Below are positions 1-64,000 of a DNA stretch of 64,000 bases, piece by piece. A model generated the notes under the pieces. The model worked only from the letters and a program-made list of their open reading frames with translations, made no database searches and was not told the DNA's origin. Every line of letters starts with the position of its first letter. Within the stretch, counting starts at the first letter, position 1. Origin of the DNA: a virus (Duplodnaviria > Caudoviricetes); the IMG/VR virus record IMGVR_UViG_3300048901_000236, positions 6,407-70,406 of that record; one strand, written 5' to 3'. The translations under genes were made by a program, and so were the position numbers.

Positions 1-10
1 TTTCTGGGCC

Positions 11-343
11 GTGCTTTACGGCGCAGACATGGGCCGAATTTTGGTTGTCGAGATAGACAATAAAATTGTCGGTGCCTTGGGATATTCGATGCATACGGAT
101 CCCTACACTGGCGTGAAAGTTGTTAGTGAGCAGTTTTGGTATGTTGATCCGGAGTATAGGTCGAGCGGAATCGGAATAAATTTAATTGGCACGTTCGAGC
201 GTCGAGCCCAGGAACTCGGGGCAGATTGGATTTTTTTGTGTAATCTCGCCGGCCTACGGGGTGAGAAAATGGATCAGCTTTATACCCGCAAGGGTTACAA
301 ACAGATGGAGCGCGTCTACTGGAAGAAAGTCGAAGGTAAATAA
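11..343 (+). CDS. GNAT-family N-acetyltransferase (true start may lie upstream of the window)
   Basis: GNAT motif A-like WYVDPEYRSSGIGINL; C-terminal YTRKGYKQME; directly upstream of ejection-type genes. Confidence 0.8.
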   Translation: MLYGADMGRILVVEIDNKIVGALGYSMHTDPYTGVKVVSEQFWYVDPEYRSSGIGINLIGTFERRAQELGADWIFLCNLAGLRGEKMDQLYTRKGYKQMERVYWKKVEGK

Positions 344-1437
344 TGACCGGAATCGCCGCAGGTATCGCCGTCGCCGCCACGGTAGCAGTTGCTGCCGCTG
401 CCACCGCTGTTGCTAAAAAACAAGCCGCAGACAAGGCCGCGAAGGCGCAAAAAAATGCCATTAATCAGCAGGAACAGCTTCTTCGAAAGAAACTGGATCC
501 AGCAGCACTTAATCGGCTCGCGCAACAGACCGATAAAGAGCGAGCGCTTAATCGGATTGAGCTTCAAAAGGAGGTCGATCCGGAGATCGCACAGCTCCGA
601 GAATTCAGCAAACAGAAGCTTTTGGATTTGGCCCAGCAGCCGGAATCCACGCGGCAGACGACTCAAGTTGCCAATCAACTTTTTCAGGAGGGTATCAAAG
701 AAGATCCGCGCATTACTGCGCTAAAGGATTCAATCATTAATCGTGCTCAGGAAGACTTCAATGCTGGAGCTACGCTTCCGCCGGAATTCCAGGCAGAGCT
801 AGTTCGGGCGGGCATCGACCAGGGCGCACAAGCTGGAGTCGGCACGGCTGGTCGGACCGTAGGCGGATTGACTTCACGGCTACTCGGCAGCGCGGGGATC
901 AATCTACAAAATCAACGCACCGCAGAAGCCACGGCGCTTACGGGCGCAGCACAAAATCTCACCGATGAACGACAGCGAATTCTCGCGAATATTTTTCCGA
1001 CAGTGAAGTCCGTGGAAGATGCCCAAGCAGGCCGAGCCGCGGCCGGGCTCGGAATCGCGGAGGGCATGTTGCCTGAGTCCGGATTGACTGGCCAGCAGGC
1101 GGTCGACATTGAAATCGCGAAGAACAAAGGAATGGCAAATCTTTTGGGTCAGCGGGGAAATATCAACGCGCAAAAGGCGATTGATCAAGGTCAATACGTA
1201 GCTGGTTTGATCGGGGCCGGCAGTAGTTTGGTTTCAGGAGTTGCAGGAGCTGGCGGAGTTGGCGGGGCGGGGGCCGCGGGTGGGGCTGGAGGAGGCGGAT
1301 TTAATTATGCAGGCCTCGCTCAAAATTACATGGCGATTCCTAACAGCGGTGGAGGTACCATAGATACTGGAACCTACGGCAACCGAAACGCGCAACAATC
1401 GGCGAATTACGCCTATCTACAATCTCTTTACCAATAA
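343..1437 (+). CDS. putative DNA pilot/ejection (internal virion) protein
   Basis: Hydrophobic Ala/Gly N-terminus (GIAAGIAVAATVAVAAAA), Gln/Ala-rich helical core, Gly-rich C-terminus; position typical of podovirus ejection proteins. Confidence 0.55.
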   Translation: MTGIAAGIAVAATVAVAAAATAVAKKQAADKAAKAQKNAINQQEQLLRKKLDPAALNRLAQQTDKERALNRIELQKEVDPEIAQLREFSKQKLLDLAQQPESTRQTTQVANQLFQEGIKEDPRITALKDSIINRAQEDFNAGATLPPEFQAELVRAGIDQGAQAGVGTAGRTVGGLTSRLLGSAGINLQNQRTAEATALTGAAQNLTDERQRILANIFPTVKSVEDAQAGRAAAGLGIAEGMLPESGLTGQQAVDIEIAKNKGMANLLGQRGNINAQKAIDQGQYVAGLIGAGSSLVSGVAGAGGVGGAGAAGGAGGGGFNYAGLAQNYMAIPNSGGGTIDTGTYGNRNAQQSANYAYLQSLYQ

Positions 1438-1442
1438 CAGCT

Positions 1443-2882
1443 ATGCCAGGAATTGGATCTGATCGTGCGGGCAGTATTAATATTGCACCCATCGCAAATT
1501 TCGGGGATACCAACGCTGCACCCAAGGGCATCGGCGATTTGATGCAAGCATTTCGTGACGGGTTTATTACCGTCGACGATTTAACGAAACGGGGGCTCGC
1601 CATGCCGGCAGAATTTGCGGCAGCCGGTCAGAATACCCAAGATCAGCTTCAATTGCGTCCCCTCGCGCGGCAGCAACAGATCGGCGCGCTTTCATCGGAT
1701 ATCCAATTGCAACCGAAACGCGCTTCGAACGCCATGGCGGCGGAAGATTTGCGAGCCGGCCAAATCGCGGCCGCAACTGAAGCGCTGCCTACGGCCGAGG
1801 AAACCCAGGCCAGCCGGGCTGAACGCGCAAAATCGGCGCAGCTCCGAAACGCGTTAGCGAGTGATGTGCCCCAGGTGAAGGAGAACGCGATCGCGAATCT
1901 TTCCACAGATCAGCTTTATAATACCTGGACTGCCGCGCATGGTCAGCCGCCGCCAGACAAGATTGAAATTCCGAATGTGGACAACACGATGACGCCGGCT
2001 CCAATTGAGGATTGGATCATCAATACCTACGGGCAAAGCGCGTTGGCCGGGGATGCCCAGGCAGTGATCAATCGTCCAGATATTCAAGCCGCATACGCAA
2101 ATTATGTCAAGGAAGCTCGCAATCGACCTCTGACGTATTTCAAAGGCGATCCGCAATATGATGCGAAGCTTCGAGCGGATCTTCAACAAGCCGATTTGAA
2201 GAATGCGATTCAGGGGGCGGAAATCAAAGCATTGCCGGGCGTGCTCGAAGCGAAGGCCAAAGCTGCGGAAGCGCCATCGAAAGAAAATGAATTCGCCACT
2301 AAGCTACGCGCAGAAATATCGACAGATGCCGGGATGAAGACTTTGACGGAGGAAAATAAATTCGCCACTCGAATTTTGAATCTTACCGCGAAGCCCAATC
2401 CCACGAACGCCGAAGCGCTCGCGGCTCTTGAGGGATATATCAAGCTTCTTGATCCGAACGCTGTCATTCGCCAGGGCAAATTAGTCGTGACTCAAGAAAT
2501 GACTCCGAAGCTTCAACAGATCGGAAAACTTTTCAATCGGATCGGTTCGACGACGGGCGGTTTTTTGAATGCGAACGACATCGAGCAACTTCGTCAAACT
2601 ACGTCGGAGATCCAGGCGGCCACTAATCGCGAGGCCCAACAATTTTTGAAAGTTCGACAAAATGCTCTGATTGCGAATGGCATTGATCCGAATCAAGTTT
2701 TCACGCAGGATCAGCAGGCTATTTTGGGCGGCAATCTTCAGCCGGCCCAGGGGGCAACGAGTCCAGCCACCGCCAGCGGTGTGCAGCCCGGGGACGTCGT
2801 CACACTCAAAGACGGACGGCGCATCAAGGTCAAATCGGTGACTCCGCAAGGTATTATTCCGGACCCTACATTCACCCAATAA
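1443..2882 (+). CDS. putative internal virion/ejection protein
   Basis: 479-aa Ala/Gln-rich helical ORF between the pilot-like gene and the giant protein; no catalytic motif recognised. Confidence 0.45.
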   Translation: MPGIGSDRAGSINIAPIANFGDTNAAPKGIGDLMQAFRDGFITVDDLTKRGLAMPAEFAAAGQNTQDQLQLRPLARQQQIGALSSDIQLQPKRASNAMAAEDLRAGQIAAATEALPTAEETQASRAERAKSAQLRNALASDVPQVKENAIANLSTDQLYNTWTAAHGQPPPDKIEIPNVDNTMTPAPIEDWIINTYGQSALAGDAQAVINRPDIQAAYANYVKEARNRPLTYFKGDPQYDAKLRADLQQADLKNAIQGAEIKALPGVLEAKAKAAEAPSKENEFATKLRAEISTDAGMKTLTEENKFATRILNLTAKPNPTNAEALAALEGYIKLLDPNAVIRQGKLVVTQEMTPKLQQIGKLFNRIGSTTGGFLNANDIEQLRQTTSEIQAATNREAQQFLKVRQNALIANGIDPNQVFTQDQQAILGGNLQPAQGATSPATASGVQPGDVVTLKDGRRIKVKSVTPQGIIPDPTFTQ

Positions 2883-2883
2883 C

Positions 2884-5800
2884 ATGGCCGATACCATCAT
2901 TCCGTTTGATCAAATGGCGACGCTGGACAACCCAGTGTTCAAAGCTGCGGGCATTGCGCCGGCCCCCGAACCCGCGGCCATCCCGTTTGATCAGATTCAA
3001 TCGGCCCCGCCCCAGACGATCGACGTTTCGCAGATTTCCAATGTCGACAGTTTTCCCCGTCGGACTACCGATGATCTACAAAAGGACGATACTTTCGATC
3101 CTCGAAAATATTTCGCGGACAATCCGGATGTCGCCAAGGATCCGGCCCAGCTCCAGAAGCTGATCGATGTTTATCGCGCACGACGCGAGAAAGGTGTCAC
3201 GCTTGGCGCGGTTGGGGAAGCCGTCAAAGCGGCCCCGGGCACCGCAGTTAAATTTGCCAAAGGGCTTGGAACTCTTGCGAATAACGTATTCGAGTTTTCC
3301 GGATTGCAACCCGCTTTTAATGCCGCCGCTTCGGTCATTATTGGCGATGCCTTCGACACTAAGCGCGCCAATGCGCTGCGCCAAGAATCGGAGAATCGTG
3401 CGCGGCAGGCCTATTCTGAATTTCAAGCAGGCACCGAATTAAGTGCAACTGGGCTTTCGGATTTGGCCCGAACTGGAGCGCGTAAGATCTTTGGAAAGCC
3501 CGTTAAGGATTTGTCCAATCAGGAGTTGCTCGCCCAATTAAGCGAGGATGCCGCGTTTCAAAATCAATTGCGGGAAGTGCAGTCCGGCAGGGGAGAATCA
3601 TTGAAAAATGCCGGACTCGATGCCGATACGCTGGCTAAGGAGGGGATTCATCTCGATTCGAATGCGATTGAAAACCTCAGTCTCGTGGATCCGGCGACCG
3701 TCATCGCAACCGCTGGACTTTTCAAAGTTGTCGGCACCGGCGGCAAAATTTTGGCCACCGCAGCAAGCGAGGCCGGCGCAGCGAAGGCTGCGACAGCCTT
3801 AAATAATCTGGCCACTCAAACGGCCGGCAAAGCCGTCCAGGGATTAGGAAAAGCCGTCACGGCGGCGGGTGAGAAAGCCGCCGGAGCCGTCGGGGCTATT
3901 CCTACGCCATTGGCCGAAGCCGGCGGAGCGGTCGGTGGAGCGTTGACTTCCGGTAACGTTGAAGGAGCGTATGTCGGTGCGAAGGCCGCACGAGGGCTTC
4001 AATCCGGGATCGTTAAAGCTGGTCAGGCCGCGGCCAACGTTGGCGAAAGCATCACCAATTTGGGCGAACAAATCACTGGTCAAGCTCCGATTTCGGCGGG
4101 AGTCCAGAAATTGGCGAATTTCGCGAACACGTATGGCCGGCCGATCACCGGCGCGGTCAAAGGAGCCGCAGTCGGAACCGCAGTCGCTGCACCGCTTGCG
4201 TTGCTGGCGGACGAGAATCAGACAGCCGGCGGAATTTTGAGTGGCGGTATCGCACTCGGTGGTGTAGCCGGCGGTCTTCACGGCACGTTCGGCGCAGTGA
4301 CGGATGCCGCAGCTAACCGATATTTCGGAGCACATGAGAAACTTTTGCCGCCGGTCAATTCGCCAGCCTATGGGTTGGATCCCGCGCTCGATGCCGCGCA
4401 TCAATCGGCGATGCAAGCATTGCCGATCCGGGAACGGAATCTGATTAACAACTTCCGCGAAGGGACTCGGAATGTGGGTGGAGAATTCTATGCGCTCAAC
4501 GAGGCCGAATACAGCCGCCAGGTTGCCGAAGCGTATAAACGCGAGACTGGAAAAGACATTTCTCCGGATCTTTTGAAGAAATATGCGGACACGCACGCGC
4601 AGTTCAGTGAATATCGGCCGGATGCCAACGGCAACGTCCGCAAGGTTGTTTTGTTGAATGCGGACGCGCAGGGATTACTGCATGACGCGGGACATCTTTT
4701 TGACGCATCACTTTCGCCGGAAGTCGCGGATTCGCTGCGACAAGCCGTTCAGCAAACGTTCACCCCCGAACAACTCGCGGACGCGCAGGCGCGTTACGAG
4801 CGCCGGCTTGGCGAGAAAATCACGCCCGATCGCGCGATGGATGAATTCATCGCTGAACAATTCAACGCGCTTTTCCACAATGTGCCGTTGAATGAGATGA
4901 CCGCGCCTCCGTCGTTGCTCGGCAAATTCACCGACACGATCGCCAAAGGAGCCGAAGCGCTGGGCATCGATCTCACGGGTGGGAAAGTTACGCCATCCCT
5001 GGGCAATCCGCTTTCGGTGGGAATGCGAGAGCTTTTCAAAAACGCAGCTTCCGAAATTGTCAAGGCCAATGAAACGAACCCGAACAGTAATCCTCCGCCG
5101 ACTGCGCCAGCCGGACCTGCGCCAGCCGGACCTGCGCCAACTCCAGTGCCCGCCGCGCCCGCCGCGCCTCGCCCGGCAGTCCGAAACATCCGGGTAACCA
5201 GAGCCCAGCAGGATGCGTTTGCGAAACGTGCGGCCGAGACCGGCGTAACGGAAGCGAAAGCCAACGCTGCCGGCGAACCCGAAACTGCCGCGCGCGTCAA
5301 AGAAATTTCTGATTCGATGGAGGCCGGGAACCCTGTGCTGGAAATCGAGCACCTGGGCATCACCAACGAAGGATCGCCCGCCGCCCCCACCGGCCGCACC
5401 GCGCGCCGTGGCGAACAGGCCGCCGGCTACGCTGAACTGGAGGCGATCCGCGCCGATAACCGCGCCAACGCGCCGGAGTCTATCGTCAATCAGCACCAGA
5501 AAACTTTTGTTCCGGTGCGCTGGACCAACCAGGGCGGAACTCCGACGTTGATCGCGATGTCGCTGGACAAGGTCATCTCCAACATCCATCAGATCGTCGC
5601 TGACGCCGCAGATAAGAATTCGTCTAGGCTTATTCCCTATCCTTCGGAGAACGGCAAGCTCACGGAAGCCGGCTGGAACAAGGCGATCGCTGACGCCCAA
5701 GCATACGCCGAGAATCAATCGAACGGATTCCGCGGTGACGGCCGGCAGCTCGTCCGGCCGACGGAAGATCTGGGATTTTCAATTCCGGCCGAGAATCCCG

Positions 5801-8800
5801 ATTACAAACCGCAGCTCCTGGGCGAAGCTGAAGCGAATTTCCAGAATTTAATCCAAGGGCTCGCCACGCCGGAGACCGCCCGCGAACAGAAGGGACTCAC
5901 GCCCGGCAATATCAAAGGCCAAGTGTTGGCGGAGGCCAATCAGCGGCCGACGTTGACGCCGTCGCAGATCAAGCCGAAGAATCTCACGAAACAGGAATTC
6001 AAATCGTTTCCCGGTCGATCACTCAAGGAAGTGAATCCGCTGCGCAATGAGCTGGCGAAGGCTGGGGTTGACGTGCGAGATCTGATCGAAGTCACAGAAC
6101 GGATCCGCGCCAAGGACATCGCGAGCGTGAAGCCACGCCCCGACTTGAATTTCAAGGCACCCGTCACCGACATCATCCGGGGTGGATTTTTGCCCGGAGA
6201 ATCGGTAGATGATCTCGCAGACAGGATCCGCGCCACCGACGCCGTTGGATGGCAAAAGCTGACGACGGATATGGGCGGGCTCACCAATGCCGCCTATAAG
6301 CTGGGCCAGGGTTTGAAAGACGTATCCGACGTTCAGAAGCTTCGCCAATACGAAGCCGAGTTTCAGGCACAATATGACGCCGCGAAAAAAGCGGGAGATT
6401 TCGACACGATGTTCCCGGCGGCCACGAAGAAACAGTTTTTCACCGAAGCGATCGAGACGGCAACCGGCGAGAAGCCCGGCAAATATAACACGATCGCGCG
6501 CGTGCTAGGCCCGGATTGGAAGCCACCGTTTCCTCAAGAATCGGCAGGATCCAAGTTCTTACCCAAGCCAGAACCGGCCACGGTCGAGAAATTCAAAGAC
6601 GCGAGTCCCTACGTGAAGGACGAAGCGGGCAATCCGAAAGTCTTTTTCCATGGATCCTTCAAGTCGGAGGAGTTGGTCGACTCGGGGGCGTGGGACATCT
6701 CCAAATCCTATAAACGCAGCTTGTTCGGCCCAGGATTTTATTTCACGGATTCCCCGAAGGCGGCTGGAGGCCCCTATCTCAAGAACAAAGTTCGAGAATT
6801 TTTCGGATTAGAACCGCTCGGGTATGCCACAAAACCCACGGGTCATCACCTGCCATTTGGCATCCCCGAATCCGGAAGCAAGGCACCCCCGTCTCCCGGA
6901 GTGGTGGCTGCATTTCTCGATCTAAAGAATCCTTTTGACATCGAAAAAACGTATTCTCCGAAAGAGGTTCAGGAAATCGCCAAGAATGTCGATCCCTTCA
7001 ACAAACAGCGATGGATTCCGGAATTGGCTGCCCCGTGGGAGGCATTACAAAAAACCGGCGGCACCGGAGGACAAATTTTTCAGACCTTGAAGGAGCATGC
7101 GCTATACACGGAATCTCCGGGAGCAGAGCAAAGTCGACAGGGTCAGAACTCTTACGGAGAAAAATTGACCAAGGATTGGCTTGAGAAATCCGGATTTGAT
7201 GGTGTCACGTATCTCGGCGGAGTCCGGCGAGCGGGGGTTGGACTCCATTCAGTGGTCGCGGCCTGGCATCCCGAACAAATCATCAATGCATTTGATCAGG
7301 GAGGAACTCCCGGAAAATTTTCCAGCCCTAAAAATGTCTCGCCCGACGAGATCAAATTTTTACCTCGAACGGACGCCGGCAAAAAGCTGGCCGACGAAGG
7401 ATTCGACTTCCGAATCTCTGGGCAGCCCGGCACTCGCGGCGTGACCGTTTTGAAGGACGGCGTTGCGGTTGGAGAATTCCAATCGGCCCAGCGCACGCCT
7501 GACGTCGCGGAAATCTCTGGGGTTGGATTGCTCCCGAAGTTCCGCGGCTCGGGAGCCGCCGAGGCGGCATATCGAGAATTGCTTACTCAACTCAAGGAAG
7601 ATGGAGCGAAGAAGGTTGAGGGCACCGTTGTCGCCCCCCAACCATTGGCGATTCGACGAAAGATTTTTGGTGGATTCGATAAACTGGAATTGAATGGCAA
7701 GCCCGTCAATATTAATGATGCACTTCAGGCGGCTAACGAGATTAAGACATCGCGCGAATTGCTCAATATCGAAGCGGTGAACGAGATCAAACCCGAAATG
7801 CAATTCCTCCCAGGCGAGGAAACAGATCAAGCCCGGCGATCCGGATTGCTGCCGGACAAGGCCCCGCCCCGCACTCCCTCGCAGCCGATCCGGGATCTCG
7901 CCGCGGCGTATGCCGAGACGGCCGGCATCAATTACAAGCCCGACTCGACGTATGCTCCGGTCGATCCGAAGCTCGGACGCAAGATCGCGGACTTCTACGA
8001 CGCTGCGAAGTCGAACCCCGAAGATCCAAAGGTCAAAGCTTCCTACGACGCGCTGATCACGGAGACCCAGGCCCAGGCGAAGCAGATTCTGGACGCCGGC
8101 TACACGATCGAGCCCTACATTGGCGACGGCGAGCCCTACAAATCCAGCGCGGATATGGTTGCCGACGTGCGCGACAACAAGCACCTATATTTTCTCCAGA
8201 CGGACAAAGCGATCACCGGCGGCACGGGCACCGACAATCCCATGTTGGAGCAGTCCACGGTGGTGCCGGGCCAGCGTGTAAACGACGTGTTCCGCTGGGT
8301 GCATGATTTCTTCGGGCACGCCAAAGAGGGCTACCAGTTTGGCCCCCGCGGCGAATTCAATGCGTGGCGGGCCCACAGCGAGATGTATTCGCCCGAAGCC
8401 CAGGGCGCGCTGGCGGCTGAAACGCTCGCCCAGAATTCCTGGGTGAACTACGGCAAGCATCTGGAAGGAAAAGACGTCCCGCCGACGGAACGTCCATTCG
8501 CCGAACAGAAGAATGTCGTGGTGCCGCAAAGTCTGATCGATGAGGCAAAAGCCGTCGCCGCTAGCGGGACAGCCAATTTTTTGCCAAAGCAGAAAGAGAT
8601 TCCCCCGGAAGACGTCCAACGACTCAAAAATACCTATATCGCGGACATGGGTCAATATCCGGGATTGATAATCCAGGTTCCGTCAGAACGTATCCAGGCT
8701 TTCCTCAAAACGCTAACGCCCGATGATTTACTGCGTCCGAATGCAATTTCGACCCAAGTGAAACTTCGGGTGGTGTCTCCGAATGGGAAGGCCAAAGAAT

Positions 8801-11800
8801 TCGGACCTTTCTACGCAAGCCGGGGATCTGATCGGGTGATTCGAGATCTCGAACAAGCTGTCGGAATAAAGCGTGAAGTTGGTCAATCAGATGTGGAATT
8901 TTTCCGATCCGAAAATTTCACATCCCCTCTTACTTCTGACGAAGCCGCAAAAGCGATGGGCCAAACCCTCGTGCAAGGGCGTGATGTGCTGGGTCCGGCG
9001 TGGTTATTTCGAGATGGAAAGGCCATAGAAGGCGACAGCGGAATGTATCATGACGATGCGGTCGATGGATTAAACGCCGCCGGAACGGTGGATGCCCGAT
9101 CACCCGAACAATTTCAGGCAGAGACCGGAGCCGTTCGACTCGGAACATTTTCTAGCGCTCGGCATATTTCAGATTATGGGGATGCCACTCTCGGCATTTC
9201 GCTCTCTCGCAAGATGTCCGGGGCGCAGCGGACCGAGATTCTTGAGTTGCTCAAAGGAGAAGTGAAAGAGGGCAACCCCCATTTTTCCGAGATCGCGGTA
9301 GACATCATCAAAGCCGACGGTTCAATCTATGCAGGACGCACATTTAATTATCCATCCCAGCGGGGAATGCTGGCTCGATTTTTGAATGATCCATTTTCTG
9401 AAGAATTCGCGGCTGCTAAAACAGGAGAGAAATTTTTGCCGCGCGAAGACGTGCAATTCTTGCCCAAGAAAAACGCCCAGGAAAATAAAGCGTTGGAATT
9501 TCCCGCTTACGTTGTCCCGGCACCGCAGAATCGCGGCCTTGAACGGACCGTCGATACCGGCGGTGCAACCCGAGAATTTTGGCTCAATTCCAAGACGGGC
9601 AAAGTCATCCTGGCCCCGGATGGACACGAAGAGGCGGCCAACGCTACCGTGCTTCTGGACGAACCTGCGATCCGTGATTCCGGAGATCTGGCGGCCGTCT
9701 ATGACGCCATGCAATCGCGTGGCTGGGTCCGCGGAGTCATTGAGCCGCATGGCGCGACAAATCCATCAATCTTTTTGAACGGTGCCGCCGACGTAGTCTT
9801 GAGTGCCCCCGCGCGGCGGACGATGGAAGACATCGCTTTCAAGAACGACCGACCGGTTTTGCTCAATGATCGGTCGACGGATATTGGTCCGGCCGCGGAA
9901 CCCGCCGGAGGACTTTATCTGCCAAAGAAAGTGAAGCGCGATGAAGAAGGACGGCCACTGACGCGCGATGGGCTGATTGATTACGAACGGCTCTACAAGG
10001 AAAAGATCGCCGCCGAGAAGAAACAACAGCGCGAAGAGGCCAACAAGCCGACGAAAAATTATGACATCCCGAATAATCAAACGGAATTGTCTCCCAAAGG
10101 ATTGACCGGCTGGATTCTCCCCGACAAGAAGTTCGTGCCCCTGGAGACCCAATATCATGAACAATACCTGGCGGACAACGCGGATAAATTGAACGCGCAG
10201 TTCGGAACGGATTTCTCAAACGAGGCGAATGTCGATAGCCGACTCGCGGCACTCAACGCCGGATTCACGCGGCTGCGCTATGAGGCGAATCGGGGCGCGC
10301 TGCACATCGAGACGGCTGCCAAGAATTGGGCCGCCGCCCGCAAACAGATTCTGGACCGAGTGCTGGAAGCTGAAGGATCCATCGACAATTTGATCGTGAG
10401 TCTGTTGGACGAAAACGGTAAGGTGGTGGATTCCATTAACGAACGGCTGTTCAACCTGGACGGACCGGAAAAGCTGAACAAGATCGAGGAAGCGCTAGAT
10501 TCGCTTCGCGCGCGTGGATCCCGATATTTGCCCACGTCGAAGAATTCTTTTCCGGAAGATCGAGTGGAGGACGTTAATCGTTGGCCGAAATTTAATCAAC
10601 TCGTCGGCCTATGGCTTAGTCCAGACGGAGAATTCTTTGATGCCCGTCCAGATCATTACCGGTCCGCAGAAAAATTTATTGTTCCTGAAACCGTGGGCAA
10701 CAAAGAAGATCCCCGCGATGCTGCGTATAAAAAGGGATGGGTGCGTGTCAACTTGGACGGTTCGGGGCGCGACACCGGGGATGGACAGATTTTGATCGAA
10801 GGTGCGAAGCCTAATCGAACACAAAAACAAGCCCTGGAGGATGCCGCGTTTAGCCAATCTCTACCGGTCAAGGATGACAATGGGCAAGAAGTGATTGAGA
10901 ATCCTAATCCGGAAAGTAAATTTTTGCCCAAGGAGCAATCGTTGCCCGGACTCAAAGCCGCGGTCGAGGATGACAAGACCAAGCTAGCCGAGAACGCGAT
11001 CGCCCGCGCCAAGAATGAATTCCCCGAAGCGCGACTGCCCGTCTATGCTCGCGATGATCAGGGGAACGTGCGGCTGAACTGGGAAGGCGCGCCATTGACA
11101 GTTCCCGTCGACTACGATCTGTCGAACACCCCGCTCGCCAAAGAGGCGGCCAAAGGATTGAAGGGTCCCGAACGGGAAAAGGCCATCGCTGCCGCGCTGG
11201 GCGACAAGCTGGTGCGGGAATACAAATCCGCGGTGAAGAATCCCGCGATCGAAGCCGGATCGAAATGGTATTCGACAGCACGGACCCGGCTGAAAAAGTT
11301 GCTGGGTGATGACGCGAAGTTTTTTGCTGAATTGCTAGGGGCAACATCGCCGCAGACTGGCGTGGAAACGAATTTCAAATACGCGGTGGAAGCTTACAAT
11401 CAGTTCAAGGCCGGCGCGTATGACGAGATCCTGGCGAAGTATCGCGAGGGCAAAAAAGCATGGGCCGATGCCGACATCGATGAATTTCTGCGGGATACGA
11501 AGATCGAGAATCCAACGCGTGGACAATTCCTGGACTGGTGGGTCAAGAAGAACAATCTGATACCGCTGCAATCGAACGGCAAACGATTCGGACTTCACAG
11601 CCGCGCCGTGTTGCGCGTGCTGGACCGTAGCTGGCTGTCTGAAGTGAAGGGGCCTAAGACCCCGAACTTTACCGGCAATCTTACGGGCGAGACTTTTGAA
11701 GCGACGATCGATGTCTGGGCGGCCCGCGCGCTGCACCGGCTGGCCAACGAGGGCAACACGAAACGATGGAGGATTCTGCCGGGCAACGAGACCGGGGTGA

Positions 11801-12042
11801 CGGATCCTGATTTCTATCTGGGCCAAGCGGCTTACCGTCATGCCGCGGAGAAACTCGGCATCAAGCCGGACGCGTTGCAAGCCGTGTTGTGGTTCGCCGA
11901 AAAAGACTACTGGGAAAAGAAAGGCTGGACCAAAGCCGTCGGCGCAACGAAGTCCGATTTCAATTCATTGCTAGGCGAGACAGAGCGCACCCCCGAAGGC
12001 AAATTGACGCCGAAGAAACGACAAAAAACCCTCGAACTATGA
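2884..12042 (+). CDS. giant (3052 aa) polyvalent virion/ejection protein with zincin-like, ADP-ribosyltransferase-like, GNAT and HhH-like domains
   Basis: Gly/Ala-rich N-terminus; HDAGH...EFIAE (4681); FHGS...GPGFYFTDS...LKNPF...FDGV...HPEQI (ART-PolyVal pattern, 6640-7290); [16 protein letters not shown] (GNAT); [10 protein letters not shown]; C-terminal LLGATSPQ...TIDVW...LQAVLW. Confidence 0.8.
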
Positions 12043-12179
12043 TTACTCCCGAAGACTTCAAACTGACGCCGGACGAGATGAAAGAACTCGTTACCGGCGC
12101 ACAGAAGTATTTATCGCCGGAGCCCGATCCGGCCGACGAAGAGACCTTGACGACAACGCTTCCGAAACCCCAACCTTAA
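12039..12179 (+). CDS. small hypothetical protein (46 aa)
   Basis: ATGA overlap with the giant gene stop; [18 protein letters not shown]... Confidence 0.5.
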   Translation: MITPEDFKLTPDEMKELVTGAQKYLSPEPDPADEETLTTTLPKPQP

Positions 12180-12186
12180 TCTAGCT

Positions 12187-12822
12187 ATGGCCTTGAATTT
12201 GACTCCCCAGGATATCGTTCCCGCGGCTCCGTCGGACCAGACGGCCGCAGCAGTGCCGCCGGCGTCAGAACCGGCGTCTGATAGCGCGACATTGCCAGAA
12301 GAGGTTCTGGCAATTCCGGCTATGCACGGGCTATTAAATGGTGCTCCGCCGGCGATCTATTCGCCCAACGTCCGCCGTAATGATCCCGATTTGACCATTA
12401 TCGCGAAGAATGCAGATCCGCTGGTAAACGCCGGGTTTGGGTTTTACAAGTCCAAAGATGGAAAATACAGCGTGCTTTTCAATACGGCATATATTTCAGA
12501 AAACCAATTGAAACGAGCGGATGCCGCTGGGCATCTCACCCAAGTGGCGGCCCCTTTCGATCAGGTCCGAAGCAGCTATGACGCCGCGATCGCCGGTCCT
12601 GGCGCAGCCCCGACTACCGCTCCTATTGCAACGGATGCCGCTCCAGCCCCTGTGCCGTCAGCGGTTGCCGCGCCACAGCCGTTAACGCCTCCGATCTCGT
12701 CCGGAACACAACAGAAGATCACCACGGCTCGGCTGAAAAATCTTTCGCTCGGAAGTCCGACATCGGGTCCCGCGCCCGGGGCCGGCCGAGTGCTCAATAA
12801 CATTCTCAAATCGACGGTCTGA
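12187..12822 (+). CDS. hypothetical protein (Pro/Ala-rich, likely virion-associated)
   Basis: 211-aa ORF co-oriented with the virion module. Confidence 0.55.
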   Translation: MALNLTPQDIVPAAPSDQTAAAVPPASEPASDSATLPEEVLAIPAMHGLLNGAPPAIYSPNVRRNDPDLTIIAKNADPLVNAGFGFYKSKDGKYSVLFNTAYISENQLKRADAAGHLTQVAAPFDQVRSSYDAAIAGPGAAPTTAPIATDAAPAPVPSAVAAPQPLTPPISSGTQQKITTARLKNLSLGSPTSGPAPGAGRVLNNILKSTV

Positions 12823-12830
12823 TAAAATCT

Positions 12831-13007
12831 ATGGACGCTCCCAACAACTCCCGCGCTGAACTTGACAAGGCCGCCAATTCTGGTGCCGACGGTTCGGCGA
12901 TCACCAGTCCCTTCAACTACTCCGTCGACGAGGAAGTCGAACGCCAAAAGGCGATGGACCGCGCCACGGACAAAATCATCAACGATCCGAGCCGGCCGAT
13001 TCTTTGA
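12831..13007 (+). CDS. small hypothetical protein (58 aa)
   Basis: MDAPNNSRAELDKAANSGADG...; read manually; last + strand ORF before the convergence point. Confidence 0.45.
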   Translation: MDAPNNSRAELDKAANSGADGSAITSPFNYSVDEEVERQKAMDRATDKIINDPSRPIL

Positions 13008-13215
13008 TGCGTTTTGGGGGCGATTTAATTCGTTTCCATTCGTGGAGCATGCTGCCCGGGCCAGCCGCCAACGTCGACACGCCGACGTCAATAAATCGTC
13101 GCTCCCTTTTGTTCCAATGCCATTGGTGTCCGGCGTAGCCGCCAACAATGCTTCGGTCGATTCGGAAATACGAATTGATATGTTTACCTCTCCACCGTAG
13201 CCAAAGGGTTTTCAT
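12979..13215 (-). CDS. small basic hypothetical protein (78 aa)
   Basis: ATG at 13215 overlaps the helicase TGA (ATGA); MKTLWLRWRGKH... Confidence 0.4.
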   Translation of the reverse strand: MKTLWLRWRGKHINSYFRIDRSIVGGYAGHQWHWNKRERRFIDVGVSTLAAGPGSMLHEWKRIKSPPKRIKESAGSDR

Positions 13216-14852
13216 ATAGCACGAACGAGGATTGATTTTGCGCGAGTGACGGCCACGTAGTATACGTTGGACTCTTCGCCCTCTGTCGACTTGGACCGGA
13301 ACGAAGATTCGATCAGGCAAACTTTGTTCCACTCAAGCCCCTTCGCCTTATGCACGCTTGAGCACACCACGGCTTCTTTGCGGGCGAACGCGCTGTCCTC
13401 AAACAGCGACGTGATTTTCTGCTCGATGTCGGCGACGCTTTTGCAGTCCTGCGCAACCGCGGACAGCGTCGCGACTTGGTCCTGGACCAATTCCAGCTTC
13501 GACGATTTGTGTTTTCCGCCGGCCGCATTGATACGGGCCGATTGCTTTTCGCCCCAGGCGGTCAGCTTGCTGAAAAAATCGGGCACTGATTTCGCCTTGA
13601 GCTTGCGGACCATGCCGACGAGTTGCGTGCCGATGTCGCGGCCTTCAATCCGGGCGGAGACGCCCTTGCGGAGAAGCCCCAGGGCGATCCCCATCAGCGG
13701 AGCGTTCAGCCGGCTAAGGACGGCGTCGCCCGGGACCAAGGTGCCCATCGCTTCATCAATCGTCATGTCGACGACTTGCCCTTCGGGTGCGGACGGTGCG
13801 GCAGAGTAATCCGAAACAATTTGCTGCGCAATTTCCACAACCAGCCGGGGGCAGCGATAAGTCACCGTCAATCCAAGCTGTTTCGCATTCAACCGCTGAC
13901 GCATCAGGTTCATTCCATCCGTCGCCGCACCGCGGAAACCGTAAATCGCCTGACGGTCGTCGCCGACGATGCAGACGCGTCCGCCGACGGTGCAGGATTT
14001 GGTCGCCATCAAAAGCTGAGGCATGTTCATGTCCTGAGCTTCGTCTACAACCACCAGGGTGAATGTCGGCTTGACCCAACCGGCAGCGACGGGTAGCCAA
14101 ACCATGTCGTTAAACGAAACGCGGTCAGCGTGGTCGCGCACCAGAGATTGTTTCAGCACTTCGATTGCAAGCTGGGCGATCTTTGCCGGCGGAAAATCTT
14201 GCTCCATGCCGTCCGGGACCGTGACGTTGCGGGAATCGGCAATGTCCAACACGGTGTTCAGGTTGGGGATCTCCGTCGTGAGATTTTTGCAGAATCCCAC
14301 CAGCTTGAGGACGGGGGAAATAATGTCCTCATGCAGCTTCGGTTCAACCGCCATCAGCCGGTCTTGTTCGACTTCGTCGTCCGGCTTGGCGTCGCGCCAG
14401 ACGTTTTTGATGAACCAAAATCCCAAGGAATGGAGGGTGCGGACCGTCACGCGGCTGTCGGTGATCTTCTCCTGGGCTTCCCGCTGGTTTTTCTTGTTGA
14501 AAACGGCATAGAGGAATGATCCCTGCTCGGGTGCGTGTGTAAACGCTTCCTTAATGGTGGTGGTTTTTCCGGTGCCGGCGCGGGCCTGAACGACCAGATT
14601 GCGGGCCCCAACGCCTTCCGCAAACCATGCGAAAATGGCCTTCTGTTCGTCGGACCAGGAAACGTCAGCACGCGGCGTCGTCGGGGCAGCGGACGGCGTA
14701 GGAGAGATCATTTCCCGGGCGGTTGCCGCGAGATCGGAACGGATCATCCAGCAACGGTCTTCGGCGTTCCAACGGGCTCCCAGATTCTTCAGGCGGTCCT
14801 TGACCGGATAAGTATTTCCGACTAGCGCAACCCATTCAATCGTTTTGTTCAT
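13212..14852 (-). CDS. UvrD/Rep-like superfamily 1 helicase with small N-terminal extra domain
   Basis: ARAGTGKTT (Walker A), VVDEAQD (Walker B), VGDDRQAIYGFRGA, LTVTYRCP, SVHKAKGLEW, YVAVTRAK; N-terminal YPVKDRLKNLGARWN module. Confidence 0.92.
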   Translation of the reverse strand: MNKTIEWVALVGNTYPVKDRLKNLGARWNAEDRCWMIRSDLAATAREMISPTPSAAPTTPRADVSWSDEQKAIFAWFAEGVGARNLVVQARAGTGKTTTIKEAFTHAPEQGSFLYAVFNKKNQREAQEKITDSRVTVRTLHSLGFWFIKNVWRDAKPDDEVEQDRLMAVEPKLHEDIISPVLKLVGFCKNLTTEIPNLNTVLDIADSRNVTVPDGMEQDFPPAKIAQLAIEVLKQSLVRDHADRVSFNDMVWLPVAAGWVKPTFTLVVVDEAQDMNMPQLLMATKSCTVGGRVCIVGDDRQAIYGFRGAATDGMNLMRQRLNAKQLGLTVTYRCPRLVVEIAQQIVSDYSAAPSAPEGQVVDMTIDEAMGTLVPGDAVLSRLNAPLMGIALGLLRKGVSARIEGRDIGTQLVGMVRKLKAKSVPDFFSKLTAWGEKQSARINAAGGKHKSSKLELVQDQVATLSAVAQDCKSVADIEQKITSLFEDSAFARKEAVVCSSVHKAKGLEWNKVCLIESSFRSKSTEGEESNVYYVAVTRAKSILVRAI

Positions 14853-14858
14853 GTGGTT

Positions 14859-14887
14859 AAATTACCACAATCAATTCTGCTTGTCAA
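14859..14887 (-). promoter_or_regulatory. sigma70-like promoter (class I), probably leaderless
   Basis: TTGACA-N17-TAATTT preceded by TGTGG; ATG 14852 follows 6 nt after the -10. Confidence 0.7.
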
Positions 14888-14888
14888 G

Positions 14889-15098
14889 TCATGATTGAAG
14901 ATGTGTCCATTTTTTCCCGGACGAAAATCCATAATGTTCAAAGATTTCTCGTCCATCCTGGGCATTATGCGTGATCACTGGCCCATTGCTCCAGACTTCT
15001 CCATCGATAGGATCCCAATATTCGACTTTCGGGCAGCAAATACATCCAGCGTTGAGTTTATGACGAATCGTGTCGTCAATAGGAATCACATTGATCAT
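14889..15098 (-). CDS. conserved-type phage hypothetical protein (His/Cys motif)
   Basis: MINVIPIDD..H...CICCP...HNAQDGRE; ATGA-coupled to upstream ORF. Confidence 0.55.
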   Translation of the reverse strand: MINVIPIDDTIRHKLNAGCICCPKVEYWDPIDGEVWSNGPVITHNAQDGREIFEHYGFSSGKKWTHLQS

Positions 15099-15229
15099 GC
15101 TTCGGCTTTGCATTCGGGGCAATATGGCCGGTCCTCCGGGCCTCCGCCTTCGACGAGCCCGCAACCGCAGTGCTCGCACCAGGAAATACCCTCGGCTGTC
15201 TCGGCTTGTTGGTCTGGATCGTCAGTCAT
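15095..15229 (-). CDS. small zinc-ribbon protein (44 aa)
   Basis: CEHC...CPEC; ATGA overlaps at both ends. Confidence 0.55.
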   Translation of the reverse strand: MTDDPDQQAETAEGISWCEHCGCGLVEGGGPEDRPYCPECKAEA

Positions 15230-15705
15230 GTTGGAAAATTAAGCTGAGCGAATTCTCCAAAAAGCCGTTTTGCGGCGGCATCATAGGCTCGGGCCGCGCT
15301 TTCTTCAGAAGAGAAGATGCCCAAATATTCCCGGCCTCCGACGGGCTGTATATTAGCTTCCCATTTTCCTCGGTTTTGGCGCACTCCGCGAAATCTACTG
15401 GTCGTTCCGGTAGCCTTGCGAGCGAAACCTCGCCGATTTTGTTTCGGCGTCCGCAATTCCAAATTTTTCCGTCGATTGTTTAGGGGATCGCCGTCGATAT
15501 GATGGACTTCTAGATGATCCGGAGCATCGAGGATTTCCCGAGAGAGATAGATGCCTCGGCGCGGCCCCAAAGTGCGAGAGGAATTCCGCATCGCATACCA
15601 TTGAGAGCCATTCCAAACCGCCCGGTATTTATGGCGCGAGACTTTAGAAAAATCTTCGTCGTCCACCTGGGCGAAGAGTCCTCGGGTAAGAGGTAATTTT
15701 TTCAT
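15226..15705 (-). CDS. HNH-AP2 homing endonuclease
   Basis: VHHIDGDPLNNRRKNL (HNH) followed by SRFRGV...W.A.I...YLGIFSSEESAARAYDAAA...FAQLNF (AP2). Confidence 0.92.
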   Translation of the reverse strand: MKKLPLTRGLFAQVDDEDFSKVSRHKYRAVWNGSQWYAMRNSSRTLGPRRGIYLSREILDAPDHLEVHHIDGDPLNNRRKNLELRTPKQNRRGFARKATGTTSRFRGVRQNRGKWEANIQPVGGREYLGIFSSEESAARAYDAAAKRLFGEFAQLNFPT

Positions 15706-16970
15706 GAGATCGGGAAATTTTCGGGAATGTAATAGGGCCTCGGCCCATCAGTTTTTGCGAATTTCAGTTGTATCGAGTAGCTAGCGGATTTTCCATACTT
15801 CGGATGCACAAAGAAGAATGTTTGGCTGGGGTCTACTGGAGAAAATCCCCCTATCAGCCCATAGCAATCCATACCCGGGAATCCGCCGTTGATGATCACG
15901 GAGCCGCGCGCATGCGGAAGGGCGATTTCTCGATGGAGATGTCCCAATAAAAAATATTGTGGGGATGGCTGACCAGTCTTGCCAAAAAGCTGCGCATTGG
16001 AACTTACCATTCGACCAACCGCATGGTTTGGAATTCCCAGGGCACGGTCGCCGCCCTTCAACGCGTCTCCATGAGACAGATGAAACAAAAAACCTTGCAC
16101 GTCGAACACGCTAAACGGCTGCATGTCAATCGACCATTCGATCGAGGGGATCTCCCGGGTCAAGGCTTGAACATGGGCGGCTAAAAAATGATCCAAATTG
16201 CTGAACCGATTTGTGGTGGGCATTTTTTTCTGCGAGGGAAATCGAGGATGGTTGCCCACTGTAGTTTGCACGCGAATTTTTGGAACTAACGGTGCGAGAT
16301 TTCGCAAGAATTGCGCTAAGGCGTGACTACCTGCATAAAATTGAGTGAAAAGAGTGCTGTGCTGTGCAGCCTCCGCTCCGTGATTCAGCGCGCCGTCTAG
16401 TAGATCTCCGCCGAGAGCAACCACCAATTCGGGCACCGGAGTATTCGTGTGGTCTCGGAGAATCGATCGAATTGATTCTTCCAGGAACTTCAATCGAGCA
16501 AGAAAAATATTGAAATTATAGCCTCCGAACCCCAATGTCTGTTCGGGGGTGATAATCTGTCCGATATGACAATCAGACAAAAGCAATACTGCCGATTGCG
16601 GGGATCCTTCGCCGCGCGAAACTTTGGGAACGGGCGGATTGGGCAAATAAGAAATCGGGGCCAAATCTTTAGCGATGCTCACAAGCCGTTCAACCGCGCT
16701 ATTCTCCGACAACGCGCGTTCATACTTCGCGCGCTGTTCCTGATACTGCTTTTTCCAATAGTCGTTGCCGGCGCGTTCCTGGTCGGCTTCGTAGGTTGTT
16801 GGCGCGGGAGCCGGCGGATTCTTCCGGGCATCGGGCGGAGATGCCGCCGCCATGCGTTGACGTTTTCCGCGGATTGCGGCTTCTGATCGGCCGGTGCGCT
16901 TCGCTACTTCGGCATTTGAAAGCGACAGATCGGTCAACAGGGCGAGATCTCCAGATGTCCAGGTTTTCAT
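15702..16970 (-). CDS. metallophosphoesterase (calcineurin-like) with N-terminal HTH and coiled coil
   Basis: SDCHIG, GGDLLDG, VGNH, SHGD, GHLH motifs; N-terminal SNAEVAKRTGRSEAAIR. Confidence 0.85.
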   Translation of the reverse strand: MKTWTSGDLALLTDLSLSNAEVAKRTGRSEAAIRGKRQRMAAASPPDARKNPPAPAPTTYEADQERAGNDYWKKQYQEQRAKYERALSENSAVERLVSIAKDLAPISYLPNPPVPKVSRGEGSPQSAVLLLSDCHIGQIITPEQTLGFGGYNFNIFLARLKFLEESIRSILRDHTNTPVPELVVALGGDLLDGALNHGAEAAQHSTLFTQFYAGSHALAQFLRNLAPLVPKIRVQTTVGNHPRFPSQKKMPTTNRFSNLDHFLAAHVQALTREIPSIEWSIDMQPFSVFDVQGFLFHLSHGDALKGGDRALGIPNHAVGRMVSSNAQLFGKTGQPSPQYFLLGHLHREIALPHARGSVIINGGFPGMDCYGLIGGFSPVDPSQTFFFVHPKYGKSASYSIQLKFAKTDGPRPYYIPENFPIS

Positions 16971-17542
16971 TTTTTGCGTTTACTGACGGGCTTCGGGTTT
17001 TGGGGTTCTTCTAACGATTGCTGTTTTTCGAAAATTTGGACAACCTGATCTTTCGGCGCGCGGTGGAATGCCGCGTCAAAATCGAGCAGCGCGGCCGCCG
17101 GCGTTAATCCCTTTCCGTAAATGCACGCTCCGGCAGTGTAAGGGTCCCCCCAGAAGGCGAGATATCCGTCCTGAAAAACCATGACGGTGGGTTTCATCTG
17201 AAAGGCCGGACGTTGCATCTCGGCCGCGGATGCCGCTTGCGTCTTCAAAAAAGCTTGCTGGCTTTTCTGGGTTTCGACGATGGCATTGTAAAGTTCATCG
17301 TGCTTGTTGAGATTCCAGCGGGACGGATCATCCAAAATCCGGTCGATGGCATCACACGTTTTCACGAACGTGGTCAGCGCTGCCGCCGCGGCACCGCCAT
17401 CCAATTTCGCCGGAACGCCGTCGACGTCATTTATCGGTTCCAGCAACCACGGTTCCAGCGATCGGGAGATTGCGAGCAACGCAGAAAGTTGCTGGGCGGT
17501 TGTGGCTTCGCGGGAGGGGATCGGTTCAGAATGTCGGCTCAT
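16967..17542 (-). CDS. hypothetical protein
   Basis: 191-aa ORF overlapping its neighbours in the operon. Confidence 0.55.
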   Translation of the reverse strand: MSRHSEPIPSREATTAQQLSALLAISRSLEPWLLEPINDVDGVPAKLDGGAAAAALTTFVKTCDAIDRILDDPSRWNLNKHDELYNAIVETQKSQQAFLKTQAASAAEMQRPAFQMKPTVMVFQDGYLAFWGDPYTAGACIYGKGLTPAAALLDFDAAFHRAPKDQVVQIFEKQQSLEEPQNPKPVSKRKK

Positions 17543-18074
17543 GATGATTCAGAATCTTATGCCCCCAGGCCAAAAGCCAGAGTGCATCCACTGCGTTATC
17601 ATCTAATAAGGTGCCACACTTCCGACGTTTGACAAGTCCTTTTTCGAGTGAGTATTGATCCGGCCATCGGGCGACCAGCGCCCGCGCCATCGCCGGCTTG
17701 TCGGCCGCTCCAGACCCGGTTGCGTGGATTTTGAGCTTACCCGTTTCCAGACAATCGATCTTCAGACCGTGCTGTTCGGCAAATGCCCAAACGATTCCTC
17801 TAAATGAAGACCAAAGCTGCACTTGAGCAAGTGATTTTCCGAATCTTACGTCCTCGAAAAGAATCCAATCAAGCCCTCCAGCCCAGCCGTTGATCCCCAT
17901 CAAATTCCGCCATAGCGCGGCTGCCCGAAGATCCAGTCGACGATCCCAGCGCATAGATCGGGAAGCTTTTACCGTCTTGTCAGACACAAGTTCCCAGGTT
18001 CCCACCTTGTGATCCCCTGGAATAACCGTAGCATATCCGGTTTTCGTGCCCAGATCCAACGCGAGAATTTTCAT
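17526..18074 (-). CDS. RuvC-like Holliday junction resolvase
   Basis: ILALDLGTKTG, ILFEDV, DDNAVDAL acidic catalytic pattern. Confidence 0.82.
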   Translation of the reverse strand: MKILALDLGTKTGYATVIPGDHKVGTWELVSDKTVKASRSMRWDRRLDLRAAALWRNLMGINGWAGGLDWILFEDVRFGKSLAQVQLWSSFRGIVWAFAEQHGLKIDCLETGKLKIHATGSGAADKPAMARALVARWPDQYSLEKGLVKRRKCGTLLDDNAVDALWLLAWGHKILNHHEPTF

Positions 18075-18826
18075 CGGTCGACCCCCGAGTCGGCCATCGA
18101 GCGCACCATTCGTTTTCTCAGCTTCTCGATCGCGCGGTTCTTTATTTGATGGACATATCGCCGGTCCTTCAAACTGATTTTGATGGCGATGTCATCCAAA
18201 GTCATTCGTTCTTCTCCGAAATAGAGCCGGATTACCAGGGCTTCTTGCTCGGTCAGCGCGTCTTTGGCGGATTCCAGCAAAGCCAACAAAAATTCAGCAT
18301 GTTCGTCTTGTTCGACCGTTTGTTCTTCTGACGGTTCGTGGTGTCGACGATTTCGCTTCACCAATGTATCGTTGGGTCCGGTCTCGCCATCGCCATGGCT
18401 GGTAATTCCGGATTGGACGAACCCGGCCGCAGTCCCGACACGACCATCATCCAATGGCACTCCGGAATGTCCGCCCTCGGGGGTATCTACCGCGTTCTTT
18501 GATCGCCACAATGTGGCGATAGCTCCGCGGATAAACGGTCGAAGAAAGCTACTGAACCGGTTGGGACGCGTGTGGTCGAATCGGCCGAAGGCCTGCATCA
18601 ATGCTTCATTGGCCGCGCTGATTACTTCGTCTTCAGGCAGCTTTCCGCGAGACCATTTCCGGCCTTCATTGGCGGCGAATAGTAGATGATTCATGATCAG
18701 AAAATCGCTGGCTTCTCGATCGCCGGCGCGGGCCTTGATGAAAAGATCTCGCTCCTGGTCGTGCGCGATGTTCGTGTAGGTCAAATCGGTTCCTTCACGA
18801 TAGTATTTGTTATTGGTTGCACTCAT
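18071..18826 (-). CDS. phage-encoded sigma70-family RNA polymerase sigma factor
   Basis: Region 2 (ARAGDREA...EALMQAFGRFD...FSSFLRPFIRGAI) and region 4 HTH (LTEQEALVIRLYF...TLDDIA...YVHQIKNRAIEKLR). Confidence 0.85.
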   Translation of the reverse strand: MSATNNKYYREGTDLTYTNIAHDQERDLFIKARAGDREASDFLIMNHLLFAANEGRKWSRGKLPEDEVISAANEALMQAFGRFDHTRPNRFSSFLRPFIRGAIATLWRSKNAVDTPEGGHSGVPLDDGRVGTAAGFVQSGITSHGDGETGPNDTLVKRNRRHHEPSEEQTVEQDEHAEFLLALLESAKDALTEQEALVIRLYFGEERMTLDDIAIKISLKDRRYVHQIKNRAIEKLRKRMVRSMADSGVDR

Positions 18827-21042
18827 GATTTTTGGAATCCAGACGGACCGGTCGATTTGGGAGTTTGGAGCATTTTAGTTCTGGGAAATCGAGTCTCGTC
18901 CCGATGAATTGTGAAGATACGGCTTCCTTCACCGCCGGAGACCGAGATGTCGAAAACTTTCTTGGCGGCCAATGAGATCATCATTCGGCCGACCGATTGC
19001 ACGTTGAACGGCTTCATCGCCTCGCAGATCGTCGGGTCGAGCATGATCGATTTATGGAGTTGCAGCGCGGTGCCCTCCCACTTGTCGGCGTGCGGCTCGC
19101 GCTCCGTGAAGTGGGCCCGGGTAAACTCCTCCAGGATCTCGGCGAACGTGCCGGAAATCGAGGATTGGTTCGCCGTGTTGACCAGCGACGGTTCGAGATA
19201 GTTGCGGACTCCGAACCGGGGATCCGCCGACTGGCATTCGACGGGGATTTGATAATCGAGCAGATAGCGCGCGAACAACGGCAACTCGCGGGCCAACATC
19301 GCTTCCATTTTGTCCTGGGTCATGAACGCGATTTTCGAGACTTCAACAGTCCGGAAAATCATGATTTTCTCGCGAAGCGAAATATCGAGATCCGGCAGCA
19401 TCCGGACAGATTCGGCATCCGTATTCAACGTGATAATGATGCGTCCCTGCCAAGCCACGGTATTGGCCTTCAAAAATTTTCCATTGCAACGAATCGACGG
19501 ATTGGCGACGATCCGTTTAATCATTTCGGAGAATCGTTTGTGCGCCTTGAAGTCGGATGCGATGCTGGCGTCATCAATGCACCACAAACCGCAATCGAAA
19601 AGCTCGGAATTGAACGTGTCCTCGCCCATGAGAAACTGGTTGGCTTCGCAGAATCCGCCGACGAGCCCGCCGATGATGCCGCGGCTTAGGAATGTCTTTC
19701 CGACGCTAGTGCCGCCGGCGATGAACACGCAATGTCCGCTCCGCGGGGCGCGTAAATAGCACGAGCGGTAGAAGTAGGACAGCCAGGAGATGAAATAGAC
19801 AAGCTGGTCCTCCGTCAAAAATAGGTTATGCAGAAAATTCGCGATCCACGGAAAGTCTCCGGGTTCGGGGGATGGCGCGAGCGCTTTTCGGGTATGAGTA
19901 TTCAGAACTTTTTCGCCCAGCACTGTGATTTCTCCTTCGGGGTAAAACGCAAACGGGGCCGCCGTTTTAATGCGTTGGTTTCGTTGTATGTAGACCAGAC
20001 CGCGTTCGATCTCGGTCGTTGTGTCTCCCTTCCGCTTGATGTCCGACAAACCGCGTTCCTGCTTGAGCAGCCCAACAATATTTTCCTTCGGATCAATGCA
20101 CCAAATCCCCTGGGAGTTTTTGGAGAAGTAGTGTTTTTCGTCGTAGAAAATTCCGGTGACTGCGGAACCCAACTGCTCGGTTTTGAACCGCGCGCAAAAA
20201 TCGCCGCCGATCAACTCGGCCCAGTTGAAAAACGGCTTGTGCGCGTGGCCAGAGAATGTCTGCATCCCGGTCTCGCGGACGATCGCGGACTTCGGCGATT
20301 CGCTGGCGTCAACCCAAAACGACGGCCCCTGGGCGTCAAGCGTGAAATCGCCGGGCCATTCAGCGAACTTCGGATATTTGATCCGGAGCTGCTGGGCGAC
20401 GACATCGAGCGGAATCGACACACCGAATTCGGGGCCGCGGAAATCGAATTTGGCCGAGACGCGGACCAGATGACCGACTAGCAGCGCGTGCGGGACCGGT
20501 AGCGGGTTCAGTTTCTGCCAGCGGCATCCGTTGGTGTAATACCGTTCGGGCGCCTTGAGCGCGCCCTCGTCGATCCCGGCCATCTGACGAAATGGGATGA
20601 TTTGATCCAGCGACAGACACCACGCGACGGCGAACGCATACGACGGAATCGGAATCGGTTTTGCGTAGAGCCAAATCAGCCGGCAATTGCCCGACAAAGT
20701 TGTCTCGCGCCAGTTCGGTTTAATGTCCATGCGCGCAATCGCCGCCTCGATCTCGGCCTCGGTCAGCGCGTAATCGTAGTCAGTCGCGTGGCCGTGTGCG
20801 TATTGCGGCGGATTGCCTTCGTCGTCTTTGGATCCGCTGGGCCCCCGGATGCGAAGATTGCTATTGACTCCCTCCCAAAGCGAATACGCGTGAAAATCGG
20901 TTAGAGGAGCCGTCATCCAATCGGTGCGGGCTGACTTGCCGGTCTTGCCCAGGCACTCCGCGGGAACGTCTTCGATCTTCGTGAATTCCCACGGGTCGCC
21001 CCGTTCAACCGAGACGGAGGACAAATTCTTTAGATAGAACAT
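18823..21042 (-). CDS. primase-helicase (C-terminal SF3/DUF5906-type helicase)
   Basis: GGTSVGKTFL Walker A, WCIDDA Walker B, IRCNGKF, IIITLN; 739 aa next to the DNA polymerase. Confidence 0.8.
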   Translation of the reverse strand: MFYLKNLSSVSVERGDPWEFTKIEDVPAECLGKTGKSARTDWMTAPLTDFHAYSLWEGVNSNLRIRGPSGSKDDEGNPPQYAHGHATDYDYALTEAEIEAAIARMDIKPNWRETTLSGNCRLIWLYAKPIPIPSYAFAVAWCLSLDQIIPFRQMAGIDEGALKAPERYYTNGCRWQKLNPLPVPHALLVGHLVRVSAKFDFRGPEFGVSIPLDVVAQQLRIKYPKFAEWPGDFTLDAQGPSFWVDASESPKSAIVRETGMQTFSGHAHKPFFNWAELIGGDFCARFKTEQLGSAVTGIFYDEKHYFSKNSQGIWCIDPKENIVGLLKQERGLSDIKRKGDTTTEIERGLVYIQRNQRIKTAAPFAFYPEGEITVLGEKVLNTHTRKALAPSPEPGDFPWIANFLHNLFLTEDQLVYFISWLSYFYRSCYLRAPRSGHCVFIAGGTSVGKTFLSRGIIGGLVGGFCEANQFLMGEDTFNSELFDCGLWCIDDASIASDFKAHKRFSEMIKRIVANPSIRCNGKFLKANTVAWQGRIIITLNTDAESVRMLPDLDISLREKIMIFRTVEVSKIAFMTQDKMEAMLARELPLFARYLLDYQIPVECQSADPRFGVRNYLEPSLVNTANQSSISGTFAEILEEFTRAHFTEREPHADKWEGTALQLHKSIMLDPTICEAMKPFNVQSVGRMMISLAAKKVFDISVSGGEGSRIFTIHRDETRFPRTKMLQTPKSTGPSGFQKS

Positions 21043-21219
21043 GCTGGAAGGTCAGTATGCAGGGTAGGCGAAGCCTCCACAACCTTTTTGTTGGCGGATT
21101 CGAGATACGCCGCGGCGGCGCGCAGCCGTTCCGGCGAGTCGCTGAGTTGGCCGATTCCTTGTTTGCTTCCAAAAGTCGTCATCGGGTTTCGTCTCTTTGC
21201 AAGAATGGCAAGTTTTCAT
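21030..21219 (-). pseudogene. internally deleted, frameshifted endonuclease VII remnant
   Basis: Starts by ATGA overlap with pol stop as MKTCHSCKETKP; a shifted frame reads KQGIGQLSDSPERLRAAAAYLES, matching the EndoVII C-terminus (cf. PGLGKFFDSPDLCRRAAEYLE at 59108-59494); the HNH core is absent. Confidence 0.7.
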
Positions 21220-23225
21220 TTCAAGTAATGGGTCGACTCGACGGCTTCGGCGGACACCGGCAAATTCGGCATCCATGCCGGTGGCTTTGACATTATCCCC
21301 GCTACATCTTGTTTCGTGATCCCAGGATCGCATTCCGTGATCGCCTCGTCGTGGCTCGTCCATAAAACGTCGATTCCGGGGGTGTCTTGCAATTGCAACA
21401 CCTGCTCTGCAAAGCAATCCCGGGCGACTGCCTGGACTAAATTTTCTGTCAAGAGCCCCCCGTAGCAATTGTAGCGCCGGCCGCCGATTTCCGCGGTGGT
21501 GATCCATTTCCGCTCGTGCTTTCCCGTCTCCTCGTTCCGGACGGTTCGGCATTCCCGGCGCACGTCAAGGTAGCGCATCTTGCGGCCCGACGGAAGTTCC
21601 ATTTCAAAATGACTGCCGGCGCTGGCCTTGAATGCGTCGTCGAGCCGCCGCCAGATGCCGGGATTCTCGGGATCCCGCGAAGCAACCAGCGGATTGTCGG
21701 CGCGATAGCTTGCGACGATCTGTTTGCTTCGCTGTCCGTAGCCGGACACCAGAATCGGCTTTCCCTCTTTGTCGAGACAGACTTCGCCCGTCTCGGGACT
21801 CCGCGCCTCGATCCACTCGGGATCGCCCTTCGTGATGTCGATCCCGGCCATGTTGTGGGCGACGGTGATGAACTTCTCCCAGCCGCAGCCAAACCCTAGC
21901 CCCAGCACCTGGGCCTTGGACAGCGCGTAGCCGTCCTTGTCCTCCTTCTTCATGTCGCCGCCCTTCCAGCCCATTTTCGTGCGAGCGAATGCGATGTAAG
22001 GAGACACGCCTTGGCGCATCAGGTCGAGCATCGCGGTGTCTCCCACCAGGGCGGCTAGCACGCGCGGCTCGATTTGCGAAAGGTCCGACAGAATCAGTTT
22101 CTTGCCCGGCCGCGCGATGAAAAGCTTCCGGATGTCGAGCACCGCGGTGACGTAGGCCGGCCGCGGCTGCCCCGTGGACTCGCACCGGTCGATCTCCTTC
22201 AGCCGGTCCTCCTGGCAAATCAGCAGCCCGCACTCGTCTCGATACAGCGGAAACTTCCGGAGATTCTGCATATTCATGCCAGCGTCTCCAGACCAGCGGC
22301 CAGTGTGTGCGCCGAAATACTTCAGACCGAAATTGAAGATGCCGCCCGGCTGAAGTCGAAGGTTGATTGTCTGAAGCGAGTCGAGAAACTTGTTGACGCT
22401 GCGCCAGTTCGCGACGTTAGCGATCCAGGTGTGCGTTGTGCCGTATGCCTTTTCCCAGGCGTCGAACCGTTCCTGCCCGTCGTCGAAATGTGACTTCACC
22501 GGCGGACACGGGATCCCGTGCTTCCGGCATTCTTCGGCAATCGCCTTGGGGCTCGTGGGCTTCTTGCCCTCCTTCATCCAGGGCAGCGTCTCTTCGGTCG
22601 CCTGCAACATCTGGGTTGCGACGACAATGTATTCCTTCAACAGCTCTAGATCGATTTGCACCCCGCGGTCGCCCTGCCAGATCGTCAGCTCGGAGAGTCG
22701 TCGCTCCCAGGCCGGCCACAGATGACCGTAGCGTGTAAACAGCGCATGACAATGCAGCGCGTCAGACCGCGCGTAGGCCAGCATCTCTTCGGACCGGCCG
22801 TCCTTGATCATGTCCTCCCAGTGCTTGCCGCTCGCGTAATCGCGCGTCTCCTTGGACAGCTCGATGCCCAGGAGAAATCCGCAGGCGTCCTTCAGCGAGC
22901 GGCGATTGCAAAGATACGCGGACATGTTCGCCGTGCAGAGCCAATCGGCATACGCAACCGTCGGGGCCATGCCCTTTCGGACCATCGCGTTGTAGACCGT
23001 CGCGTCGAACGCTTTGTTGTGCGACAGCAGCGTTGCACCCTCCAACGCGGACCAATTGAAATCCTTGGGGTGCCCGGCCCACGTCTCGGATCCGTCCGAG
23101 ACAGAGATCATGAAGGGGTCAAATCTCGCGTCGTCGCAGTATTTCCACTGGCCTAGCTGGGCGATGCCGTATTCGGTTTTCTTGTCGTAGAAGGTTTCAA
23201 AGTCGACGGAAATTATTCTGCTCAT
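21216..23225 (-). CDS. family A DNA polymerase with 3'-5' exonuclease
   Basis: Exo I VDFET, Exo II HNKAFD, Exo III YARSD; HTGRWSG; motif A DLSQIEPR; motif B SKAQVLGLGFG; motif C SHDE. Confidence 0.93.
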   Translation of the reverse strand: MSRIISVDFETFYDKKTEYGIAQLGQWKYCDDARFDPFMISVSDGSETWAGHPKDFNWSALEGATLLSHNKAFDATVYNAMVRKGMAPTVAYADWLCTANMSAYLCNRRSLKDACGFLLGIELSKETRDYASGKHWEDMIKDGRSEEMLAYARSDALHCHALFTRYGHLWPAWERRLSELTIWQGDRGVQIDLELLKEYIVVATQMLQATEETLPWMKEGKKPTSPKAIAEECRKHGIPCPPVKSHFDDGQERFDAWEKAYGTTHTWIANVANWRSVNKFLDSLQTINLRLQPGGIFNFGLKYFGAHTGRWSGDAGMNMQNLRKFPLYRDECGLLICQEDRLKEIDRCESTGQPRPAYVTAVLDIRKLFIARPGKKLILSDLSQIEPRVLAALVGDTAMLDLMRQGVSPYIAFARTKMGWKGGDMKKEDKDGYALSKAQVLGLGFGCGWEKFITVAHNMAGIDITKGDPEWIEARSPETGEVCLDKEGKPILVSGYGQRSKQIVASYRADNPLVASRDPENPGIWRRLDDAFKASAGSHFEMELPSGRKMRYLDVRRECRTVRNEETGKHERKWITTAEIGGRRYNCYGGLLTENLVQAVARDCFAEQVLQLQDTPGIDVLWTSHDEAITECDPGITKQDVAGIMSKPPAWMPNLPVSAEAVESTHYLK

Positions 23226-23234
23226 GGGACTTGT

Positions 23235-23262
23235 AAGGTTCGCCCACTGGGCGATTTGTCAA
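23235..23262 (-). promoter_or_regulatory. class II promoter-like motif upstream of DNA polymerase
   Basis: TTGACAA-N15-AACCTT, 9 nt before ATG 23225. Confidence 0.65.
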
Positions 23263-23652
23263 TCATCGGCGCGACGCTGGCGCAGGCGGGATCTGGGTTT
23301 GGTCAACCTTGGACAACATTGACTCCGGCGGCAGGGTAAAAGAAATTTTTGTCTCCGACCGGTATTTCTTTCCGGCCCGAAAATACTTTCGCCAGATGTC
23401 TCCGTCCTCCTCGCCGAACCCGTCCAGGACGAACAAAATCGTCGGGTGCCGTTTAGAGATCGTGATCATGTGGTCCTCGTGATCATACCACTTGCAGGAA
23501 TCCTCAAACGGATCGTAATCCTCCAGCGCGACAACTTCGGCGACGAAGTCCGGCAGCGCACGGGGCTTCTCGCCTAGGACAGTGACAAGCGGATCGGTGG
23601 GTGCCAATGAAGGCGGAACGGCGGTGAGTGTGTATCGAGTGCAGTATCCCAT
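23263..23652 (-). CDS. conserved-type phage hypothetical protein
   Basis: KWYDHEDHM..IS..HP..LF.LDG.GEE..DIW..YF pattern seen in phage hypotheticals. Confidence 0.6.
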   Translation of the reverse strand: MGYCTRYTLTAVPPSLAPTDPLVTVLGEKPRALPDFVAEVVALEDYDPFEDSCKWYDHEDHMITISKRHPTILFVLDGFGEEDGDIWRKYFRAGKKYRSETKISFTLPPESMLSKVDQTQIPPAPASRR

Positions 23653-23693
23653 AGGTTTTAATAAGGTAGTAGTTCGGATTCTCGTTCAACTCT

Positions 23694-24314
23694 TCATCTC
23701 AGAGTTTTGCCGATGGACGGGTGCCCGTGAACCTTCGTGAGCACAATTTTCTGAACCGCCTCGTTGAGCTTGATCTCGGCGCAACGCAGCGTGCGCCCGT
23801 TGATGAACCAATCCGACTCGGGATCGGGCGTGACAGTATCCGACTTGGCGAACCCCTGGGCGATCTCGCGGATCAATGATTCCAGGTTGGCTTCGACGGA
23901 GTCCAGGAATTCCTTCGACACGCGATTGAACTTGCCGGCGCGCTTCTCGCGGCTGACCTTCAGCGCGAACGCTTTGACCGCGGAACGATTGATGATGGAC
24001 GGGCGTCCGGCGGTGGGAGTTGTCAAAAGTTCCCAGCCCTCCGCAGCAACAGGCGGCTTGGCCTTCGCTTTCCGTTGAGGCAATTTCGGAGTGGCGGGTA
24101 AAATAGGTTTTGGGACAAACGATGGTTTCGTATTCACAACGGGCGCTAGGCCCGCCTTGGGGTATCGACGACGATACATATCCATGATCTTCGTCGCCTC
24201 GGGCGGAGTGAGATTATAGGGCTTGCCGGTCAAGCGATGCCCGAGCTGCTCGGGGGTGTGGTTGTGCTGAAAGGCGAATACCAATGTTTCTTCGATTTGT
24301 GGTTGAGTCATCAT
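23694..24314 (-). CDS. putative histone-fold DNA-binding protein with Pro/Lys-rich linker
   Basis: IINRSAVKAF (helix 1), RVS loop, long amphipathic helix, terminal HPSIGKTL; pattern recognition only. Confidence 0.4.
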   Translation of the reverse strand: MMTQPQIEETLVFAFQHNHTPEQLGHRLTGKPYNLTPPEATKIMDMYRRRYPKAGLAPVVNTKPSFVPKPILPATPKLPQRKAKAKPPVAAEGWELLTTPTAGRPSIINRSAVKAFALKVSREKRAGKFNRVSKEFLDSVEANLESLIREIAQGFAKSDTVTPDPESDWFINGRTLRCAEIKLNEAVQKIVLTKVHGHPSIGKTLR

Positions 24315-24316
24315 AT

Positions 24317-24345
24317 AACTTACTTCACAATCATCATTTTGTCAA
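24317..24345 (-). promoter_or_regulatory. sigma70-like promoter (class I)
   Basis: TTGACA-N17-TAAGTT; ATGs at 24314 and 24311 lie 2 and 5 nt downstream. Confidence 0.6.
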
Positions 24346-24532
24346 ATTCGACTTTTGTTGCCGCGGGGAGTTGCGCGATTTCCCAGCCGTCAGGAAGTTT
24401 CGGCATCCAGTTCTCGAACGATTGCATTTTCTTTTCGCCGACTAGTTCGATTTGGCCGGATCCATTCACCAAATTGCGAACGATCCAGATCGTGCCTGTT
24501 GGCTGGTGGATTAAATAATCACCGATGTTCAT
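24320..24532 (-). CDS. small hypothetical protein (70 aa)
   Basis: MNIGDYLIHQPTG...; ATGA-coupled. Confidence 0.5.
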   Translation of the reverse strand: MNIGDYLIHQPTGTIWIVRNLVNGSGQIELVGEKKMQSFENWMPKLPDGWEIAQLPAATKVEFDKMMIVK

Positions 24533-24750
24533 AGATCGGAATGCCCAACTAAGTGAACATTTTCTGGATATTTCAAAATCGAAACTCCATGGACTCCTTC
24601 GCACCTTTTACCATGACTTTTTGCCTTCCAATAGACAACGCCGTTATGGTCGGTATCTAATTTAACCAACTTGGCCAGCCAATAGCATTCGGAAGTAATG
24701 AATTCCACGATGTCTCCCGGTTTCAGATTTTCGGCTTGTTCCTTAGTCAT
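24529..24750 (-). CDS. small hypothetical protein (SH3-like beta pattern)
   Basis: MTKEQAENLKPGDIV...; ATGA-coupled. Confidence 0.5.
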   Translation of the reverse strand: MTKEQAENLKPGDIVEFITSECYWLAKLVKLDTDHNGVVYWKAKSHGKRCEGVHGVSILKYPENVHLVGHSDL

Positions 24751-25349
24751 TCTCCCTCCAATCCGAGATCAACCTTCATGACTTCGCCGTTGCACGGGCA
24801 CTTCACGGGTCCGTAGGTGTCGAGCCACTTCCGCGCAGTGCGTGCCAGATAGCCACACGCCGCGCACTCCATCTTGTTCATGCGCGTGGTCTGCGTCTTC
24901 GGTTCGGTCGACGGACGCAACGCAGAGTGCGGGAACGCACCCAGCTCGATCGCCATCGCTTCCATCCTGGCGACGAGATCCGCGCCGGCGACGGTCGCTG
25001 TCGGCTTGCCCTCCAGGCCGAGCTTTTTCATAACCTTCACGAACTTCGGTCCGTGCTTCGCATCCGGTCCAGCGGCGACGTGGACGATCTCGTGAACCAG
25101 CGTCGCGAGCACGCCGCCGGCGGTGGCGACATTTTCATCCAGGACCGGCGAGATGAATATCTGGGGCTTGCCATCGGCCGCCGTCGCGCCGAACCAGCAT
25201 TGGCCGATGGTGCGCTTTTTCTGCGCAAGGCCGCCGCGGGATGGCCAGCCCACCGACACGCGGATCTCGGGGATTGTGTGTCCGTGTCCGAGGAAAATCG
25301 GCCGGAGTTTTGAGACGGCGGCGTCGAGCCACGCTTCGCGATTGTTCAT
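24747..25349 (-). CDS. SprT-like zinc metalloprotein
   Basis: TLVHEIVH...HGPKF and C-terminal CAACGY...CPC. Confidence 0.8.
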   Translation of the reverse strand: MNNREAWLDAAVSKLRPIFLGHGHTIPEIRVSVGWPSRGGLAQKKRTIGQCWFGATAADGKPQIFISPVLDENVATAGGVLATLVHEIVHVAAGPDAKHGPKFVKVMKKLGLEGKPTATVAGADLVARMEAMAIELGAFPHSALRPSTEPKTQTTRMNKMECAACGYLARTARKWLDTYGPVKCPCNGEVMKVDLGLEGE

Positions 25350-25735
25350 AGATTTTCGAGGATGAATTTTTTCGCCTCGGCTTTGTTATCAACCGCGTGG
25401 TCGTCATAACCCCCGCACGAAAATGAGAATTTATCAGACTTCAAGTATTCGAGGGTCGTCGGTTCGGGGGTCCACTGGTCATCATATCCGTAGCACGAAC
25501 AATGCCCCGCATGATTCTCAAATAACGCTCCTGTTTCCCGGTCGCGGAGAAGAAACCACGCGGAGGAATCGCATCCCCAGCTCCCCTCGCTCATGTAAGC
25601 AATGAGGATCTGGAATTTGTCCAGCTCGGTGCGCTGGACCTTGAAGTCCTCCGCGATTTTGTTTCGGACTTCCTCGGGAGAATTGTTGGCAAAATCTTCG
25701 AGGGCTAGCGGATTTTTGTATTCGAGTCTTTTCAT
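25346..25735 (-). CDS. conserved-type phage hypothetical protein
   Basis: GSWGCDSSAWFLL...LFENHAGHCSCYG motif. Confidence 0.6.
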   Translation of the reverse strand: MKRLEYKNPLALEDFANNSPEEVRNKIAEDFKVQRTELDKFQILIAYMSEGSWGCDSSAWFLLRDRETGALFENHAGHCSCYGYDDQWTPEPTTLEYLKSDKFSFSCGGYDDHAVDNKAEAKKFILENL

Positions 25736-25741
25736 TGATTC

Positions 25742-25769
25742 AAGTTACCACACCCCCGAAAAAAGTCAA
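25742..25769 (-). promoter_or_regulatory. sigma70-like promoter (class I), probably leaderless
   Basis: TTGACT-N16-TAACTT preceded by TGTGG; ATG 25735 follows 6 nt later. Confidence 0.65.
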
Positions 25770-25804
25770 GGGGGCCGAGTGAAAATCATTTCCACTGGGC
25801 CCCC
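25759..25804 (-). terminator. putative intrinsic terminator downstream of the SSB-like gene
   Basis: GGGGGCC-C-AGTGGAAA-TGA-TTTTCACT-C-GGCCCCC hairpin followed by TTGACTTTTTT. Confidence 0.5.
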
Positions 25805-25852
25805 GGTCTTCGGACCTATGCCCCCGTCCGGGGGACTATTGCCCTAGACAGT

Positions 25853-26776
25853 TTAGGCGCAGCCGCGGACTTCCTGGACGAACTGTAGGAACGCCGGCGT
25901 CGACGCCTCGGCCGGACGGACCACGGGGATCCAGGCCATGTTGGTGCCGTAGCTCTCCAGCTTCGTGGTCAGCGTCCACGCGCGTGTCGGGTATCCCTCA
26001 CGGAGATGGCCGATTTTGCGGGCGGTGAAGAAGTGTTTGGCCGCATTGGTGAACGCGGTGCCTTTCATGCTCCACAACGCGAGCGCATACTGCTTGCCTT
26101 CGCAGGTGTAGGGGAACTGGATATTGCCGTCATCCTTGAGATCCGCGGGCCGCTCAATCAAAAGCAGCGCAGTGGAGAGTGCCTGAAAATACTTCAGGGG
26201 CTTCACCGCCGGATTGGCTTTCGCGGCCTGCACGGATTGATCCCATTCCTTGTAAGCCAGCGTGCCGCCGGCGCGGGCGACTTCGGCCTCGCTATTCACG
26301 AGGAGTCCCTGCACGTTGCCGGAAACCTTCTCGGCGAACTGCTTTTTCTTGAACCCGATCAGGGTGATCTTCAGCGGCGGCGTGCCGGCGATTTTCTTCT
26401 CCGTCTGAGCCGGCGTGTGGATGACGAACGTGCTGTTCAGCACGATCTCGCCAGGGTTGAACACCTTCATCAGATCGCCGATGTTCTGCACGATGTTGAC
26501 GCGCGGCAGATACACATCGCTGAATTTGATGTCGTTCTCGTCGAATTCGATCGGCGAATCGCTGACGGCAGGGACGCCGACTTCAGCAACGGGCACCAGG
26601 GCGGTGACGGGGGCCGTGGGAATCTCCGCGGCTGGCGCGACGGCGGCCGGACTGACCACGGTCGAGGCAACATTGATGACCGGCGCGGATGGCACGGGGA
26701 CTCCTGCCACTGCCTCGCCTTGGACGGCGGGCGCATCGGCCGAGGGTTTGACGGCTGAGAAACTAATCTTACTCAT
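25853..26776 (-). CDS. putative ssDNA-binding/recombination-accessory protein
   Basis: Ala/Pro-rich N-terminus, then DVYLPRVNIVQ...PGEIV...WSMKGTAF...WIPVV; located between the DUF2800-like nuclease and pol. Confidence 0.4.
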   Translation of the reverse strand: MSKISFSAVKPSADAPAVQGEAVAGVPVPSAPVINVASTVVSPAAVAPAAEIPTAPVTALVPVAEVGVPAVSDSPIEFDENDIKFSDVYLPRVNIVQNIGDLMKVFNPGEIVLNSTFVIHTPAQTEKKIAGTPPLKITLIGFKKKQFAEKVSGNVQGLLVNSEAEVARAGGTLAYKEWDQSVQAAKANPAVKPLKYFQALSTALLLIERPADLKDDGNIQFPYTCEGKQYALALWSMKGTAFTNAAKHFFTARKIGHLREGYPTRAWTLTTKLESYGTNMAWIPVVRPAEASTPAFLQFVQEVRGCA

Positions 26777-28050
26777 TTTGTTTTTTCTTTCTTGGTTTTT
26801 GGTTTTTTGGTTGTGGACATTTTCAGAAAAGCGAATGGTTGACCCATTTCAATCGCCCCTGCTTCGAGCGCTGCTTTTCCGAAAGCTTCGACGGCTTTGG
26901 ACTTCTGTCCCCTGGGCGTCGCAAGTTCAATGACTTCTTCAACCCCGCCAATGGGAAGGTCGAAGAGTTTTTCGATCTCGGCATCCATGCTGACCGGCAC
27001 GAATTTCTTCGCCACGTCGGCGAATAGCCGGGCGTTGAGAACCTTGCGCTTCGTGCGCGTTTCGAGCGTGTAGCCGGTCGGGATGAAATCCGGATCGGTG
27101 ATCGACTTCTCCGTGGCGCGGGCACGGAACGATTCCGCCCAGGTCTTCGCAATCGCGGCGAATTGAATGCCGATTGCGGTGTCCTCAGGATCCAGGATCA
27201 TCGTCGGGTTCACGTTTTGGGGCACCTGGAGGGGGGCGAATTTTTCGCTGACGCGCGCAACCATCTCGGTCACTTTGGGACATTGGCCAATCAGCGCGCA
27301 GAAAAGACATGCGCCCGTGTTCGGATTCGCAGCGGCGAAATTGTTCGGATCTTTGCGAGCATCCTGGGCAGCCCGAACTACGCGCCGAATCCGCGTATGA
27401 AACAACATCAAATTCTCGTCATTCAAATCGAACGCATGAACGTCCAGCTCGTCCCGGTGCGGCAGCACAAAGTGAATGGTGCAGCGCTTGAGCTTCGGAA
27501 ACCTTTTCTTGAGTCCTAACATGTAAGCAATCCCTTGCAAATTGTTCTCCGTCGATTCAACCGCCCATTGGCCAAATTTCCAGTCGATGATTTCGGCTTC
27601 GGTTTCGTCGGTTGAGACGACGGCGTAATCGAGATAACCAGCAGTCGTGCCCCGAAATCGTTTAGTGACGATTGGTTGCGTCCATTGAACCGTTTCGACT
27701 CCGGGAAACGGGTTTGCGGCTGGATTGGGATCCAATTTCCCCGTGCCATCCGTTTCGGTGATCTCAATGATTTCGTTATCGATCGGAAGATAATTCTCCT
27801 TGATCACCGTGCCGCCCTTGTATTTCTTGGCGATGCTATCCGCGTAGGCCAAACATTCCGCGACAGCCAGGGCTTGGTTGTCGGTCATGTGCGCCGAGTC
27901 GGATTCACCGTCAACGGCGTCGTGTTGGATTGTGCCGGCGCGCGACGCAGCGGAATCAGTCGAATGAGATTCGTATTTCGGGCAGGCCTCCAATGCTTGG
28001 AGTTTCGACGGAGAAAATGGGTGATGGACTCGTGTGTTCGCGTCGCTCAT
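26773..28050 (-). CDS. PD-(D/E)XK Cas4-like exonuclease (DUF2800-type)
   Basis: FSPSK...CP, GTIQH, GYLDY...IIDWKFG, NNLQGIAY, CLFCALIGQCP. Confidence 0.8.
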   Translation of the reverse strand: MSDANTRVHHPFSPSKLQALEACPKYESHSTDSAASRAGTIQHDAVDGESDSAHMTDNQALAVAECLAYADSIAKKYKGGTVIKENYLPIDNEIIEITETDGTGKLDPNPAANPFPGVETVQWTQPIVTKRFRGTTAGYLDYAVVSTDETEAEIIDWKFGQWAVESTENNLQGIAYMLGLKKRFPKLKRCTIHFVLPHRDELDVHAFDLNDENLMLFHTRIRRVVRAAQDARKDPNNFAAANPNTGACLFCALIGQCPKVTEMVARVSEKFAPLQVPQNVNPTMILDPEDTAIGIQFAAIAKTWAESFRARATEKSITDPDFIPTGYTLETRTKRKVLNARLFADVAKKFVPVSMDAEIEKLFDLPIGGVEEVIELATPRGQKSKAVEAFGKAALEAGAIEMGQPFAFLKMSTTKKPKTKKEKTK

Positions 28051-28095
28051 ATTCGTGGGATAGAGACTAACCGCTCGTGGTGGGGTATCCAACCT

Positions 28096-28281
28096 TTATT
28101 TGCCGAGAATTCTCCGGGCCATCGCTTTGTGCCGCGGATGGAAATTCGGATTGTGCTCGATGGCGTTCAGAAGCCGCTCCTGGGCCTGCGCTTTGGCCTT
28201 CGTGGTGTTCTTGGCCTTGACGCCGTTCGGAGTGGAAACCCGGTAGCCGCCGCCTTTTTGTTTTGCAATTTTAACTGGCAT
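28096..28281 (-). CDS. small basic phage protein
   Basis: KGGGYRVSTPNGVKAKNTTKAKAQAQERLL pattern. Confidence 0.55.
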   Translation of the reverse strand: MPVKIAKQKGGGYRVSTPNGVKAKNTTKAKAQAQERLLNAIEHNPNFHPRHKAMARRILGK

Positions 28282-29767
28282 AGTGAGAGAAAAGTTCCGC
28301 ACTGGAACGGTTTGTCAATGGCAGATTCCCGGCCCAAAGATCGCCATCATTCAGCGCGTCGATCTGATTCAATTTGCACGCGAGTGCGCGGTGGATCTTC
28401 TCCTGTCGGGTCCCCGCAATCAGCGGAATGCGATAGAGCGAACGAGACTTGGCGCCCGCGCGCGGCAGCCTACCGAACACCTGGCGCATGATCACGCCGG
28501 AATAGTTGAGAGACGCCACGCCGCCGCGCGGAAACCGCCCGTGCAAATCGTGCAGCGAAATCGAAATGCCGCCGGCCGCGGAGATGGCGATCAGCACCGG
28601 CTCTTTGTCATCCTGGAAGTCGTCGATATTTTGTTGCCGGTGCTTCGGATTCTGGCCCCCGTAGATCAGACATCCCGTCTTGAACCGCTTCGCCAGCTCC
28701 TCCATCGTCTGCCGGTAGTTGACGAAGATCGGAACGTGCAGCCCGGCTTCCAAAAGCTGGTTCGTGATTTCTTCAAACACCGGCACCATGACTAACTCAA
28801 GTTCCTGTTGGATCCGCAGCATCTTCGTGATCTCCAGGTCGGGCACGTCGGTCGCGCGGAGAGTGTTCAGTGCTTGGACACAATCGTCCATCTGCTCGTA
28901 AAGCTCCTCCATCTTGCCGGACTCCTTCAGATCATACAGCTCCGCGGTGATCTGGCACTCCGGCCAGCTCGCGAATTCAGATTCTGGAACCCGGCCACCG
29001 AACTTAGGAAAAATCAGATGGTGAAGCCGGGCCATGTTCGCCAGCCGCTCACTCTCCTCGCCGCCGAAATAAAGACCACCAAAGGGATGGCGCTTGACCC
29101 CGTGATTGAAAGCAAATCTATAAAAACCGTTTTCTCCGATTAAAGTATGTAACCCCAGGGCATATCCCAATGCCCTTAAATTAAGGGGGCTGTCGGCGGC
29201 GGTTGCGCTCATCGCGAGGATCTTTATGCCCTGGCGTTTGGCCGCGACTAACATTTCAGACTGGAGCGATTCTAACGCCCCGAATCGGTGGGCCTCGTCG
29301 ACGACCAAAAACTTGATGCCTTCATTCCAAATGAATTTTCCGTAGTCGTGGGGCACTTTCTTCGTCTCGATGCAATGGATGCCAGTGCGCTCTAGCGCGC
29401 ATGGTTTCGCTGTGGCCGGGTCGATCTCGCATTGGCACGCGAGACAAACGAATTTGACGGGTGATGGGCCCGGGGGTTTGGGATTGCTCCAAATTCCATA
29501 GGGAGTTTTGCCGGTGCGGACCATCTCCGGATTGATTACGTCAAATTCGACGCCCAGATGTTCGCCCATTCGCCGCCAGGGGGTTAATGAGATCTGCGGA
29601 GCTAGCACCAAAGTGGGTAGGTCCAGCTCGCGAATTACGCCGCCGGCGGTGAACGTTTTGCCAGATCCCATTTTGGAGCCGTCCAGCACGTTCTGACCGG
29701 CCCGCAGCAGCTTCACAAAGTGATCGCCCAGGGTGACTTGATAGGGGTAGAGCCCCGCGGAATTCAT
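28271..29767 (-). CDS. superfamily 2 (SNF2/DEAH-like) helicase
   Basis: MGSGKT, VVDEAH, MSAT, QVFGRLPR. Confidence 0.85.
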   Translation of the reverse strand: MNSAGLYPYQVTLGDHFVKLLRAGQNVLDGSKMGSGKTFTAGGVIRELDLPTLVLAPQISLTPWRRMGEHLGVEFDVINPEMVRTGKTPYGIWSNPKPPGPSPVKFVCLACQCEIDPATAKPCALERTGIHCIETKKVPHDYGKFIWNEGIKFLVVDEAHRFGALESLQSEMLVAAKRQGIKILAMSATAADSPLNLRALGYALGLHTLIGENGFYRFAFNHGVKRHPFGGLYFGGEESERLANMARLHHLIFPKFGGRVPESEFASWPECQITAELYDLKESGKMEELYEQMDDCVQALNTLRATDVPDLEITKMLRIQQELELVMVPVFEEITNQLLEAGLHVPIFVNYRQTMEELAKRFKTGCLIYGGQNPKHRQQNIDDFQDDKEPVLIAISAAGGISISLHDLHGRFPRGGVASLNYSGVIMRQVFGRLPRAGAKSRSLYRIPLIAGTRQEKIHRALACKLNQIDALNDGDLWAGNLPLTNRSSAELFSHYAS

Positions 29768-29988
29768 ACCCTGGCGACACTGACCGGCCGGGAGTCCAGG
29801 TCCGGCATCACGCGTGTAAACGCGTTGGCGATGAAATCGGGGAAAAATGATTCGCGCCGGCGCTCCCAGGATTCGCCCTCGATGGTTTCGGTGCCGTTTG
29901 GATTCAGCGCTATTACGCGGACAATCTGTTGGTTGTGAACCCGCTGCCAGCGGGTGCCTACCTTCACTTCTTCGGTTCGTTTGTTCAT
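29764..29988 (-). CDS. small hypothetical protein
   Basis: 74-aa ORF, overlap-coupled. Confidence 0.5.
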   Translation of the reverse strand: MNKRTEEVKVGTRWQRVHNQQIVRVIALNPNGTETIEGESWERRRESFFPDFIANAFTRVMPDLDSRPVSVARV

Positions 29989-29989
29989 G

Positions 29990-30538
29990 TCAAAACCACA
30001 CTCCTTTCAGCTCCAGCCGGCCGTCGAATAGTTCTTCATCTAGTTTGGTCCATTTGCCCGTGCTAGGCTCGATCACCCACCAAATGCCGTCCTTGGTGCG
30101 GGTTAAAACGACGGCGTGTTCACCTTCGAAATCGATTCCCAGTTCCGGAATCGGTTGAGTTAACCGCACGGCGGCGAGCCCCGCGAGAAGCCCGTATTCC
30201 ATCTGAGGATGCGAGTGCATGGCTTCGCGACGGAGGAAAATTAACATCTCCCAGGCGAGATCGTCGCAATCATGAAGTTCGGCAACGTAGGTTTTATCAA
30301 CTTTCTTGAAAGCCGCGGCGGTCCATTTCTCCATCGTCTCTTTCGAGACAGAGACATATCGATTGTCGAAAAAAGTAATCCCCGCCAGCTCCGATGAATC
30401 CGCAAAAAGAAATCTATGCGCCAATTCCTGCTGCACATAGATCGGAGACAGTCCTTGATAGACTTCCACTTTTGGTTTGTCTTCAGATGCAAAGACCGGC
30501 AATGCCAGGGCGAAAAGAATTGATAAAAAATTTTTCAT
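29990..30538 (-). CDS. secreted papain/transglutaminase-like protein (MOA-lectin C-terminal-like)
   Basis: Signal peptide MKNFLSILFALALPVFA; DCDDLA...EHAVV...WWVIEPS (Cys-His-Glu pattern). Confidence 0.6.
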   Translation of the reverse strand: MKNFLSILFALALPVFASEDKPKVEVYQGLSPIYVQQELAHRFLFADSSELAGITFFDNRYVSVSKETMEKWTAAAFKKVDKTYVAELHDCDDLAWEMLIFLRREAMHSHPQMEYGLLAGLAAVRLTQPIPELGIDFEGEHAVVLTRTKDGIWWVIEPSTGKWTKLDEELFDGRLELKGVWF

Positions 30539-31059
30539 CGTTGATCGAGCAATTTGCGGATTTCTTTAAAATTCAAAACTTTGGTGCGATACCAAATCAG
30601 CCAGAACCAATCGGATTCGACCCGCACATGTTCCGGCGCATTGGCTTTGAATTCCTTGGACTCCCCGGAAAGCTTCGCGCGTAGCAAATAAAACCACCGC
30701 GGCTCGCACAGCACGCAATATTTATCCGCCCAACAAAGCAGTGAGGGTTCTTGTCCATTCAATTTCGCATATTCGCGGGAATGGAATAAAGTGAAATCGT
30801 GGTAGGTATGCGAACCAGTAGTTGAAGACTGATCCGCAAATTGATGGGCCAGTATCGCGCCGAATTCGGGATGCGTCCGTCCTTCTGGGCCGTCGATATT
30901 CGGTTTGCCCCAATAGCCCAAATCATGGACGAAAATACAGATCCATTCTTTGCGCGTGGGCCATACTTTGAACAAACGCCGCCACGCAATGCCGACGGTG
31001 ATTGGATGCCACAGAAATTGATGAACACCGAATAGGACAGATTTGGTTCCAATTTTCAT
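30535..31059 (-). CDS. HD-domain-like phage protein
   Basis: VHQFLWH...VHDLGY...HPE...FHSR...WADK; ATGA-coupled to NUDIX. Confidence 0.5.
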   Translation of the reverse strand: MKIGTKSVLFGVHQFLWHPITVGIAWRRLFKVWPTRKEWICIFVHDLGYWGKPNIDGPEGRTHPEFGAILAHQFADQSSTTGSHTYHDFTLFHSREYAKLNGQEPSLLCWADKYCVLCEPRWFYLLRAKLSGESKEFKANAPEHVRVESDWFWLIWYRTKVLNFKEIRKLLDQR

Positions 31060-31511
31060 AAAACGCGACTCGGCATCTGTTGAATGTTTAAGGGAAATCC
31101 CGAAAAATTTTCTAGCGCTGCTTCTGCCATGGGAATTAGCCATGCGAGATTATTCATCGATTCTTCACACCATACACTATCCACTCGGATGCTCACAACT
31201 TCTTCTTCAGTTTTTGTAACGGCGGTCTTGAACCGATCCCAGGTAAGATTTGCGGCATAGCAATACACCACGGCATACGGAAAAGCCATTACGGCGAATT
31301 GAGTCCATTCGGATTCATCGGTTTCAATTCCGCACTCCTCCTTGAATTCCCGGGTCATGGCGGAAAGTGAGCGCTCGTTGGGCTCAATTTTTCCGCCGAT
31401 CCCATTCGCCAATCCTTTCATCCAGGCTGGTTTTGTTTTACGAATCAATAAGACTCGTTTTCCGCCATTGAAATCATGGCCAAAGGCAAACCCTAAAACG
31501 TAGTAGATCAT
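31056..31511 (-). CDS. NUDIX hydrolase
   Basis: Nudix box GGKIEPNERSLSAMTREFKEECGI. Confidence 0.88.
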   Translation of the reverse strand: MIYYVLGFAFGHDFNGGKRVLLIRKTKPAWMKGLANGIGGKIEPNERSLSAMTREFKEECGIETDESEWTQFAVMAFPYAVVYCYAANLTWDRFKTAVTKTEEEVVSIRVDSVWCEESMNNLAWLIPMAEAALENFSGFPLNIQQMPSRVL

Positions 31512-32044
31512 TCGCGGATCAGATCAGTGGTTGGTATCGGCGGAGCCGCGGGCCGCAGAATTCCGTTCTCGATTGCCCAGTCGCGAAGCTTTGCATGATA
31601 CTCCTCCAAGGTGCCGCTATTGCAAAGAGTATCGTCGCAATCTTGGGGGCCGAAAGTAACTGTAGGATCATACGGAATCCCCGGTCGGCTAATCCACACA
31701 ATGCGATCAAAAACTTTTTCTCGGCGTGCGGCGTCCAATTCAATCTTGTCACGACAGCCCGCAATTATGCCCCGTCCTTTGGATCCGGAATGCCATAACG
31801 CAATCCCAATCAGGCGCAGCGGATCATTCTTGCGGAGATCATCACAGATTTGCTTCCATTCCATTCGGCGCTGATGTCGAGTCTCCCAGGCGACCTGGGG
31901 ATGAATGCCGAGAATCTTGGCGACAAGTTCCTTGGCCGCCCAGCTCGTGGAGCCGGCGTATGGGATTGTCGAGATGCTGCCGAGATATTCGGCCCCGGCA
32001 TCTTTGCCGGCGCGGCCCCAGCCCACAAAAAGAATTCGATTCAT
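31508..32044 (-). CDS. deoxynucleoside monophosphate kinase-like P-loop protein
   Basis: ILFVGWGRAGKD, downstream CRD..E...IVWISRPG. Confidence 0.72.
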   Translation of the reverse strand: MNRILFVGWGRAGKDAGAEYLGSISTIPYAGSTSWAAKELVAKILGIHPQVAWETRHQRRMEWKQICDDLRKNDPLRLIGIALWHSGSKGRGIIAGCRDKIELDAARREKVFDRIVWISRPGIPYDPTVTFGPQDCDDTLCNSGTLEEYHAKLRDWAIENGILRPAAPPIPTTDLIRE

Positions 32045-32247
32045 AGGTCAGCGATGAAGCGCGAGATCAACCCATTCCTTAAACCACGGTTCCGACGCCC
32101 AGGCCGGATTGTCTGCCGGTATGAAACCCATCGGCAGTTCGGTGGAAGTGTTTTGTTTTCCGATGGAGTCATCGGGTAAGGGGATCCAATTCCATTCTCC
32201 AACAGTAGCTCCTGTATATCCTGTCGGTGTGATTCGAGGGTTATCAT
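32041..32247 (-). CDS. small hypothetical protein (overlapping frame 32048-32305 is an alternative)
   Basis: ATGA overlap with the kinase start; real frame uncertain. Confidence 0.3.
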   Translation of the reverse strand: MITLESHRQDIQELLLENGIGSPYPMTPSENKTLPPNCRWVSYRQTIRPGRRNRGLRNGLISRFIADL

Positions 32248-32310
32248 GAGGAAGTTCCGGTGATGGCATTGTCGTTGTTCGGTTCATCGCCATGCGGGCG
32301 ATCATCCTCG

Positions 32311-32763
32311 TTATTCATTCAATCCAGTTCGCACGGTGATCTCGGCGTTCACCTGCTTCAGAATTCCGAGTTGATGAATTTGTTCGGCCTCAACGGGGGG
32401 ACTAAATTTGGAATCCGGCGACATCTTTGCCAAAATATATTTGGCGGTTGCTGCGCGGCGCGCAGATTGCGCGCGACGGCGCAACAATTGATGAATCGTC
32501 AGCCGCTGGAGTTTCAGCGCGAGTTTGACCGCGGGATCGATGGGCGGCGTCTGCGGGCGCAAAAGAAGATGCTCCAGGCCGGCCTTGAGCACGCGACGGT
32601 TCCGGCCGCCGCACTTCTGTTTAGGATCAGTCAGCGCTTGCACCAACACCGCGGCCGGCACGTTGGAGATCCGGCGTATCCGGTCGCACGATTGGGGACG
32701 ATTGTTGATGACGTCCGCGATGGCGGAGGGGTCGAGGTTTTCAGGATTCAGTTTATTTTTCAT
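32311..32763 (-). CDS. basic hypothetical protein
   Basis: 150-aa ORF with A/C-rich upstream context. Confidence 0.55.
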   Translation of the reverse strand: MKNKLNPENLDPSAIADVINNRPQSCDRIRRISNVPAAVLVQALTDPKQKCGGRNRRVLKAGLEHLLLRPQTPPIDPAVKLALKLQRLTIHQLLRRRAQSARRAATAKYILAKMSPDSKFSPPVEAEQIHQLGILKQVNAEITVRTGLNE

Positions 32764-32786
32764 TGTTGATGGTTTGATTAAGTGAG

Positions 32787-32856
32787 CGATTCCGGCAGGT
32801 CTCGCACCTGCGTTTCCGCGCTAAAACCGCGGCGTCTTGAATGAAACGACGGAACC
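32787..32856 (-). tRNA. atypical tRNA-Lys(UUU), 70 nt, no encoded CCA
   Basis: GGTTCCG/CGGAATC acceptor stem; GTTT/AGAC D stem; CCGCG-GTTTTAG-CGCGG anticodon arm; 4-nt variable loop; GCAGG-TGCGAGA-CCTGC T arm; starts 7 nt after a -10 box. Confidence 0.7.
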
Positions 32857-32863
32857 ATAAGAT

Positions 32864-32891
32864 AGCCTACCACACTCGGCGCGATTGTCAA
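32864..32891 (-). promoter_or_regulatory. sigma70-like promoter (class I) for the tRNA
   Basis: TTGACA-N16-TAGGCT preceded by TGTGG. Confidence 0.7.
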
Positions 32892-32893
32892 AT

Positions 32894-33001
32894 TCACTTC
32901 CAATCGGATCGGCCAATCGTGATCGCGTAGGCAATGCCGATGCCGACGCAGAATACGCCAATTGTTCCGAACATCCAGAGAGCGAGATCAAGAAGATTCA
33001 T
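32894..33001 (-). CDS. small single-TM membrane protein (35 aa)
   Basis: MNLLDLALWMFGTIGVFCVGIGIAYAITIGRSDWK; ATGA-coupled. Confidence 0.5.
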   Translation of the reverse strand: MNLLDLALWMFGTIGVFCVGIGIAYAITIGRSDWK

Positions 33002-33756
33002 GATTTGATGAAGTAAAGATCGATATTCTTGGCGGAATCCCCCAGCAATTGATTGAGGATTCCAGGCAATTCTTCCGCCAATCTCGTCGTGGTGATTTGT
33101 TCAGAAAAATTAATGGTGGCCGGACCGGTTAACGGCTTGAGAGTCACGCTGAAAACCGACTTCGCCCGCAAATGGCGAAGAATAATGGAATGCGGCTCGC
33201 CCTCGAACGAAAGACGGCCGACCAGACGGGACGCCTCATACTCGGACTTGTCGGGAAAAAGCTGGCGAATCGTTAACCCCGCCGGGACGGGTATAGCCTG
33301 GGCGGCGGTCCCGGCCCGCGGAGAAATCTTTCCGCTGACGCGGACAATGTGGTTCTTTGGCGCGTTGGGAAACTGCCGGCGGACTTCGGCCCAGGCTGCG
33401 GCCACGTCGCCCTGTGGCGAGCCAGTGCAGGCGACTTCGATCTTGACATTGGTATGCGCGCCAGGAGCCGCCCCCTTCTTGACCGCGAAAACCGCGATAT
33501 ATACATGTAATGCCGGATCGCCGACTGGCGCGGCCGGGGACGTTTCACGGGCCGGCGTGCCAGTCACATAGTGATCGCTGTCGTTGACAACGGGGACGTG
33601 AGTCGGAGCAGCGGGGGCTTGCCCAGGGAGCCCCGGCTTCGCGGGCTCGAACGAATCGATGCCGATAGACGACAGAGATGGCTCGATTGACGGACGCTGT
33701 GCGCGTGCGAGAGCCGGCGGAAGAATTGGTGCGGTGGGGTCAGGAATGTTTTTCAT
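32998..33756 (-). CDS. hypothetical protein (Pro-rich N-terminus)
   Basis: 252-aa ORF with its own class II motif. Confidence 0.55.
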   Translation of the reverse strand: MKNIPDPTAPILPPALARAQRPSIEPSLSSIGIDSFEPAKPGLPGQAPAAPTHVPVVNDSDHYVTGTPARETSPAAPVGDPALHVYIAVFAVKKGAAPGAHTNVKIEVACTGSPQGDVAAAWAEVRRQFPNAPKNHIVRVSGKISPRAGTAAQAIPVPAGLTIRQLFPDKSEYEASRLVGRLSFEGEPHSIILRHLRAKSVFSVTLKPLTGPATINFSEQITTTRLAEELPGILNQLLGDSAKNIDLYFIKS

Positions 33757-34484
33757 GATACTAAGGTTGCGGTTCTAGTCGGGTCGTCACAAATCCGGTA
33801 TTTCTCCTGGTATTCAAATCTTCGTAATATAGATACAATCGTTTGGGGGGAGATAAATTTGCCCTTCACCGGCTTCGGCAGCGATCTCGCCTGTCCGAAG
33901 TTCAGACGATAAGCGATCTTCCGGATGGATACGCCGGCCCGGTGTTTGAAAATGACGTATCGCACCGTGGGCTCGTCTTCGGGCGCGTAGCCGAACCCGG
34001 CCGGACCGCCGCAATGCTTCCCAGTCTCGGCCTTCTTGCGGCGGCGGCCGGCCTGGAGCTTCATGACGATCTGACTCTTGTCCCACTCAGCGAGTGCGCC
34101 GAGAATCTGCCGGATTAGTTTGCGCGTCGGATCCGCATCAGACATGACCAGCTCCTCGCCGGAATCGGCCGCGTAGACTTTGATGTTGCGCTTGCGGCAT
34201 TCCCGGAAAAAAAGCTCCGATACAATCAGGTCGCGCGCGATTCGGTCCGCGCGTTCGACGATAATAGTATCGACGCCTATTTGCGGGGTGCATAGTCCGA
34301 TGGCTTCCGTGAGCAGCGGCCGGTCAATCTGGTCGACAGATCCCGAAACATTCTCTTCAAATACGCGCGCCACGCTCCAGCCCTTTGCTGACGCGAATGC
34401 TTTGCAAGTGTCCTTCTGCCGGTCCAGCCCAGAACCGTCGAGTTGCTGGCCGGAGCTGACGCGCGTATAAACGAAGACGTTCAT
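33753..34484 (-). CDS. serine recombinase (resolvase/invertase family)
   Basis: YTRVSS catalytic Ser, FEENVSGS..RP, DRIAR, ILGALAEW..; short C-terminal helical domain. Confidence 0.9.
   Translation of the reverse strand: MNVFVYTRVSSGQQLDGSGLDRQKDTCKAFASAKGWSVARVFEENVSGSVDQIDRPLLTEAIGLCTPQIGVDTIIVERADRIARDLIVSELFFRECRKRNIKVYAADSGEELVMSDADPTRKLIRQILGALAEWDKSQIVMKLQAGRRRKKAETGKHCGGPAGFGYAPEDEPTVRYVIFKHRAGVSIRKIAYRLNFGQARSLPKPVKGKFISPQTIVSILRRFEYQEKYRICDDPTRTATLVS
33763..33790 (-). promoter_or_regulatory. class II promoter-like motif
   Basis: GTGACGA-N15-AACCTT, 6 nt before ATG 33756. Confidence 0.55.
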
Positions 34485-34723
34485 CGGGAATCCGTGCCAT
34501 CGTAATTTGGCTGGTGATCAGGCTGGACCAAACCCTTTGCTTTTTCCACTTTGGCTTCGAGCCGCGCAATGTGGCGTTCCAGGACTTTTTTCGAGGCATC
34601 ATATCCTTCGCGGGCGGCATCGACGGAACCGCCGACGCCTTGGTCCTCGGCCCAGCCGTGCTGCTTCGCGGCATCTCCAAAATCATCGATGATTGTTTGG
34701 GACCGTTTGGACAATTTGTTCAC
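34481..34723 (-). CDS. small hypothetical protein
   Basis: 80 aa, overlap-coupled. Confidence 0.5.
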   Translation of the reverse strand: MNKLSKRSQTIIDDFGDAAKQHGWAEDQGVGGSVDAAREGYDASKKVLERHIARLEAKVEKAKGLVQPDHQPNYDGTDSR

Positions 34724-34848
34724 GCGCGATTCCTCCCCACCGACTGGGTGATTTTAGCAGCCGACGCGGCCACCTTGGGTTTTTTGGACCGGCGCAATTG
34801 CCACGCGCCGGGATTGAGCTTGCGTTTGCGTTTCGTGTTTTTGTTCAT
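34720..34848 (-). CDS. very basic 42-aa peptide
   Basis: MNKNTKRKRKLNPGAWQLRRSKKPK...; start/stop overlaps at both ends. Confidence 0.5.
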   Translation of the reverse strand: MNKNTKRKRKLNPGAWQLRRSKKPKVAASAAKITQSVGRNRA

Positions 34849-35057
34849 AGACGAATGATTCTAGTGGTTTCAGTTTTGGTGACTTGGACTTCGATTTCAA
34901 GTTTCAATTTCGGCTGAAAACTAAGCGTATTCTTCGCAAAATTCCGCGCGGCTTCTTCGGCCTTCGATCCCCAATCTTTCGAATCGAAAATTCCCAACAG
35001 ACTACGGGGGCCATTCTCCGGGGTCTCAATCGCTATCACGCGAAATTCAGTTTTCAT
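34845..35057 (-). CDS. small hypothetical protein
   Basis: 70 aa downstream of a class I promoter. Confidence 0.55.
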   Translation of the reverse strand: MKTEFRVIAIETPENGPRSLLGIFDSKDWGSKAEEAARNFAKNTLSFQPKLKLEIEVQVTKTETTRIIRL

Positions 35058-35068
35058 AGTAATGATTT

Positions 35069-35097
35069 AGCTTATCGTTAATTTCCCGGATTGTCAA
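35069..35097 (-). promoter_or_regulatory. sigma70-like promoter (class I)
   Basis: TTGACA-N17-TAAGCT, 11 nt before ATG 35057. Confidence 0.6.
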
Positions 35098-35320
35098 ATC
35101 GGGTCAATTCCGATTCATACTGCGCCTCGTGTCGCGCCCGCATGTCGGCATAGCTTCGCATGATGGCCTCGCCAAAGCGGTTTCGGCAAAGCGTTTTGAC
35201 GCCGTCAACTTCGACGACGATATATGGAACCGTCGTCTCGGGATATCGCCGCAGCAGTTCCCGTTGAAATCGGGCCCGACGCGCGGCGTGAGCAATTCGG
35301 ATTCTTTCCAGGGTAGTCAT
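35078..35320 (-). CDS. small hypothetical protein
   Basis: MTTLERIRIAHAARRARF... Confidence 0.5.
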   Translation of the reverse strand: MTTLERIRIAHAARRARFQRELLRRYPETTVPYIVVEVDGVKTLCRNRFGEAIMRSYADMRARHEAQYESELTRFDNPGN

Positions 35321-35327
35321 AATAAAT

Positions 35328-35735
35328 TCAATCTCGGACGCAGGCAAAAATCACCGCCACGTCAATCAGTTTACCGTCGGGAAGCTCAAAAAGCACGGAG
35401 CTGGTGAACCCACGAAAACGACGTCCGCCCAGGGATACCTGCCCCTCCAATTGGTGCCCGGACTCGCGGAGATTCGTTAACGTCCGGGCCGGCCAAAATT
35501 GGGTGCGCTGGCGGCAGTTGATAGAATCTTCGGCCCAGACGGTGTGCATCGTGATGGCGCGGTATTTGCGAATCCCCCAATCTTGCCAGGATCCGGCCCG
35601 TTGGATTAATCCACATTTTTTGCCGGCCTCGATCTCGGCGTCGGTCACCCCCAGCGCGTGAACCTGTTCGAGCGTGGCCGGGAACGCGCCGGCAGGCATG
35701 TTGCTGTCGATGACGGGAGTCGGTAAATTGTTCAT
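35328..35735 (-). CDS. hypothetical protein
   Basis: MNNLPTPVIDS...; start chosen downstream of the 35752 stop. Confidence 0.5.
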   Translation of the reverse strand: MNNLPTPVIDSNMPAGAFPATLEQVHALGVTDAEIEAGKKCGLIQRAGSWQDWGIRKYRAITMHTVWAEDSINCRQRTQFWPARTLTNLRESGHQLEGQVSLGGRRFRGFTSSVLFELPDGKLIDVAVIFACVRD

Positions 35736-35751
35736 GGGGGTTGGTTCCCGT

Positions 35752-35907
35752 TCAAAACCCGCAGGCCGCCAGGAAACGCGCGCGGTCAAACCGGGCGTTG
35801 AACTGAAGGGCGACGGAACAGAAGACGTCGGCGGCCACCTGGGCGGCGGCACGGTCGGTGAGGTTTTTGATTTCGGAGGCTGCGGCGATGAAATGTTGTT
35901 TTGTCAT
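35752..35907 (-). CDS. small conserved-type phage protein (51 aa)
   Basis: MTKQHF...F...NARFDRARFLAACG pattern; leaderless after class I promoter. Confidence 0.65.
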   Translation of the reverse strand: MTKQHFIAAASEIKNLTDRAAAQVAADVFCSVALQFNARFDRARFLAACGF

Positions 35908-35912
35908 GCCAC

Positions 35913-35940
35913 AATCTACCACTCCGGCATGTAAGCGCAA
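35913..35940 (-). promoter_or_regulatory. sigma70-like promoter (class I), probably leaderless
   Basis: TTGCGC-N16-TAGATT preceded by GTGG; ATG 5 nt downstream. Confidence 0.55.
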
Positions 35941-35974
35941 GGGGCAACTACTACGGGGAAAAAGACCGGGGAAA

Positions 35975-36169
35975 CTACTTAGGCTTGTAGACCCGCCAGC
36001 CCATGAATTCAAACGTTGGCGGACAGGTGGGCGGATCTCTTGGCGCGGAAAAATCCGTGCGCCAGACGACGTTCGATTGGATGAACCGATCGGCCCGGTG
36101 AACGGCGTTCACGAATTCGGCCCAGTCCGCCGGCGGTGGCGTCGGTTCAGGGGAATAGGAAATACTCAC
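35975..36169 (-). CDS. small hypothetical protein
   Basis: GTGA overlap with the upstream stop. Confidence 0.4.
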   Translation of the reverse strand: MSISYSPEPTPPPADWAEFVNAVHRADRFIQSNVVWRTDFSAPRDPPTCPPTFEFMGWRVYKPK

Positions 36170-37065
36170 GATGGATTTTGATTCGGCCGCGCGATCCGTT
36201 CGGCGGTTTCCTTGCAAAAGCCGGAGACATACTTCATCACGCGCTCCACGCCGGCATCAAATCCGTTTTTATAGCCGACTTCAATTTTGCGTATGCCCTC
36301 ATTGCAAACTTCGTTCCATTCCGCGCACTTCGCTTCATGATTTTTCCAGGTTTCCTTCAGAACTCTGTTCAACCGATCAATCTCAGATTGGAGATTCAAC
36401 AACCGGTCCGTCAGCCGCGTTCGCTCCTTGATCTCGCCGTCGACGATTTCGGAATACTGACGGTTCTCCGTGCGAAGGTTCGCCACATCCTTTTTCAGCT
36501 CACTGTGCGCCTTGCACAAATCGTCGATCGTGAACAATTGTCCGTCGACGCACGCACGAATATCCCGCACCTTGATTTCTTCGGGGAGAATTTCGATTGG
36601 CTCATTCTGAAACTGTTTGTTCTGCGCGCGGATCTCGACTTCGAGGCTACGGATATAAGTGAGCCGATTTTCGGCGAGCTTGGCATTGTCCTGGGCGATC
36701 TTCCGCCAATGGTCGCGATCGGCCTCGGCCGCGACGAGCAGCGGCCGATCGTTGTCGCCCTTGGCGCCGAGCAAACGCTCAGACAGCTTGCGGATCTGAA
36801 CCGTCTGCAATTCTTCCTCGCCCTTGCCGGGACAGAGCAAGTTGACGATCTTCCGCGCGCAGTCGAACACATTGTTGAAAACGAAGTCCGGAACAGTTGC
36901 AACGGGAAACCCGTTATAGTAATGTAGGAAAATCGCCCAGCCGTTTTTCGTCGATTCGACGTGTAGCCGTGCCACCGGCAGATCTTTTTTCGGCTTGGAG
37001 ATTTCGTCGATCCGTTGGCTCGCTGCGTTCAATTCGTTGACCACGTTTTGTTTTTCAGGATTCAT
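36166..37065 (-). CDS. coiled-coil hypothetical protein
   Basis: Long heptad-rich Glu/Lys/Leu segments. Confidence 0.6.
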   Translation of the reverse strand: MNPEKQNVVNELNAASQRIDEISKPKKDLPVARLHVESTKNGWAIFLHYYNGFPVATVPDFVFNNVFDCARKIVNLLCPGKGEEELQTVQIRKLSERLLGAKGDNDRPLLVAAEADRDHWRKIAQDNAKLAENRLTYIRSLEVEIRAQNKQFQNEPIEILPEEIKVRDIRACVDGQLFTIDDLCKAHSELKKDVANLRTENRQYSEIVDGEIKERTRLTDRLLNLQSEIDRLNRVLKETWKNHEAKCAEWNEVCNEGIRKIEVGYKNGFDAGVERVMKYVSGFCKETAERIARPNQNPS

Positions 37066-37069
37066 GGGA

Positions 37070-37279
37070 TTATTTGTATTTTTTGACGATTCTTCCACCC
37101 TTGGCGGGCACGAAGCCGGTCGCCGGCGGGGAATTTTTCAGCGCGGCGTCGAAATTGTCTTTGAAAGAATTCGAGAAGCAATTCCGGGGACGTGATCCCT
37201 TACCCGGGGGTCCGGCGAGCCCCAGATCTCGCTGGGTTGGGACATACGGGCGACGGCTTGATTTCTTCGAGAGATGCAT
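37070..37279 (-). CDS. small phage protein
   Basis: GKGSRPRN..S..F..NFD motif. Confidence 0.5.
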   Translation of the reverse strand: MHLSKKSSRRPYVPTQRDLGLAGPPGKGSRPRNCFSNSFKDNFDAALKNSPPATGFVPAKGGRIVKKYK

Positions 37280-37280
37280 A

Positions 37281-37526
37281 TCACTTGCGTTTGCAGAACA
37301 GCCCGATGATCCAGGCAAGAATTCCTATGGCAGCGGCGACGCTCAACAAAACGAGCGGCATCACTACGCAGAGAAGAAACACGACTGCCAAGACGGCCCA
37401 GAACGGCGCGAGCACCAGGGCCCAGGGCCACGAGATGATCCCGCAGAGTTTCAGCGTGATGAAAATGAGCCCCAGCCAACCGGCGAAGCTGATTCCGTGA
37501 TTATGAACAACAGTTTTGTCAGACAT
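37281..37526 (-). CDS. small multi-TM membrane protein
   Basis: GISFAGWLGLIFITLKLCGIISWPWALVLAPFW, a common phage membrane-protein pattern. Confidence 0.7.
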   Translation of the reverse strand: MSDKTVVHNHGISFAGWLGLIFITLKLCGIISWPWALVLAPFWAVLAVVFLLCVVMPLVLLSVAAAIGILAWIIGLFCKRK

Positions 37527-37607
37527 GGGAGTGAGTTTAGGAGATTTCGTGGTTTGATCCAACCACTCGTTTGCCGTTGGATAGCCGGATAAAAACAGTG
37601 GGCTCGT

Positions 37608-38093
37608 TCATATTGTTGGGGGCAGTAACAGCGCGGGCGGCTCTCCCCCCGGGTTATGCCCTGCGCGCCGAGCTTGATCATCGGCTGCCATCTGTTGGAC
37701 CGCTAAATTCACGCTGTTGACCGCATTGCATAGAAGATCAGCCACGGCTGCGTTCTTCGCGACGGCGAGCACCTGCCCGCGGCCATCCACGATAGAACAG
37801 GTCGGAGGGTAGTTTGTGCGCTCGACATATTTCGCCAAAGTGCCGTCCTCGTGTAGATGGAATTCAGTGTTGCCGGCGTGGTCATCTGGCAGTGGCGGGG
37901 CCGGAACCGCGTCGACAACTCGGTTTTCCGTCGGGGTCAGCGCAGCCAGGGGAACGCCGTCGAGTGCTTTGGCTTCGGCCGGGAAAGCCGGGGCGCTAAT
38001 AGTTTTCGGGCCGCCCTGAATGACTGAGGCTTCCGGTTTCAAGAGTAGCGATTTTGGAAAAACTGGTTTTGAGGGTTGATTGTGGTCGCTCAT
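37608..38093 (-). CDS. hypothetical protein
   Basis: 161 aa; 5' end overlaps the HNH gene 3' end by 98 nt. Confidence 0.5.
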   Translation of the reverse strand: MSDHNQPSKPVFPKSLLLKPEASVIQGGPKTISAPAFPAEAKALDGVPLAALTPTENRVVDAVPAPPLPDDHAGNTEFHLHEDGTLAKYVERTNYPPTCSIVDGRGQVLAVAKNAAVADLLCNAVNSVNLAVQQMAADDQARRAGHNPGGEPPALLLPPTI

Positions 38094-38823
38094 ATGGGTT
38101 TGGATCAGGGTTTATGTTTGAACTTTTTCGTAGATTCTCTTCCACAAAAAGAGGTTGAGTATTCGTATAGTGAAAACATTCCCGCTGTTGTGCGGGGTCA
38201 AGCAAATCAAAACTCGCGCACGGACGGCGATGATCGACGTGCCATACCGAACCATAGTTTTCCCAGGACATGCCGGGACGAAATTGAGACTCTAGATGAG
38301 TGCGCCACTGTGCGATTGTGCATCCCAACAACGCTAAAGTAGACGCCGATTTAGAACCTCTCTTTAAGGCGATACGCATCCGGACGCGCAAACTTTTCAG
38401 AAGTCGGAATTTAGGATCTTTTTGCCATCGTCGACGCTGGCCTTCCTTTGCTCTCGCGCATATAAGTTCGCGATTCTTGGAGTGATAGTTAGCCCGGTAG
38501 GCTTTCAACTCTGCCTTGTGATTATTCCGATATTCTGTCTGCTGGGCAAAAAGGCGGCCTTTGTTTTTTGCCCAATGCGCTCGACGAGTCGCCTTAACCC
38601 TATCCAGATGGGACGCACGATATGACGCCTGATATTTCTGTGCTTTCTTTTTATGAGACTGATAATACGCGGATAGATAGGCCTTAATCTTTCCACGATT
38701 CGCGGCCCGATAAGCGGCATGATACTGACGAATCTTCTCCTTATTGGCAACGTTGTAGATTGCCCGATAGGCGATCATATACGCACGTTTTTTTGCCCTT
38801 CGGGCCTCATCACTGGTTTTCAC
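37996..38823 (-). CDS. HNH homing endonuclease (paralog 1)
   Basis: Basic helical repeats, then LLGCTI..WRTHLESQF..GMSWENYG.VWHVDH..PC..FDL.DP.QQ..CFHYTN.QPL..EEN. Confidence 0.88.
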   Translation of the reverse strand: MKTSDEARRAKKRAYMIAYRAIYNVANKEKIRQYHAAYRAANRGKIKAYLSAYYQSHKKKAQKYQASYRASHLDRVKATRRAHWAKNKGRLFAQQTEYRNNHKAELKAYRANYHSKNRELICARAKEGQRRRWQKDPKFRLLKSLRVRMRIALKRGSKSASTLALLGCTIAQWRTHLESQFRPGMSWENYGSVWHVDHRRPCASFDLLDPAQQRECFHYTNTQPLFVEENLRKSSNINPDPNPYERPQSTLKTSFSKIATLETGSLSHSGRPENY

Positions 38824-38832
38824 TGGTGGGAA

Positions 38833-38860
38833 AAAGTTCCTACTTAATAGGACTTGTCAA
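38833..38860 (-). promoter_or_regulatory. class II promoter-like motif upstream of HNH
   Basis: TTGACAA-N15-AACTTT, 9 nt before GTG 38823. Confidence 0.6.
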
Positions 38861-38872
38861 AAACAATTGCAT

Positions 38873-39205
38873 TCACAGAACAACGCGAGTCGGCGGCGTG
38901 TGTTTATCATGCGGATATAGCACGAGCGGGAAAGAGAAAACAGATACTTCCTCGTCGGCATCATACCGAATCATGAATAGATACGCGGATCCCGGCGTCA
39001 GTCCACGATACATTAGTGTCTTTTCGCCCGTAACTGTTTCAACCGGCTCCCGAAAAAGCACGTCAATCCTGGACGGCCCGGCGATGATCTCTATAGCTTC
39101 TGGAAAATGCCGGCCAACAGCCCGGGCAATCGGGCAGCGCCGACAATCCGCCCGCTCTCCATACGCGATGTCTTCAAACGTGACGTCGACAGTGATAGAT
39201 TTCAT
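38873..39205 (-). CDS. hypothetical protein
   Basis: ITVDVT.EDI..G...CRRCPIARAV pattern; ATGA-coupled. Confidence 0.55.
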   Translation of the reverse strand: MKSITVDVTFEDIAYGERADCRRCPIARAVGRHFPEAIEIIAGPSRIDVLFREPVETVTGEKTLMYRGLTPGSAYLFMIRYDADEEVSVFSFPLVLYPHDKHTPPTRVVL

Positions 39206-39486
39206 TTTGATTTTCCGATCGCACGCGGACCGTGGACAGTCTTCGGCGGTTGAATCTTTCCGTCCTTCAGCCATCCGGCCTCATGTGCGAACATGACGAT
39301 GTCATCGAAAAAATACGGGATTGGCCGGCTATCGGATTCGATCCAACAGCCATTCAGCCACGCGACGGGGATCGTGTCGAGCCGTTCGACCTGCTTGTGG
39401 AATTCCGCGTGGAAGGCCCGGAACGCAGATTCGAACGTGCGGTGCGACTTGAGATTTTTCAGCCCGATGACTGGTGTAAATTTCAT
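39202..39486 (-). CDS. hypothetical protein
   Basis: 94 aa, ATGA-coupled. Confidence 0.5.
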   Translation of the reverse strand: MKFTPVIGLKNLKSHRTFESAFRAFHAEFHKQVERLDTIPVAWLNGCWIESDSRPIPYFFDDIVMFAHEAGWLKDGKIQPPKTVHGPRAIGKSK

Positions 39487-39938
39487 TTCGGGGATGGTTG
39501 TAGCAGAAATTCGAATTGTTCACAACCGCAATTTTCACCGCGATCGCAATCAAAATTGTCGTCGTCAAATCCCGCCGGCGGCGAATATTTCGCCAGCTCC
39601 AGGAGTTTGTCGCGCGCATCGAAGGATTCTTTGATATCCCCAATCGGATGCCAAGTCATAAATACTTTTTCGATTAACTCGGCCATCTCGGCGCGTTGAT
39701 CGTGGTAGAGCTGCCGCAGCAAAAATAGCCGGAGTTTGTCCTTGAGATGCGCCAGCATTTCAGGATGCCGTTGCGCCTCAGCGTCGGAATACCAAACCGA
39801 CGCGCCGACGTTCAGCGACGCGACGAGTCGTGATCGGCCAAAATAGGTCGAGCTGGATCCTACCCCCGCCGACGTGGTTTCGAATTTGACCGCCCCGACG
39901 ATGTTCTCGAATTTGGGAACGTATTGTTGCGGTTTCAT
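39483..39938 (-). CDS. hypothetical protein
   Basis: MKPQQYVPKF...; ATGA-coupled. Confidence 0.5.
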   Translation of the reverse strand: MKPQQYVPKFENIVGAVKFETTSAGVGSSSTYFGRSRLVASLNVGASVWYSDAEAQRHPEMLAHLKDKLRLFLLRQLYHDQRAEMAELIEKVFMTWHPIGDIKESFDARDKLLELAKYSPPAGFDDDNFDCDRGENCGCEQFEFLLQPSPK

Positions 39939-40114
39939 CGGATTGAATAGTCGCGGAATCTGACCAGTGAAGGACTGCCGCCGACTTCCTCGGCCCACTC
40001 GGGAATTTCAAATTCCTCCAGGTTGGTTAGTTTTTCCCACTCGGGTTGACGCGAGAATGGGATCACAAACCAGTGGCAATCTCCGTCTTGGGTTAAGATG
40101 AATTCGTTGTTCAT
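39935..40114 (-). CDS. small conserved-type phage protein (59 aa)
   Basis: ILTQDGDCHWFVIP...PEWA..VGGSP; ATGA overlaps at both ends; read manually. Confidence 0.6.
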   Translation of the reverse strand: MNNEFILTQDGDCHWFVIPFSRQPEWEKLTNLEEFEIPEWAEEVGGSPSLVRFRDYSIR

Positions 40115-40305
40115 GCGCGTATGGAAAAATACTTTTGATCAGGTTTGCCGCCTTCGCCATCGGTCCAAAGATAGCCCTGGTGAAATTCGACTTCCTGGAC
40201 GAGACTGTCATCGGACGGATCCATCCCGTCTTGCGCGGTGACTGGCAAGTCGCCGTGCTCGGCGATCTTGGCGACGAGTTGTTGAATCAATTCGGATGCT
40301 TTCAT
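40111..40305 (-). CDS. small hypothetical protein
   Basis: MKASELIQQL...HGDLPV pattern; ATGA-coupled. Confidence 0.55.
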   Translation of the reverse strand: MKASELIQQLVAKIAEHGDLPVTAQDGMDPSDDSLVQEVEFHQGYLWTDGEGGKPDQKYFSIRA

Positions 40306-40565
40306 ATTTCGTATCTCCAATCCAAATAGAGCCCCAAATCATGCAAATGCCCGGCCTGTATTTGCGCAACCATGAGTTGGATGACTTCCCTCACCGCCGG
40401 CGTCAATTGACCGCGCGTTGATTGGATCAATTTCAATAGACACATCGCGGAATGTGCATGCGCAGTATAGTGACGCGCGATGGCTTCGGCCTGCGCGAGT
40501 GGATCACCGGCGAGTCGCCGGATCGTCAAATCGACGGCATGCTGCGTAACGTGACTGGATTTCAT
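40302..40565 (-). CDS. small hypothetical protein
   Basis: 87 aa, ATGA-coupled. Confidence 0.5.
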   Translation of the reverse strand: MKSSHVTQHAVDLTIRRLAGDPLAQAEAIARHYTAHAHSAMCLLKLIQSTRGQLTPAVREVIQLMVAQIQAGHLHDLGLYLDWRYEI

Positions 40566-40810
40566 TTTTTGAACGCAGTAAAAATGCCTTCGTTGCCATG
40601 CGCGTCGATCACTTTACGCGAAATCATGAGTTTGCCCAACCTCAAATTGACGACGATCGTCTCCATGTCGGATAACGCTTTGCCCGACGTGGCCGGATCG
40701 TGGTATCCGATTGCGTCGAGTCGGGCGCGGATTTCGGAATGCGGCACGCTCATGTTGAGTTTTGGACTGTCCGGATTCATATCGGCGCGATGGAAAATTG
40801 TTGGTTTCAC
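40562..40810 (-). CDS. small hypothetical protein
   Basis: 82 aa, overlap-coupled. Confidence 0.5.
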   Translation of the reverse strand: MKPTIFHRADMNPDSPKLNMSVPHSEIRARLDAIGYHDPATSGKALSDMETIVVNLRLGKLMISRKVIDAHGNEGIFTAFKK

Positions 40811-41253
40811 GCGGTCGGCAGTGTCTCAACTAGAGCTTTGAGCGTCTCGCGCAATAGCCGAACCTGGACGCAATTCATGTCCTGCAATTCTTCAACGACC
40901 GCGCCGATATCTGCACAAGCGCCGATGAATGTTGAGATTTTTGATTTCAATTCACGTTGTCGCATCTCTGCTCTCTTCGCAGCATCCTCGGACTTGCGTT
41001 TGGCAATGTCCTCATGCCATTTCTTTTTTTCGGCGGCTTCACGAGCCGCGGCGTCGTCTTCTCGTTGGGCTTTTATGCGGGCTTCAACCATTTCCTCGGC
41101 CCATTTTTGTCGGCTCGCCGCGCTTGCTGCATCCGAAATTGCTTTGTCGCGGTGGACCTGGTCCGTGAGAAGATTCAAATCTGTTCCCTCCGGAATTATC
41201 GGCTTGAGATTCGAGGGCGCAATTGGCGTCTGTTTGAAAATGTCTTTGCTCAT
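40807..41253 (-). CDS. charged coiled-coil hypothetical protein
   Basis: 148 aa, Ala/Glu/Lys/Arg-rich helix. Confidence 0.5.
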   Translation of the reverse strand: MSKDIFKQTPIAPSNLKPIIPEGTDLNLLTDQVHRDKAISDAASAASRQKWAEEMVEARIKAQREDDAAAREAAEKKKWHEDIAKRKSEDAAKRAEMRQRELKSKISTFIGACADIGAVVEELQDMNCVQVRLLRETLKALVETLPTA

Positions 41254-41256
41254 GAT

Positions 41257-41790
41257 TCAATAGTCGTTGCGCTGCGCGAATGTATAGGAAAACGCAATTG
41301 GATCCAACCCTTTTTTTCGGGCATACAGCAATAATTTAAGCTGAAGATCCTTGACTTTAAGAAGTAAATCAGGATCCGGATCACCAGGACGATAAAAATT
41401 GAAATGTGGTGCTGGCCGTTTGGCCCAGCCCCAACAATGGAAAAGTGCTGAGTCGTAGAGTCGGGCCGCGCCTTGTGGAGTTCCGGATGTGCCGACGTGC
41501 CAATATTTATCGAGCAGACAAATCCGGACTACGTAAAGCGCTTTAGTGACTGATTCCGCCCTAAAATCCGGATCTCCCCAGGCCATCTTGGCTTGCATTT
41601 CCTGCATCCGCAGATCATGCGCCGGCGAGTCTTCATCGGTGCGCGGAGTGATGCCGTCCGCTTCCATGCCGATGATTTGTGGCCGATATTCTGCGCGCAA
41701 CTGTCGCTTCTCCGGATGATAGGAGACGCCCCAAAATCGCCGGATCGTCGTGCTGCCATCTGGCAATTTTTCTTCAATCGATAGTTTCAC
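41257..41790 (-). CDS. AP2-like DNA-binding domain protein (paralog B)
   Basis: RRFWGV...YVVRI...HVGTSGTPQGAARLYDSA...FNF (AP2 pattern), no nuclease domain. Confidence 0.55.
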   Translation of the reverse strand: MKLSIEEKLPDGSTTIRRFWGVSYHPEKRQLRAEYRPQIIGMEADGITPRTDEDSPAHDLRMQEMQAKMAWGDPDFRAESVTKALYVVRICLLDKYWHVGTSGTPQGAARLYDSALFHCWGWAKRPAPHFNFYRPGDPDPDLLLKVKDLQLKLLLYARKKGLDPIAFSYTFAQRNDY

Positions 41791-42176
41791 GGGTAAAAGT
41801 CAGGCCTCGGAAAATCATGGCGCTGCGCAAAGGTGAATGAGTAGTGCGCTGGATCCAACCCGAATGCTTTCGCACGCTGGATCATCAGCCCGCGAATTGT
41901 TTCTATTTCGGGCAACGATTCCGGCGTTGGATCCGCGGAGTCGGGACGATAGAAATTGAACTCGGGTTTTGGGTTCTTCATGAATCCCCATAGATAGAAT
42001 ATCGCCGAATCGGCGAGTAGCCCGGCAGCCGCCGGCGTCTTCTCAAATCCCAAATAAAGCTTTGCGCCAAGAAAGGTGGCCTGAACTTTATAGCCTCCAT
42101 TGCCGCGCGTGACATGGCGAAGCCGACCGTTGGATTGCCGTCCATCGGGCAACGACGCGGTCAAATAATATCTCAT
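41787..42176 (-). CDS. AP2-like DNA-binding domain protein (paralog A)
   Basis: RLRHV...YKVQ...LYLGFEKTPAAAGLLADSA...FNF; shares FNFYRP..DP and GLDP..(F/Y)S(Y/F)TFAQR.D with paralog B. Confidence 0.55.
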   Translation of the reverse strand: MRYYLTASLPDGRQSNGRLRHVTRGNGGYKVQATFLGAKLYLGFEKTPAAAGLLADSAIFYLWGFMKNPKPEFNFYRPDSADPTPESLPEIETIRGLMIQRAKAFGLDPAHYSFTFAQRHDFPRPDFYP

Positions 42177-42182
42177 GCGAGT

Positions 42183-42210
42183 AAGGTTGAGGAGCCCATG
42201 ACATTGTCAT
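42183..42210 (-). promoter_or_regulatory. class II promoter-like motif
   Basis: ATGACAA-N15-AACCTT, 6 nt before ATG 42176. Confidence 0.6.
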
Positions 42211-42650
42211 AATCAATTTATGATAACTAGGGCAAAAACGGTGGTCCCTTTGTATATTTTTTTTTCTTAAACCCCCTTAAACAAATAATAACCCACATAG
42301 AAAAGAAAAAACTAAAATATTGGCGTAAAAGTTGGTAAGTGGTTGGAAAATGTAGTGGAGTAGACGAGCCGGCGAATTCGTCGGCCCGGCTGGCCGCCGG
42401 TGGCACCTTTTTTTATCCTCCGCCAGCGGCGGTCGCGCGTTTACACGCCAAATGTCAATTTTTCTGGAATTAGTAGTTAGCCATTTCGAGAGTCCGGCGG
42501 ATCGCCGTGCCGACAAGTCGGGCGGAGCCTGAACCTTTTGTGCGTGAAAGACCCAAAGACCCCCGCCGATTCCCTTTTTCGTTCGCAGCCAAAACGAATC
42601 CAGAAACTTCAAAAAGACGGTGCGAAGGCGATTCGTGAGAAGGCCCGGAA
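42211..42650. other. divergent non-coding region with AT-rich and poly-T/poly-A tracts (candidate origin, packaging or control region)
   Basis: Strand switch between the leftward and rightward blocks; T-run near 42257-42265, A-rich 42280-42330, in an otherwise GC-rich genome. Confidence 0.4.
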
Positions 42651-42653
42651 AGA

Positions 42654-43340
42654 ATGGTGGCGCAATTATGGAGGAACTGCGAAGTGAAAGTGAACAAAAA
42701 TCATTTGGATGTTTCCCGCTGTTTTATCGTGTTCATGACTCTATGCGGTGACGTGCAAAAGACTGCTGCCGCCCTGGACATCGATCCCGCGATCGTGGAG
42801 AAGCTTGCGACGGATGAACAATGGCACCAGAAGATCAGCCGCGTCAGCCTTTTGAGCAAATCTGGCAAGCCAGGAGAATACGAGCGAGGCGTCAATCGTG
42901 CGCTGAACTTTGCACAGTCGCACCGCGCCCGGCTTCTGCTTGATAAGGTGTTGGAAGAGTTTGAGGACAAGACGCCTGAAGAGATCCTGGAGGTTCTGTC
43001 CACGCGCACCAAAAGCGGAGCGATGATGGTGAGCGCTCGTTTTTTTGCGGACCTGATCGCAGCGATGGAGAAGGCGCAGCACATGTCATATCTTGCTCTC
43101 GGCGATACAGTTGCAGAGCGGCCGGACGTGAGCACCGAAGAAGGAGAGTTGTCCGCGAATCAAATGCATCAGGCGGTAATTCAAGCGCTCAACAATCCAG
43201 CAATGCGAAACGTCTCAGCCGCAAAGCTTTTGAATGATGAGCAAGTTACTCATGTTACTCAGGTAGCAGAGCGAAAAGCTCCCGCGGAAGCGCCGACGGA
43301 AAGCGCGCCGCAACCGCCAGGACCCGCATCGGTTGGGTGA
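42654..43340 (+). CDS. helical HTH-like protein, possible terminase small subunit (start uncertain)
   Basis: DVQKTAAALDIDPAIVEKLA..EQW HTH-like segment; first rightward gene; function inferred from position only. Confidence 0.35.
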   Translation: MVAQLWRNCEVKVNKNHLDVSRCFIVFMTLCGDVQKTAAALDIDPAIVEKLATDEQWHQKISRVSLLSKSGKPGEYERGVNRALNFAQSHRARLLLDKVLEEFEDKTPEEILEVLSTRTKSGAMMVSARFFADLIAAMEKAQHMSYLALGDTVAERPDVSTEEGELSANQMHQAVIQALNNPAMRNVSAAKLLNDEQVTHVTQVAERKAPAEAPTESAPQPPGPASVG

Positions 43341-43533
43341 ATACACCCAATCGGCAGCTCGACCGTTCGGCGACAAGGCTTTGCGACGTAGAAAACTGGG
43401 CAGTCCCTGATACAGCCCTATCGACGCGCTGCCGGACTGGGAATCGGCGCAAGTCGACGGGGGGCTGGCCCGGCGAACGGCCCGGCTAAGGGGTCCGAGC
43501 GCTATAAAATAAATCGGCTCCGCGAGCTTTTTT

Positions 43534-43561
43534 GTGACAACGCGGTGTCCGCCTGCACTTT
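43534..43561 (+). promoter_or_regulatory. class II promoter-like motif
   Basis: GTGACAA-N15-CACTTT, followed by ACTACCAG as in the portal copy; 7 nt before GTG 43569. Confidence 0.6.
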
Positions 43562-43568
43562 ACTACCA

Positions 43569-43733
43569 GTGACAACTGCGCCAGAATACGGGGATAGTAA
43601 GAATATCCTGCTCGCTCGCATAGTTCAGAAGAAGAGCGACGAGCACGGCGGAGCCTACGCACCCCGGTATGGCGATTCAAATTATCGGCTTTGGCAGAAA
43701 TGGGCCAAGCTGCTTTTCACTTATGGCCCGTAA
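43569..43733 (+). CDS. 54-aa protein with two PxYGDS repeats
   Basis: APEYGDSKNILLARI and APRYGDSNYRLWQKW. Confidence 0.6.
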   Translation: MTTAPEYGDSKNILLARIVQKKSDEHGGAYAPRYGDSNYRLWQKWAKLLFTYGP

Positions 43734-44400
43734 AAAGTTTCCCGCGCCGGTCCCAGGTCGGGTTTTCCTGTATGCTCTTTGCGAGCCGGGCACCCGGACG
43801 GTTCGATATATTGGCCAGACCAAAGACCCTCGAAAAAGATTCGATAAGCATCTTTCCGCATCTTCCAAGAATAAGAATCATCTGGGATACTGGCTACGGA
43901 GCATTCTGGACCGCTCGGCGCAGCCAAATATGATAATCCTTCGAGACGTGCCCGAAAGCGATCTGGATTTGGCCGAGAGGAAGTATATTCGCATCGCCCG
44001 GGATCTGGGAATGAATTTGACGAATGCTACCGAAGGCGGGGAGAAATGCAGCCCAAGCCCAGAGACGGTAGAAAAAATTATTGCCTCCCGGGCTTGGTAT
44101 CGGCATTCAGAAGAGACGAAGGCAAAAATCAGTAGGGGCAATCGTGGGAAAGTCCTATCCCCGGAGCATATCCAGGCACTGCGATATGCTCGATCGCCCG
44201 AGACCCGCGCCAGGATCAGCGCAGCCAAAATGGGGAAACGTAGATCCAAAGAATCTTGTGCCAAGCAGAGCGCGAATATGAAGGGAAAGCCGTCCCGCAT
44301 GTTAGGCAAAACGCATTCCCCCGAAACCCGGGAAAAGATGCGACAATCTCACGCGGCTCGACTTGTCCGAAAACGATTGGAGGTATCGAATGTCATTTGA
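43723..44400 (+). CDS. GIY-YIG homing endonuclease with NUMOD3-like repeats
   Basis: FLYAL...RYIGQT..P.KRF..H; LTNATEGG; repeated HSEETKAKIS/SPETRARIS/HSPETREKM. Confidence 0.9.
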   Translation: MARKKFPAPVPGRVFLYALCEPGTRTVRYIGQTKDPRKRFDKHLSASSKNKNHLGYWLRSILDRSAQPNMIILRDVPESDLDLAERKYIRIARDLGMNLTNATEGGEKCSPSPETVEKIIASRAWYRHSEETKAKISRGNRGKVLSPEHIQALRYARSPETRARISAAKMGKRRSKESCAKQSANMKGKPSRMLGKTHSPETREKMRQSHAARLVRKRLEVSNVI

Positions 44401-45739
44401 ACCGCGCTACGGGGATTCCGAATATGCCCTCATTTTCAAAATCGCCGAGATGATAAACGCCGGCGGAGGGGGCGGTGGATCCGGCGTCTCAACCTTCAAC
44501 GGGCGCACCGGCGCGGTCTCCCTGACTTCCGGCGACATCAACGGCGCCCTGGGATTCACACCCGGCAATCCGGCTCTTTACGTGCTCAAGGCTGGCGACA
44601 CGATGTCGGGCACCCTGACGATCCAATCTCCAGGTTTCCTCGAAGCTCCGTTTGTTTTCGCGAACATGGCGGACGCGATTGTCAATGCGGCCCCCGTCGT
44701 TGCGGAAGTCAGCCATCACTCGTCTGCGGGAACCCCGGCGGTCGGCAATGGCGTGTCCATGGATTTCTCGATGGACGACGCGACGGTTGTTCGACAGATC
44801 GGCGCGCGACTTACTAGCTCATGGACTACGGCGACGCATGCAACCCGGACGTCTCAGTTCCGATTTTTTCTGCCGTCTTCCGCGACCCTCACAGAAGTAT
44901 TTCGGATAGCGCCGGCCAATACGGTGCTCGTCGTCGGAAACTTCGTTTTTGGAACTGACAATACGCAGGACATCGGCGCATCCGGAGCGACGCGTCCACG
45001 CACCGGATACTTTGGGAAATCGGTTGTCGTAAATCAGGGGACGATCACTACGGTTATTCCGGCGGTGGATATTTCTCAGACCGTAAATGATGACGGAAGC
45101 TTAGACTTTGTGGCTTTTCGTATCTCGGGGGCCAACACGACAGGGGATGAACAATTCAAATTCATCTCATGCAATTTTAATAGCGGAGGCGGTGGTGCCC
45201 AAGAAGTTTTCTATGTCCAGGCCTCTGGGAACCTTTTCACAAGGGGGGGCATAACTTTGGATGGGGGCGGAAGCATTCAGCTTGCGGATGGCGGGGGAAT
45301 AAATCGGGGCAGCAATCCGTTCAACAACTTTCTTACTAGTTATTTTTCGGGAGCCGTTTATACTGTCACAAATTCTAGCGCAGAGGTTAAGCTAAACGGG
45401 AATTCACAACCGGTTATAATCGACGTGGCCGGAAAGTATCTACTCAGGGCATGGGTGAAAATTGATCTGAGCGGAGCGACTTTTGCGGCGACGCGGACGC
45501 TTACGATTAAACTGCGGAGGTTGAACAACACCGCGGCGGATGTCGCGAATGCCGTTCTGACTTTCACCGTCCCGATCACCACAACTTTGTCGGAAACCCT
45601 GGCGTTTATCGATTTGCCGGGGGTGCAATATACTGGCACGGCGACGGATCAAATCGCCATGTTCGCGGACATCAACATCGTCCCTTCGGCTGGATCAATT
45701 GTAATTTCAGCCGGCGGAATCACAGCAATGCGGATCTAA
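44390..45739 (+). CDS. tail fibre/spike-like virion protein
   Basis: PRYGDS N-terminus; GVSTFNGRTGAVSLT..D and YVLKAGDTMSGTL fibre repeats; GTDNTQDIGASGATRPR motif. Confidence 0.7.
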   Translation: MSFEPRYGDSEYALIFKIAEMINAGGGGGGSGVSTFNGRTGAVSLTSGDINGALGFTPGNPALYVLKAGDTMSGTLTIQSPGFLEAPFVFANMADAIVNAAPVVAEVSHHSSAGTPAVGNGVSMDFSMDDATVVRQIGARLTSSWTTATHATRTSQFRFFLPSSATLTEVFRIAPANTVLVVGNFVFGTDNTQDIGASGATRPRTGYFGKSVVVNQGTITTVIPAVDISQTVNDDGSLDFVAFRISGANTTGDEQFKFISCNFNSGGGGAQEVFYVQASGNLFTRGGITLDGGGSIQLADGGGINRGSNPFNNFLTSYFSGAVYTVTNSSAEVKLNGNSQPVIIDVAGKYLLRAWVKIDLSGATFAATRTLTIKLRRLNNTAADVANAVLTFTVPITTTLSETLAFIDLPGVQYTGTATDQIAMFADINIVPSAGSIVISAGGITAMRI

Positions 45740-45740
45740 T

Positions 45741-46427
45741 ATGTCAACACCAAACCTATCATCGGTCTCGGGCCTTTCCATTAACACTGGAGAAGTCCAG
45801 GAGAACACCCCCGTCCTCTCGCTCATTCAAAAAGTCAATGACGCGGGGGATGCCCAGTTCAACATCCTTGAACTGCGGGTCGAGAACACGACCGAGGACG
45901 AGCAAATCTTTTTCCTACGCGGATACCTGAACGGACAGGAACAGTTTTCAATTCGGCCGGGCGGTGCGTTTATCGGCGGATCTGTTTTTGTTATCAGCTC
46001 TATCACGGCTGGAGCCAGCACACTTGATACCACAACTCTGAATCTTGCGGGCAACGTTTTTCTTACGACGGACGGATATAATGTGCTCTCACTTCGTCGG
46101 GGGAATCAACCACAGACCCTTCGAGTTTACGGCGCTCACCAGGACGAGGGTCCTTTTGAATATCTCGATCTCTCATTCTCTGGCGGCGTCGCAAAGATTA
46201 GCACCCAGAAACAGAACGCGGGCGTGGAGCGAGAGCTAGCGCTCGGCGTCGGCTCGTCGAATTCTATTCGGCTTTCTTCCTCCAATCAGGTTGGATTTTT
46301 TGGGGCCGCTCCCGTCTCGCAACCGGTTCTCGGTAGTGCGAGCGCGTCGGCTTCTTATGGAGCGCCCGAACAGGCGATGTTGAACAAAGCCTACCAGGCC
46401 CTCCGGACTCTCGGTCTCGCTAGCTGA
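45741..46427 (+). CDS. fibre-associated virion protein
   Basis: Beta-rich; C-terminal VGFFGAAPVSQP...AYQALRTLGL motif. Confidence 0.55.
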   Translation: MSTPNLSSVSGLSINTGEVQENTPVLSLIQKVNDAGDAQFNILELRVENTTEDEQIFFLRGYLNGQEQFSIRPGGAFIGGSVFVISSITAGASTLDTTTLNLAGNVFLTTDGYNVLSLRRGNQPQTLRVYGAHQDEGPFEYLDLSFSGGVAKISTQKQNAGVERELALGVGSSNSIRLSSSNQVGFFGAAPVSQPVLGSASASASYGAPEQAMLNKAYQALRTLGLAS

Positions 46428-46441
46428 CTCAAACCAAACCC

Positions 46442-46669
46442 ATGAACCAAAAAACCCACGCCTCCCCGACGGATCCTTTTTCCGTCGTCCTCACGAAACA
46501 GGAAATTGAAGTGCTACTCGGTCTGCTCGATCTCGGCGTCAAAGCCGGCGGGCTCTCCGTCGCCGCCAACGCTGCGGTGTTGCACCAGAAGATCCAGGCG
46601 GCCACGCCGGTCGCGCCGCCCGCGCCGCCCGCGCCGTCCGCGCCGGAAGCGGAACAGCCGCCGTTCTAA
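46442..46669 (+). CDS. small helical protein (possible fibre chaperone)
   Basis: LTKQEIEVLLGLLDLGVKAGGL.VA..A..L..KI pattern, common after phage fibre genes. Confidence 0.55.
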   Translation: MNQKTHASPTDPFSVVLTKQEIEVLLGLLDLGVKAGGLSVAANAAVLHQKIQAATPVAPPAPPAPSAPEAEQPPF

Positions 46670-46670
46670 T

Positions 46671-46699
46671 TTGACAAGCCCGCGGTCTCGTGGTAGGTT
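46671..46699 (+). promoter_or_regulatory. sigma70-like promoter (class I), probably leaderless
   Basis: TTGACA-N17-TAGGTT preceded by GTGG; ATG 46706 follows 6 nt later. Confidence 0.7.
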
Positions 46700-46705
46700 G
46701 TCTTC

Positions 46706-47035
46706 ATGATGAAGACAGCAATTTGCAAACGGTGCAGCCAGGAATTTTCCTTCGAGGGAAAATGGAAACGGTATTGTCCCGGCTGCGCTCCGATCGTGAT
46801 CAGCGAACGGGACATCGCCGCGCGCGAACGGCGTAAGTCCGAGAAGCGCGAGCTACTCGGCGGCATCGATCTCGAACCCATCGCGGTCCGCACCCACAAG
46901 GAAGTCGGCGAAATTCTCGGCATTTCGGGCGAGGCAGTCCGGCTGATCGAACACACCGCGCTGATCAAGATCCGCCGGGCGCTGGCATTCGGCATGACCA
47001 AACAACAGATCAACAACTCACTCCGCATAGTATGA
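46706..47035 (+). CDS. zinc ribbon + stand-alone sigma70 region-4 HTH protein
   Basis: CKRC...YCPGC; THKEVGEILGISGEAVRLIEHTALIKIRRAL. Confidence 0.75.
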   Translation: MMKTAICKRCSQEFSFEGKWKRYCPGCAPIVISERDIAARERRKSEKRELLGGIDLEPIAVRTHKEVGEILGISGEAVRLIEHTALIKIRRALAFGMTKQQINNSLRIV

Positions 47036-47328
47036 TAACCCTATTAAGTGTAGTGGCCGTGGCCCTTTGGTCATCAGAAAACTCAGCGGTCAACCGGGAA
47101 GCGCAGGCACGGATCGACGCGGCCAAGGACACAGAGCGAGCCGCCAACCGGGAGGCGCGGGAGGTGGAACGAAAAGAGGAGGAAGCCCGGGCGAAGAGAC
47201 ACAAAGAACGCGCACACTATCTATTGGAGTCCCCGCCCCACTTTAACAAATATCGAACGCCGGATCGCAAAGCCTTTATCTTCCGAGAATCAGATTTCCA
47301 GTCATGGGCAAAGGCCAGAACCGCGTAA
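47032..47328 (+). CDS. hypothetical protein with hydrophobic N-terminus and coiled coil
   Basis: MITLLSVVAVALW...; ATGA-coupled. Confidence 0.5.
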   Translation: MITLLSVVAVALWSSENSAVNREAQARIDAAKDTERAANREAREVERKEEEARAKRHKERAHYLLESPPHFNKYRTPDRKAFIFRESDFQSWAKARTA

Positions 47329-47341
47329 CCACCAAAACAAT

Positions 47342-47512
47342 ATGCACGACTTGAACCAAATCCGAAAGATGAACGAGCTGGCCGAGACAAAGAAATCTCA
47401 ATCCCGCGCTCGCGCCATGAACACGAAGGAATCCCATCCGAAGAAATCTCTCGCGGCCCGGCTAAAGACGGTGCCGACCGGCGCGTGCCCCGCGCTTGAC
47501 AAACTGCGGTAA
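47342..47512 (+). CDS. small basic protein (56 aa)
   Basis: MHDLNQIRKMNELAETKK...; read manually; A/C-rich upstream context. Confidence 0.45.
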   Translation: MHDLNQIRKMNELAETKKSQSRARAMNTKESHPKKSLAARLKTVPTGACPALDKLR

Positions 47513-47537
47513 CCACCAACAACAAAACAGCTTCTGT

Positions 47538-47578
47538 GCCGGGCCGTCTCTGACAAAGGGGCGGCCCGGCTAACTTTT
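47538..47578 (+). terminator. 13-bp hairpin plus T tract (putative terminator), overlapping a class II motif
   Basis: GCCGGGCCGTCTC-TGACAAA-GGGGCGGCCCGGC-TAACTTTT. Confidence 0.55.
47550..47577 (+). promoter_or_regulatory. class II promoter-like motif upstream of the glycosylation/terminase operon
   Basis: CTGACAA-N15-AACTTT. Confidence 0.55.
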
Positions 47579-47585
47579 CACCGTA

Positions 47586-47685
47586 GCTGATTGTCGTTCC
47601 CGACAAGGCCTGAGCGTGGTAGTAACCCACCGGGCAAGCGGATCGCTAGTGGAACGACGCAGCAACTCAATCCGAGAAATCGGAT
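47586..47685 (+). ncRNA. structured 5' leader / candidate cis-regulatory RNA
   Basis: GCTG..GTCGTTCC/GGAACGAC..CAGC closing stem around two hairpins, then ATCCGA-GAAA-TCGGAT; not assigned to a known family. Confidence 0.4.
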
Positions 47686-47711
47686 GTATCAAAGATCCGC
47701 TTCTTTCAAGC

Positions 47712-48464
47712 ATGATGAAAGCGCCACCGCGCACCCAGAAAATCTTGATCACGATTCCGTTCTGGAGTCGCGACCGTGACCAGGCGATGGAGCTGGCGCG
47801 GCTGTTGGCGGACCTGGAGCCGGCGCATTCCGAGATCGCTGACTTCGCGTTCGTATCCAGGCCGGACTCCAAACCGGCGGATCTGGAGACGTCCGCGCAC
47901 GTCTCTCGAAAGTTCAATCTCTATAACGTTGTGTCGAGCCGGAACGAAACTGGCTGGCCGGCGGGCTGCAATGGGACCTTCGCCGGCACTCTTGACTGGA
48001 CACTGCGTGGAATTTACAACGGGCAACTGCCGGCGTATCGGGGGATTTTCATTTGCGAATCCGACGCGTGCCCGCTTACGCGCAATCCGATCGGCTACAT
48101 TCACGGTGAATGGATGAAGCTGAAGAACAAGTGCGTCGCGGGCGCACTGATCCCCCCCGGACCTCACGGACGGGCTCATGTCAATGGCGGATGCTGCGTG
48201 ATCGACGCAGACCCGAAATTTTTGTCGTGGCTTGTTACTTCTGTCGGCGGCGCGATTGCAACTGGGAAGGCCGGATGGGATTGGTATCTTGCAGAGCAAT
48301 TCAAGATGAAAGGCTGGCAGGATCTGCCCGGGATCAAATCGCACTGGCAGCGGCCGACATTCGCCGAAGGCGAGTGGGATTCGGTTGTCAACGGCGGAGT
48401 CAAATGGCTACATGGTGTCAAGGACTATTCGCTGATCAATCTCGCCCGCCAGAAACTTTTATGA
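47712..48464 (+). CDS. glycosyltransferase-like (GT-A fold) protein
   Basis: Hydrophobic strand + ESDACP (DxD-like), GWPAGCN, HVNGGC, WDW; next to the sugar-nucleotide enzyme. Confidence 0.5.
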   Translation: MMKAPPRTQKILITIPFWSRDRDQAMELARLLADLEPAHSEIADFAFVSRPDSKPADLETSAHVSRKFNLYNVVSSRNETGWPAGCNGTFAGTLDWTLRGIYNGQLPAYRGIFICESDACPLTRNPIGYIHGEWMKLKNKCVAGALIPPGPHGRAHVNGGCCVIDADPKFLSWLVTSVGGAIATGKAGWDWYLAEQFKMKGWQDLPGIKSHWQRPTFAEGEWDSVVNGGVKWLHGVKDYSLINLARQKLL

Positions 48465-49147
48465 CCCACAAAGAAAAGAAACGGGCGTATGACATGGCCT
48501 ACCGGTCGGCGAATCGGCCCAAATTGTTGGCCCAGATGAAAGCGTATCGGGAAGCAAACCTGGGGAGAGTAAAAGCCCTAAGTAAAGCATATCGTGAAGC
48601 GAACCCCGAAAAAGTAGCCGCGCAGAAGAAAGCGTGGTGCGAGACGAACCGAGCAAAGCTATCGGCCATCCGTAAAGCGCGTTATGCGCTGAATTCCGAA
48701 GAAATTCTAGCCCGGAAAAGATTCCACTACGCCGCGGATCCCGAGAAAACTCAGGCCAGAAATAGGGCATGGCATACGGCTAATCCTGAAAAAGTCTTGG
48801 CCTATCGGAGAGAATACTATCGGCAACGTCTCGTCGGAGACCCTGAATTTCGGCTTCTTAAAAATCTCAGGACCAGAATAAACATGGCGATCCACCAAGG
48901 ATCTCGATCCGCGCGCACCCGGGATATTCTCGGATGCACAATTCCGGAACTCCGCGCGCATTTGGAAAAGCAATTTCGTCAAGGAATGACTTGGGAAAAT
49001 TATGGCCCGGTGTGGCATGTTGATCACATCAAGCCGTGCGCCAAATTCGATTTACTGGATCCTGCACAACAGCAGGAATGTTTTCATTACACGAACCTTC
49101 AGCCGCTTTTTGCGGAAGAGAATCTACGAAAAGGCGCACGAGTATGA
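48461..49147 (+). CDS. HNH homing endonuclease (paralog 2)
   Basis: Helical KAYREAN repeats; GMTWENYGPVWHVDH...CFHYTNLQPL..EEN.RK. Confidence 0.88.
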   Translation: MTHKEKKRAYDMAYRSANRPKLLAQMKAYREANLGRVKALSKAYREANPEKVAAQKKAWCETNRAKLSAIRKARYALNSEEILARKRFHYAADPEKTQARNRAWHTANPEKVLAYRREYYRQRLVGDPEFRLLKNLRTRINMAIHQGSRSARTRDILGCTIPELRAHLEKQFRQGMTWENYGPVWHVDHIKPCAKFDLLDPAQQQECFHYTNLQPLFAEENLRKGARV

Positions 49148-49935
49148 GTTTGAACCCCCCCGATCTGTTGGTCTCTGTCCATGGTTACGACGGCGACAAG
49201 AATCAAATCCAGAACGCTCTGAGATTCTACGAACATCACCAGGCACCCGTCGTGATTTTTTCCCCTGAAGATTCAAAAATCTCCCGCATGGGCCCTCACA
49301 TTTGTCGTTTCATAGGCAGGCGTCAATATATCGGCCAACTTTCTCTCGACCGGCAGAAGGCCCAGCTCGCGGCCTTGTTGGACTATACCGGGTTCAACTG
49401 GTTTTTAATGAACGATTCAGATTCTATCTGCGTCGAGCCGAAGTTGCCCGCATATCTTTTCGAGAGCCCAGAAACGCTTTGGTCCAACTCAGTGAGTGAT
49501 GCGATGCATGCTCGCCCAGAAAATTATCCCTATCCCCGGCTCGCATTTCAACCCCCCTATTTTTGTCATCGGTCGGTAATTCAGAAGTTGATTTCTGTGG
49601 ACGTGCCGGCCGATCCGACCACACCTTTTATCGATTGGTGGATGATGAGCGTCGCAATTGAAGCGCGCGTTCCATTCCAGAATTTTCGCGATGGGATAAG
49701 CTGTCCCACAAGTGACGAGGGTTCTCTGGCCGCGATGTCGGACGCTGTCACGAACCGAGGCGCGATCTTCTTGCATTCGATCAAAACTCTCCGTGCGCTG
49801 AACCAAGTGGTCGGATGCCGGAAGTATTACGTGCGGAAATTCGGGATCCCACAACACAGAGCAATGCCACGACCGATCCCGCCAGGCAAAGGAGTCTGGG
49901 TTAGATTCGATCAACGAAATGAAATCAAGCGATAG
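49144..49935 (+). CDS. glycosyltransferase-like protein
   Basis: WFLMNDSDSIC DxD motif after hydrophobic strand; HSIK C-terminal His; directly upstream of fcl. Confidence 0.5.
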   Translation: MSLNPPDLLVSVHGYDGDKNQIQNALRFYEHHQAPVVIFSPEDSKISRMGPHICRFIGRRQYIGQLSLDRQKAQLAALLDYTGFNWFLMNDSDSICVEPKLPAYLFESPETLWSNSVSDAMHARPENYPYPRLAFQPPYFCHRSVIQKLISVDVPADPTTPFIDWWMMSVAIEARVPFQNFRDGISCPTSDEGSLAAMSDAVTNRGAIFLHSIKTLRALNQVVGCRKYYVRKFGIPQHRAMPRPIPPGKGVWVRFDQRNEIKR

Positions 49936-50836
49936 AATTCTCGTCACCGGCGGAAACGGATTGATCGGCGGGGCGATTGTGCGCCGGCTGAAGCGTCTCG
50001 GATTCGAGAACATATTCGCCCCGACGCGCGCCGAAGTTGATCTCACGGATCCCATCGCGGTGCGGTGGATGTTTTCTGTTTATAAAATCGATTATGTTTT
50101 CCATTGCGCTGCTCGTGTGGGTGGCATTAAAGACAACGCGGAGAATCCTGTTGACTTTCTGGTCGAAAATCTTCGGATCCAAGACAACGTTTTGATGAAC
50201 GCGGCGAAGTATGAAGTGAAAAAACTTCTATTTCTCGCGTCGAGCTGTTGTTATCCGGACAATTCGCCGCAACCGCTCCAGGAGAAAATGCTTTTCACGG
50301 GATTGATCCATCCGGATACGGAGCCGTATGCGACCGCCAAGCTGGCCGGGATACGGCTGTGTCAATATCTTCGCAAGGCGCGAAAATGTAATTTTATTTC
50401 TGCGTTGCCGTGCAATGTGTTTGGTCCTGGCGACGATTTTAATCCCCGCACTGCGCACGTTGTATCCGGGCTGATTGCGCGGATGCACGCCGCGAAAATC
50501 TCCGACGCGCCGTTCAGTGTTTGGGGCGATGGATCCCAGCGGCGAGAGCTGATCTACGTCGAAGATCTGGTTGACGCATTGTTTTTATTGATGGATAAAT
50601 ATGATCGACCGGAGCCGATCAATGCCGGTAGTGGTATCGAATACACTGTCAAGCATCTGGCTTTCGAAATTGCCGAGACGGTAGGATTTAAAGAGGGAAT
50701 CCGATTCGACAACGCCGGGCATGTCGGGGTTCATCACAAGCTCATGGATAACTACAAACTGAACCAACTCGGATTCGCCGTGAAAACACCGCTGTCCGTC
50801 GCGCTGCGTTGGACTTATCTGGATTTCCTGAAATGA
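49919..50836 (+). CDS. fcl: GDP-L-fucose synthase (GDP-4-keto-6-deoxymannose epimerase/reductase)
   Basis: VTGGNGLIG, AARVGGI..N, SSCCYP, YATAK, NVFGP.D.F, HVV, WGDGSQRRELIYVEDL. Confidence 0.92.
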   Translation: MKSSDRILVTGGNGLIGGAIVRRLKRLGFENIFAPTRAEVDLTDPIAVRWMFSVYKIDYVFHCAARVGGIKDNAENPVDFLVENLRIQDNVLMNAAKYEVKKLLFLASSCCYPDNSPQPLQEKMLFTGLIHPDTEPYATAKLAGIRLCQYLRKARKCNFISALPCNVFGPGDDFNPRTAHVVSGLIARMHAAKISDAPFSVWGDGSQRRELIYVEDLVDALFLLMDKYDRPEPINAGSGIEYTVKHLAFEIAETVGFKEGIRFDNAGHVGVHHKLMDNYKLNQLGFAVKTPLSVALRWTYLDFLK

Positions 50837-51201
50837 GTTTGCAACGCGACACGGCGGAAGAATTGAAGATGGCAACGCCGCCTATTGAGACGGCGACTCG
50901 GCGATTTGTCTATCTAGCCGGATACGATCTCGATACGATTCCTCCCAGCATAGAGACCGCATGGCTGCGATGGGGCGGCCAGACAGAATTTGTTTATGAA
51001 AATGCGGATCCGGACAAGGTCGGGATTGTAATTTTTCAGCTATTGAATGCTCCGTATGTCCCCGTTAAACTCGCGGAAAGTTTGCGACCGTTTTATGCCA
51101 AGGCCGGCACGGAGGCGAATACATTTGAATTCGATCCGATAACAAAAACATTCACGCGTCGCGGCCCCGAGTGGTTGGACTTCCCCGGGAGGATCCAGTG
51201 A
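50833..51201 (+). CDS. hypothetical protein
   Basis: 122 aa, overlap-coupled to fcl and terminase. Confidence 0.55.
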   Translation: MSLQRDTAEELKMATPPIETATRRFVYLAGYDLDTIPPSIETAWLRWGGQTEFVYENADPDKVGIVIFQLLNAPYVPVKLAESLRPFYAKAGTEANTFEFDPITKTFTRRGPEWLDFPGRIQ

Positions 51202-53099
51202 GCCTCCCAGTAGATTGCGAACAGCGCGAGCTGGTAAACAATGTCAGCACGCTTTTGCACGAGGAGAAATTATTCGAGGCCGCTCGTCTAGTTGCGGACT
51301 GGGTTGGAGAATGCGCCGGCAAACGGGTAAAGCAACCTTCGGACAAGGCCGAGGCGTATCAGCTTCTGAATATCTTGCTGCACTGGCTGCTAGACAACAA
51401 TGGAATGGAGGAAGCGGCCCAGATGTTGTGGGGGCCCACTCAATTCGATCCGCGTCCGAACAGCACGCAGCGGGTTTGGAAAGCATTCGATGATCACAAT
51501 TTCATTTTGCTGATGGGGGCGGCGTCGATGTCGAAATCGTTTTCGATGGCGGTCCGGCTTTTTCTGGAATGGATCCGGGATCCAGAATACACAACGATCA
51601 AAGTTCTCGGTCCGAGTGAACAGCACTTGGAGGACAACCTTTTTTCTCACCTTGTCACACTGCATAAAGGCAGCACGATTCCGTTGCCAGGGACCGTCGG
51701 AAAACTTTTCATCGGTATGGACTCGCGGTCCCGCAAAGGATCGATCACCGGCGTAGTGATTCCTCTGGGCAAGAAGGCCGCCGGCCGACTTCAGGGTGTG
51801 AAGCGGGTCCCGCGCAAAAAGGCGCACCCGATTTTCGGAAAACTCTCCCGGATGTTTGTGTTCCTGGACGAAATCGCGAACATTCCGATCGGCATCTGGC
51901 GCGACATCGACAACATTCTTGGAAGCTCGTCCCAGGAAGGATTGAAAGTCATCGGCGCGTTCAACCCCACGGATCGATCTGACCCCGTCGGCGAGCGATG
52001 CGAACCGCCGTTCGGATGGCAATCGTTCGATGCCGACAAGCATCATGAGTGGATGTCCACTCGTCAATGGTTCGTAGTCCGTCTCGATGCCGCACTCTGC
52101 GAGAACGTCGTGGCCGGGAGGGAAATCTTCGCGGGGCTGCAAACGCTGGAGGGATTCAATCGGATCATTTCGAATAACGGCGGCACCAACTCTGCGAACT
52201 ACTGGTCGATGGCGCGCGGCTGTTTTCCGCCGCTCGGGACGATCATGTCGTTGATCCCGACAGGGATGCTGAATAATTTCAAGGGCGAATTCATCTGGTA
52301 TGAAAAGCCCAAGCCGGCCGGCGGAGTCGATCTTGCGTTGGAAGGATCCGACACGGCAAAATTTGCGCACGGCGAGTGGGGGCTTGCGACGGGAATAAAA
52401 TATCCGCCATCGTTGCAGCATCCGAACGGGCTAACAATCATGTTCAAGAACGCGAAGGGCAAAGCATATCCGCGCTACGCGCTTCAGCTCAAGCAAATTT
52501 TTTTGCTACCAAAGGGCGACACAGTCGCGATGAAAAAGTCGGTGCAGGAATTGGCGCAGCGATTAGGAATCACGCCGGAATGGCTGGCCGTCGATCGAAC
52601 CGGCAACGGCGCGGGCGTCCACGATCTTTTGAAATTCGAGTGGGGGATCGGCTGCATCGGGGTGAACTTTTCAGAGAGCGCCGGCGATCAGAAGATCATG
52701 GTTGAGGACTCCGGCACCGCGAAGGAATTATATGACCGCGCACAGACCGAACTTTGGTTCGCTGCGAAAAAGTTTTTGGAGTTTGAATATCTGAAGGGAG
52801 TCTTCGGGCTGGAGACCACGGAACTTTTTCTGCAACTCACGGGCCGACTCTACGAAGCCAACGGCAAAATGTCGAAGGTCGAAAAGAAGGCCGACTATCG
52901 TTCGCGTCATCAGGGGAAATCGCCCGACGACGCTGAAGCAGTCACGCTTTTGGTTTGTGCGTGCCGCAAGGCCAGCGGAGTTACACTCGGCATGCGATCG
53001 GAGAACACCGTCGGCGCGGACGAGGACGATGGAGATTATTACGAGGATTCGGGACCACGATGCGACGTCACAAATTCATTTTCGCACATTGATCTATGA
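51198..53099 (+). CDS. terL: terminase large subunit
   Basis: Walker A-like GAASMSKS, Walker B FVFLDE, coupling motif GAFNP, RNase H-like GVDLA, VDRTGNGAG, SPDDAEA. Confidence 0.85.
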   Translation: MSLPVDCEQRELVNNVSTLLHEEKLFEAARLVADWVGECAGKRVKQPSDKAEAYQLLNILLHWLLDNNGMEEAAQMLWGPTQFDPRPNSTQRVWKAFDDHNFILLMGAASMSKSFSMAVRLFLEWIRDPEYTTIKVLGPSEQHLEDNLFSHLVTLHKGSTIPLPGTVGKLFIGMDSRSRKGSITGVVIPLGKKAAGRLQGVKRVPRKKAHPIFGKLSRMFVFLDEIANIPIGIWRDIDNILGSSSQEGLKVIGAFNPTDRSDPVGERCEPPFGWQSFDADKHHEWMSTRQWFVVRLDAALCENVVAGREIFAGLQTLEGFNRIISNNGGTNSANYWSMARGCFPPLGTIMSLIPTGMLNNFKGEFIWYEKPKPAGGVDLALEGSDTAKFAHGEWGLATGIKYPPSLQHPNGLTIMFKNAKGKAYPRYALQLKQIFLLPKGDTVAMKKSVQELAQRLGITPEWLAVDRTGNGAGVHDLLKFEWGIGCIGVNFSESAGDQKIMVEDSGTAKELYDRAQTELWFAAKKFLEFEYLKGVFGLETTELFLQLTGRLYEANGKMSKVEKKADYRSRHQGKSPDDAEAVTLLVCACRKASGVTLGMRSENTVGADEDDGDYYEDSGPRCDVTNSFSHIDL

Positions 53100-53668
53100 A
53101 GATTTGTAAAAAATGTGGACGATCCGGGATGAGATTTCATCGAAACGCCAGTAAAAAAGACGGGCTCGCCTCTACATGTGTAGAATGCCATTCCGTCGCT
53201 AGCGAACGATGGGAAAAAGCGAACGTCGGGCGGATACGAGAGACAGCGAGAGCTTGGAAAGCAAATAACAAAGAGCGAGTCGAGTCCTTGAGGCGGGCGC
53301 GTCACAAGGAGAACCCGGAAAAGAGACGAGCTTATCAAAGATCTCGTCTACAATCAGATCCGGGATTTAGACTTCGGCGCAATCTTCAAAATCGGATCTG
53401 GATGACGGTAGTAAAAGGAGGCAAATCTGCCTCGACGTTAGAATTATTGGGGTGTACGATCCCGGAACTTCGCGCACATTTGGAATCGCAGTTCCGGCCC
53501 GGAATGACCTGGGAAAATTATGGTCCCGTGTGGCACATTGATCACCGTCGCCCGTGCGCGAGTTTTGATTTGCTGGATCCCGCACAACAGCGGGAATGTT
53601 TTCGTTACACGAATCTTCAGCCGCTTTTTGCGGAAGAGAACATAAGAAAGGGAGACAAATGCCACTAA
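53096..53668 (+). CDS. HNH homing endonuclease (paralog 3) with N-terminal Zn ribbon
   Basis: CKKC...KKDGLASTCVEC; same C-terminal GMTWENYGPVWHIDH...NLQPL..EEN. Confidence 0.88.
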   Translation: MKICKKCGRSGMRFHRNASKKDGLASTCVECHSVASERWEKANVGRIRETARAWKANNKERVESLRRARHKENPEKRRAYQRSRLQSDPGFRLRRNLQNRIWMTVVKGGKSASTLELLGCTIPELRAHLESQFRPGMTWENYGPVWHIDHRRPCASFDLLDPAQQRECFRYTNLQPLFAEENIRKGDKCH

Positions 53669-54258
53669 GATTCAAGGCCGGATTGTATCCGGTTGGAGGA
53701 CGATATTTCATTGATTCGGATGGAGTAAAGCATAAGGCGGAGAACTTCGATATTTTAGCTGTGCGAGTGGCGGCCTATCGAAAACGGAATAATTTGCCGC
53801 CGGGCGATCCACTAAATGAGATTCATGCACAAGTCTGCGCTCGACAGCCGGAGGGTTGTGCAGAGACAAATCCTCAGCCGGTTGTCACCGCCCCGCCGCA
53901 ATCCGCATCATCTATGCGGTTGCCGGTCGGCGATCTTACGAATCGAGTCACGAAGTGGTTTGCGCACTTGCTGGGAATGAAACGCCGGGGCGAAATCGGC
54001 AAGGTCAGCATAGATGAAGCACGCCGGCGCGCGGCGATTTGCGCGGGTTGTCCGCTTCAGAGGGACGTTTCATCGGCATGCGGGGCCTGCAAAGCCAGCC
54101 GGCGGGCGGCGAGCGATGCTATTTTGGAGGGCAGTAAGCGTGTAAACAGCAAATTGAAGGCATGTCAGGCCTTGGGCGAGGACACCGGGCTTGCGGTTCA
54201 TTTGAATCTCGGGCCAACGGGCAATGGAAGCCTGCCAGATCATTGCTGGAGGCGGTAA
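53659..54258 (+). CDS. Cys-rich hypothetical protein
   Basis: RRAAICAGCP...CGAC...C...CW pattern. Confidence 0.6.
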   Translation: MPLRFKAGLYPVGGRYFIDSDGVKHKAENFDILAVRVAAYRKRNNLPPGDPLNEIHAQVCARQPEGCAETNPQPVVTAPPQSASSMRLPVGDLTNRVTKWFAHLLGMKRRGEIGKVSIDEARRRAAICAGCPLQRDVSSACGACKASRRAASDAILEGSKRVNSKLKACQALGEDTGLAVHLNLGPTGNGSLPDHCWRR

Positions 54259-54259
54259 A

Positions 54260-54505
54260 ATGAGATTTCCTAATCCTTTTGGACTTTTTATGGCCGGTTG
54301 TAGAGTAATTAAGGCGAAATTTACCCGCCAAGCGGTGCTTTTGGATGAAGAAACCGTGAATGAACGGCTGGCGGCGTGCGAAGCGTGTCCGTTTTTCGAT
54401 CCCGGGATCCGGCAATGCAACGTTTGCACCTGTCTGGTCGATCTCAAGGCCGCCCTGGCGACGGAAAAATGCCCGAAACGGCGCTGGCCGGTGACCAACA
54501 AGTGA
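54260..54505 (+). CDS. small Cys-rich protein (DUF6171-like)
   Basis: RLAACEACP...QCNVCTCLV..K...EKCP...W. Confidence 0.65.
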   Translation: MRFPNPFGLFMAGCRVIKAKFTRQAVLLDEETVNERLAACEACPFFDPGIRQCNVCTCLVDLKAALATEKCPKRRWPVTNK

Positions 54506-54506
54506 C

Positions 54507-54534
54507 TTGACAAGCCCCGACACCGCACAACTTT
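54507..54534 (+). promoter_or_regulatory. class II promoter-like motif upstream of portal
   Basis: TTGACAA-N15-AACTTT, 9 nt before ATG 54544. Confidence 0.65.
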
Positions 54535-54543
54535 ACTACCAGC

Positions 54544-56649
54544 ATGCTGCCTAACGAAATATACGCACCCCAACCGGATAATCAATCTCCTTATGGTGGT
54601 GCGGTTTCATCTCCAGATCTGTCGGACAGCACTCTGAAGCCGAAAAATCGCGCCATACGTGACGCAAAGCAGGCACAGAATATCATCACGAGTCTCGAAG
54701 TCGCCAACAAAGAGCGCAATCTGAAGAATGCGCGCATCATGGCGAAGTATAATAGCGAGCGGCCATATACGCAACAGCAATTGGAGAGCGAAGGGCTCGG
54801 ATGGAAGTCAAATTTCACATCGAAACCGCTGCCGATGTTGATTGATAAAGTTGCGCCCCGGTTCACCCAGGCGATCGACGGGGTCAAGTATATCACCAAC
54901 TCAGCATTGCCGGATGATGTCGAAGGGGCGTCTGAAAAAACGGACGCGTTTCGGCGGGAAATCACCAGCGTAGCCCGGGCTCGGCCCGGATGGCGCGAAT
55001 TCATGTCCGAAATCGGCCAGGAAAACGCATTGTTTGGCTACACAGCGGCTGCGTGGCTCGATGAATTCTCGTGGTTCCCGAAATTCTTTCGTCAGGATCA
55101 ATTTTTCATTCCCACGGGCACCAAGCAATCGCCGTCCGGAGCGCAGATCGTCGCGCTGCGTGAAACTTTTCTGTTGCACGAGCTGTTCTCGTTGATCTCG
55201 GACAAAGAAGCCGCGATCGCGCGCGGTTGGAACATCCAGGAGACCGTCACTGCGATCAATGAGGCGATGCCGGAGGACCGGCGTAGTCGGCAGACGGATT
55301 ATTGGCGCGTCTACGAGGACATGATTCGTGAATCGGTCGTCGGGACGTCGTATGAGAATGGCGCGCGGGTCGTGACCGTGTGGCATTTGCTTGCGACGGA
55401 GATCGATGGCAAGATCTCACACTACATTTTCAACAACACGAGCTTCAAGGAGCTTTTTTCGGCCGAGGATCAGTTCGATTCGATGATGGACGCCGTTGCG
55501 TTCTTCAGTTTTCAGCAGGGCAACGGAACGATGCATGGAAGCAAGGGCATCGGCCGCGAAATCTACGCGATGGCCGGGATTTTGGATCGCAGCCGCAATG
55601 AGGTTGTCGATCGGTTGAATCTCGCTGGCAAATTGATCATACAGGGCGATGAAAAGCAGCTCCGGCGGTTCAAAATGTCGATCGTCGGCAATACGATTCT
55701 GATCGGCGAAGCGTTCACCGTCGTCGAGCATAAAATCGATGCGGCGGTCGAGCCGTTTTTGACGCTGGATAATTTTTTGACTGGGCTGCTCGATCAAATG
55801 GCGGGATCGACGACTCCGAAGGTGTTTGAGGGCGAGCGGGTGACGAAAGCCCAGGTCGATTTATTCGCCAGTCGCGAGGAGGAGACCCGGGATTCGATCA
55901 TCGGCCGATTTTTAAGTCAGTTTGCTACAATGGTCACTACCATGCAACGGCGCATGTGTGATCCGCATACGTCAGATAAGGATGCGAAAGACATGCAAGA
56001 GCGGCTGCTCAAAATCATGACCCGCGAGGAGCTGACGCAGTTGTCGAAGCAGGTTGTGGCGGAGACGGTGAAGGATTATACCGATGTAGAACGTCAGCAG
56101 GTCGTGCTCGTCGCCCAGGAGGCGCGTGGGAATCCGCTTTATAACGCAAAGGAGCTGGAGCGGCGAAAAGTTACCGCATTGATCAACGAAGAATTTGCGG
56201 ACGCAGTTCTTTTGCCCGACAATGATCCTACGGTCGAAGCCGAACAAACGCGGTTGCAACAGATGGAGCTTTTGCTCATAGTCGGACAAGCGACGGCAGT
56301 TCCGGTTTCTCCGCGCGACAATCATTTGATTCATCTCGGAATTTTGATGCCAGTGATGGAACAGACCGCCCAGCAAGCGGTGCAGAATCCCAAAGCGCTG
56401 GATGTTTTGAGCGCTGTGCTGGCCCACGCAGAGGCCCACTTTCAGGCGGCCGAAGCCCAGGGGACTCCGAAAGATCAACTCGCGGATATCGGGTCAAAAC
56501 TTACGCAGCTTCGCAGTGTGATTGATCGGCTTCATCAAAACGCCGCCCAGGCGCAGCAAGTGGATCAAGCCACTCAGGCCCGACAGGGACAAATCGATCA
56601 AGCCGCCGCGGCTATTCCGGCCCCGCCGGCGCAGATACCCACACAATAA
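54544..56649 (+). CDS. portal protein
   Basis: 701 aa, helical, Gln-rich C-terminus; position between terminase and scaffold/capsid. Confidence 0.7.
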   Translation: MLPNEIYAPQPDNQSPYGGAVSSPDLSDSTLKPKNRAIRDAKQAQNIITSLEVANKERNLKNARIMAKYNSERPYTQQQLESEGLGWKSNFTSKPLPMLIDKVAPRFTQAIDGVKYITNSALPDDVEGASEKTDAFRREITSVARARPGWREFMSEIGQENALFGYTAAAWLDEFSWFPKFFRQDQFFIPTGTKQSPSGAQIVALRETFLLHELFSLISDKEAAIARGWNIQETVTAINEAMPEDRRSRQTDYWRVYEDMIRESVVGTSYENGARVVTVWHLLATEIDGKISHYIFNNTSFKELFSAEDQFDSMMDAVAFFSFQQGNGTMHGSKGIGREIYAMAGILDRSRNEVVDRLNLAGKLIIQGDEKQLRRFKMSIVGNTILIGEAFTVVEHKIDAAVEPFLTLDNFLTGLLDQMAGSTTPKVFEGERVTKAQVDLFASREEETRDSIIGRFLSQFATMVTTMQRRMCDPHTSDKDAKDMQERLLKIMTREELTQLSKQVVAETVKDYTDVERQQVVLVAQEARGNPLYNAKELERRKVTALINEEFADAVLLPDNDPTVEAEQTRLQQMELLLIVGQATAVPVSPRDNHLIHLGILMPVMEQTAQQAVQNPKALDVLSAVLAHAEAHFQAAEAQGTPKDQLADIGSKLTQLRSVIDRLHQNAAQAQQVDQATQARQGQIDQAAAAIPAPPAQIPTQ

Positions 56650-56650
56650 C

Positions 56651-56968
56651 ATGCAACTACCCACGAAACAGGAAACTCCTTGGGAGTCTTCTGACGCCTC
56701 CGCATTGCGTCTATTTTTCGAATCGAAAACTGGTCAGCGTGCGTTGACACATTTGAATGATCTAATTCCTTCTCTTCTCGACGGCTCCGACGTCAATAAG
56801 ACGCTCGTCACCAACGGAGAAGTTAAGGGCTGGAATAATGCGCTGCGCGCACTTTTGAATTTGACAATCGAACAACCCGCACCAATCAAAATTCCCGAAG
56901 CGTATCCGTCGCTCGATGACGAAGATGCATGGAAGGAAGACAAGAAACCCGAAACCACGAACCCGTAA
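56651..56968 (+). CDS. small head-associated protein (Bbp19-like)
   Basis: FFESKTGQRALTHL pattern directly after the portal. Confidence 0.5.
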   Translation: MQLPTKQETPWESSDASALRLFFESKTGQRALTHLNDLIPSLLDGSDVNKTLVTNGEVKGWNNALRALLNLTIEQPAPIKIPEAYPSLDDEDAWKEDKKPETTNP

Positions 56969-56973
56969 CCATC

Positions 56974-58269
56974 ATGCCCGAAGACACACGCCCCATCGAC
57001 CAGATCCCCGGCTTTGATCAATTGCCGTCGATCGATCCCGAAACTTCATCCGCGCTCGACGCGTTGCTCGCCAAACAAACCGGCGAACCCGCTCCGAAAG
57101 ATGAGCCGGCCCCGAAGGATGAACCCGCGCCGAAGGACGAGCCCGCTCCGAAAGATGAGCCGGCCCCGAAGGACGAGCCCGCTCCGAAAGATGAGCCGGC
57201 CTCGAAGGACGAGCCCGCGCCCAAGGACGAGCCCGCTCCGAAAGACGAGCCGACCGCCAAGAAACCAGTTTCGGATGATCTCGACAGCGTCGCGCTTCCG
57301 CCATACACCAAGAGCAAAACCACGGAAGCTTTTGATCAGGTCAAGGCACTCGCGCGCGAGAAGATTTCCGTTTTGGAGACCGAACGGGACGCTCTGAAAA
57401 AGCAAAACGAAGAATTGGCGGCCAAAGCCAAGCAGGGAATCCCTAAAGAGATCGAAGCGGAGCTGAAGGAATTGCGCGAATTCCGTAACAAGCTGGATGT
57501 CGATGCAGATCCCGAATTCAAAAAGTTCGACGAACAGATAAAGGCTAATGACGAAGCCGTGTATTCTCGCATGCTCGCGTCCGGGCTCACCCAGGAGCAC
57601 GTCGAGCAGGTGAAAAAAGCTGGCGGTCCGGCGGCCATCGATTGGGATTCTGTCGCCAGCAAAATGCCGGCTGCGCTGAAGCGTTTCATCGACGCGAAGC
57701 TCGTGGAGAACGAGACCCTGGCGGACAAGAAGGCTCGCACATTGGAGGAGACGAAGAAGAACGCAACGGAATACATTCAGAACAAGCAAGCGGCGGCCGA
57801 AACCGCGCGTGCCGAGAGCACACGAGCCGCGCAGGCGAATGTGGACGAGCTAGTTCCACAGCTTGGATGGCTGGAAGTTCGAAAACCCAAGGCCGACGCG
57901 AGCGATGCCGAGAAAACTATTATTGCAGAGCACAACAAATTGGTCGAAGAGGCCCAAGGATTTTTGAAGGACGCTGTTGCCGATGATTCTCCCGCCGCCC
58001 GGGGACTTTTGGCAGTCGGATATGTGCAACTTTTAAAATTGAGACAAGATACGGCTTTTATGAAAGCCGCGCATGCCGCCAAGGTCAAAGAATTGGAAGG
58101 AAAACTCAAGGAGACCACGGAAATGCTGGAGCGGGTCAAAAAAAGTTCTACTACGCGGCTTCGCAATTCCCCGGCCGACGAAACGCCCACCCCGAAACGG
58201 CTCGATGCCGTCAACGTTTCCGGAAGCGAAGCGCTCGACGCGCACTTCAAAGCCGCCCAGGGCAAATAA
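56974..58269 (+). CDS. capsid scaffolding protein
   Basis: Acidic/Pro-rich N-terminus, long Glu/Lys/Ala coiled coils; upstream of the capsid gene. Confidence 0.65.
   Translation: MPEDTRPIDQIPGFDQLPSIDPETSSALDALLAKQTGEPAPKDEPAPKDEPAPKDEPAPKDEPAPKDEPAPKDEPASKDEPAPKDEPAPKDEPTAKKPVSDDLDSVALPPYTKSKTTEAFDQVKALAREKISVLETERDALKKQNEELAAKAKQGIPKEIEAELKELREFRNKLDVDADPEFKKFDEQIKANDEAVYSRMLASGLTQEHVEQVKKAGGPAAIDWDSVASKMPAALKRFIDAKLVENETLADKKARTLEETKKNATEYIQNKQAAAETARAESTRAAQANVDELVPQLGWLEVRKPKADASDAEKTIIAEHNKLVEEAQGFLKDAVADDSPAARGLLAVGYVQLLKLRQDTAFMKAAHAAKVKELEGKLKETTEMLERVKKSSTTRLRNSPADETPTPKRLDAVNVSGSEALDAHFKAAQGK
57085..57246 (+). repeat. nine tandem 18-bp units encoding (EPAPKD)9
   Basis: Synonymously varied units; unit 7 is EPASKD. 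Confidence 0.95.
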
Positions 58270-58274
58270 TCGCC

Positions 58275-59111
58275 ATGAGCGACGACACCACGAAAGCAAC
58301 TCCCCAAATGTGGGAGGGACGGCAAGTCATGCTGTGCCTCCCTCACTACAAAACGTCTAATCCGCGGACTACCTTTTCGTTGATGGCGATGTTCGATCGT
58401 CGCCGCATGGCGCAGTCGTTGGATTTCGGTGATGCCTTCGTCGCGCATTCCCGCAACAAACTTGCAGCCGGTTTTCTCCGGTCAAAAATGGAGTGGGCGC
58501 TGTTCGTCGACGACGACAACGTGCCGCCCTTCGGAAACGCTGCGCTATACAATTCGTTCACCGGGTTCAATCTGCCCGACAAGTTCGCGGGGATGCATGG
58601 GATTGATCGGCTCATGAGTCATGGAAAAACCCTGATCGGCGGGCTCTACCGCGGCCGATGGCCCCAGTCCGGGCCGGTCTTCGGCGAGGGTCCGGCGTTC
58701 CAACGATACCTGGAAGAAGCTCCGCGAGACGAAGTCCGGGAAACGCAATGGGTCGGATTCGGCTTCGTGCTTGTTCATCGCAGCGTTTTTGAGGACATCG
58801 AAAAGGCGTTCCCGGATCTCGCGCGCGAGGAGGATGGATCCGGCGGAAATTGGTTTACGTCGTCCGAACACGATCTGGTCAAGGCAGTTCAGGAAGCGCT
58901 GGCCGAGTCGGATCCGGAAAAAATGCGGAAGATTCTGGAACTCGGGCTGGCCAAATCCAATCGCACGAGCAATCTCGGGGTGGGCGAGGACGTCATTTTT
59001 TGCCGGCGCGCGGCCCAGGCGGGGCACCAGTGTTTTGTCGATCTGGGCTGCATCGTGGCCCATCTAGGCGAATTTCCATACGGGTATCCCACGAAGCGTC
59101 GCTTATTGTGA
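58275..59111 (+). CDS. family 2-like glycosyltransferase (GT-A)
   Basis: SRNKLA, WALFVDDD, IGGLY, GFGFVLVHRSVFE, GEDVIFC, VAHLG. Confidence 0.82.
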   Translation: MSDDTTKATPQMWEGRQVMLCLPHYKTSNPRTTFSLMAMFDRRRMAQSLDFGDAFVAHSRNKLAAGFLRSKMEWALFVDDDNVPPFGNAALYNSFTGFNLPDKFAGMHGIDRLMSHGKTLIGGLYRGRWPQSGPVFGEGPAFQRYLEEAPRDEVRETQWVGFGFVLVHRSVFEDIEKAFPDLAREEDGSGGNWFTSSEHDLVKAVQEALAESDPEKMRKILELGLAKSNRTSNLGVGEDVIFCRRAAQAGHQCFVDLGCIVAHLGEFPYGYPTKRRLL

Positions 59112-59494
59112 AGCCCCGATCTCCCGAACATCGGAAGCATTTGGCAGAGCAGGCCCGGCAATGGCGGATAAAGAATCCGGTCCGTCGACGAATAAATCGT
59201 CGGAGTTATGATCTGAAGAAGAAATATGGTCTGTCGTTGGAGCAATTTGAAAATATGCTCAACGCGCAGGGAGGAGTATGCGCGATTTGTCGGAAGAAAA
59301 CCGTTCGCATGGCCGTCGACCATTGTCATAAAACCGGCAAAATTCGTGGCATTTTGTGCATCCAATGCAACCCGGGTCTTGGAAAATTTTTTGATTCCCC
59401 CGATCTTTGCCGGCGAGCGGCAGAATATCTGGAGCGGCACCAAAACTTATTACTTGACAAATCCTCGTCGGGCGCAACTTTCCCACTGAGCTAA
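59108..59494 (+). CDS. endonuclease VII-type homing endonuclease
   Basis: KKYGL....F..ML..QGGVCAIC...VDHCH.TGKIRGILC..CN.GLG.F.D; GTGA overlap. Confidence 0.9.
   Translation: MKPRSPEHRKHLAEQARQWRIKNPVRRRINRRSYDLKKKYGLSLEQFENMLNAQGGVCAICRKKTVRMAVDHCHKTGKIRGILCIQCNPGLGKFFDSPDLCRRAAEYLERHQNLLLDKSSSGATFPLS
59454..59481 (+). promoter_or_regulatory. class II promoter-like motif upstream of major capsid
   Basis: TTGACAA-N15-AACTTT. Confidence 0.65.
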
Positions 59495-59620
59495 AATGTC
59501 TCCCTGCTATGCTCCGGCAGGGAATCGGCCTAATGTCGCGTCGGATGGCCTCGATGCGAAAACGGAACCGGCGTAACCCGGTAAAACGACAATCGCCCAA
59601 AATTCTGGGCAAAGACATTT
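59494..59620 (+). promoter_or_regulatory. structured 5' leader of the capsid gene
   Basis: Four hairpins enclosed by AAATGTC/GACATTT pairing that ends at the ATG. Confidence 0.45.
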
Positions 59621-60928
59621 ATGGCAGACTGTATTACCCCAGCGGCCTTGTCCGACATCGCGCAGAAAGATTCCTCGCGTTTGGTTGGTCAGATCGCGAA
59701 AGCCCTCGCGGCTAACTCCCCTTTCATCAACGTAATTGGCGGCGGGACTTTCCCGTCCGGGGTTTCCGATGAAATTAGAACGTCGGTTCAGCAACAGGCG
59801 GCTCCTGGCGATTCCCTCGCCTTGCCCACTTTCGTGTGCGACACCGAATTGTGCGGCACTGTCGGTCTCCAGGATCTGACCGATGCGATCGATTTCACTG
59901 CCCGCCTCGAATCGAAGCGTGGTTTCGGTCCCCGGGTTTGCGTCAAGAAAGGCTATTCGGCCTTCAAGACGTCCTACCTCGCGGCCGAGGATTCCCTCAA
60001 AAAGCTGATGACGCAATACATCAATTCCGATGTGCGCGCCCAGCTCTACCTCCGCTCCGCCTCGAAATTCGTGGCTGCGGTCGGCTGGGACTTCAACTCC
60101 CTGTTCACCGGCGGCAATGAAACCGACGTCGGGGTCAAGTTCGCGCCGATCACCCCCACCGCGCCGATCAGCTTCAAAGCTCTCCATGCAATCGCCCGCT
60201 ACCTCAAGGAAGCGCTGTTCGCCGAGATGTTCGACGCCGGCGGCAAGGGCATGCCCAACTTCCGATTCATCGGCAGCTCGGACATCATCGAGTCGTTCCG
60301 CAATGAGATCGGCGTCAAGGACGTTCTGTGCTGCTTGACCACTGGTCAATACAAGCTCGGCGAAGTGGCAGTTTCCGCCTACTCCTTCGAGCAGGCCCCC
60401 GCCTATCGCGGCATTTCTTTCGGAACCGATCAGCGCCCGCTTCGCTCGAACGGCTTCAACGCCGACGGCACGCTGAATCTGATCGATCCAGTGATCACGG
60501 TGGTCAACACCTGCAAAAACACGGCGTATGCCAAGGCGAACCCCGCATGGCTCACCGCCAGCAACGAAGTCGGCTTCCTTTTCGCTGACAACTCGTTCAA
60601 CCGGTTGACTCCGGAACGCTACACTGGCGAGGGGACTTTCAAGTTCGCTCCTCAGCTTTTCGCCGGCGAACTCGACTGGCACTACGTGATCGACAATGAT
60701 TGCAACGTCTTCGGCGATTTCGGTTGGCATACGTATCAGATTACGCGCGCCTACCAGCCGGTGCGTCCGCAGCACATTGTGCCGATTCTTTACAAACGCT
60801 GCTTGGCCGATCTGGGCCTCGAAGTGTGTGACCCGGCCAGCGCTTCCAGCTACAGCGGTGCGGACTCGTTTGCAACGCTCGGCGTGTGCGAGGCGGAAGA
60901 TTGCAACAACCCCGGCGGTTGCGTCTAA
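59621..60928 (+). CDS. major capsid protein
   Basis: 435 aa after the scaffold, own promoter-like motif, followed by a strong terminator, strongly C/G-ending codons. Confidence 0.75.
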   Translation: MADCITPAALSDIAQKDSSRLVGQIAKALAANSPFINVIGGGTFPSGVSDEIRTSVQQQAAPGDSLALPTFVCDTELCGTVGLQDLTDAIDFTARLESKRGFGPRVCVKKGYSAFKTSYLAAEDSLKKLMTQYINSDVRAQLYLRSASKFVAAVGWDFNSLFTGGNETDVGVKFAPITPTAPISFKALHAIARYLKEALFAEMFDAGGKGMPNFRFIGSSDIIESFRNEIGVKDVLCCLTTGQYKLGEVAVSAYSFEQAPAYRGISFGTDQRPLRSNGFNADGTLNLIDPVITVVNTCKNTAYAKANPAWLTASNEVGFLFADNSFNRLTPERYTGEGTFKFAPQLFAGELDWHYVIDNDCNVFGDFGWHTYQITRAYQPVRPQHIVPILYKRCLADLGLEVCDPASASSYSGADSFATLGVCEAEDCNNPGGCV

Positions 60929-60946
60929 GCCCAAGGATTCGTGGGG

Positions 60947-60983
60947 CGGGGCGGTTCCATCGGGGAACCGCCCCGTTTTTCTT
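60947..60983 (+). terminator. intrinsic terminator
   Basis: CGGGGCGGTTCC-ATCGG-GGAACCGCCCCG-TTTTTCTT. Confidence 0.9.
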
Positions 60984-61008
60984 ATCGGGCAGAATGGATA
61001 ACTGATCT

Positions 61009-61203
61009 ATGATTATGATACCGGAATGGGTGAAAGTAAAAGTCGTTGCAATTACCGGCTTGGCGACCACTGCACTGCCGACTTTTTGGGATCACGTCAG
61101 CCCAATCCTGGATGTCTTGATCAAGGTCGGTCAAGTCGGGGTTGCCGCGGTCACAATCGGATATGTCTACACGAAATGGCGCAACGCGCGCCGAAAGAAA
61201 TGA
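61009..61203 (+). CDS. holin-like small membrane protein
   Basis: Two hydrophobic segments and a basic C-terminus (KWRNARRKK). Confidence 0.5.
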   Translation: MIMIPEWVKVKVVAITGLATTALPTFWDHVSPILDVLIKVGQVGVAAVTIGYVYTKWRNARRKK

Positions 61204-61718
61204 AACGAATTTTTTCCATCCTGGCCGCTCTTGTGTTGACCGGCTGTAGTCTCATACCGCTGGCCCCCGGACACGCCAGTTTTCGTTCTGAGAACGGCTC
61301 GACATACGAAGTCCAGCAATCGCAGAATCCAAAAACGGCGACGACTCAGAAATACGAGCGAACAAAGGACGGAACCGAGAAATTTGAAACCACGATCGGC
61401 GCGGCCCAGAAGGATACCGCTCGCGAGATGGCCGCGAAATTGTCTTCTCTCAAGGGGGTCGTTTGGATCGGGATTTTGGTGTTTTTGTTTGGCGTCGCAT
61501 CCTTTGTATGGCCGCCATTAAAAGTCATCGTCGGCGGGAGCGTCACGACCAGCGCAGTGATTGCTGCGGCCGGCCTCGCGTTAATCATTTTGCCGAGTCT
61601 TTTGGTCGGACACGAGATCCTAATCCTGGCAGTTTGTGCTGGCGTGGCCGGGATCTATTGGTTTGCTCACCGACACGGAACTTTAAAGGGCGTGATCGAT
61701 ACTCTGAAGGAGAAATAA
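61200..61718 (+). CDS. lipoprotein with three C-terminal TM helices (spanin-like candidate)
   Basis: MKRIFSILAALVLTGC lipobox; polar linker; three hydrophobic segments. Confidence 0.55.
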   Translation: MKRIFSILAALVLTGCSLIPLAPGHASFRSENGSTYEVQQSQNPKTATTQKYERTKDGTEKFETTIGAAQKDTAREMAAKLSSLKGVVWIGILVFLFGVASFVWPPLKVIVGGSVTTSAVIAAAGLALIILPSLLVGHEILILAVCAGVAGIYWFAHRHGTLKGVIDTLKEK

Positions 61719-61719
61719 T

Positions 61720-62859
61720 ATGCCGTGTGGAAGCTGCAACGGAAATTGTCACGACTGTGAAAACGGCCAATGCAAAGATTGCATAAACGGAAATCGATGC
61801 AACAACTGCACCCCCTGCAATGCGTGCCCAGTTAACACGGCGGATTGTGAAACTCTGCCGAGTGCGCTGGATAATTTTACACAACAATTCTTTGGGTCGA
61901 TCCAACGAACCGTAGTCGATGGCAAGGTCACCTGGGTGTTACCCGGCGATCTCAACGCGGGCCTTCCTGGCAATCCTCGGCTCGACGGCGAAGGGCTTGC
62001 GACATATTTCCTTCGGCTGTTCAACGATGGTATTATCGGGCTTGTCGGCCCCCAGGGCGACACCGGTGCAACCGGTGCGGCCGGTCACAATGCGTATGCT
62101 GTCGCCACGAGCGGATTCAACACACCGACGCCGGCGGCTCCGGATTCTCAATTCACAATTATTCCCACACCCGTCCTTTCAATCGGTCAGACAGTTTTCA
62201 TTCCGGGGGCGGGCTGGGTGGTGATACTGGATATTTTCCAGAATTCTGAAGTATTTACACGACTAATTGAGCCGATTGCAAATCAGTCCGCTTTCATCCC
62301 TCCCGGCACTTTGATTTTGCCGACGGGCCCGCGAGGCGTCGGCGAAAAAGGAGAAAAAGGCGATAAAGGTAATAAAGGAGATACGGGTGCGACAGGCGCA
62401 ACCGGTGCGGCGGGCACTCCCGGCGCGACGGGTCCCGTAGGTCCCGCTGGCACCGCAGCTACTAACACAAACGGATTGAACACTGGTGGCAATACTGATT
62501 ATACGATGACCAATTCGTATGCCAAAGTGGATTTTGGCACTAACGATTTGGATGCGACGTTGCCCGCGGCCGGAACGTATTTGGTAATCGTTACGCTATC
62601 GTGTCTAAATGACTCGGGAGGAACGCACGAATGGGACTTCAAACTTTTTAATTCCACATTGGCCGCGGATGTTCCGAATACAGAAATGCAAATGGCTATG
62701 GAAGTTCATACCATCTTCACAACGGTTCAATTAATTGCCCAGGTAGTCACCAGTGCGGATAATCAAGTGATCCAGGTTTTTGCGCAATCCAGTTCAGGAG
62801 CCGCAACACAAACCATCGGCTATACTTTATCTCGGCTCTTATATATCCGGCTTCAATGA
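61720..62859 (+). CDS. collagen-repeat fibre protein with Cys-rich N-terminus
   Basis: 11 Cys in the first 43 aa; two Gly-X-Y blocks; C-terminal beta (BclA/C1q-like) domain. Confidence 0.7.
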   Translation: MPCGSCNGNCHDCENGQCKDCINGNRCNNCTPCNACPVNTADCETLPSALDNFTQQFFGSIQRTVVDGKVTWVLPGDLNAGLPGNPRLDGEGLATYFLRLFNDGIIGLVGPQGDTGATGAAGHNAYAVATSGFNTPTPAAPDSQFTIIPTPVLSIGQTVFIPGAGWVVILDIFQNSEVFTRLIEPIANQSAFIPPGTLILPTGPRGVGEKGEKGDKGNKGDTGATGATGAAGTPGATGPVGPAGTAATNTNGLNTGGNTDYTMTNSYAKVDFGTNDLDATLPAAGTYLVIVTLSCLNDSGGTHEWDFKLFNSTLAADVPNTEMQMAMEVHTIFTTVQLIAQVVTSADNQVIQVFAQSSSGAATQTIGYTLSRLLYIRLQ

Positions 62860-63089
62860 ATCTCGGCAATATTCCAATAATTCGGGATGCTGGTGAGTTT
62901 TCTGGTAAATGTAAAACCAAAGCCGGCGTTAAGGTTTTACATCGGATTCATCGCACATTGCCGCCCTTTATTCTTCAAAATGAGGACCAAGAGGTATTAC
63001 AAGACGAATCCGGCGCGCCGATCCTGGACGAGACGACTGGCGCGTATGTTTATGATACGCTGCGCAATGGCGGTGAATTCCAAAGTTGA
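62856..63089 (+). CDS. small virion-associated protein
   Basis: ILQNED.E.LQDESG.PILDE repeat; ATGA-coupled. Confidence 0.5.
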
Positions 63090-63091
63090 TT

Positions 63092-63706
63092 ATGGCAAAA
63101 ATTTCTGCATACGATGACGCGCCACCGAATCCCGTTGGATTTCTTTTCATGGCGGTTCAAATTGGTGTTGACGGAGCTGGAAATCCTGTATATAAGACTT
63201 ATAGAATCGAGCCCGATCGGGTGGGTGCGCAAGGCCCAATCGGACCCCAGGGATTGACCGGTCCGGCGGGCGAACCGGGACCAACTGGCGCAACGGGGGC
63301 AACCGGATCAGCCGGCGCAACCGGAGCCACGGGACCCGCGGGTGCGACAGGTGCGACGGGAGCCACGGGTCCAACCGGGCCGACCGGGCCCGCAGGATCT
63401 TCTTCGTTCGCCGTTCAAACCTACGCGGCGACGTCGAATCTCGACTTCTCGGGCGCGGACTATATTCAGATCACGCTGGCTGGAAATATCACATTCACCA
63501 CATCGAATCGCGCTGCGCCGAAATCCATCACGGTATTCATTGTTGGTGATGGCTCAACTCGAAACTTGACCTTTCCGGCTGGATGGATCTTCGTCGGCGG
63601 CACCGCTCCAACGACGCTCGCCGCCGGCAAAGTCGGCGTGTTGACGGCAACTTGTCGTGGTGTCAATGACTCGGACATTATTTTCGCTTACGCAGTTCAA
63701 AGCTGA
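63092..63706 (+). CDS. collagen-like (GXT) fibre protein
   Basis: Long GP(T/A)GATGAT block; C-terminal [10 protein letters not shown]...TFPAGW...GGTAPT module. Confidence 0.75.
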
Positions 63707-63707
63707 C

Positions 63708-64000
63708 ATGGGAAAATTTCTGTCACTCGCGGATACCGCTTTCCTGAAAAATGGAGGATTCAATCCTGCAAGCATTTCAGGCCTTTGGCGTTGGTATAAA
63801 GCAGATGCATATCTAGGCATTGCGAATGACGGAGATACGGTTGGAGGGGGAACCAACACACGCGGTCCATGGCACGATTATTCGGGGAATGGAGACGATG
63901 CGACTAACGGCACTACGGGACCTGTCTATAAAACGAATCAAATCGGAACGATGCCAATCCTTCAAATGGGAGAACTAAGCTTTTCCCCGGGGGGATTAAA
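63708..64000 (+). CDS. partial virion protein with LamG/ConA-like N-terminal motif (runs off the window)
   Basis: PASISGLWRWYKAD...W.DYSGNG.DAT....P.YKTN. Confidence 0.6.
   Translation, partial: MGKFLSLADTAFLKNGGFNPASISGLWRWYKADAYLGIANDGDTVGGGTNTRGPWHDYSGNGDDATNGTTGPVYKTNQIGTMPILQMGELSFSPGGL

Follow-up and report, generated by a model that had tools for sequence, protein, structure and literature searches.

To our knowledge, glycosylation of the virion has been demonstrated in few viruses, namely mycobacteriophages among the viruses of bacteria, and chloroviruses and giant viruses among those of eukaryotes. Phage-encoded fcl is already known from cyanophages, whose gmd/fcl clusters are usually read as auxiliary genes acting on the host surface, and the eukaryotic giant virus PBCV-1 makes both GMD and GMER. 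Among mycobacteriophages, O-glycosylation of the capsid or virion is described for Che8, Rita and others of cluster F1 (Freeman et al., 2023; PMC11256854, PMC12619734), with the glycans placed at the C-termini of the subunits that form the capsid and the tail tube (Freeman et al., 2023, cited in PMC12619734). In PBCV-1 the capsid protein Vp54 is glycosylated by virus-encoded glycosyltransferases such as A64R, together with virus-encoded GDP-fucose synthesis (PMC5408694, PMC7019647, PMC9614988).

We describe a locus in an uncultured ~70-kb phage (genome 70,406 bp, 97% complete), from which a stretch of 64,000 nucleotides, referred to here as the window, was analysed. Positions 47712-59111 of the window encode three soluble GT-A-fold glycosyltransferases (GTA1, GTA2 and GTA3) and an intact GDP-L-fucose synthase (Fcl), interspersed with the genes for the terminase, the putative portal, the scaffold-like protein and the presumed capsid protein. 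Phage-encoded glycosyltransferases are shown in the mycobacteriophages, and proposed here, to glycosylate structural proteins; the presumed capsid protein here likewise has a conserved Ser-rich C-terminal tail, and the structural neighbours of GTA3 include gp87 of the cluster-F mycobacteriophage Ardmore. The present lineage is, however, unrelated and uncultured, its glycosyltransferase families differ and are absent from Pfam, and it adds genes for sugar-nucleotide synthesis and for sulfo- and pyruvyl-modification. Its genes lie within head and packaging operons, whereas those of Maravista lie near the genome 3' end (PMC11256854). PBCV-1 and this phage both encode cytoplasmic GT-A transferases and GDP-sugar enzymes, those of PBCV-1 serving the capsid glycan, and A64R (2p72/2p73) matched GTA2 structurally (E 2e-6 in Foldseek; Z 12.0 in VIA-align). 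The phage, in contrast, has Fcl only, and its glycosyltransferase genes are clustered in a morphogenesis module while those of PBCV-1 are scattered.

All features that a first-pass annotation had listed for the segment were recovered in their places (Table 1), although it had overlooked a 122-aa ORF that separates fcl from terL and, within the module, three HNH/endonuclease VII genes. These genes qualify its description of glycosyltransferases and fcl coupled by overlaps directly upstream of terL: the overlaps are there, but HNH1 intervenes between GTA1 and GTA2 (joined to both by ATGA overlaps) and the 122-aa ORF between fcl and terL. The latter had no family match in profile library searches and has weak homologues in the same position in two relatives (L002 and L005). 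The likely start of terL is the GTG at 51198, overlapping the stop of this ORF, and from the junctions the glycosylation genes are all translationally coupled with packaging genes. For the class II promoter-like motif TGACAA-N15-AACTTT, the window has five copies where 0.07 would be expected. Three same-class copies would define three units, the first running GTA1-HNH1-GTA2-Fcl-orf-TerL-HNH2, the second portal-scaffold-GTA3-HNH3, and the third beginning with the presumed capsid gene. The suggestion that all the glycosyltransferase and fcl genes follow such motifs held for the copy before GTA1 but not for GTA3, which has no copy immediately in front of it; the plus-strand positions (before GTA1, the putative portal and the presumed capsid gene) put GTA3 inside the portal operon. 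The other two copies are found amid non-structural genes and on the minus strand, so the motif alone is no proof of late timing.

Table 1. Features of the glycosylation and head/packaging module (positions in the window).
Feature	Position	Strand	Basis or remark
Class II promoter-like motif TGACAA-N15-AACTTT	47551..47577	+	Before GTA1; heads the GTA1-to-terL unit
GTA1, 250-aa soluble GT-A-fold glycosyltransferase	47712..48464	+	Atlas structural neighbours
HNH1, free-standing HNH/endonuclease VII-type homing endonuclease	48461..49147	+	Between GTA1 and GTA2; phrog_1035 at 3e-10, C-terminal part
GTA2, 263-aa GT31-like GT-A glycosyltransferase	49144..49935	+	AF2 pLDDT 90.8; Foldseek and VIA-align
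Fcl, GDP-L-fucose synthase (GDP-4-keto-6-deoxy-D-mannose 3,5-epimerase/4-reductase), intact	49919..50836	+	PF01370 at 1.7e-59
122-aa ORF between fcl and terL	50833..51201	+	Translationally coupled to fcl and terL
Large terminase (terL)	51198..53099	+	phrog_2 at 3.6e-11
HNH2, second HNH/endonuclease VII homing endonuclease	53096..53668	+	phrog_1035 at 8.5e-15; ATGA overlap with terL
Class II motif	54508..54534	+	Ahead of the putative portal - scaffold - GTA3 - HNH3 unit
Putative portal, 701 aa	54544..56649	+	Size and position only; conserved, syntenic in all relatives
Scaffold-like protein	56929..58269	+	Position and composition; syntenic in relatives
GTA3, 278-aa GT-A glycosyltransferase	58275..59111	+	AF2 pLDDT 84; Foldseek matches all GT-A
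HNH3, 128-aa endonuclease VII-type homing endonuclease	59108..59494	+	phrog_2914 at 3e-35; GTGA overlap with GTA3
Class II motif	59455..59481	+	Ahead of presumed capsid gene, within 3' end of HNH3
Presumed major capsid protein, 435 aa	59621..60928	+	Size, order and conservation only
Ser-rich, Cys-flanked C-terminal tail of presumed capsid protein	60830..60925	+	Consensus SS[FY][ST]G[AS]D.F.T.GVC

The 435-aa protein is presumed to be the capsid protein, and the portal and scaffold labels were likewise given by size, order and conservation only; none of the libraries searched bore these three labels out. No other protein of the module is as conserved as the 435-aa protein, which has a mean column identity of 73% over 29 relatives. 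Searches of Pfam, PHROG and PDB sequences gave no match to it, and the only capsid-family hint is an Atlas feature, carried by 13% of members, that points to PF13252 clusters. Its Ser-rich tail is kept across relatives, with most distant homologues stopping before it, and is the candidate glycan acceptor by inference only. The putative portal had no family match in Pfam, PHROG and further profile searches. The scaffold-like protein, with no match in Pfam or PHROG, consists of about 10 PAPKDE repeats together with a lengthy helical, charged region.

None of the three glycosyltransferases has a transmembrane segment. GTA1 had no Pfam or PHROG match; its fold was assigned by comparing the Atlas model only, and the exact-protein ESM-Atlas model (pTM 0.91) has GT8, GT31/Fringe and GT2 neighbours at TM 0.62-0.70. 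Invariant positions in the family alignment are D118, H156-x-N-G, W189-D190 and H234-G-x-K237, and of the E-S-D at the DxD position only D118 is invariant. GTA2 aligned in VIA-align to CHSY3 at Z 18.0 (rmsd 3.4 A, 210 residues) and to C1GalT1, B3GalT5/6 and B3GNT2 at Z 15-16.5. Its D91-S-D93 follows strand 86-91, with D91, D93, H211 and K214 all invariant. Its likeness to CAZy GT31 is structural only, as no Pfam match (Galactosyl_T or Fringe) appeared even at E 10. The GT31 PDB entries matched by GTA2 carry UDP or UDP-sugars, which counts against virion glycosylation as set out below. For GTA3, 647 homologues scored at E<=0.001 and 505 of 1000 chains reached a VIA-align Z of at least 8, including Mimivirus R699 (16.7), STIV A197 (16.4), Mnn9 (16.3) and COLGALT1 (15.9). 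The modelled folds, together with a DxD or xxD motif in each, point to membership of all three in the GT-A structural superfamily. GTA2 has in common with CAZy GT31, and GTA3 with GT25, GT62 and GT2, the GT-A Rossmann-like fold, the DxD behind the central strand and a C-terminal His; the matches of GTA2 and GTA3 to solved GT-A structures span 180-220 residues at Z 15-18 with 9-18% sequence identity, and none of the GT31, GT25, GT62 or GT2 Pfam models matched either protein.

GTA3 had been described as a GT2-like gene between scaffold and capsid. Its position and GT-A fold bear this out, but the GT2 profile match does not (Glyco_tranf_2_3 at E 0.2 over 22 residues), and PF00535 retrieved nothing in the whole genome while matching 14/14 control genomes. 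Its E238-D239 resembles the GT2 catalytic base, suggesting that it may work in a GT2-like manner outside GT2 membership as judged by profile. In VIA-align, GTA3 matched best to the middle GT-A-like domain of LH3 (residues 293-521; Z 17.9, rmsd 2.6 A, 183 residues), which is regarded as non-catalytic, and the gene is a core gene directly behind the scaffold gene. GTA3 could thus be a non-catalytic morphogenetic factor, or the GT-A proteins could act on something other than the virion, for instance the scaffold, a small molecule or a sensor of host defence. We consider this quite improbable: D79-D80-D81, directly behind strand 74-78, and E238-D239 are invariant in 35 relatives down to 50% identity, which argues for catalysis, and synthesis of a real glycan is implied by the enzymes of sugar-nucleotide supply and sugar modification encoded alongside.

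Fcl matched the E. coli GDP-fucose synthetase 1bsv over its full length (E 6e-63), and its best 18 PDB matches were all GDP-fucose synthases (E 6e-63 to 6e-37), with the next family at 2e-16. Against NF047922 it scored 300.8 bits (protein 4-304, profile 2-302 of 308; next family 55 bits), which is below the equivalog cut-off of 500 bits. The NADPH motif GxxGxxG is kept (GGNGLIG at 11-17), as are the Ser-Tyr-Lys triad and the Cys/His epimerisation pair, with S108, C110, Y137, K141 and H180 aligning with S107, C109, Y136, K140 and H179 of 1bsv. The lack of a GDP-mannose dehydratase in the window extends to the whole genome, where a PF16363 search retrieved only Fcl itself. A true Gmd (461-463 bits) is present in two relatives (L040 and L046), and Fcl occurs without Gmd in the cassettes of 14 of the 21 relatives that have Fcl. 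The absence of gmd from the genome and these Fcl-only cassettes are both consistent with the proposal that the 4-keto intermediate is drawn from the host. The first-pass annotation had further called a phage fcl in the head operon unusual; within the lineage this did not hold, as 21/53 relatives have fcl in the interval from the scaffold-like gene to the presumed capsid gene.

These relatives belong to a large group of uncultured ~70-75 kb phages that gave no sequence match among 50,697 phage records. Homologues of the presumed capsid protein are encoded on 368 confirmed stretches in an IMG/VR scan, and the 53 dereplicated relatives were recruited via this protein alone. GTA3 is in first position directly after the scaffold gene in 53/53 capsid-anchored loci and is followed by GTA1 in 50. 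Between this pair and the capsid gene lies a variable cassette of GTA2 copies, Fcl, Gmd, other epimerases/SDRs, Polysacc_synt_2, sulfotransferase, polysaccharide pyruvyl transferase and homing endonucleases. GTA2 is thus an accessory gene of the lineage. In the co-occurrence check proposed earlier, a sugar-nucleotide enzyme is found in 25/26 loci with GTA2 and in 4/27 without it, as raw counts uncorrected for shared ancestry. GTA1, GTA2 and Fcl are upstream of terL only in the subclade of the window and beside the presumed capsid gene in nearly all other relatives; the relocation is thus derived. Judged by gene order, the window is a rearranged copy of the lineage-wide variable cassette. HNH3 occupies the slot that the cassette fills in relatives, and an HNH gene is the final gene before the presumed capsid gene in 13/53 of them. 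The split layout, the proposed Fcl-only reliance on a host intermediate and the link to homing endonucleases are new.

The variation of the cassette, with sulfo- and pyruvyl-transferases and several SDRs, is O-antigen-like. Cytoplasmic GT-A enzymes, moreover, commonly use lipid-linked sugars as substrates. The enzymes could therefore alter the LPS, capsule or S-layer glycan of the infected cell, blocking superinfection or keeping progeny off debris, as has been proposed for the gmd/fcl/glycosyltransferase clusters of T4-like cyanophages. In one of these, Synechococcus phage S-SCSM1, the GDP-L-fucose synthase is ~42% identical to Fcl over the full length and is encoded next to a GDP-mannose dehydratase in an auxiliary cluster that is not virion-associated; here, in contrast, there is no gmd, and the genes to which fcl is coupled are glycosyltransferases and terL. 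Remodelling of the host envelope appears unlikely on this comparison of loci, given the position between scaffold-like and presumed capsid genes kept in every relative, the translational coupling to packaging genes and transferases lacking a transmembrane segment. The cassettes examined, moreover, contained neither a flippase nor a polymerase, and neither an acyltransferase nor a membrane component of Gtr type. Lasting serotype conversion is also unlikely because no tyrosine integrase was found in the genome. A Gtr-type serotype-converting prophage system was considered separately and rejected on this ground and on the soluble nature of the transferases. The sole recombinase in the genome is a 243-aa resolvase-type protein; such a small serine recombinase may allow lysogeny, and this counts against virion glycosylation.

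Because GTA1, GTA2 and Fcl adjoin terL, the first-pass annotation had also offered decoration of the DNA during packaging. Phage glycosyltransferases that decorate DNA with varied glycans exist (10.1101/2023.12.21.572611; PMC13326640), and here they would act before or during packaging to evade restriction. The known routes all begin with a hydroxylated pyrimidine, for which either a TET/5mYOX enzyme or, typically, a homologue of thymidylate synthase is needed (PMC13326640). No thymidylate-synthase homologue (PF00303, Thymidylat_synt) was found in the genome, with 10/14 control genomes matched, so DNA glycosylation is disfavoured; a Tet_JBP (PF12851) search gave no match in the genome, and none in the control genomes either. 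In nearly all relatives, moreover, the same genes are beside the capsid gene rather than terL. We regard this alternative as highly improbable.

Late cytoplasmic glycosylation of a virion protein is, with modest confidence, the best reading of the locus. The late decoration of the virion proposed earlier stands as the best-supported account on comparative genomics only, with a candidate acceptor. Counted in its favour are the GT-A folds with DxD motifs and no transmembrane segment, the intact Fcl, the conserved synteny, the variable set of glycan-building genes and its co-occurrence with GTA2, the promoter-like motifs, the coupling to packaging genes, the precedents in mycobacteriophages and chloroviruses, and a genome in which Gmd, tyrosine integrase and thymidylate-synthase homologue were searched for and none found. 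Counted against it are the positional labels of the head genes and the ability of soluble GT-A enzymes to use, as an alternative, sugars linked to undecaprenyl on the inner face of the membrane. In the proposed mechanism, Fcl would convert GDP-4-keto-6-deoxy-D-mannose made by the host into GDP-L-fucose, the phage having no Gmd of its own, and the three soluble, DxD-type (metal-dependent) GT-A enzymes would decorate a structural protein with a short glycan while it is still in the cytoplasm, either ahead of head assembly or in the course of it. Since GTA3 is universal and GTA1 nearly so, these two would lay a conserved core, and GTA2, found almost only alongside sugar-nucleotide enzymes, would add or extend a variable outer part, probably fucose-containing here. 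As acceptor, the presumed capsid protein would be likeliest, at its conserved Ser-rich C-terminal tail.

As a more tentative proposal, this whole lineage may carry an O-antigen-like, rapidly diversifying glycan locus that serves its own capsid. Such a locus would have a fixed GTA3 and GTA1 core and swappable outer modules for fucose, other deoxyhexoses, sulfate and pyruvate, with recurrently flanking, free-standing homing endonucleases driving cassette exchange and, as in the present genome, translocation. Its Fcl-only variant would divert host GDP-4-keto-6-deoxymannose to a sugar that the host may not display.

The split layout indicates that the module is still functionally coherent when physically divided and points to homing endonucleases as the agents that reshuffle it. 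The three transferases, the one Fcl and the defined candidate acceptor tail supply a concrete set for testing. If the lineage does glycosylate its capsid, a large group of environmental phages would share this trait universally, as an ancient and hypervariable one, and GT-A families unnamed in any sequence library would be in use. The surface of these phages would also gain an extra layer of variation, which could affect stability, adsorption, recognition by defence systems and grazing.

The glycosylation genes of the phage lie within one co-oriented module on the plus strand, spanning 47551-60928 of the window. The window covers positions 6407-70406 of an IMG/VR record of 70,406 bp rated 97% complete. 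ATGA or GTGA overlaps are found at nearly all junctions from GTA1 to HNH2 and again at GTA3/HNH3, and a 17-nt overlap joins GTA2 and Fcl (GTA1-GTA3, predicted soluble GT-A-fold glycosyltransferases; Fcl, GDP-L-fucose synthase; HNH1-HNH3, HNH/endonuclease VII-type homing endonucleases). The window contains five copies of the promoter-like class II motif TGACAA-N15-AACTTT compared to 0.07 expected by chance; two of the five copies are on the minus strand, so the motif does not prove late timing. No Shine-Dalgarno sequence was recognisable within 20 nt upstream of the start codons of Fcl, the portal gene, MCP and the three glycosyltransferase genes, and this absence at the examined late genes may be a clue to the host.

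Features of the glycosylation and head module and of neighbouring or related genes in the window
Feature	Position	Strand	Remarks
Resolvase-type serine recombinase, 243 aa	33753-34484	-	PF00239, 1e-29
GIY-YIG/NUMOD3 gene	43669-44400		
Class II promoter-like motif, first	47551-47577	+	First of three in module
GTA1	47712-48464	+	
HNH1	48461-49147	+	
GTA2	49144-49935	+	
Fcl	49919-50836	+	
122-aa ORF	50833-51201	+	Between Fcl and TerL
TerL	51198-53099	+	Likely start GTG 51198
HNH2	53096-53668	+	
220-aa ORF		+	After HNH2, before second motif
Class II motif, second	54508	+	Before putative portal gene
Putative portal protein, 701 aa		+	After second motif; positional label
105-aa ORF		+	Between putative portal and scaffold-like genes
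Scaffold-like protein, 446 aa	56929-58269	+	About ten tandem PAPKDE hexapeptides at about 57090-57300, then a long charged, probably coiled-coil part; positional label
GTA3	58275-59111	+	
HNH3	59108-59494	+	
Class II motif, third	59455	+	Before presumed capsid gene
Presumed major capsid protein, 435 aa	59621-60928	+	Positional label
Lipoprotein-like gene	61026-61718		Directly after presumed capsid gene; signal LTGCS
Collagen-repeat fibre gene, first	61720-62859		PF01391; PHROG tail-fibre family; Cys-rich N-terminus, G-x-K triplets
Collagen-repeat fibre gene, second	63092-63706		PF01391; PHROG tail-fibre family

None of the three glycosyltransferases had a match in Pfam, NCBIfam or the PDB by phmmer/hmmsearch, and PHROGs gave two matches only, both to GTA3 (phrog_1574, function unknown, 6.5e-14; a glycosyltransferase family, 5.7e-05). 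As the sequence libraries were near-silent, comparison of folds was needed. The AlphaFold model of GTA3 (pLDDT 84) matched exclusively GT-A enzymes, the top Z score being 17.9 to residues 293-521 of LH3, a GT-A-like domain, followed by Mimivirus R699 (16.7), STIV A197 (16.4), Mnn9 (16.3) and COLGALT1 (15.9). The GTA2 model (pLDDT 90.8) gave Z scores of 18.0 to CHSY3, 16.5 to C1GalT1, 15-16 to B3GalT5/6 and B3GNT2, and 12 to the chlorovirus capsid glycosyltransferase A64R; as modelled, GTA2 is GT31-like. For GTA1, an ESM Atlas model of the exact protein (pTM 0.91) had neighbours that include GT8, Fringe/GT31 and GT2 clusters (TM 0.62-0.70). Invariant acidic residues occupy the expected structural position of the DxD motif in GTA3 (DDD 79-81, with a further invariant ED at 238-239) and in GTA2 (D91-x-D93), and GTA1 has one invariant Asp (D118). 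No transmembrane segments were found in any of the three. The families comprise 647 homologues for GTA3 (E ≤ 0.001), 304 for GTA2 and 29 for GTA1, the last by word-indexed search, with far more recovered by tblastn and HMM search. An H-[GS]-x-K motif is common to the C-termini of GTA1 and GTA2. Paralogy of the three proteins was considered and was not demonstrable, with profile-profile links absent (hhalign probability 2-6%).

A search of IMG/VR seeded with GTA3 recovered 65 loci, and in most of these the stretch from GTA3 to the presumed capsid gene, not the region upstream of terL, contains the GTA1, GTA2 and Fcl homologues. To avoid the bias of glycosyltransferase seeding, a second search started from the presumed capsid protein; 368 stretches were confirmed as coding for a relative, of which 80 loci were retained, with synteny counted over 53 dereplicated loci holding both scaffold-like and capsid genes. 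GTA3 directly follows the scaffold gene in all 53. In 50 of them GTA1 is located after GTA3 and ahead of the capsid gene; the three exceptions are members of the window's own subclade. The remainder of the interval, which holds a variable cassette of glycan-building genes, can be empty or as long as about 4 kb and shows 21 different layouts, with GTA2 in 26 loci (up to two copies), Fcl in 21 and a true GDP-mannose 4,6-dehydratase (Gmd; 461-463 bits to PF16363) in 10, together with other SDR epimerases, a sulfotransferase (PF13469, 2e-28) and HNH or GIY-YIG endonucleases. A sugar-nucleotide enzyme was present in 25 of the 26 loci with GTA2 compared to 4 of the 27 without (Fisher 7e-10, uncorrected for shared ancestry). 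Between them, the cassettes of three relatives (L007 11477-12427, L033 11475-12494, L057 11493-12635) carry sulfotransferase, polysaccharide pyruvyl transferase and Polysacc_synt_2 4,6-dehydratase genes, which implies that some members of the lineage make glycans that are charged or modified in other ways. Relatives also have glyco genes at a second site, upstream of terL, though less regularly: a GT4 in L040 and a Polysacc_synt_2 gene in L002. In another relative (L020 836-3248) three tandem paralogous ORFs of 262-295 aa precede terL; their N-termini are GT-like by eye, and they had no match to Pfam or to the HMMs of the three glycosyltransferase families. Searches by tblastn against 50,697 phage records gave no cultured relative of the lineage, and no published description of the lineage or the cassette was found in the literature.

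Fcl is the sole enzyme among the glyco genes of the module to be named by the sequence libraries. It matched PF01370 (1.7e-59) and, over its full length, the GDP-L-fucose synthase family NF047922 at 300.8 bits (strict equivalog cut-off 500 bits; next family 55 bits), and its 18 best matches in the PDB were all GDP-fucose synthases, the top one being E. coli 1bsv (6e-63). Alignment to 1bsv showed that Fcl retains the GxxGxxG motif and every one of the catalytic residues (Ser, Cys, Tyr, Lys, His). A PF16363 search of the genome for Gmd found Fcl itself and nothing else, so the phage needs GDP-4-keto-6-deoxy-D-mannose from its host. The first-pass annotation had proposed virion fucosylation with such a host-derived 4-keto intermediate, and the lack of Gmd in a 97%-complete genome is consistent with that source. 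A host making this intermediate for another 6-deoxyhexose would suffice. Fcl without Gmd is the commoner state among Fcl-bearing relatives (14 of 21, counted in the cassette only; Gmd could lie elsewhere in their genomes).

A virion protein is the best-supported target of glycosylation, because the core glycosyltransferases keep an invariant place after the scaffold-like gene and before the presumed capsid gene, and the glyco genes are translationally coupled with the packaging genes and have a promoter-like motif in common with the portal and capsid genes. The solubility of the enzymes and the absence of a tyrosine integrase, none having been found in the genome, also favour this reading, as do two precedents, virion glycosylation in mycobacteriophages (PMC11256854, PMC12619734) and in chloroviruses (PMC5408694). 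Modification of the host envelope is a less probable alternative; in its favour, lipid-linked sugars are among the substrates open to cytoplasmic GT-A enzymes, and the variation of the cassette resembles that of an O-antigen locus. Phage DNA is an unlikely target, since known DNA glycosylation (PMC13326640) begins with hydroxylated pyrimidines, typically from thymidylate-synthase homologues, and a search of the genome found no such homologue.

Among virion proteins, the presumed capsid protein carries a candidate glycan acceptor. Its C-terminus is a Cys-flanked, Ser-rich tail (about residues 404-435; consensus SS[FY][ST]G[AS]D.F.T.GVC) that is conserved throughout the lineage, and most of its distant homologues stop before this tail. 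We infer that the tail may receive the glycan; mycobacteriophages are reported to carry glycans on the C-termini of their capsid and tail-tube subunits (PMC12619734, citing Freeman et al., 2023). The names portal, scaffold and capsid are assigned by position. The 435-aa protein had no match with Pfam, PHROGs or two PDB profile searches, and Pfam gave none for 29 relatives or for 30 distant homologues that an exhaustive profile search had returned. A scan of the genome with Pfam capsid models gave no match, nor did tblastn of the protein, or of two of its distant homologues, against the 50,697 phage records; one capsid lead was obtained, an Atlas feature lead to PF13252. Directly after the presumed capsid gene comes an unexpected neighbour, a gene conserved among many of the relatives; the C-terminal half of its product is strongly hydrophobic (Kyte-Doolittle 19-residue maximum 2.46). 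Collagen was also considered as an acceptor, prompted by the likeness of GTA3 to collagen galactosyltransferases and by the two collagen-repeat fibre genes downstream of the head genes. It was rejected as the GT-A matches of GTA3 are generic and no 2OG-Fe(II) oxygenase, a potential maker of hydroxylysine, was found in the genome, which leaves collagen-type Hyl glycosylation unsupported.

In the window GTA1, GTA2 and Fcl precede terL, and this layout is derived. In a quick tree of the presumed capsid protein, midpoint-rooted for drawing only, the window groups with the relatives L001, L002 and L005 (SH-aLRT 99), nested inside groups with the cassette at the capsid site. In L002 and L005, too, GTA1 and Fcl precede terL, and hardly anything lies between GTA3 and the capsid gene. 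The nesting and this layout together suggest, as the simplest account, one relocation in the ancestor of the subclade. A serine recombinase was the sole recombinase found in the genome, and a similar gene lies just upstream of terL in two relatives (L040 1420-2181, L012 2413-3132). The window also encodes a GIY-YIG/NUMOD3 protein, beside the three HNH/endonuclease VII-type genes of the late operons. HNH3 fills the slot vacated after GTA3. Relatives have HNH genes at these positions as well, most often as the final gene ahead of the presumed capsid gene (13 of the 53), and HNH genes also lie between glycosyltransferase genes. This recurrent association suggests that homing endonucleases may promote exchange and relocation of the cassette.
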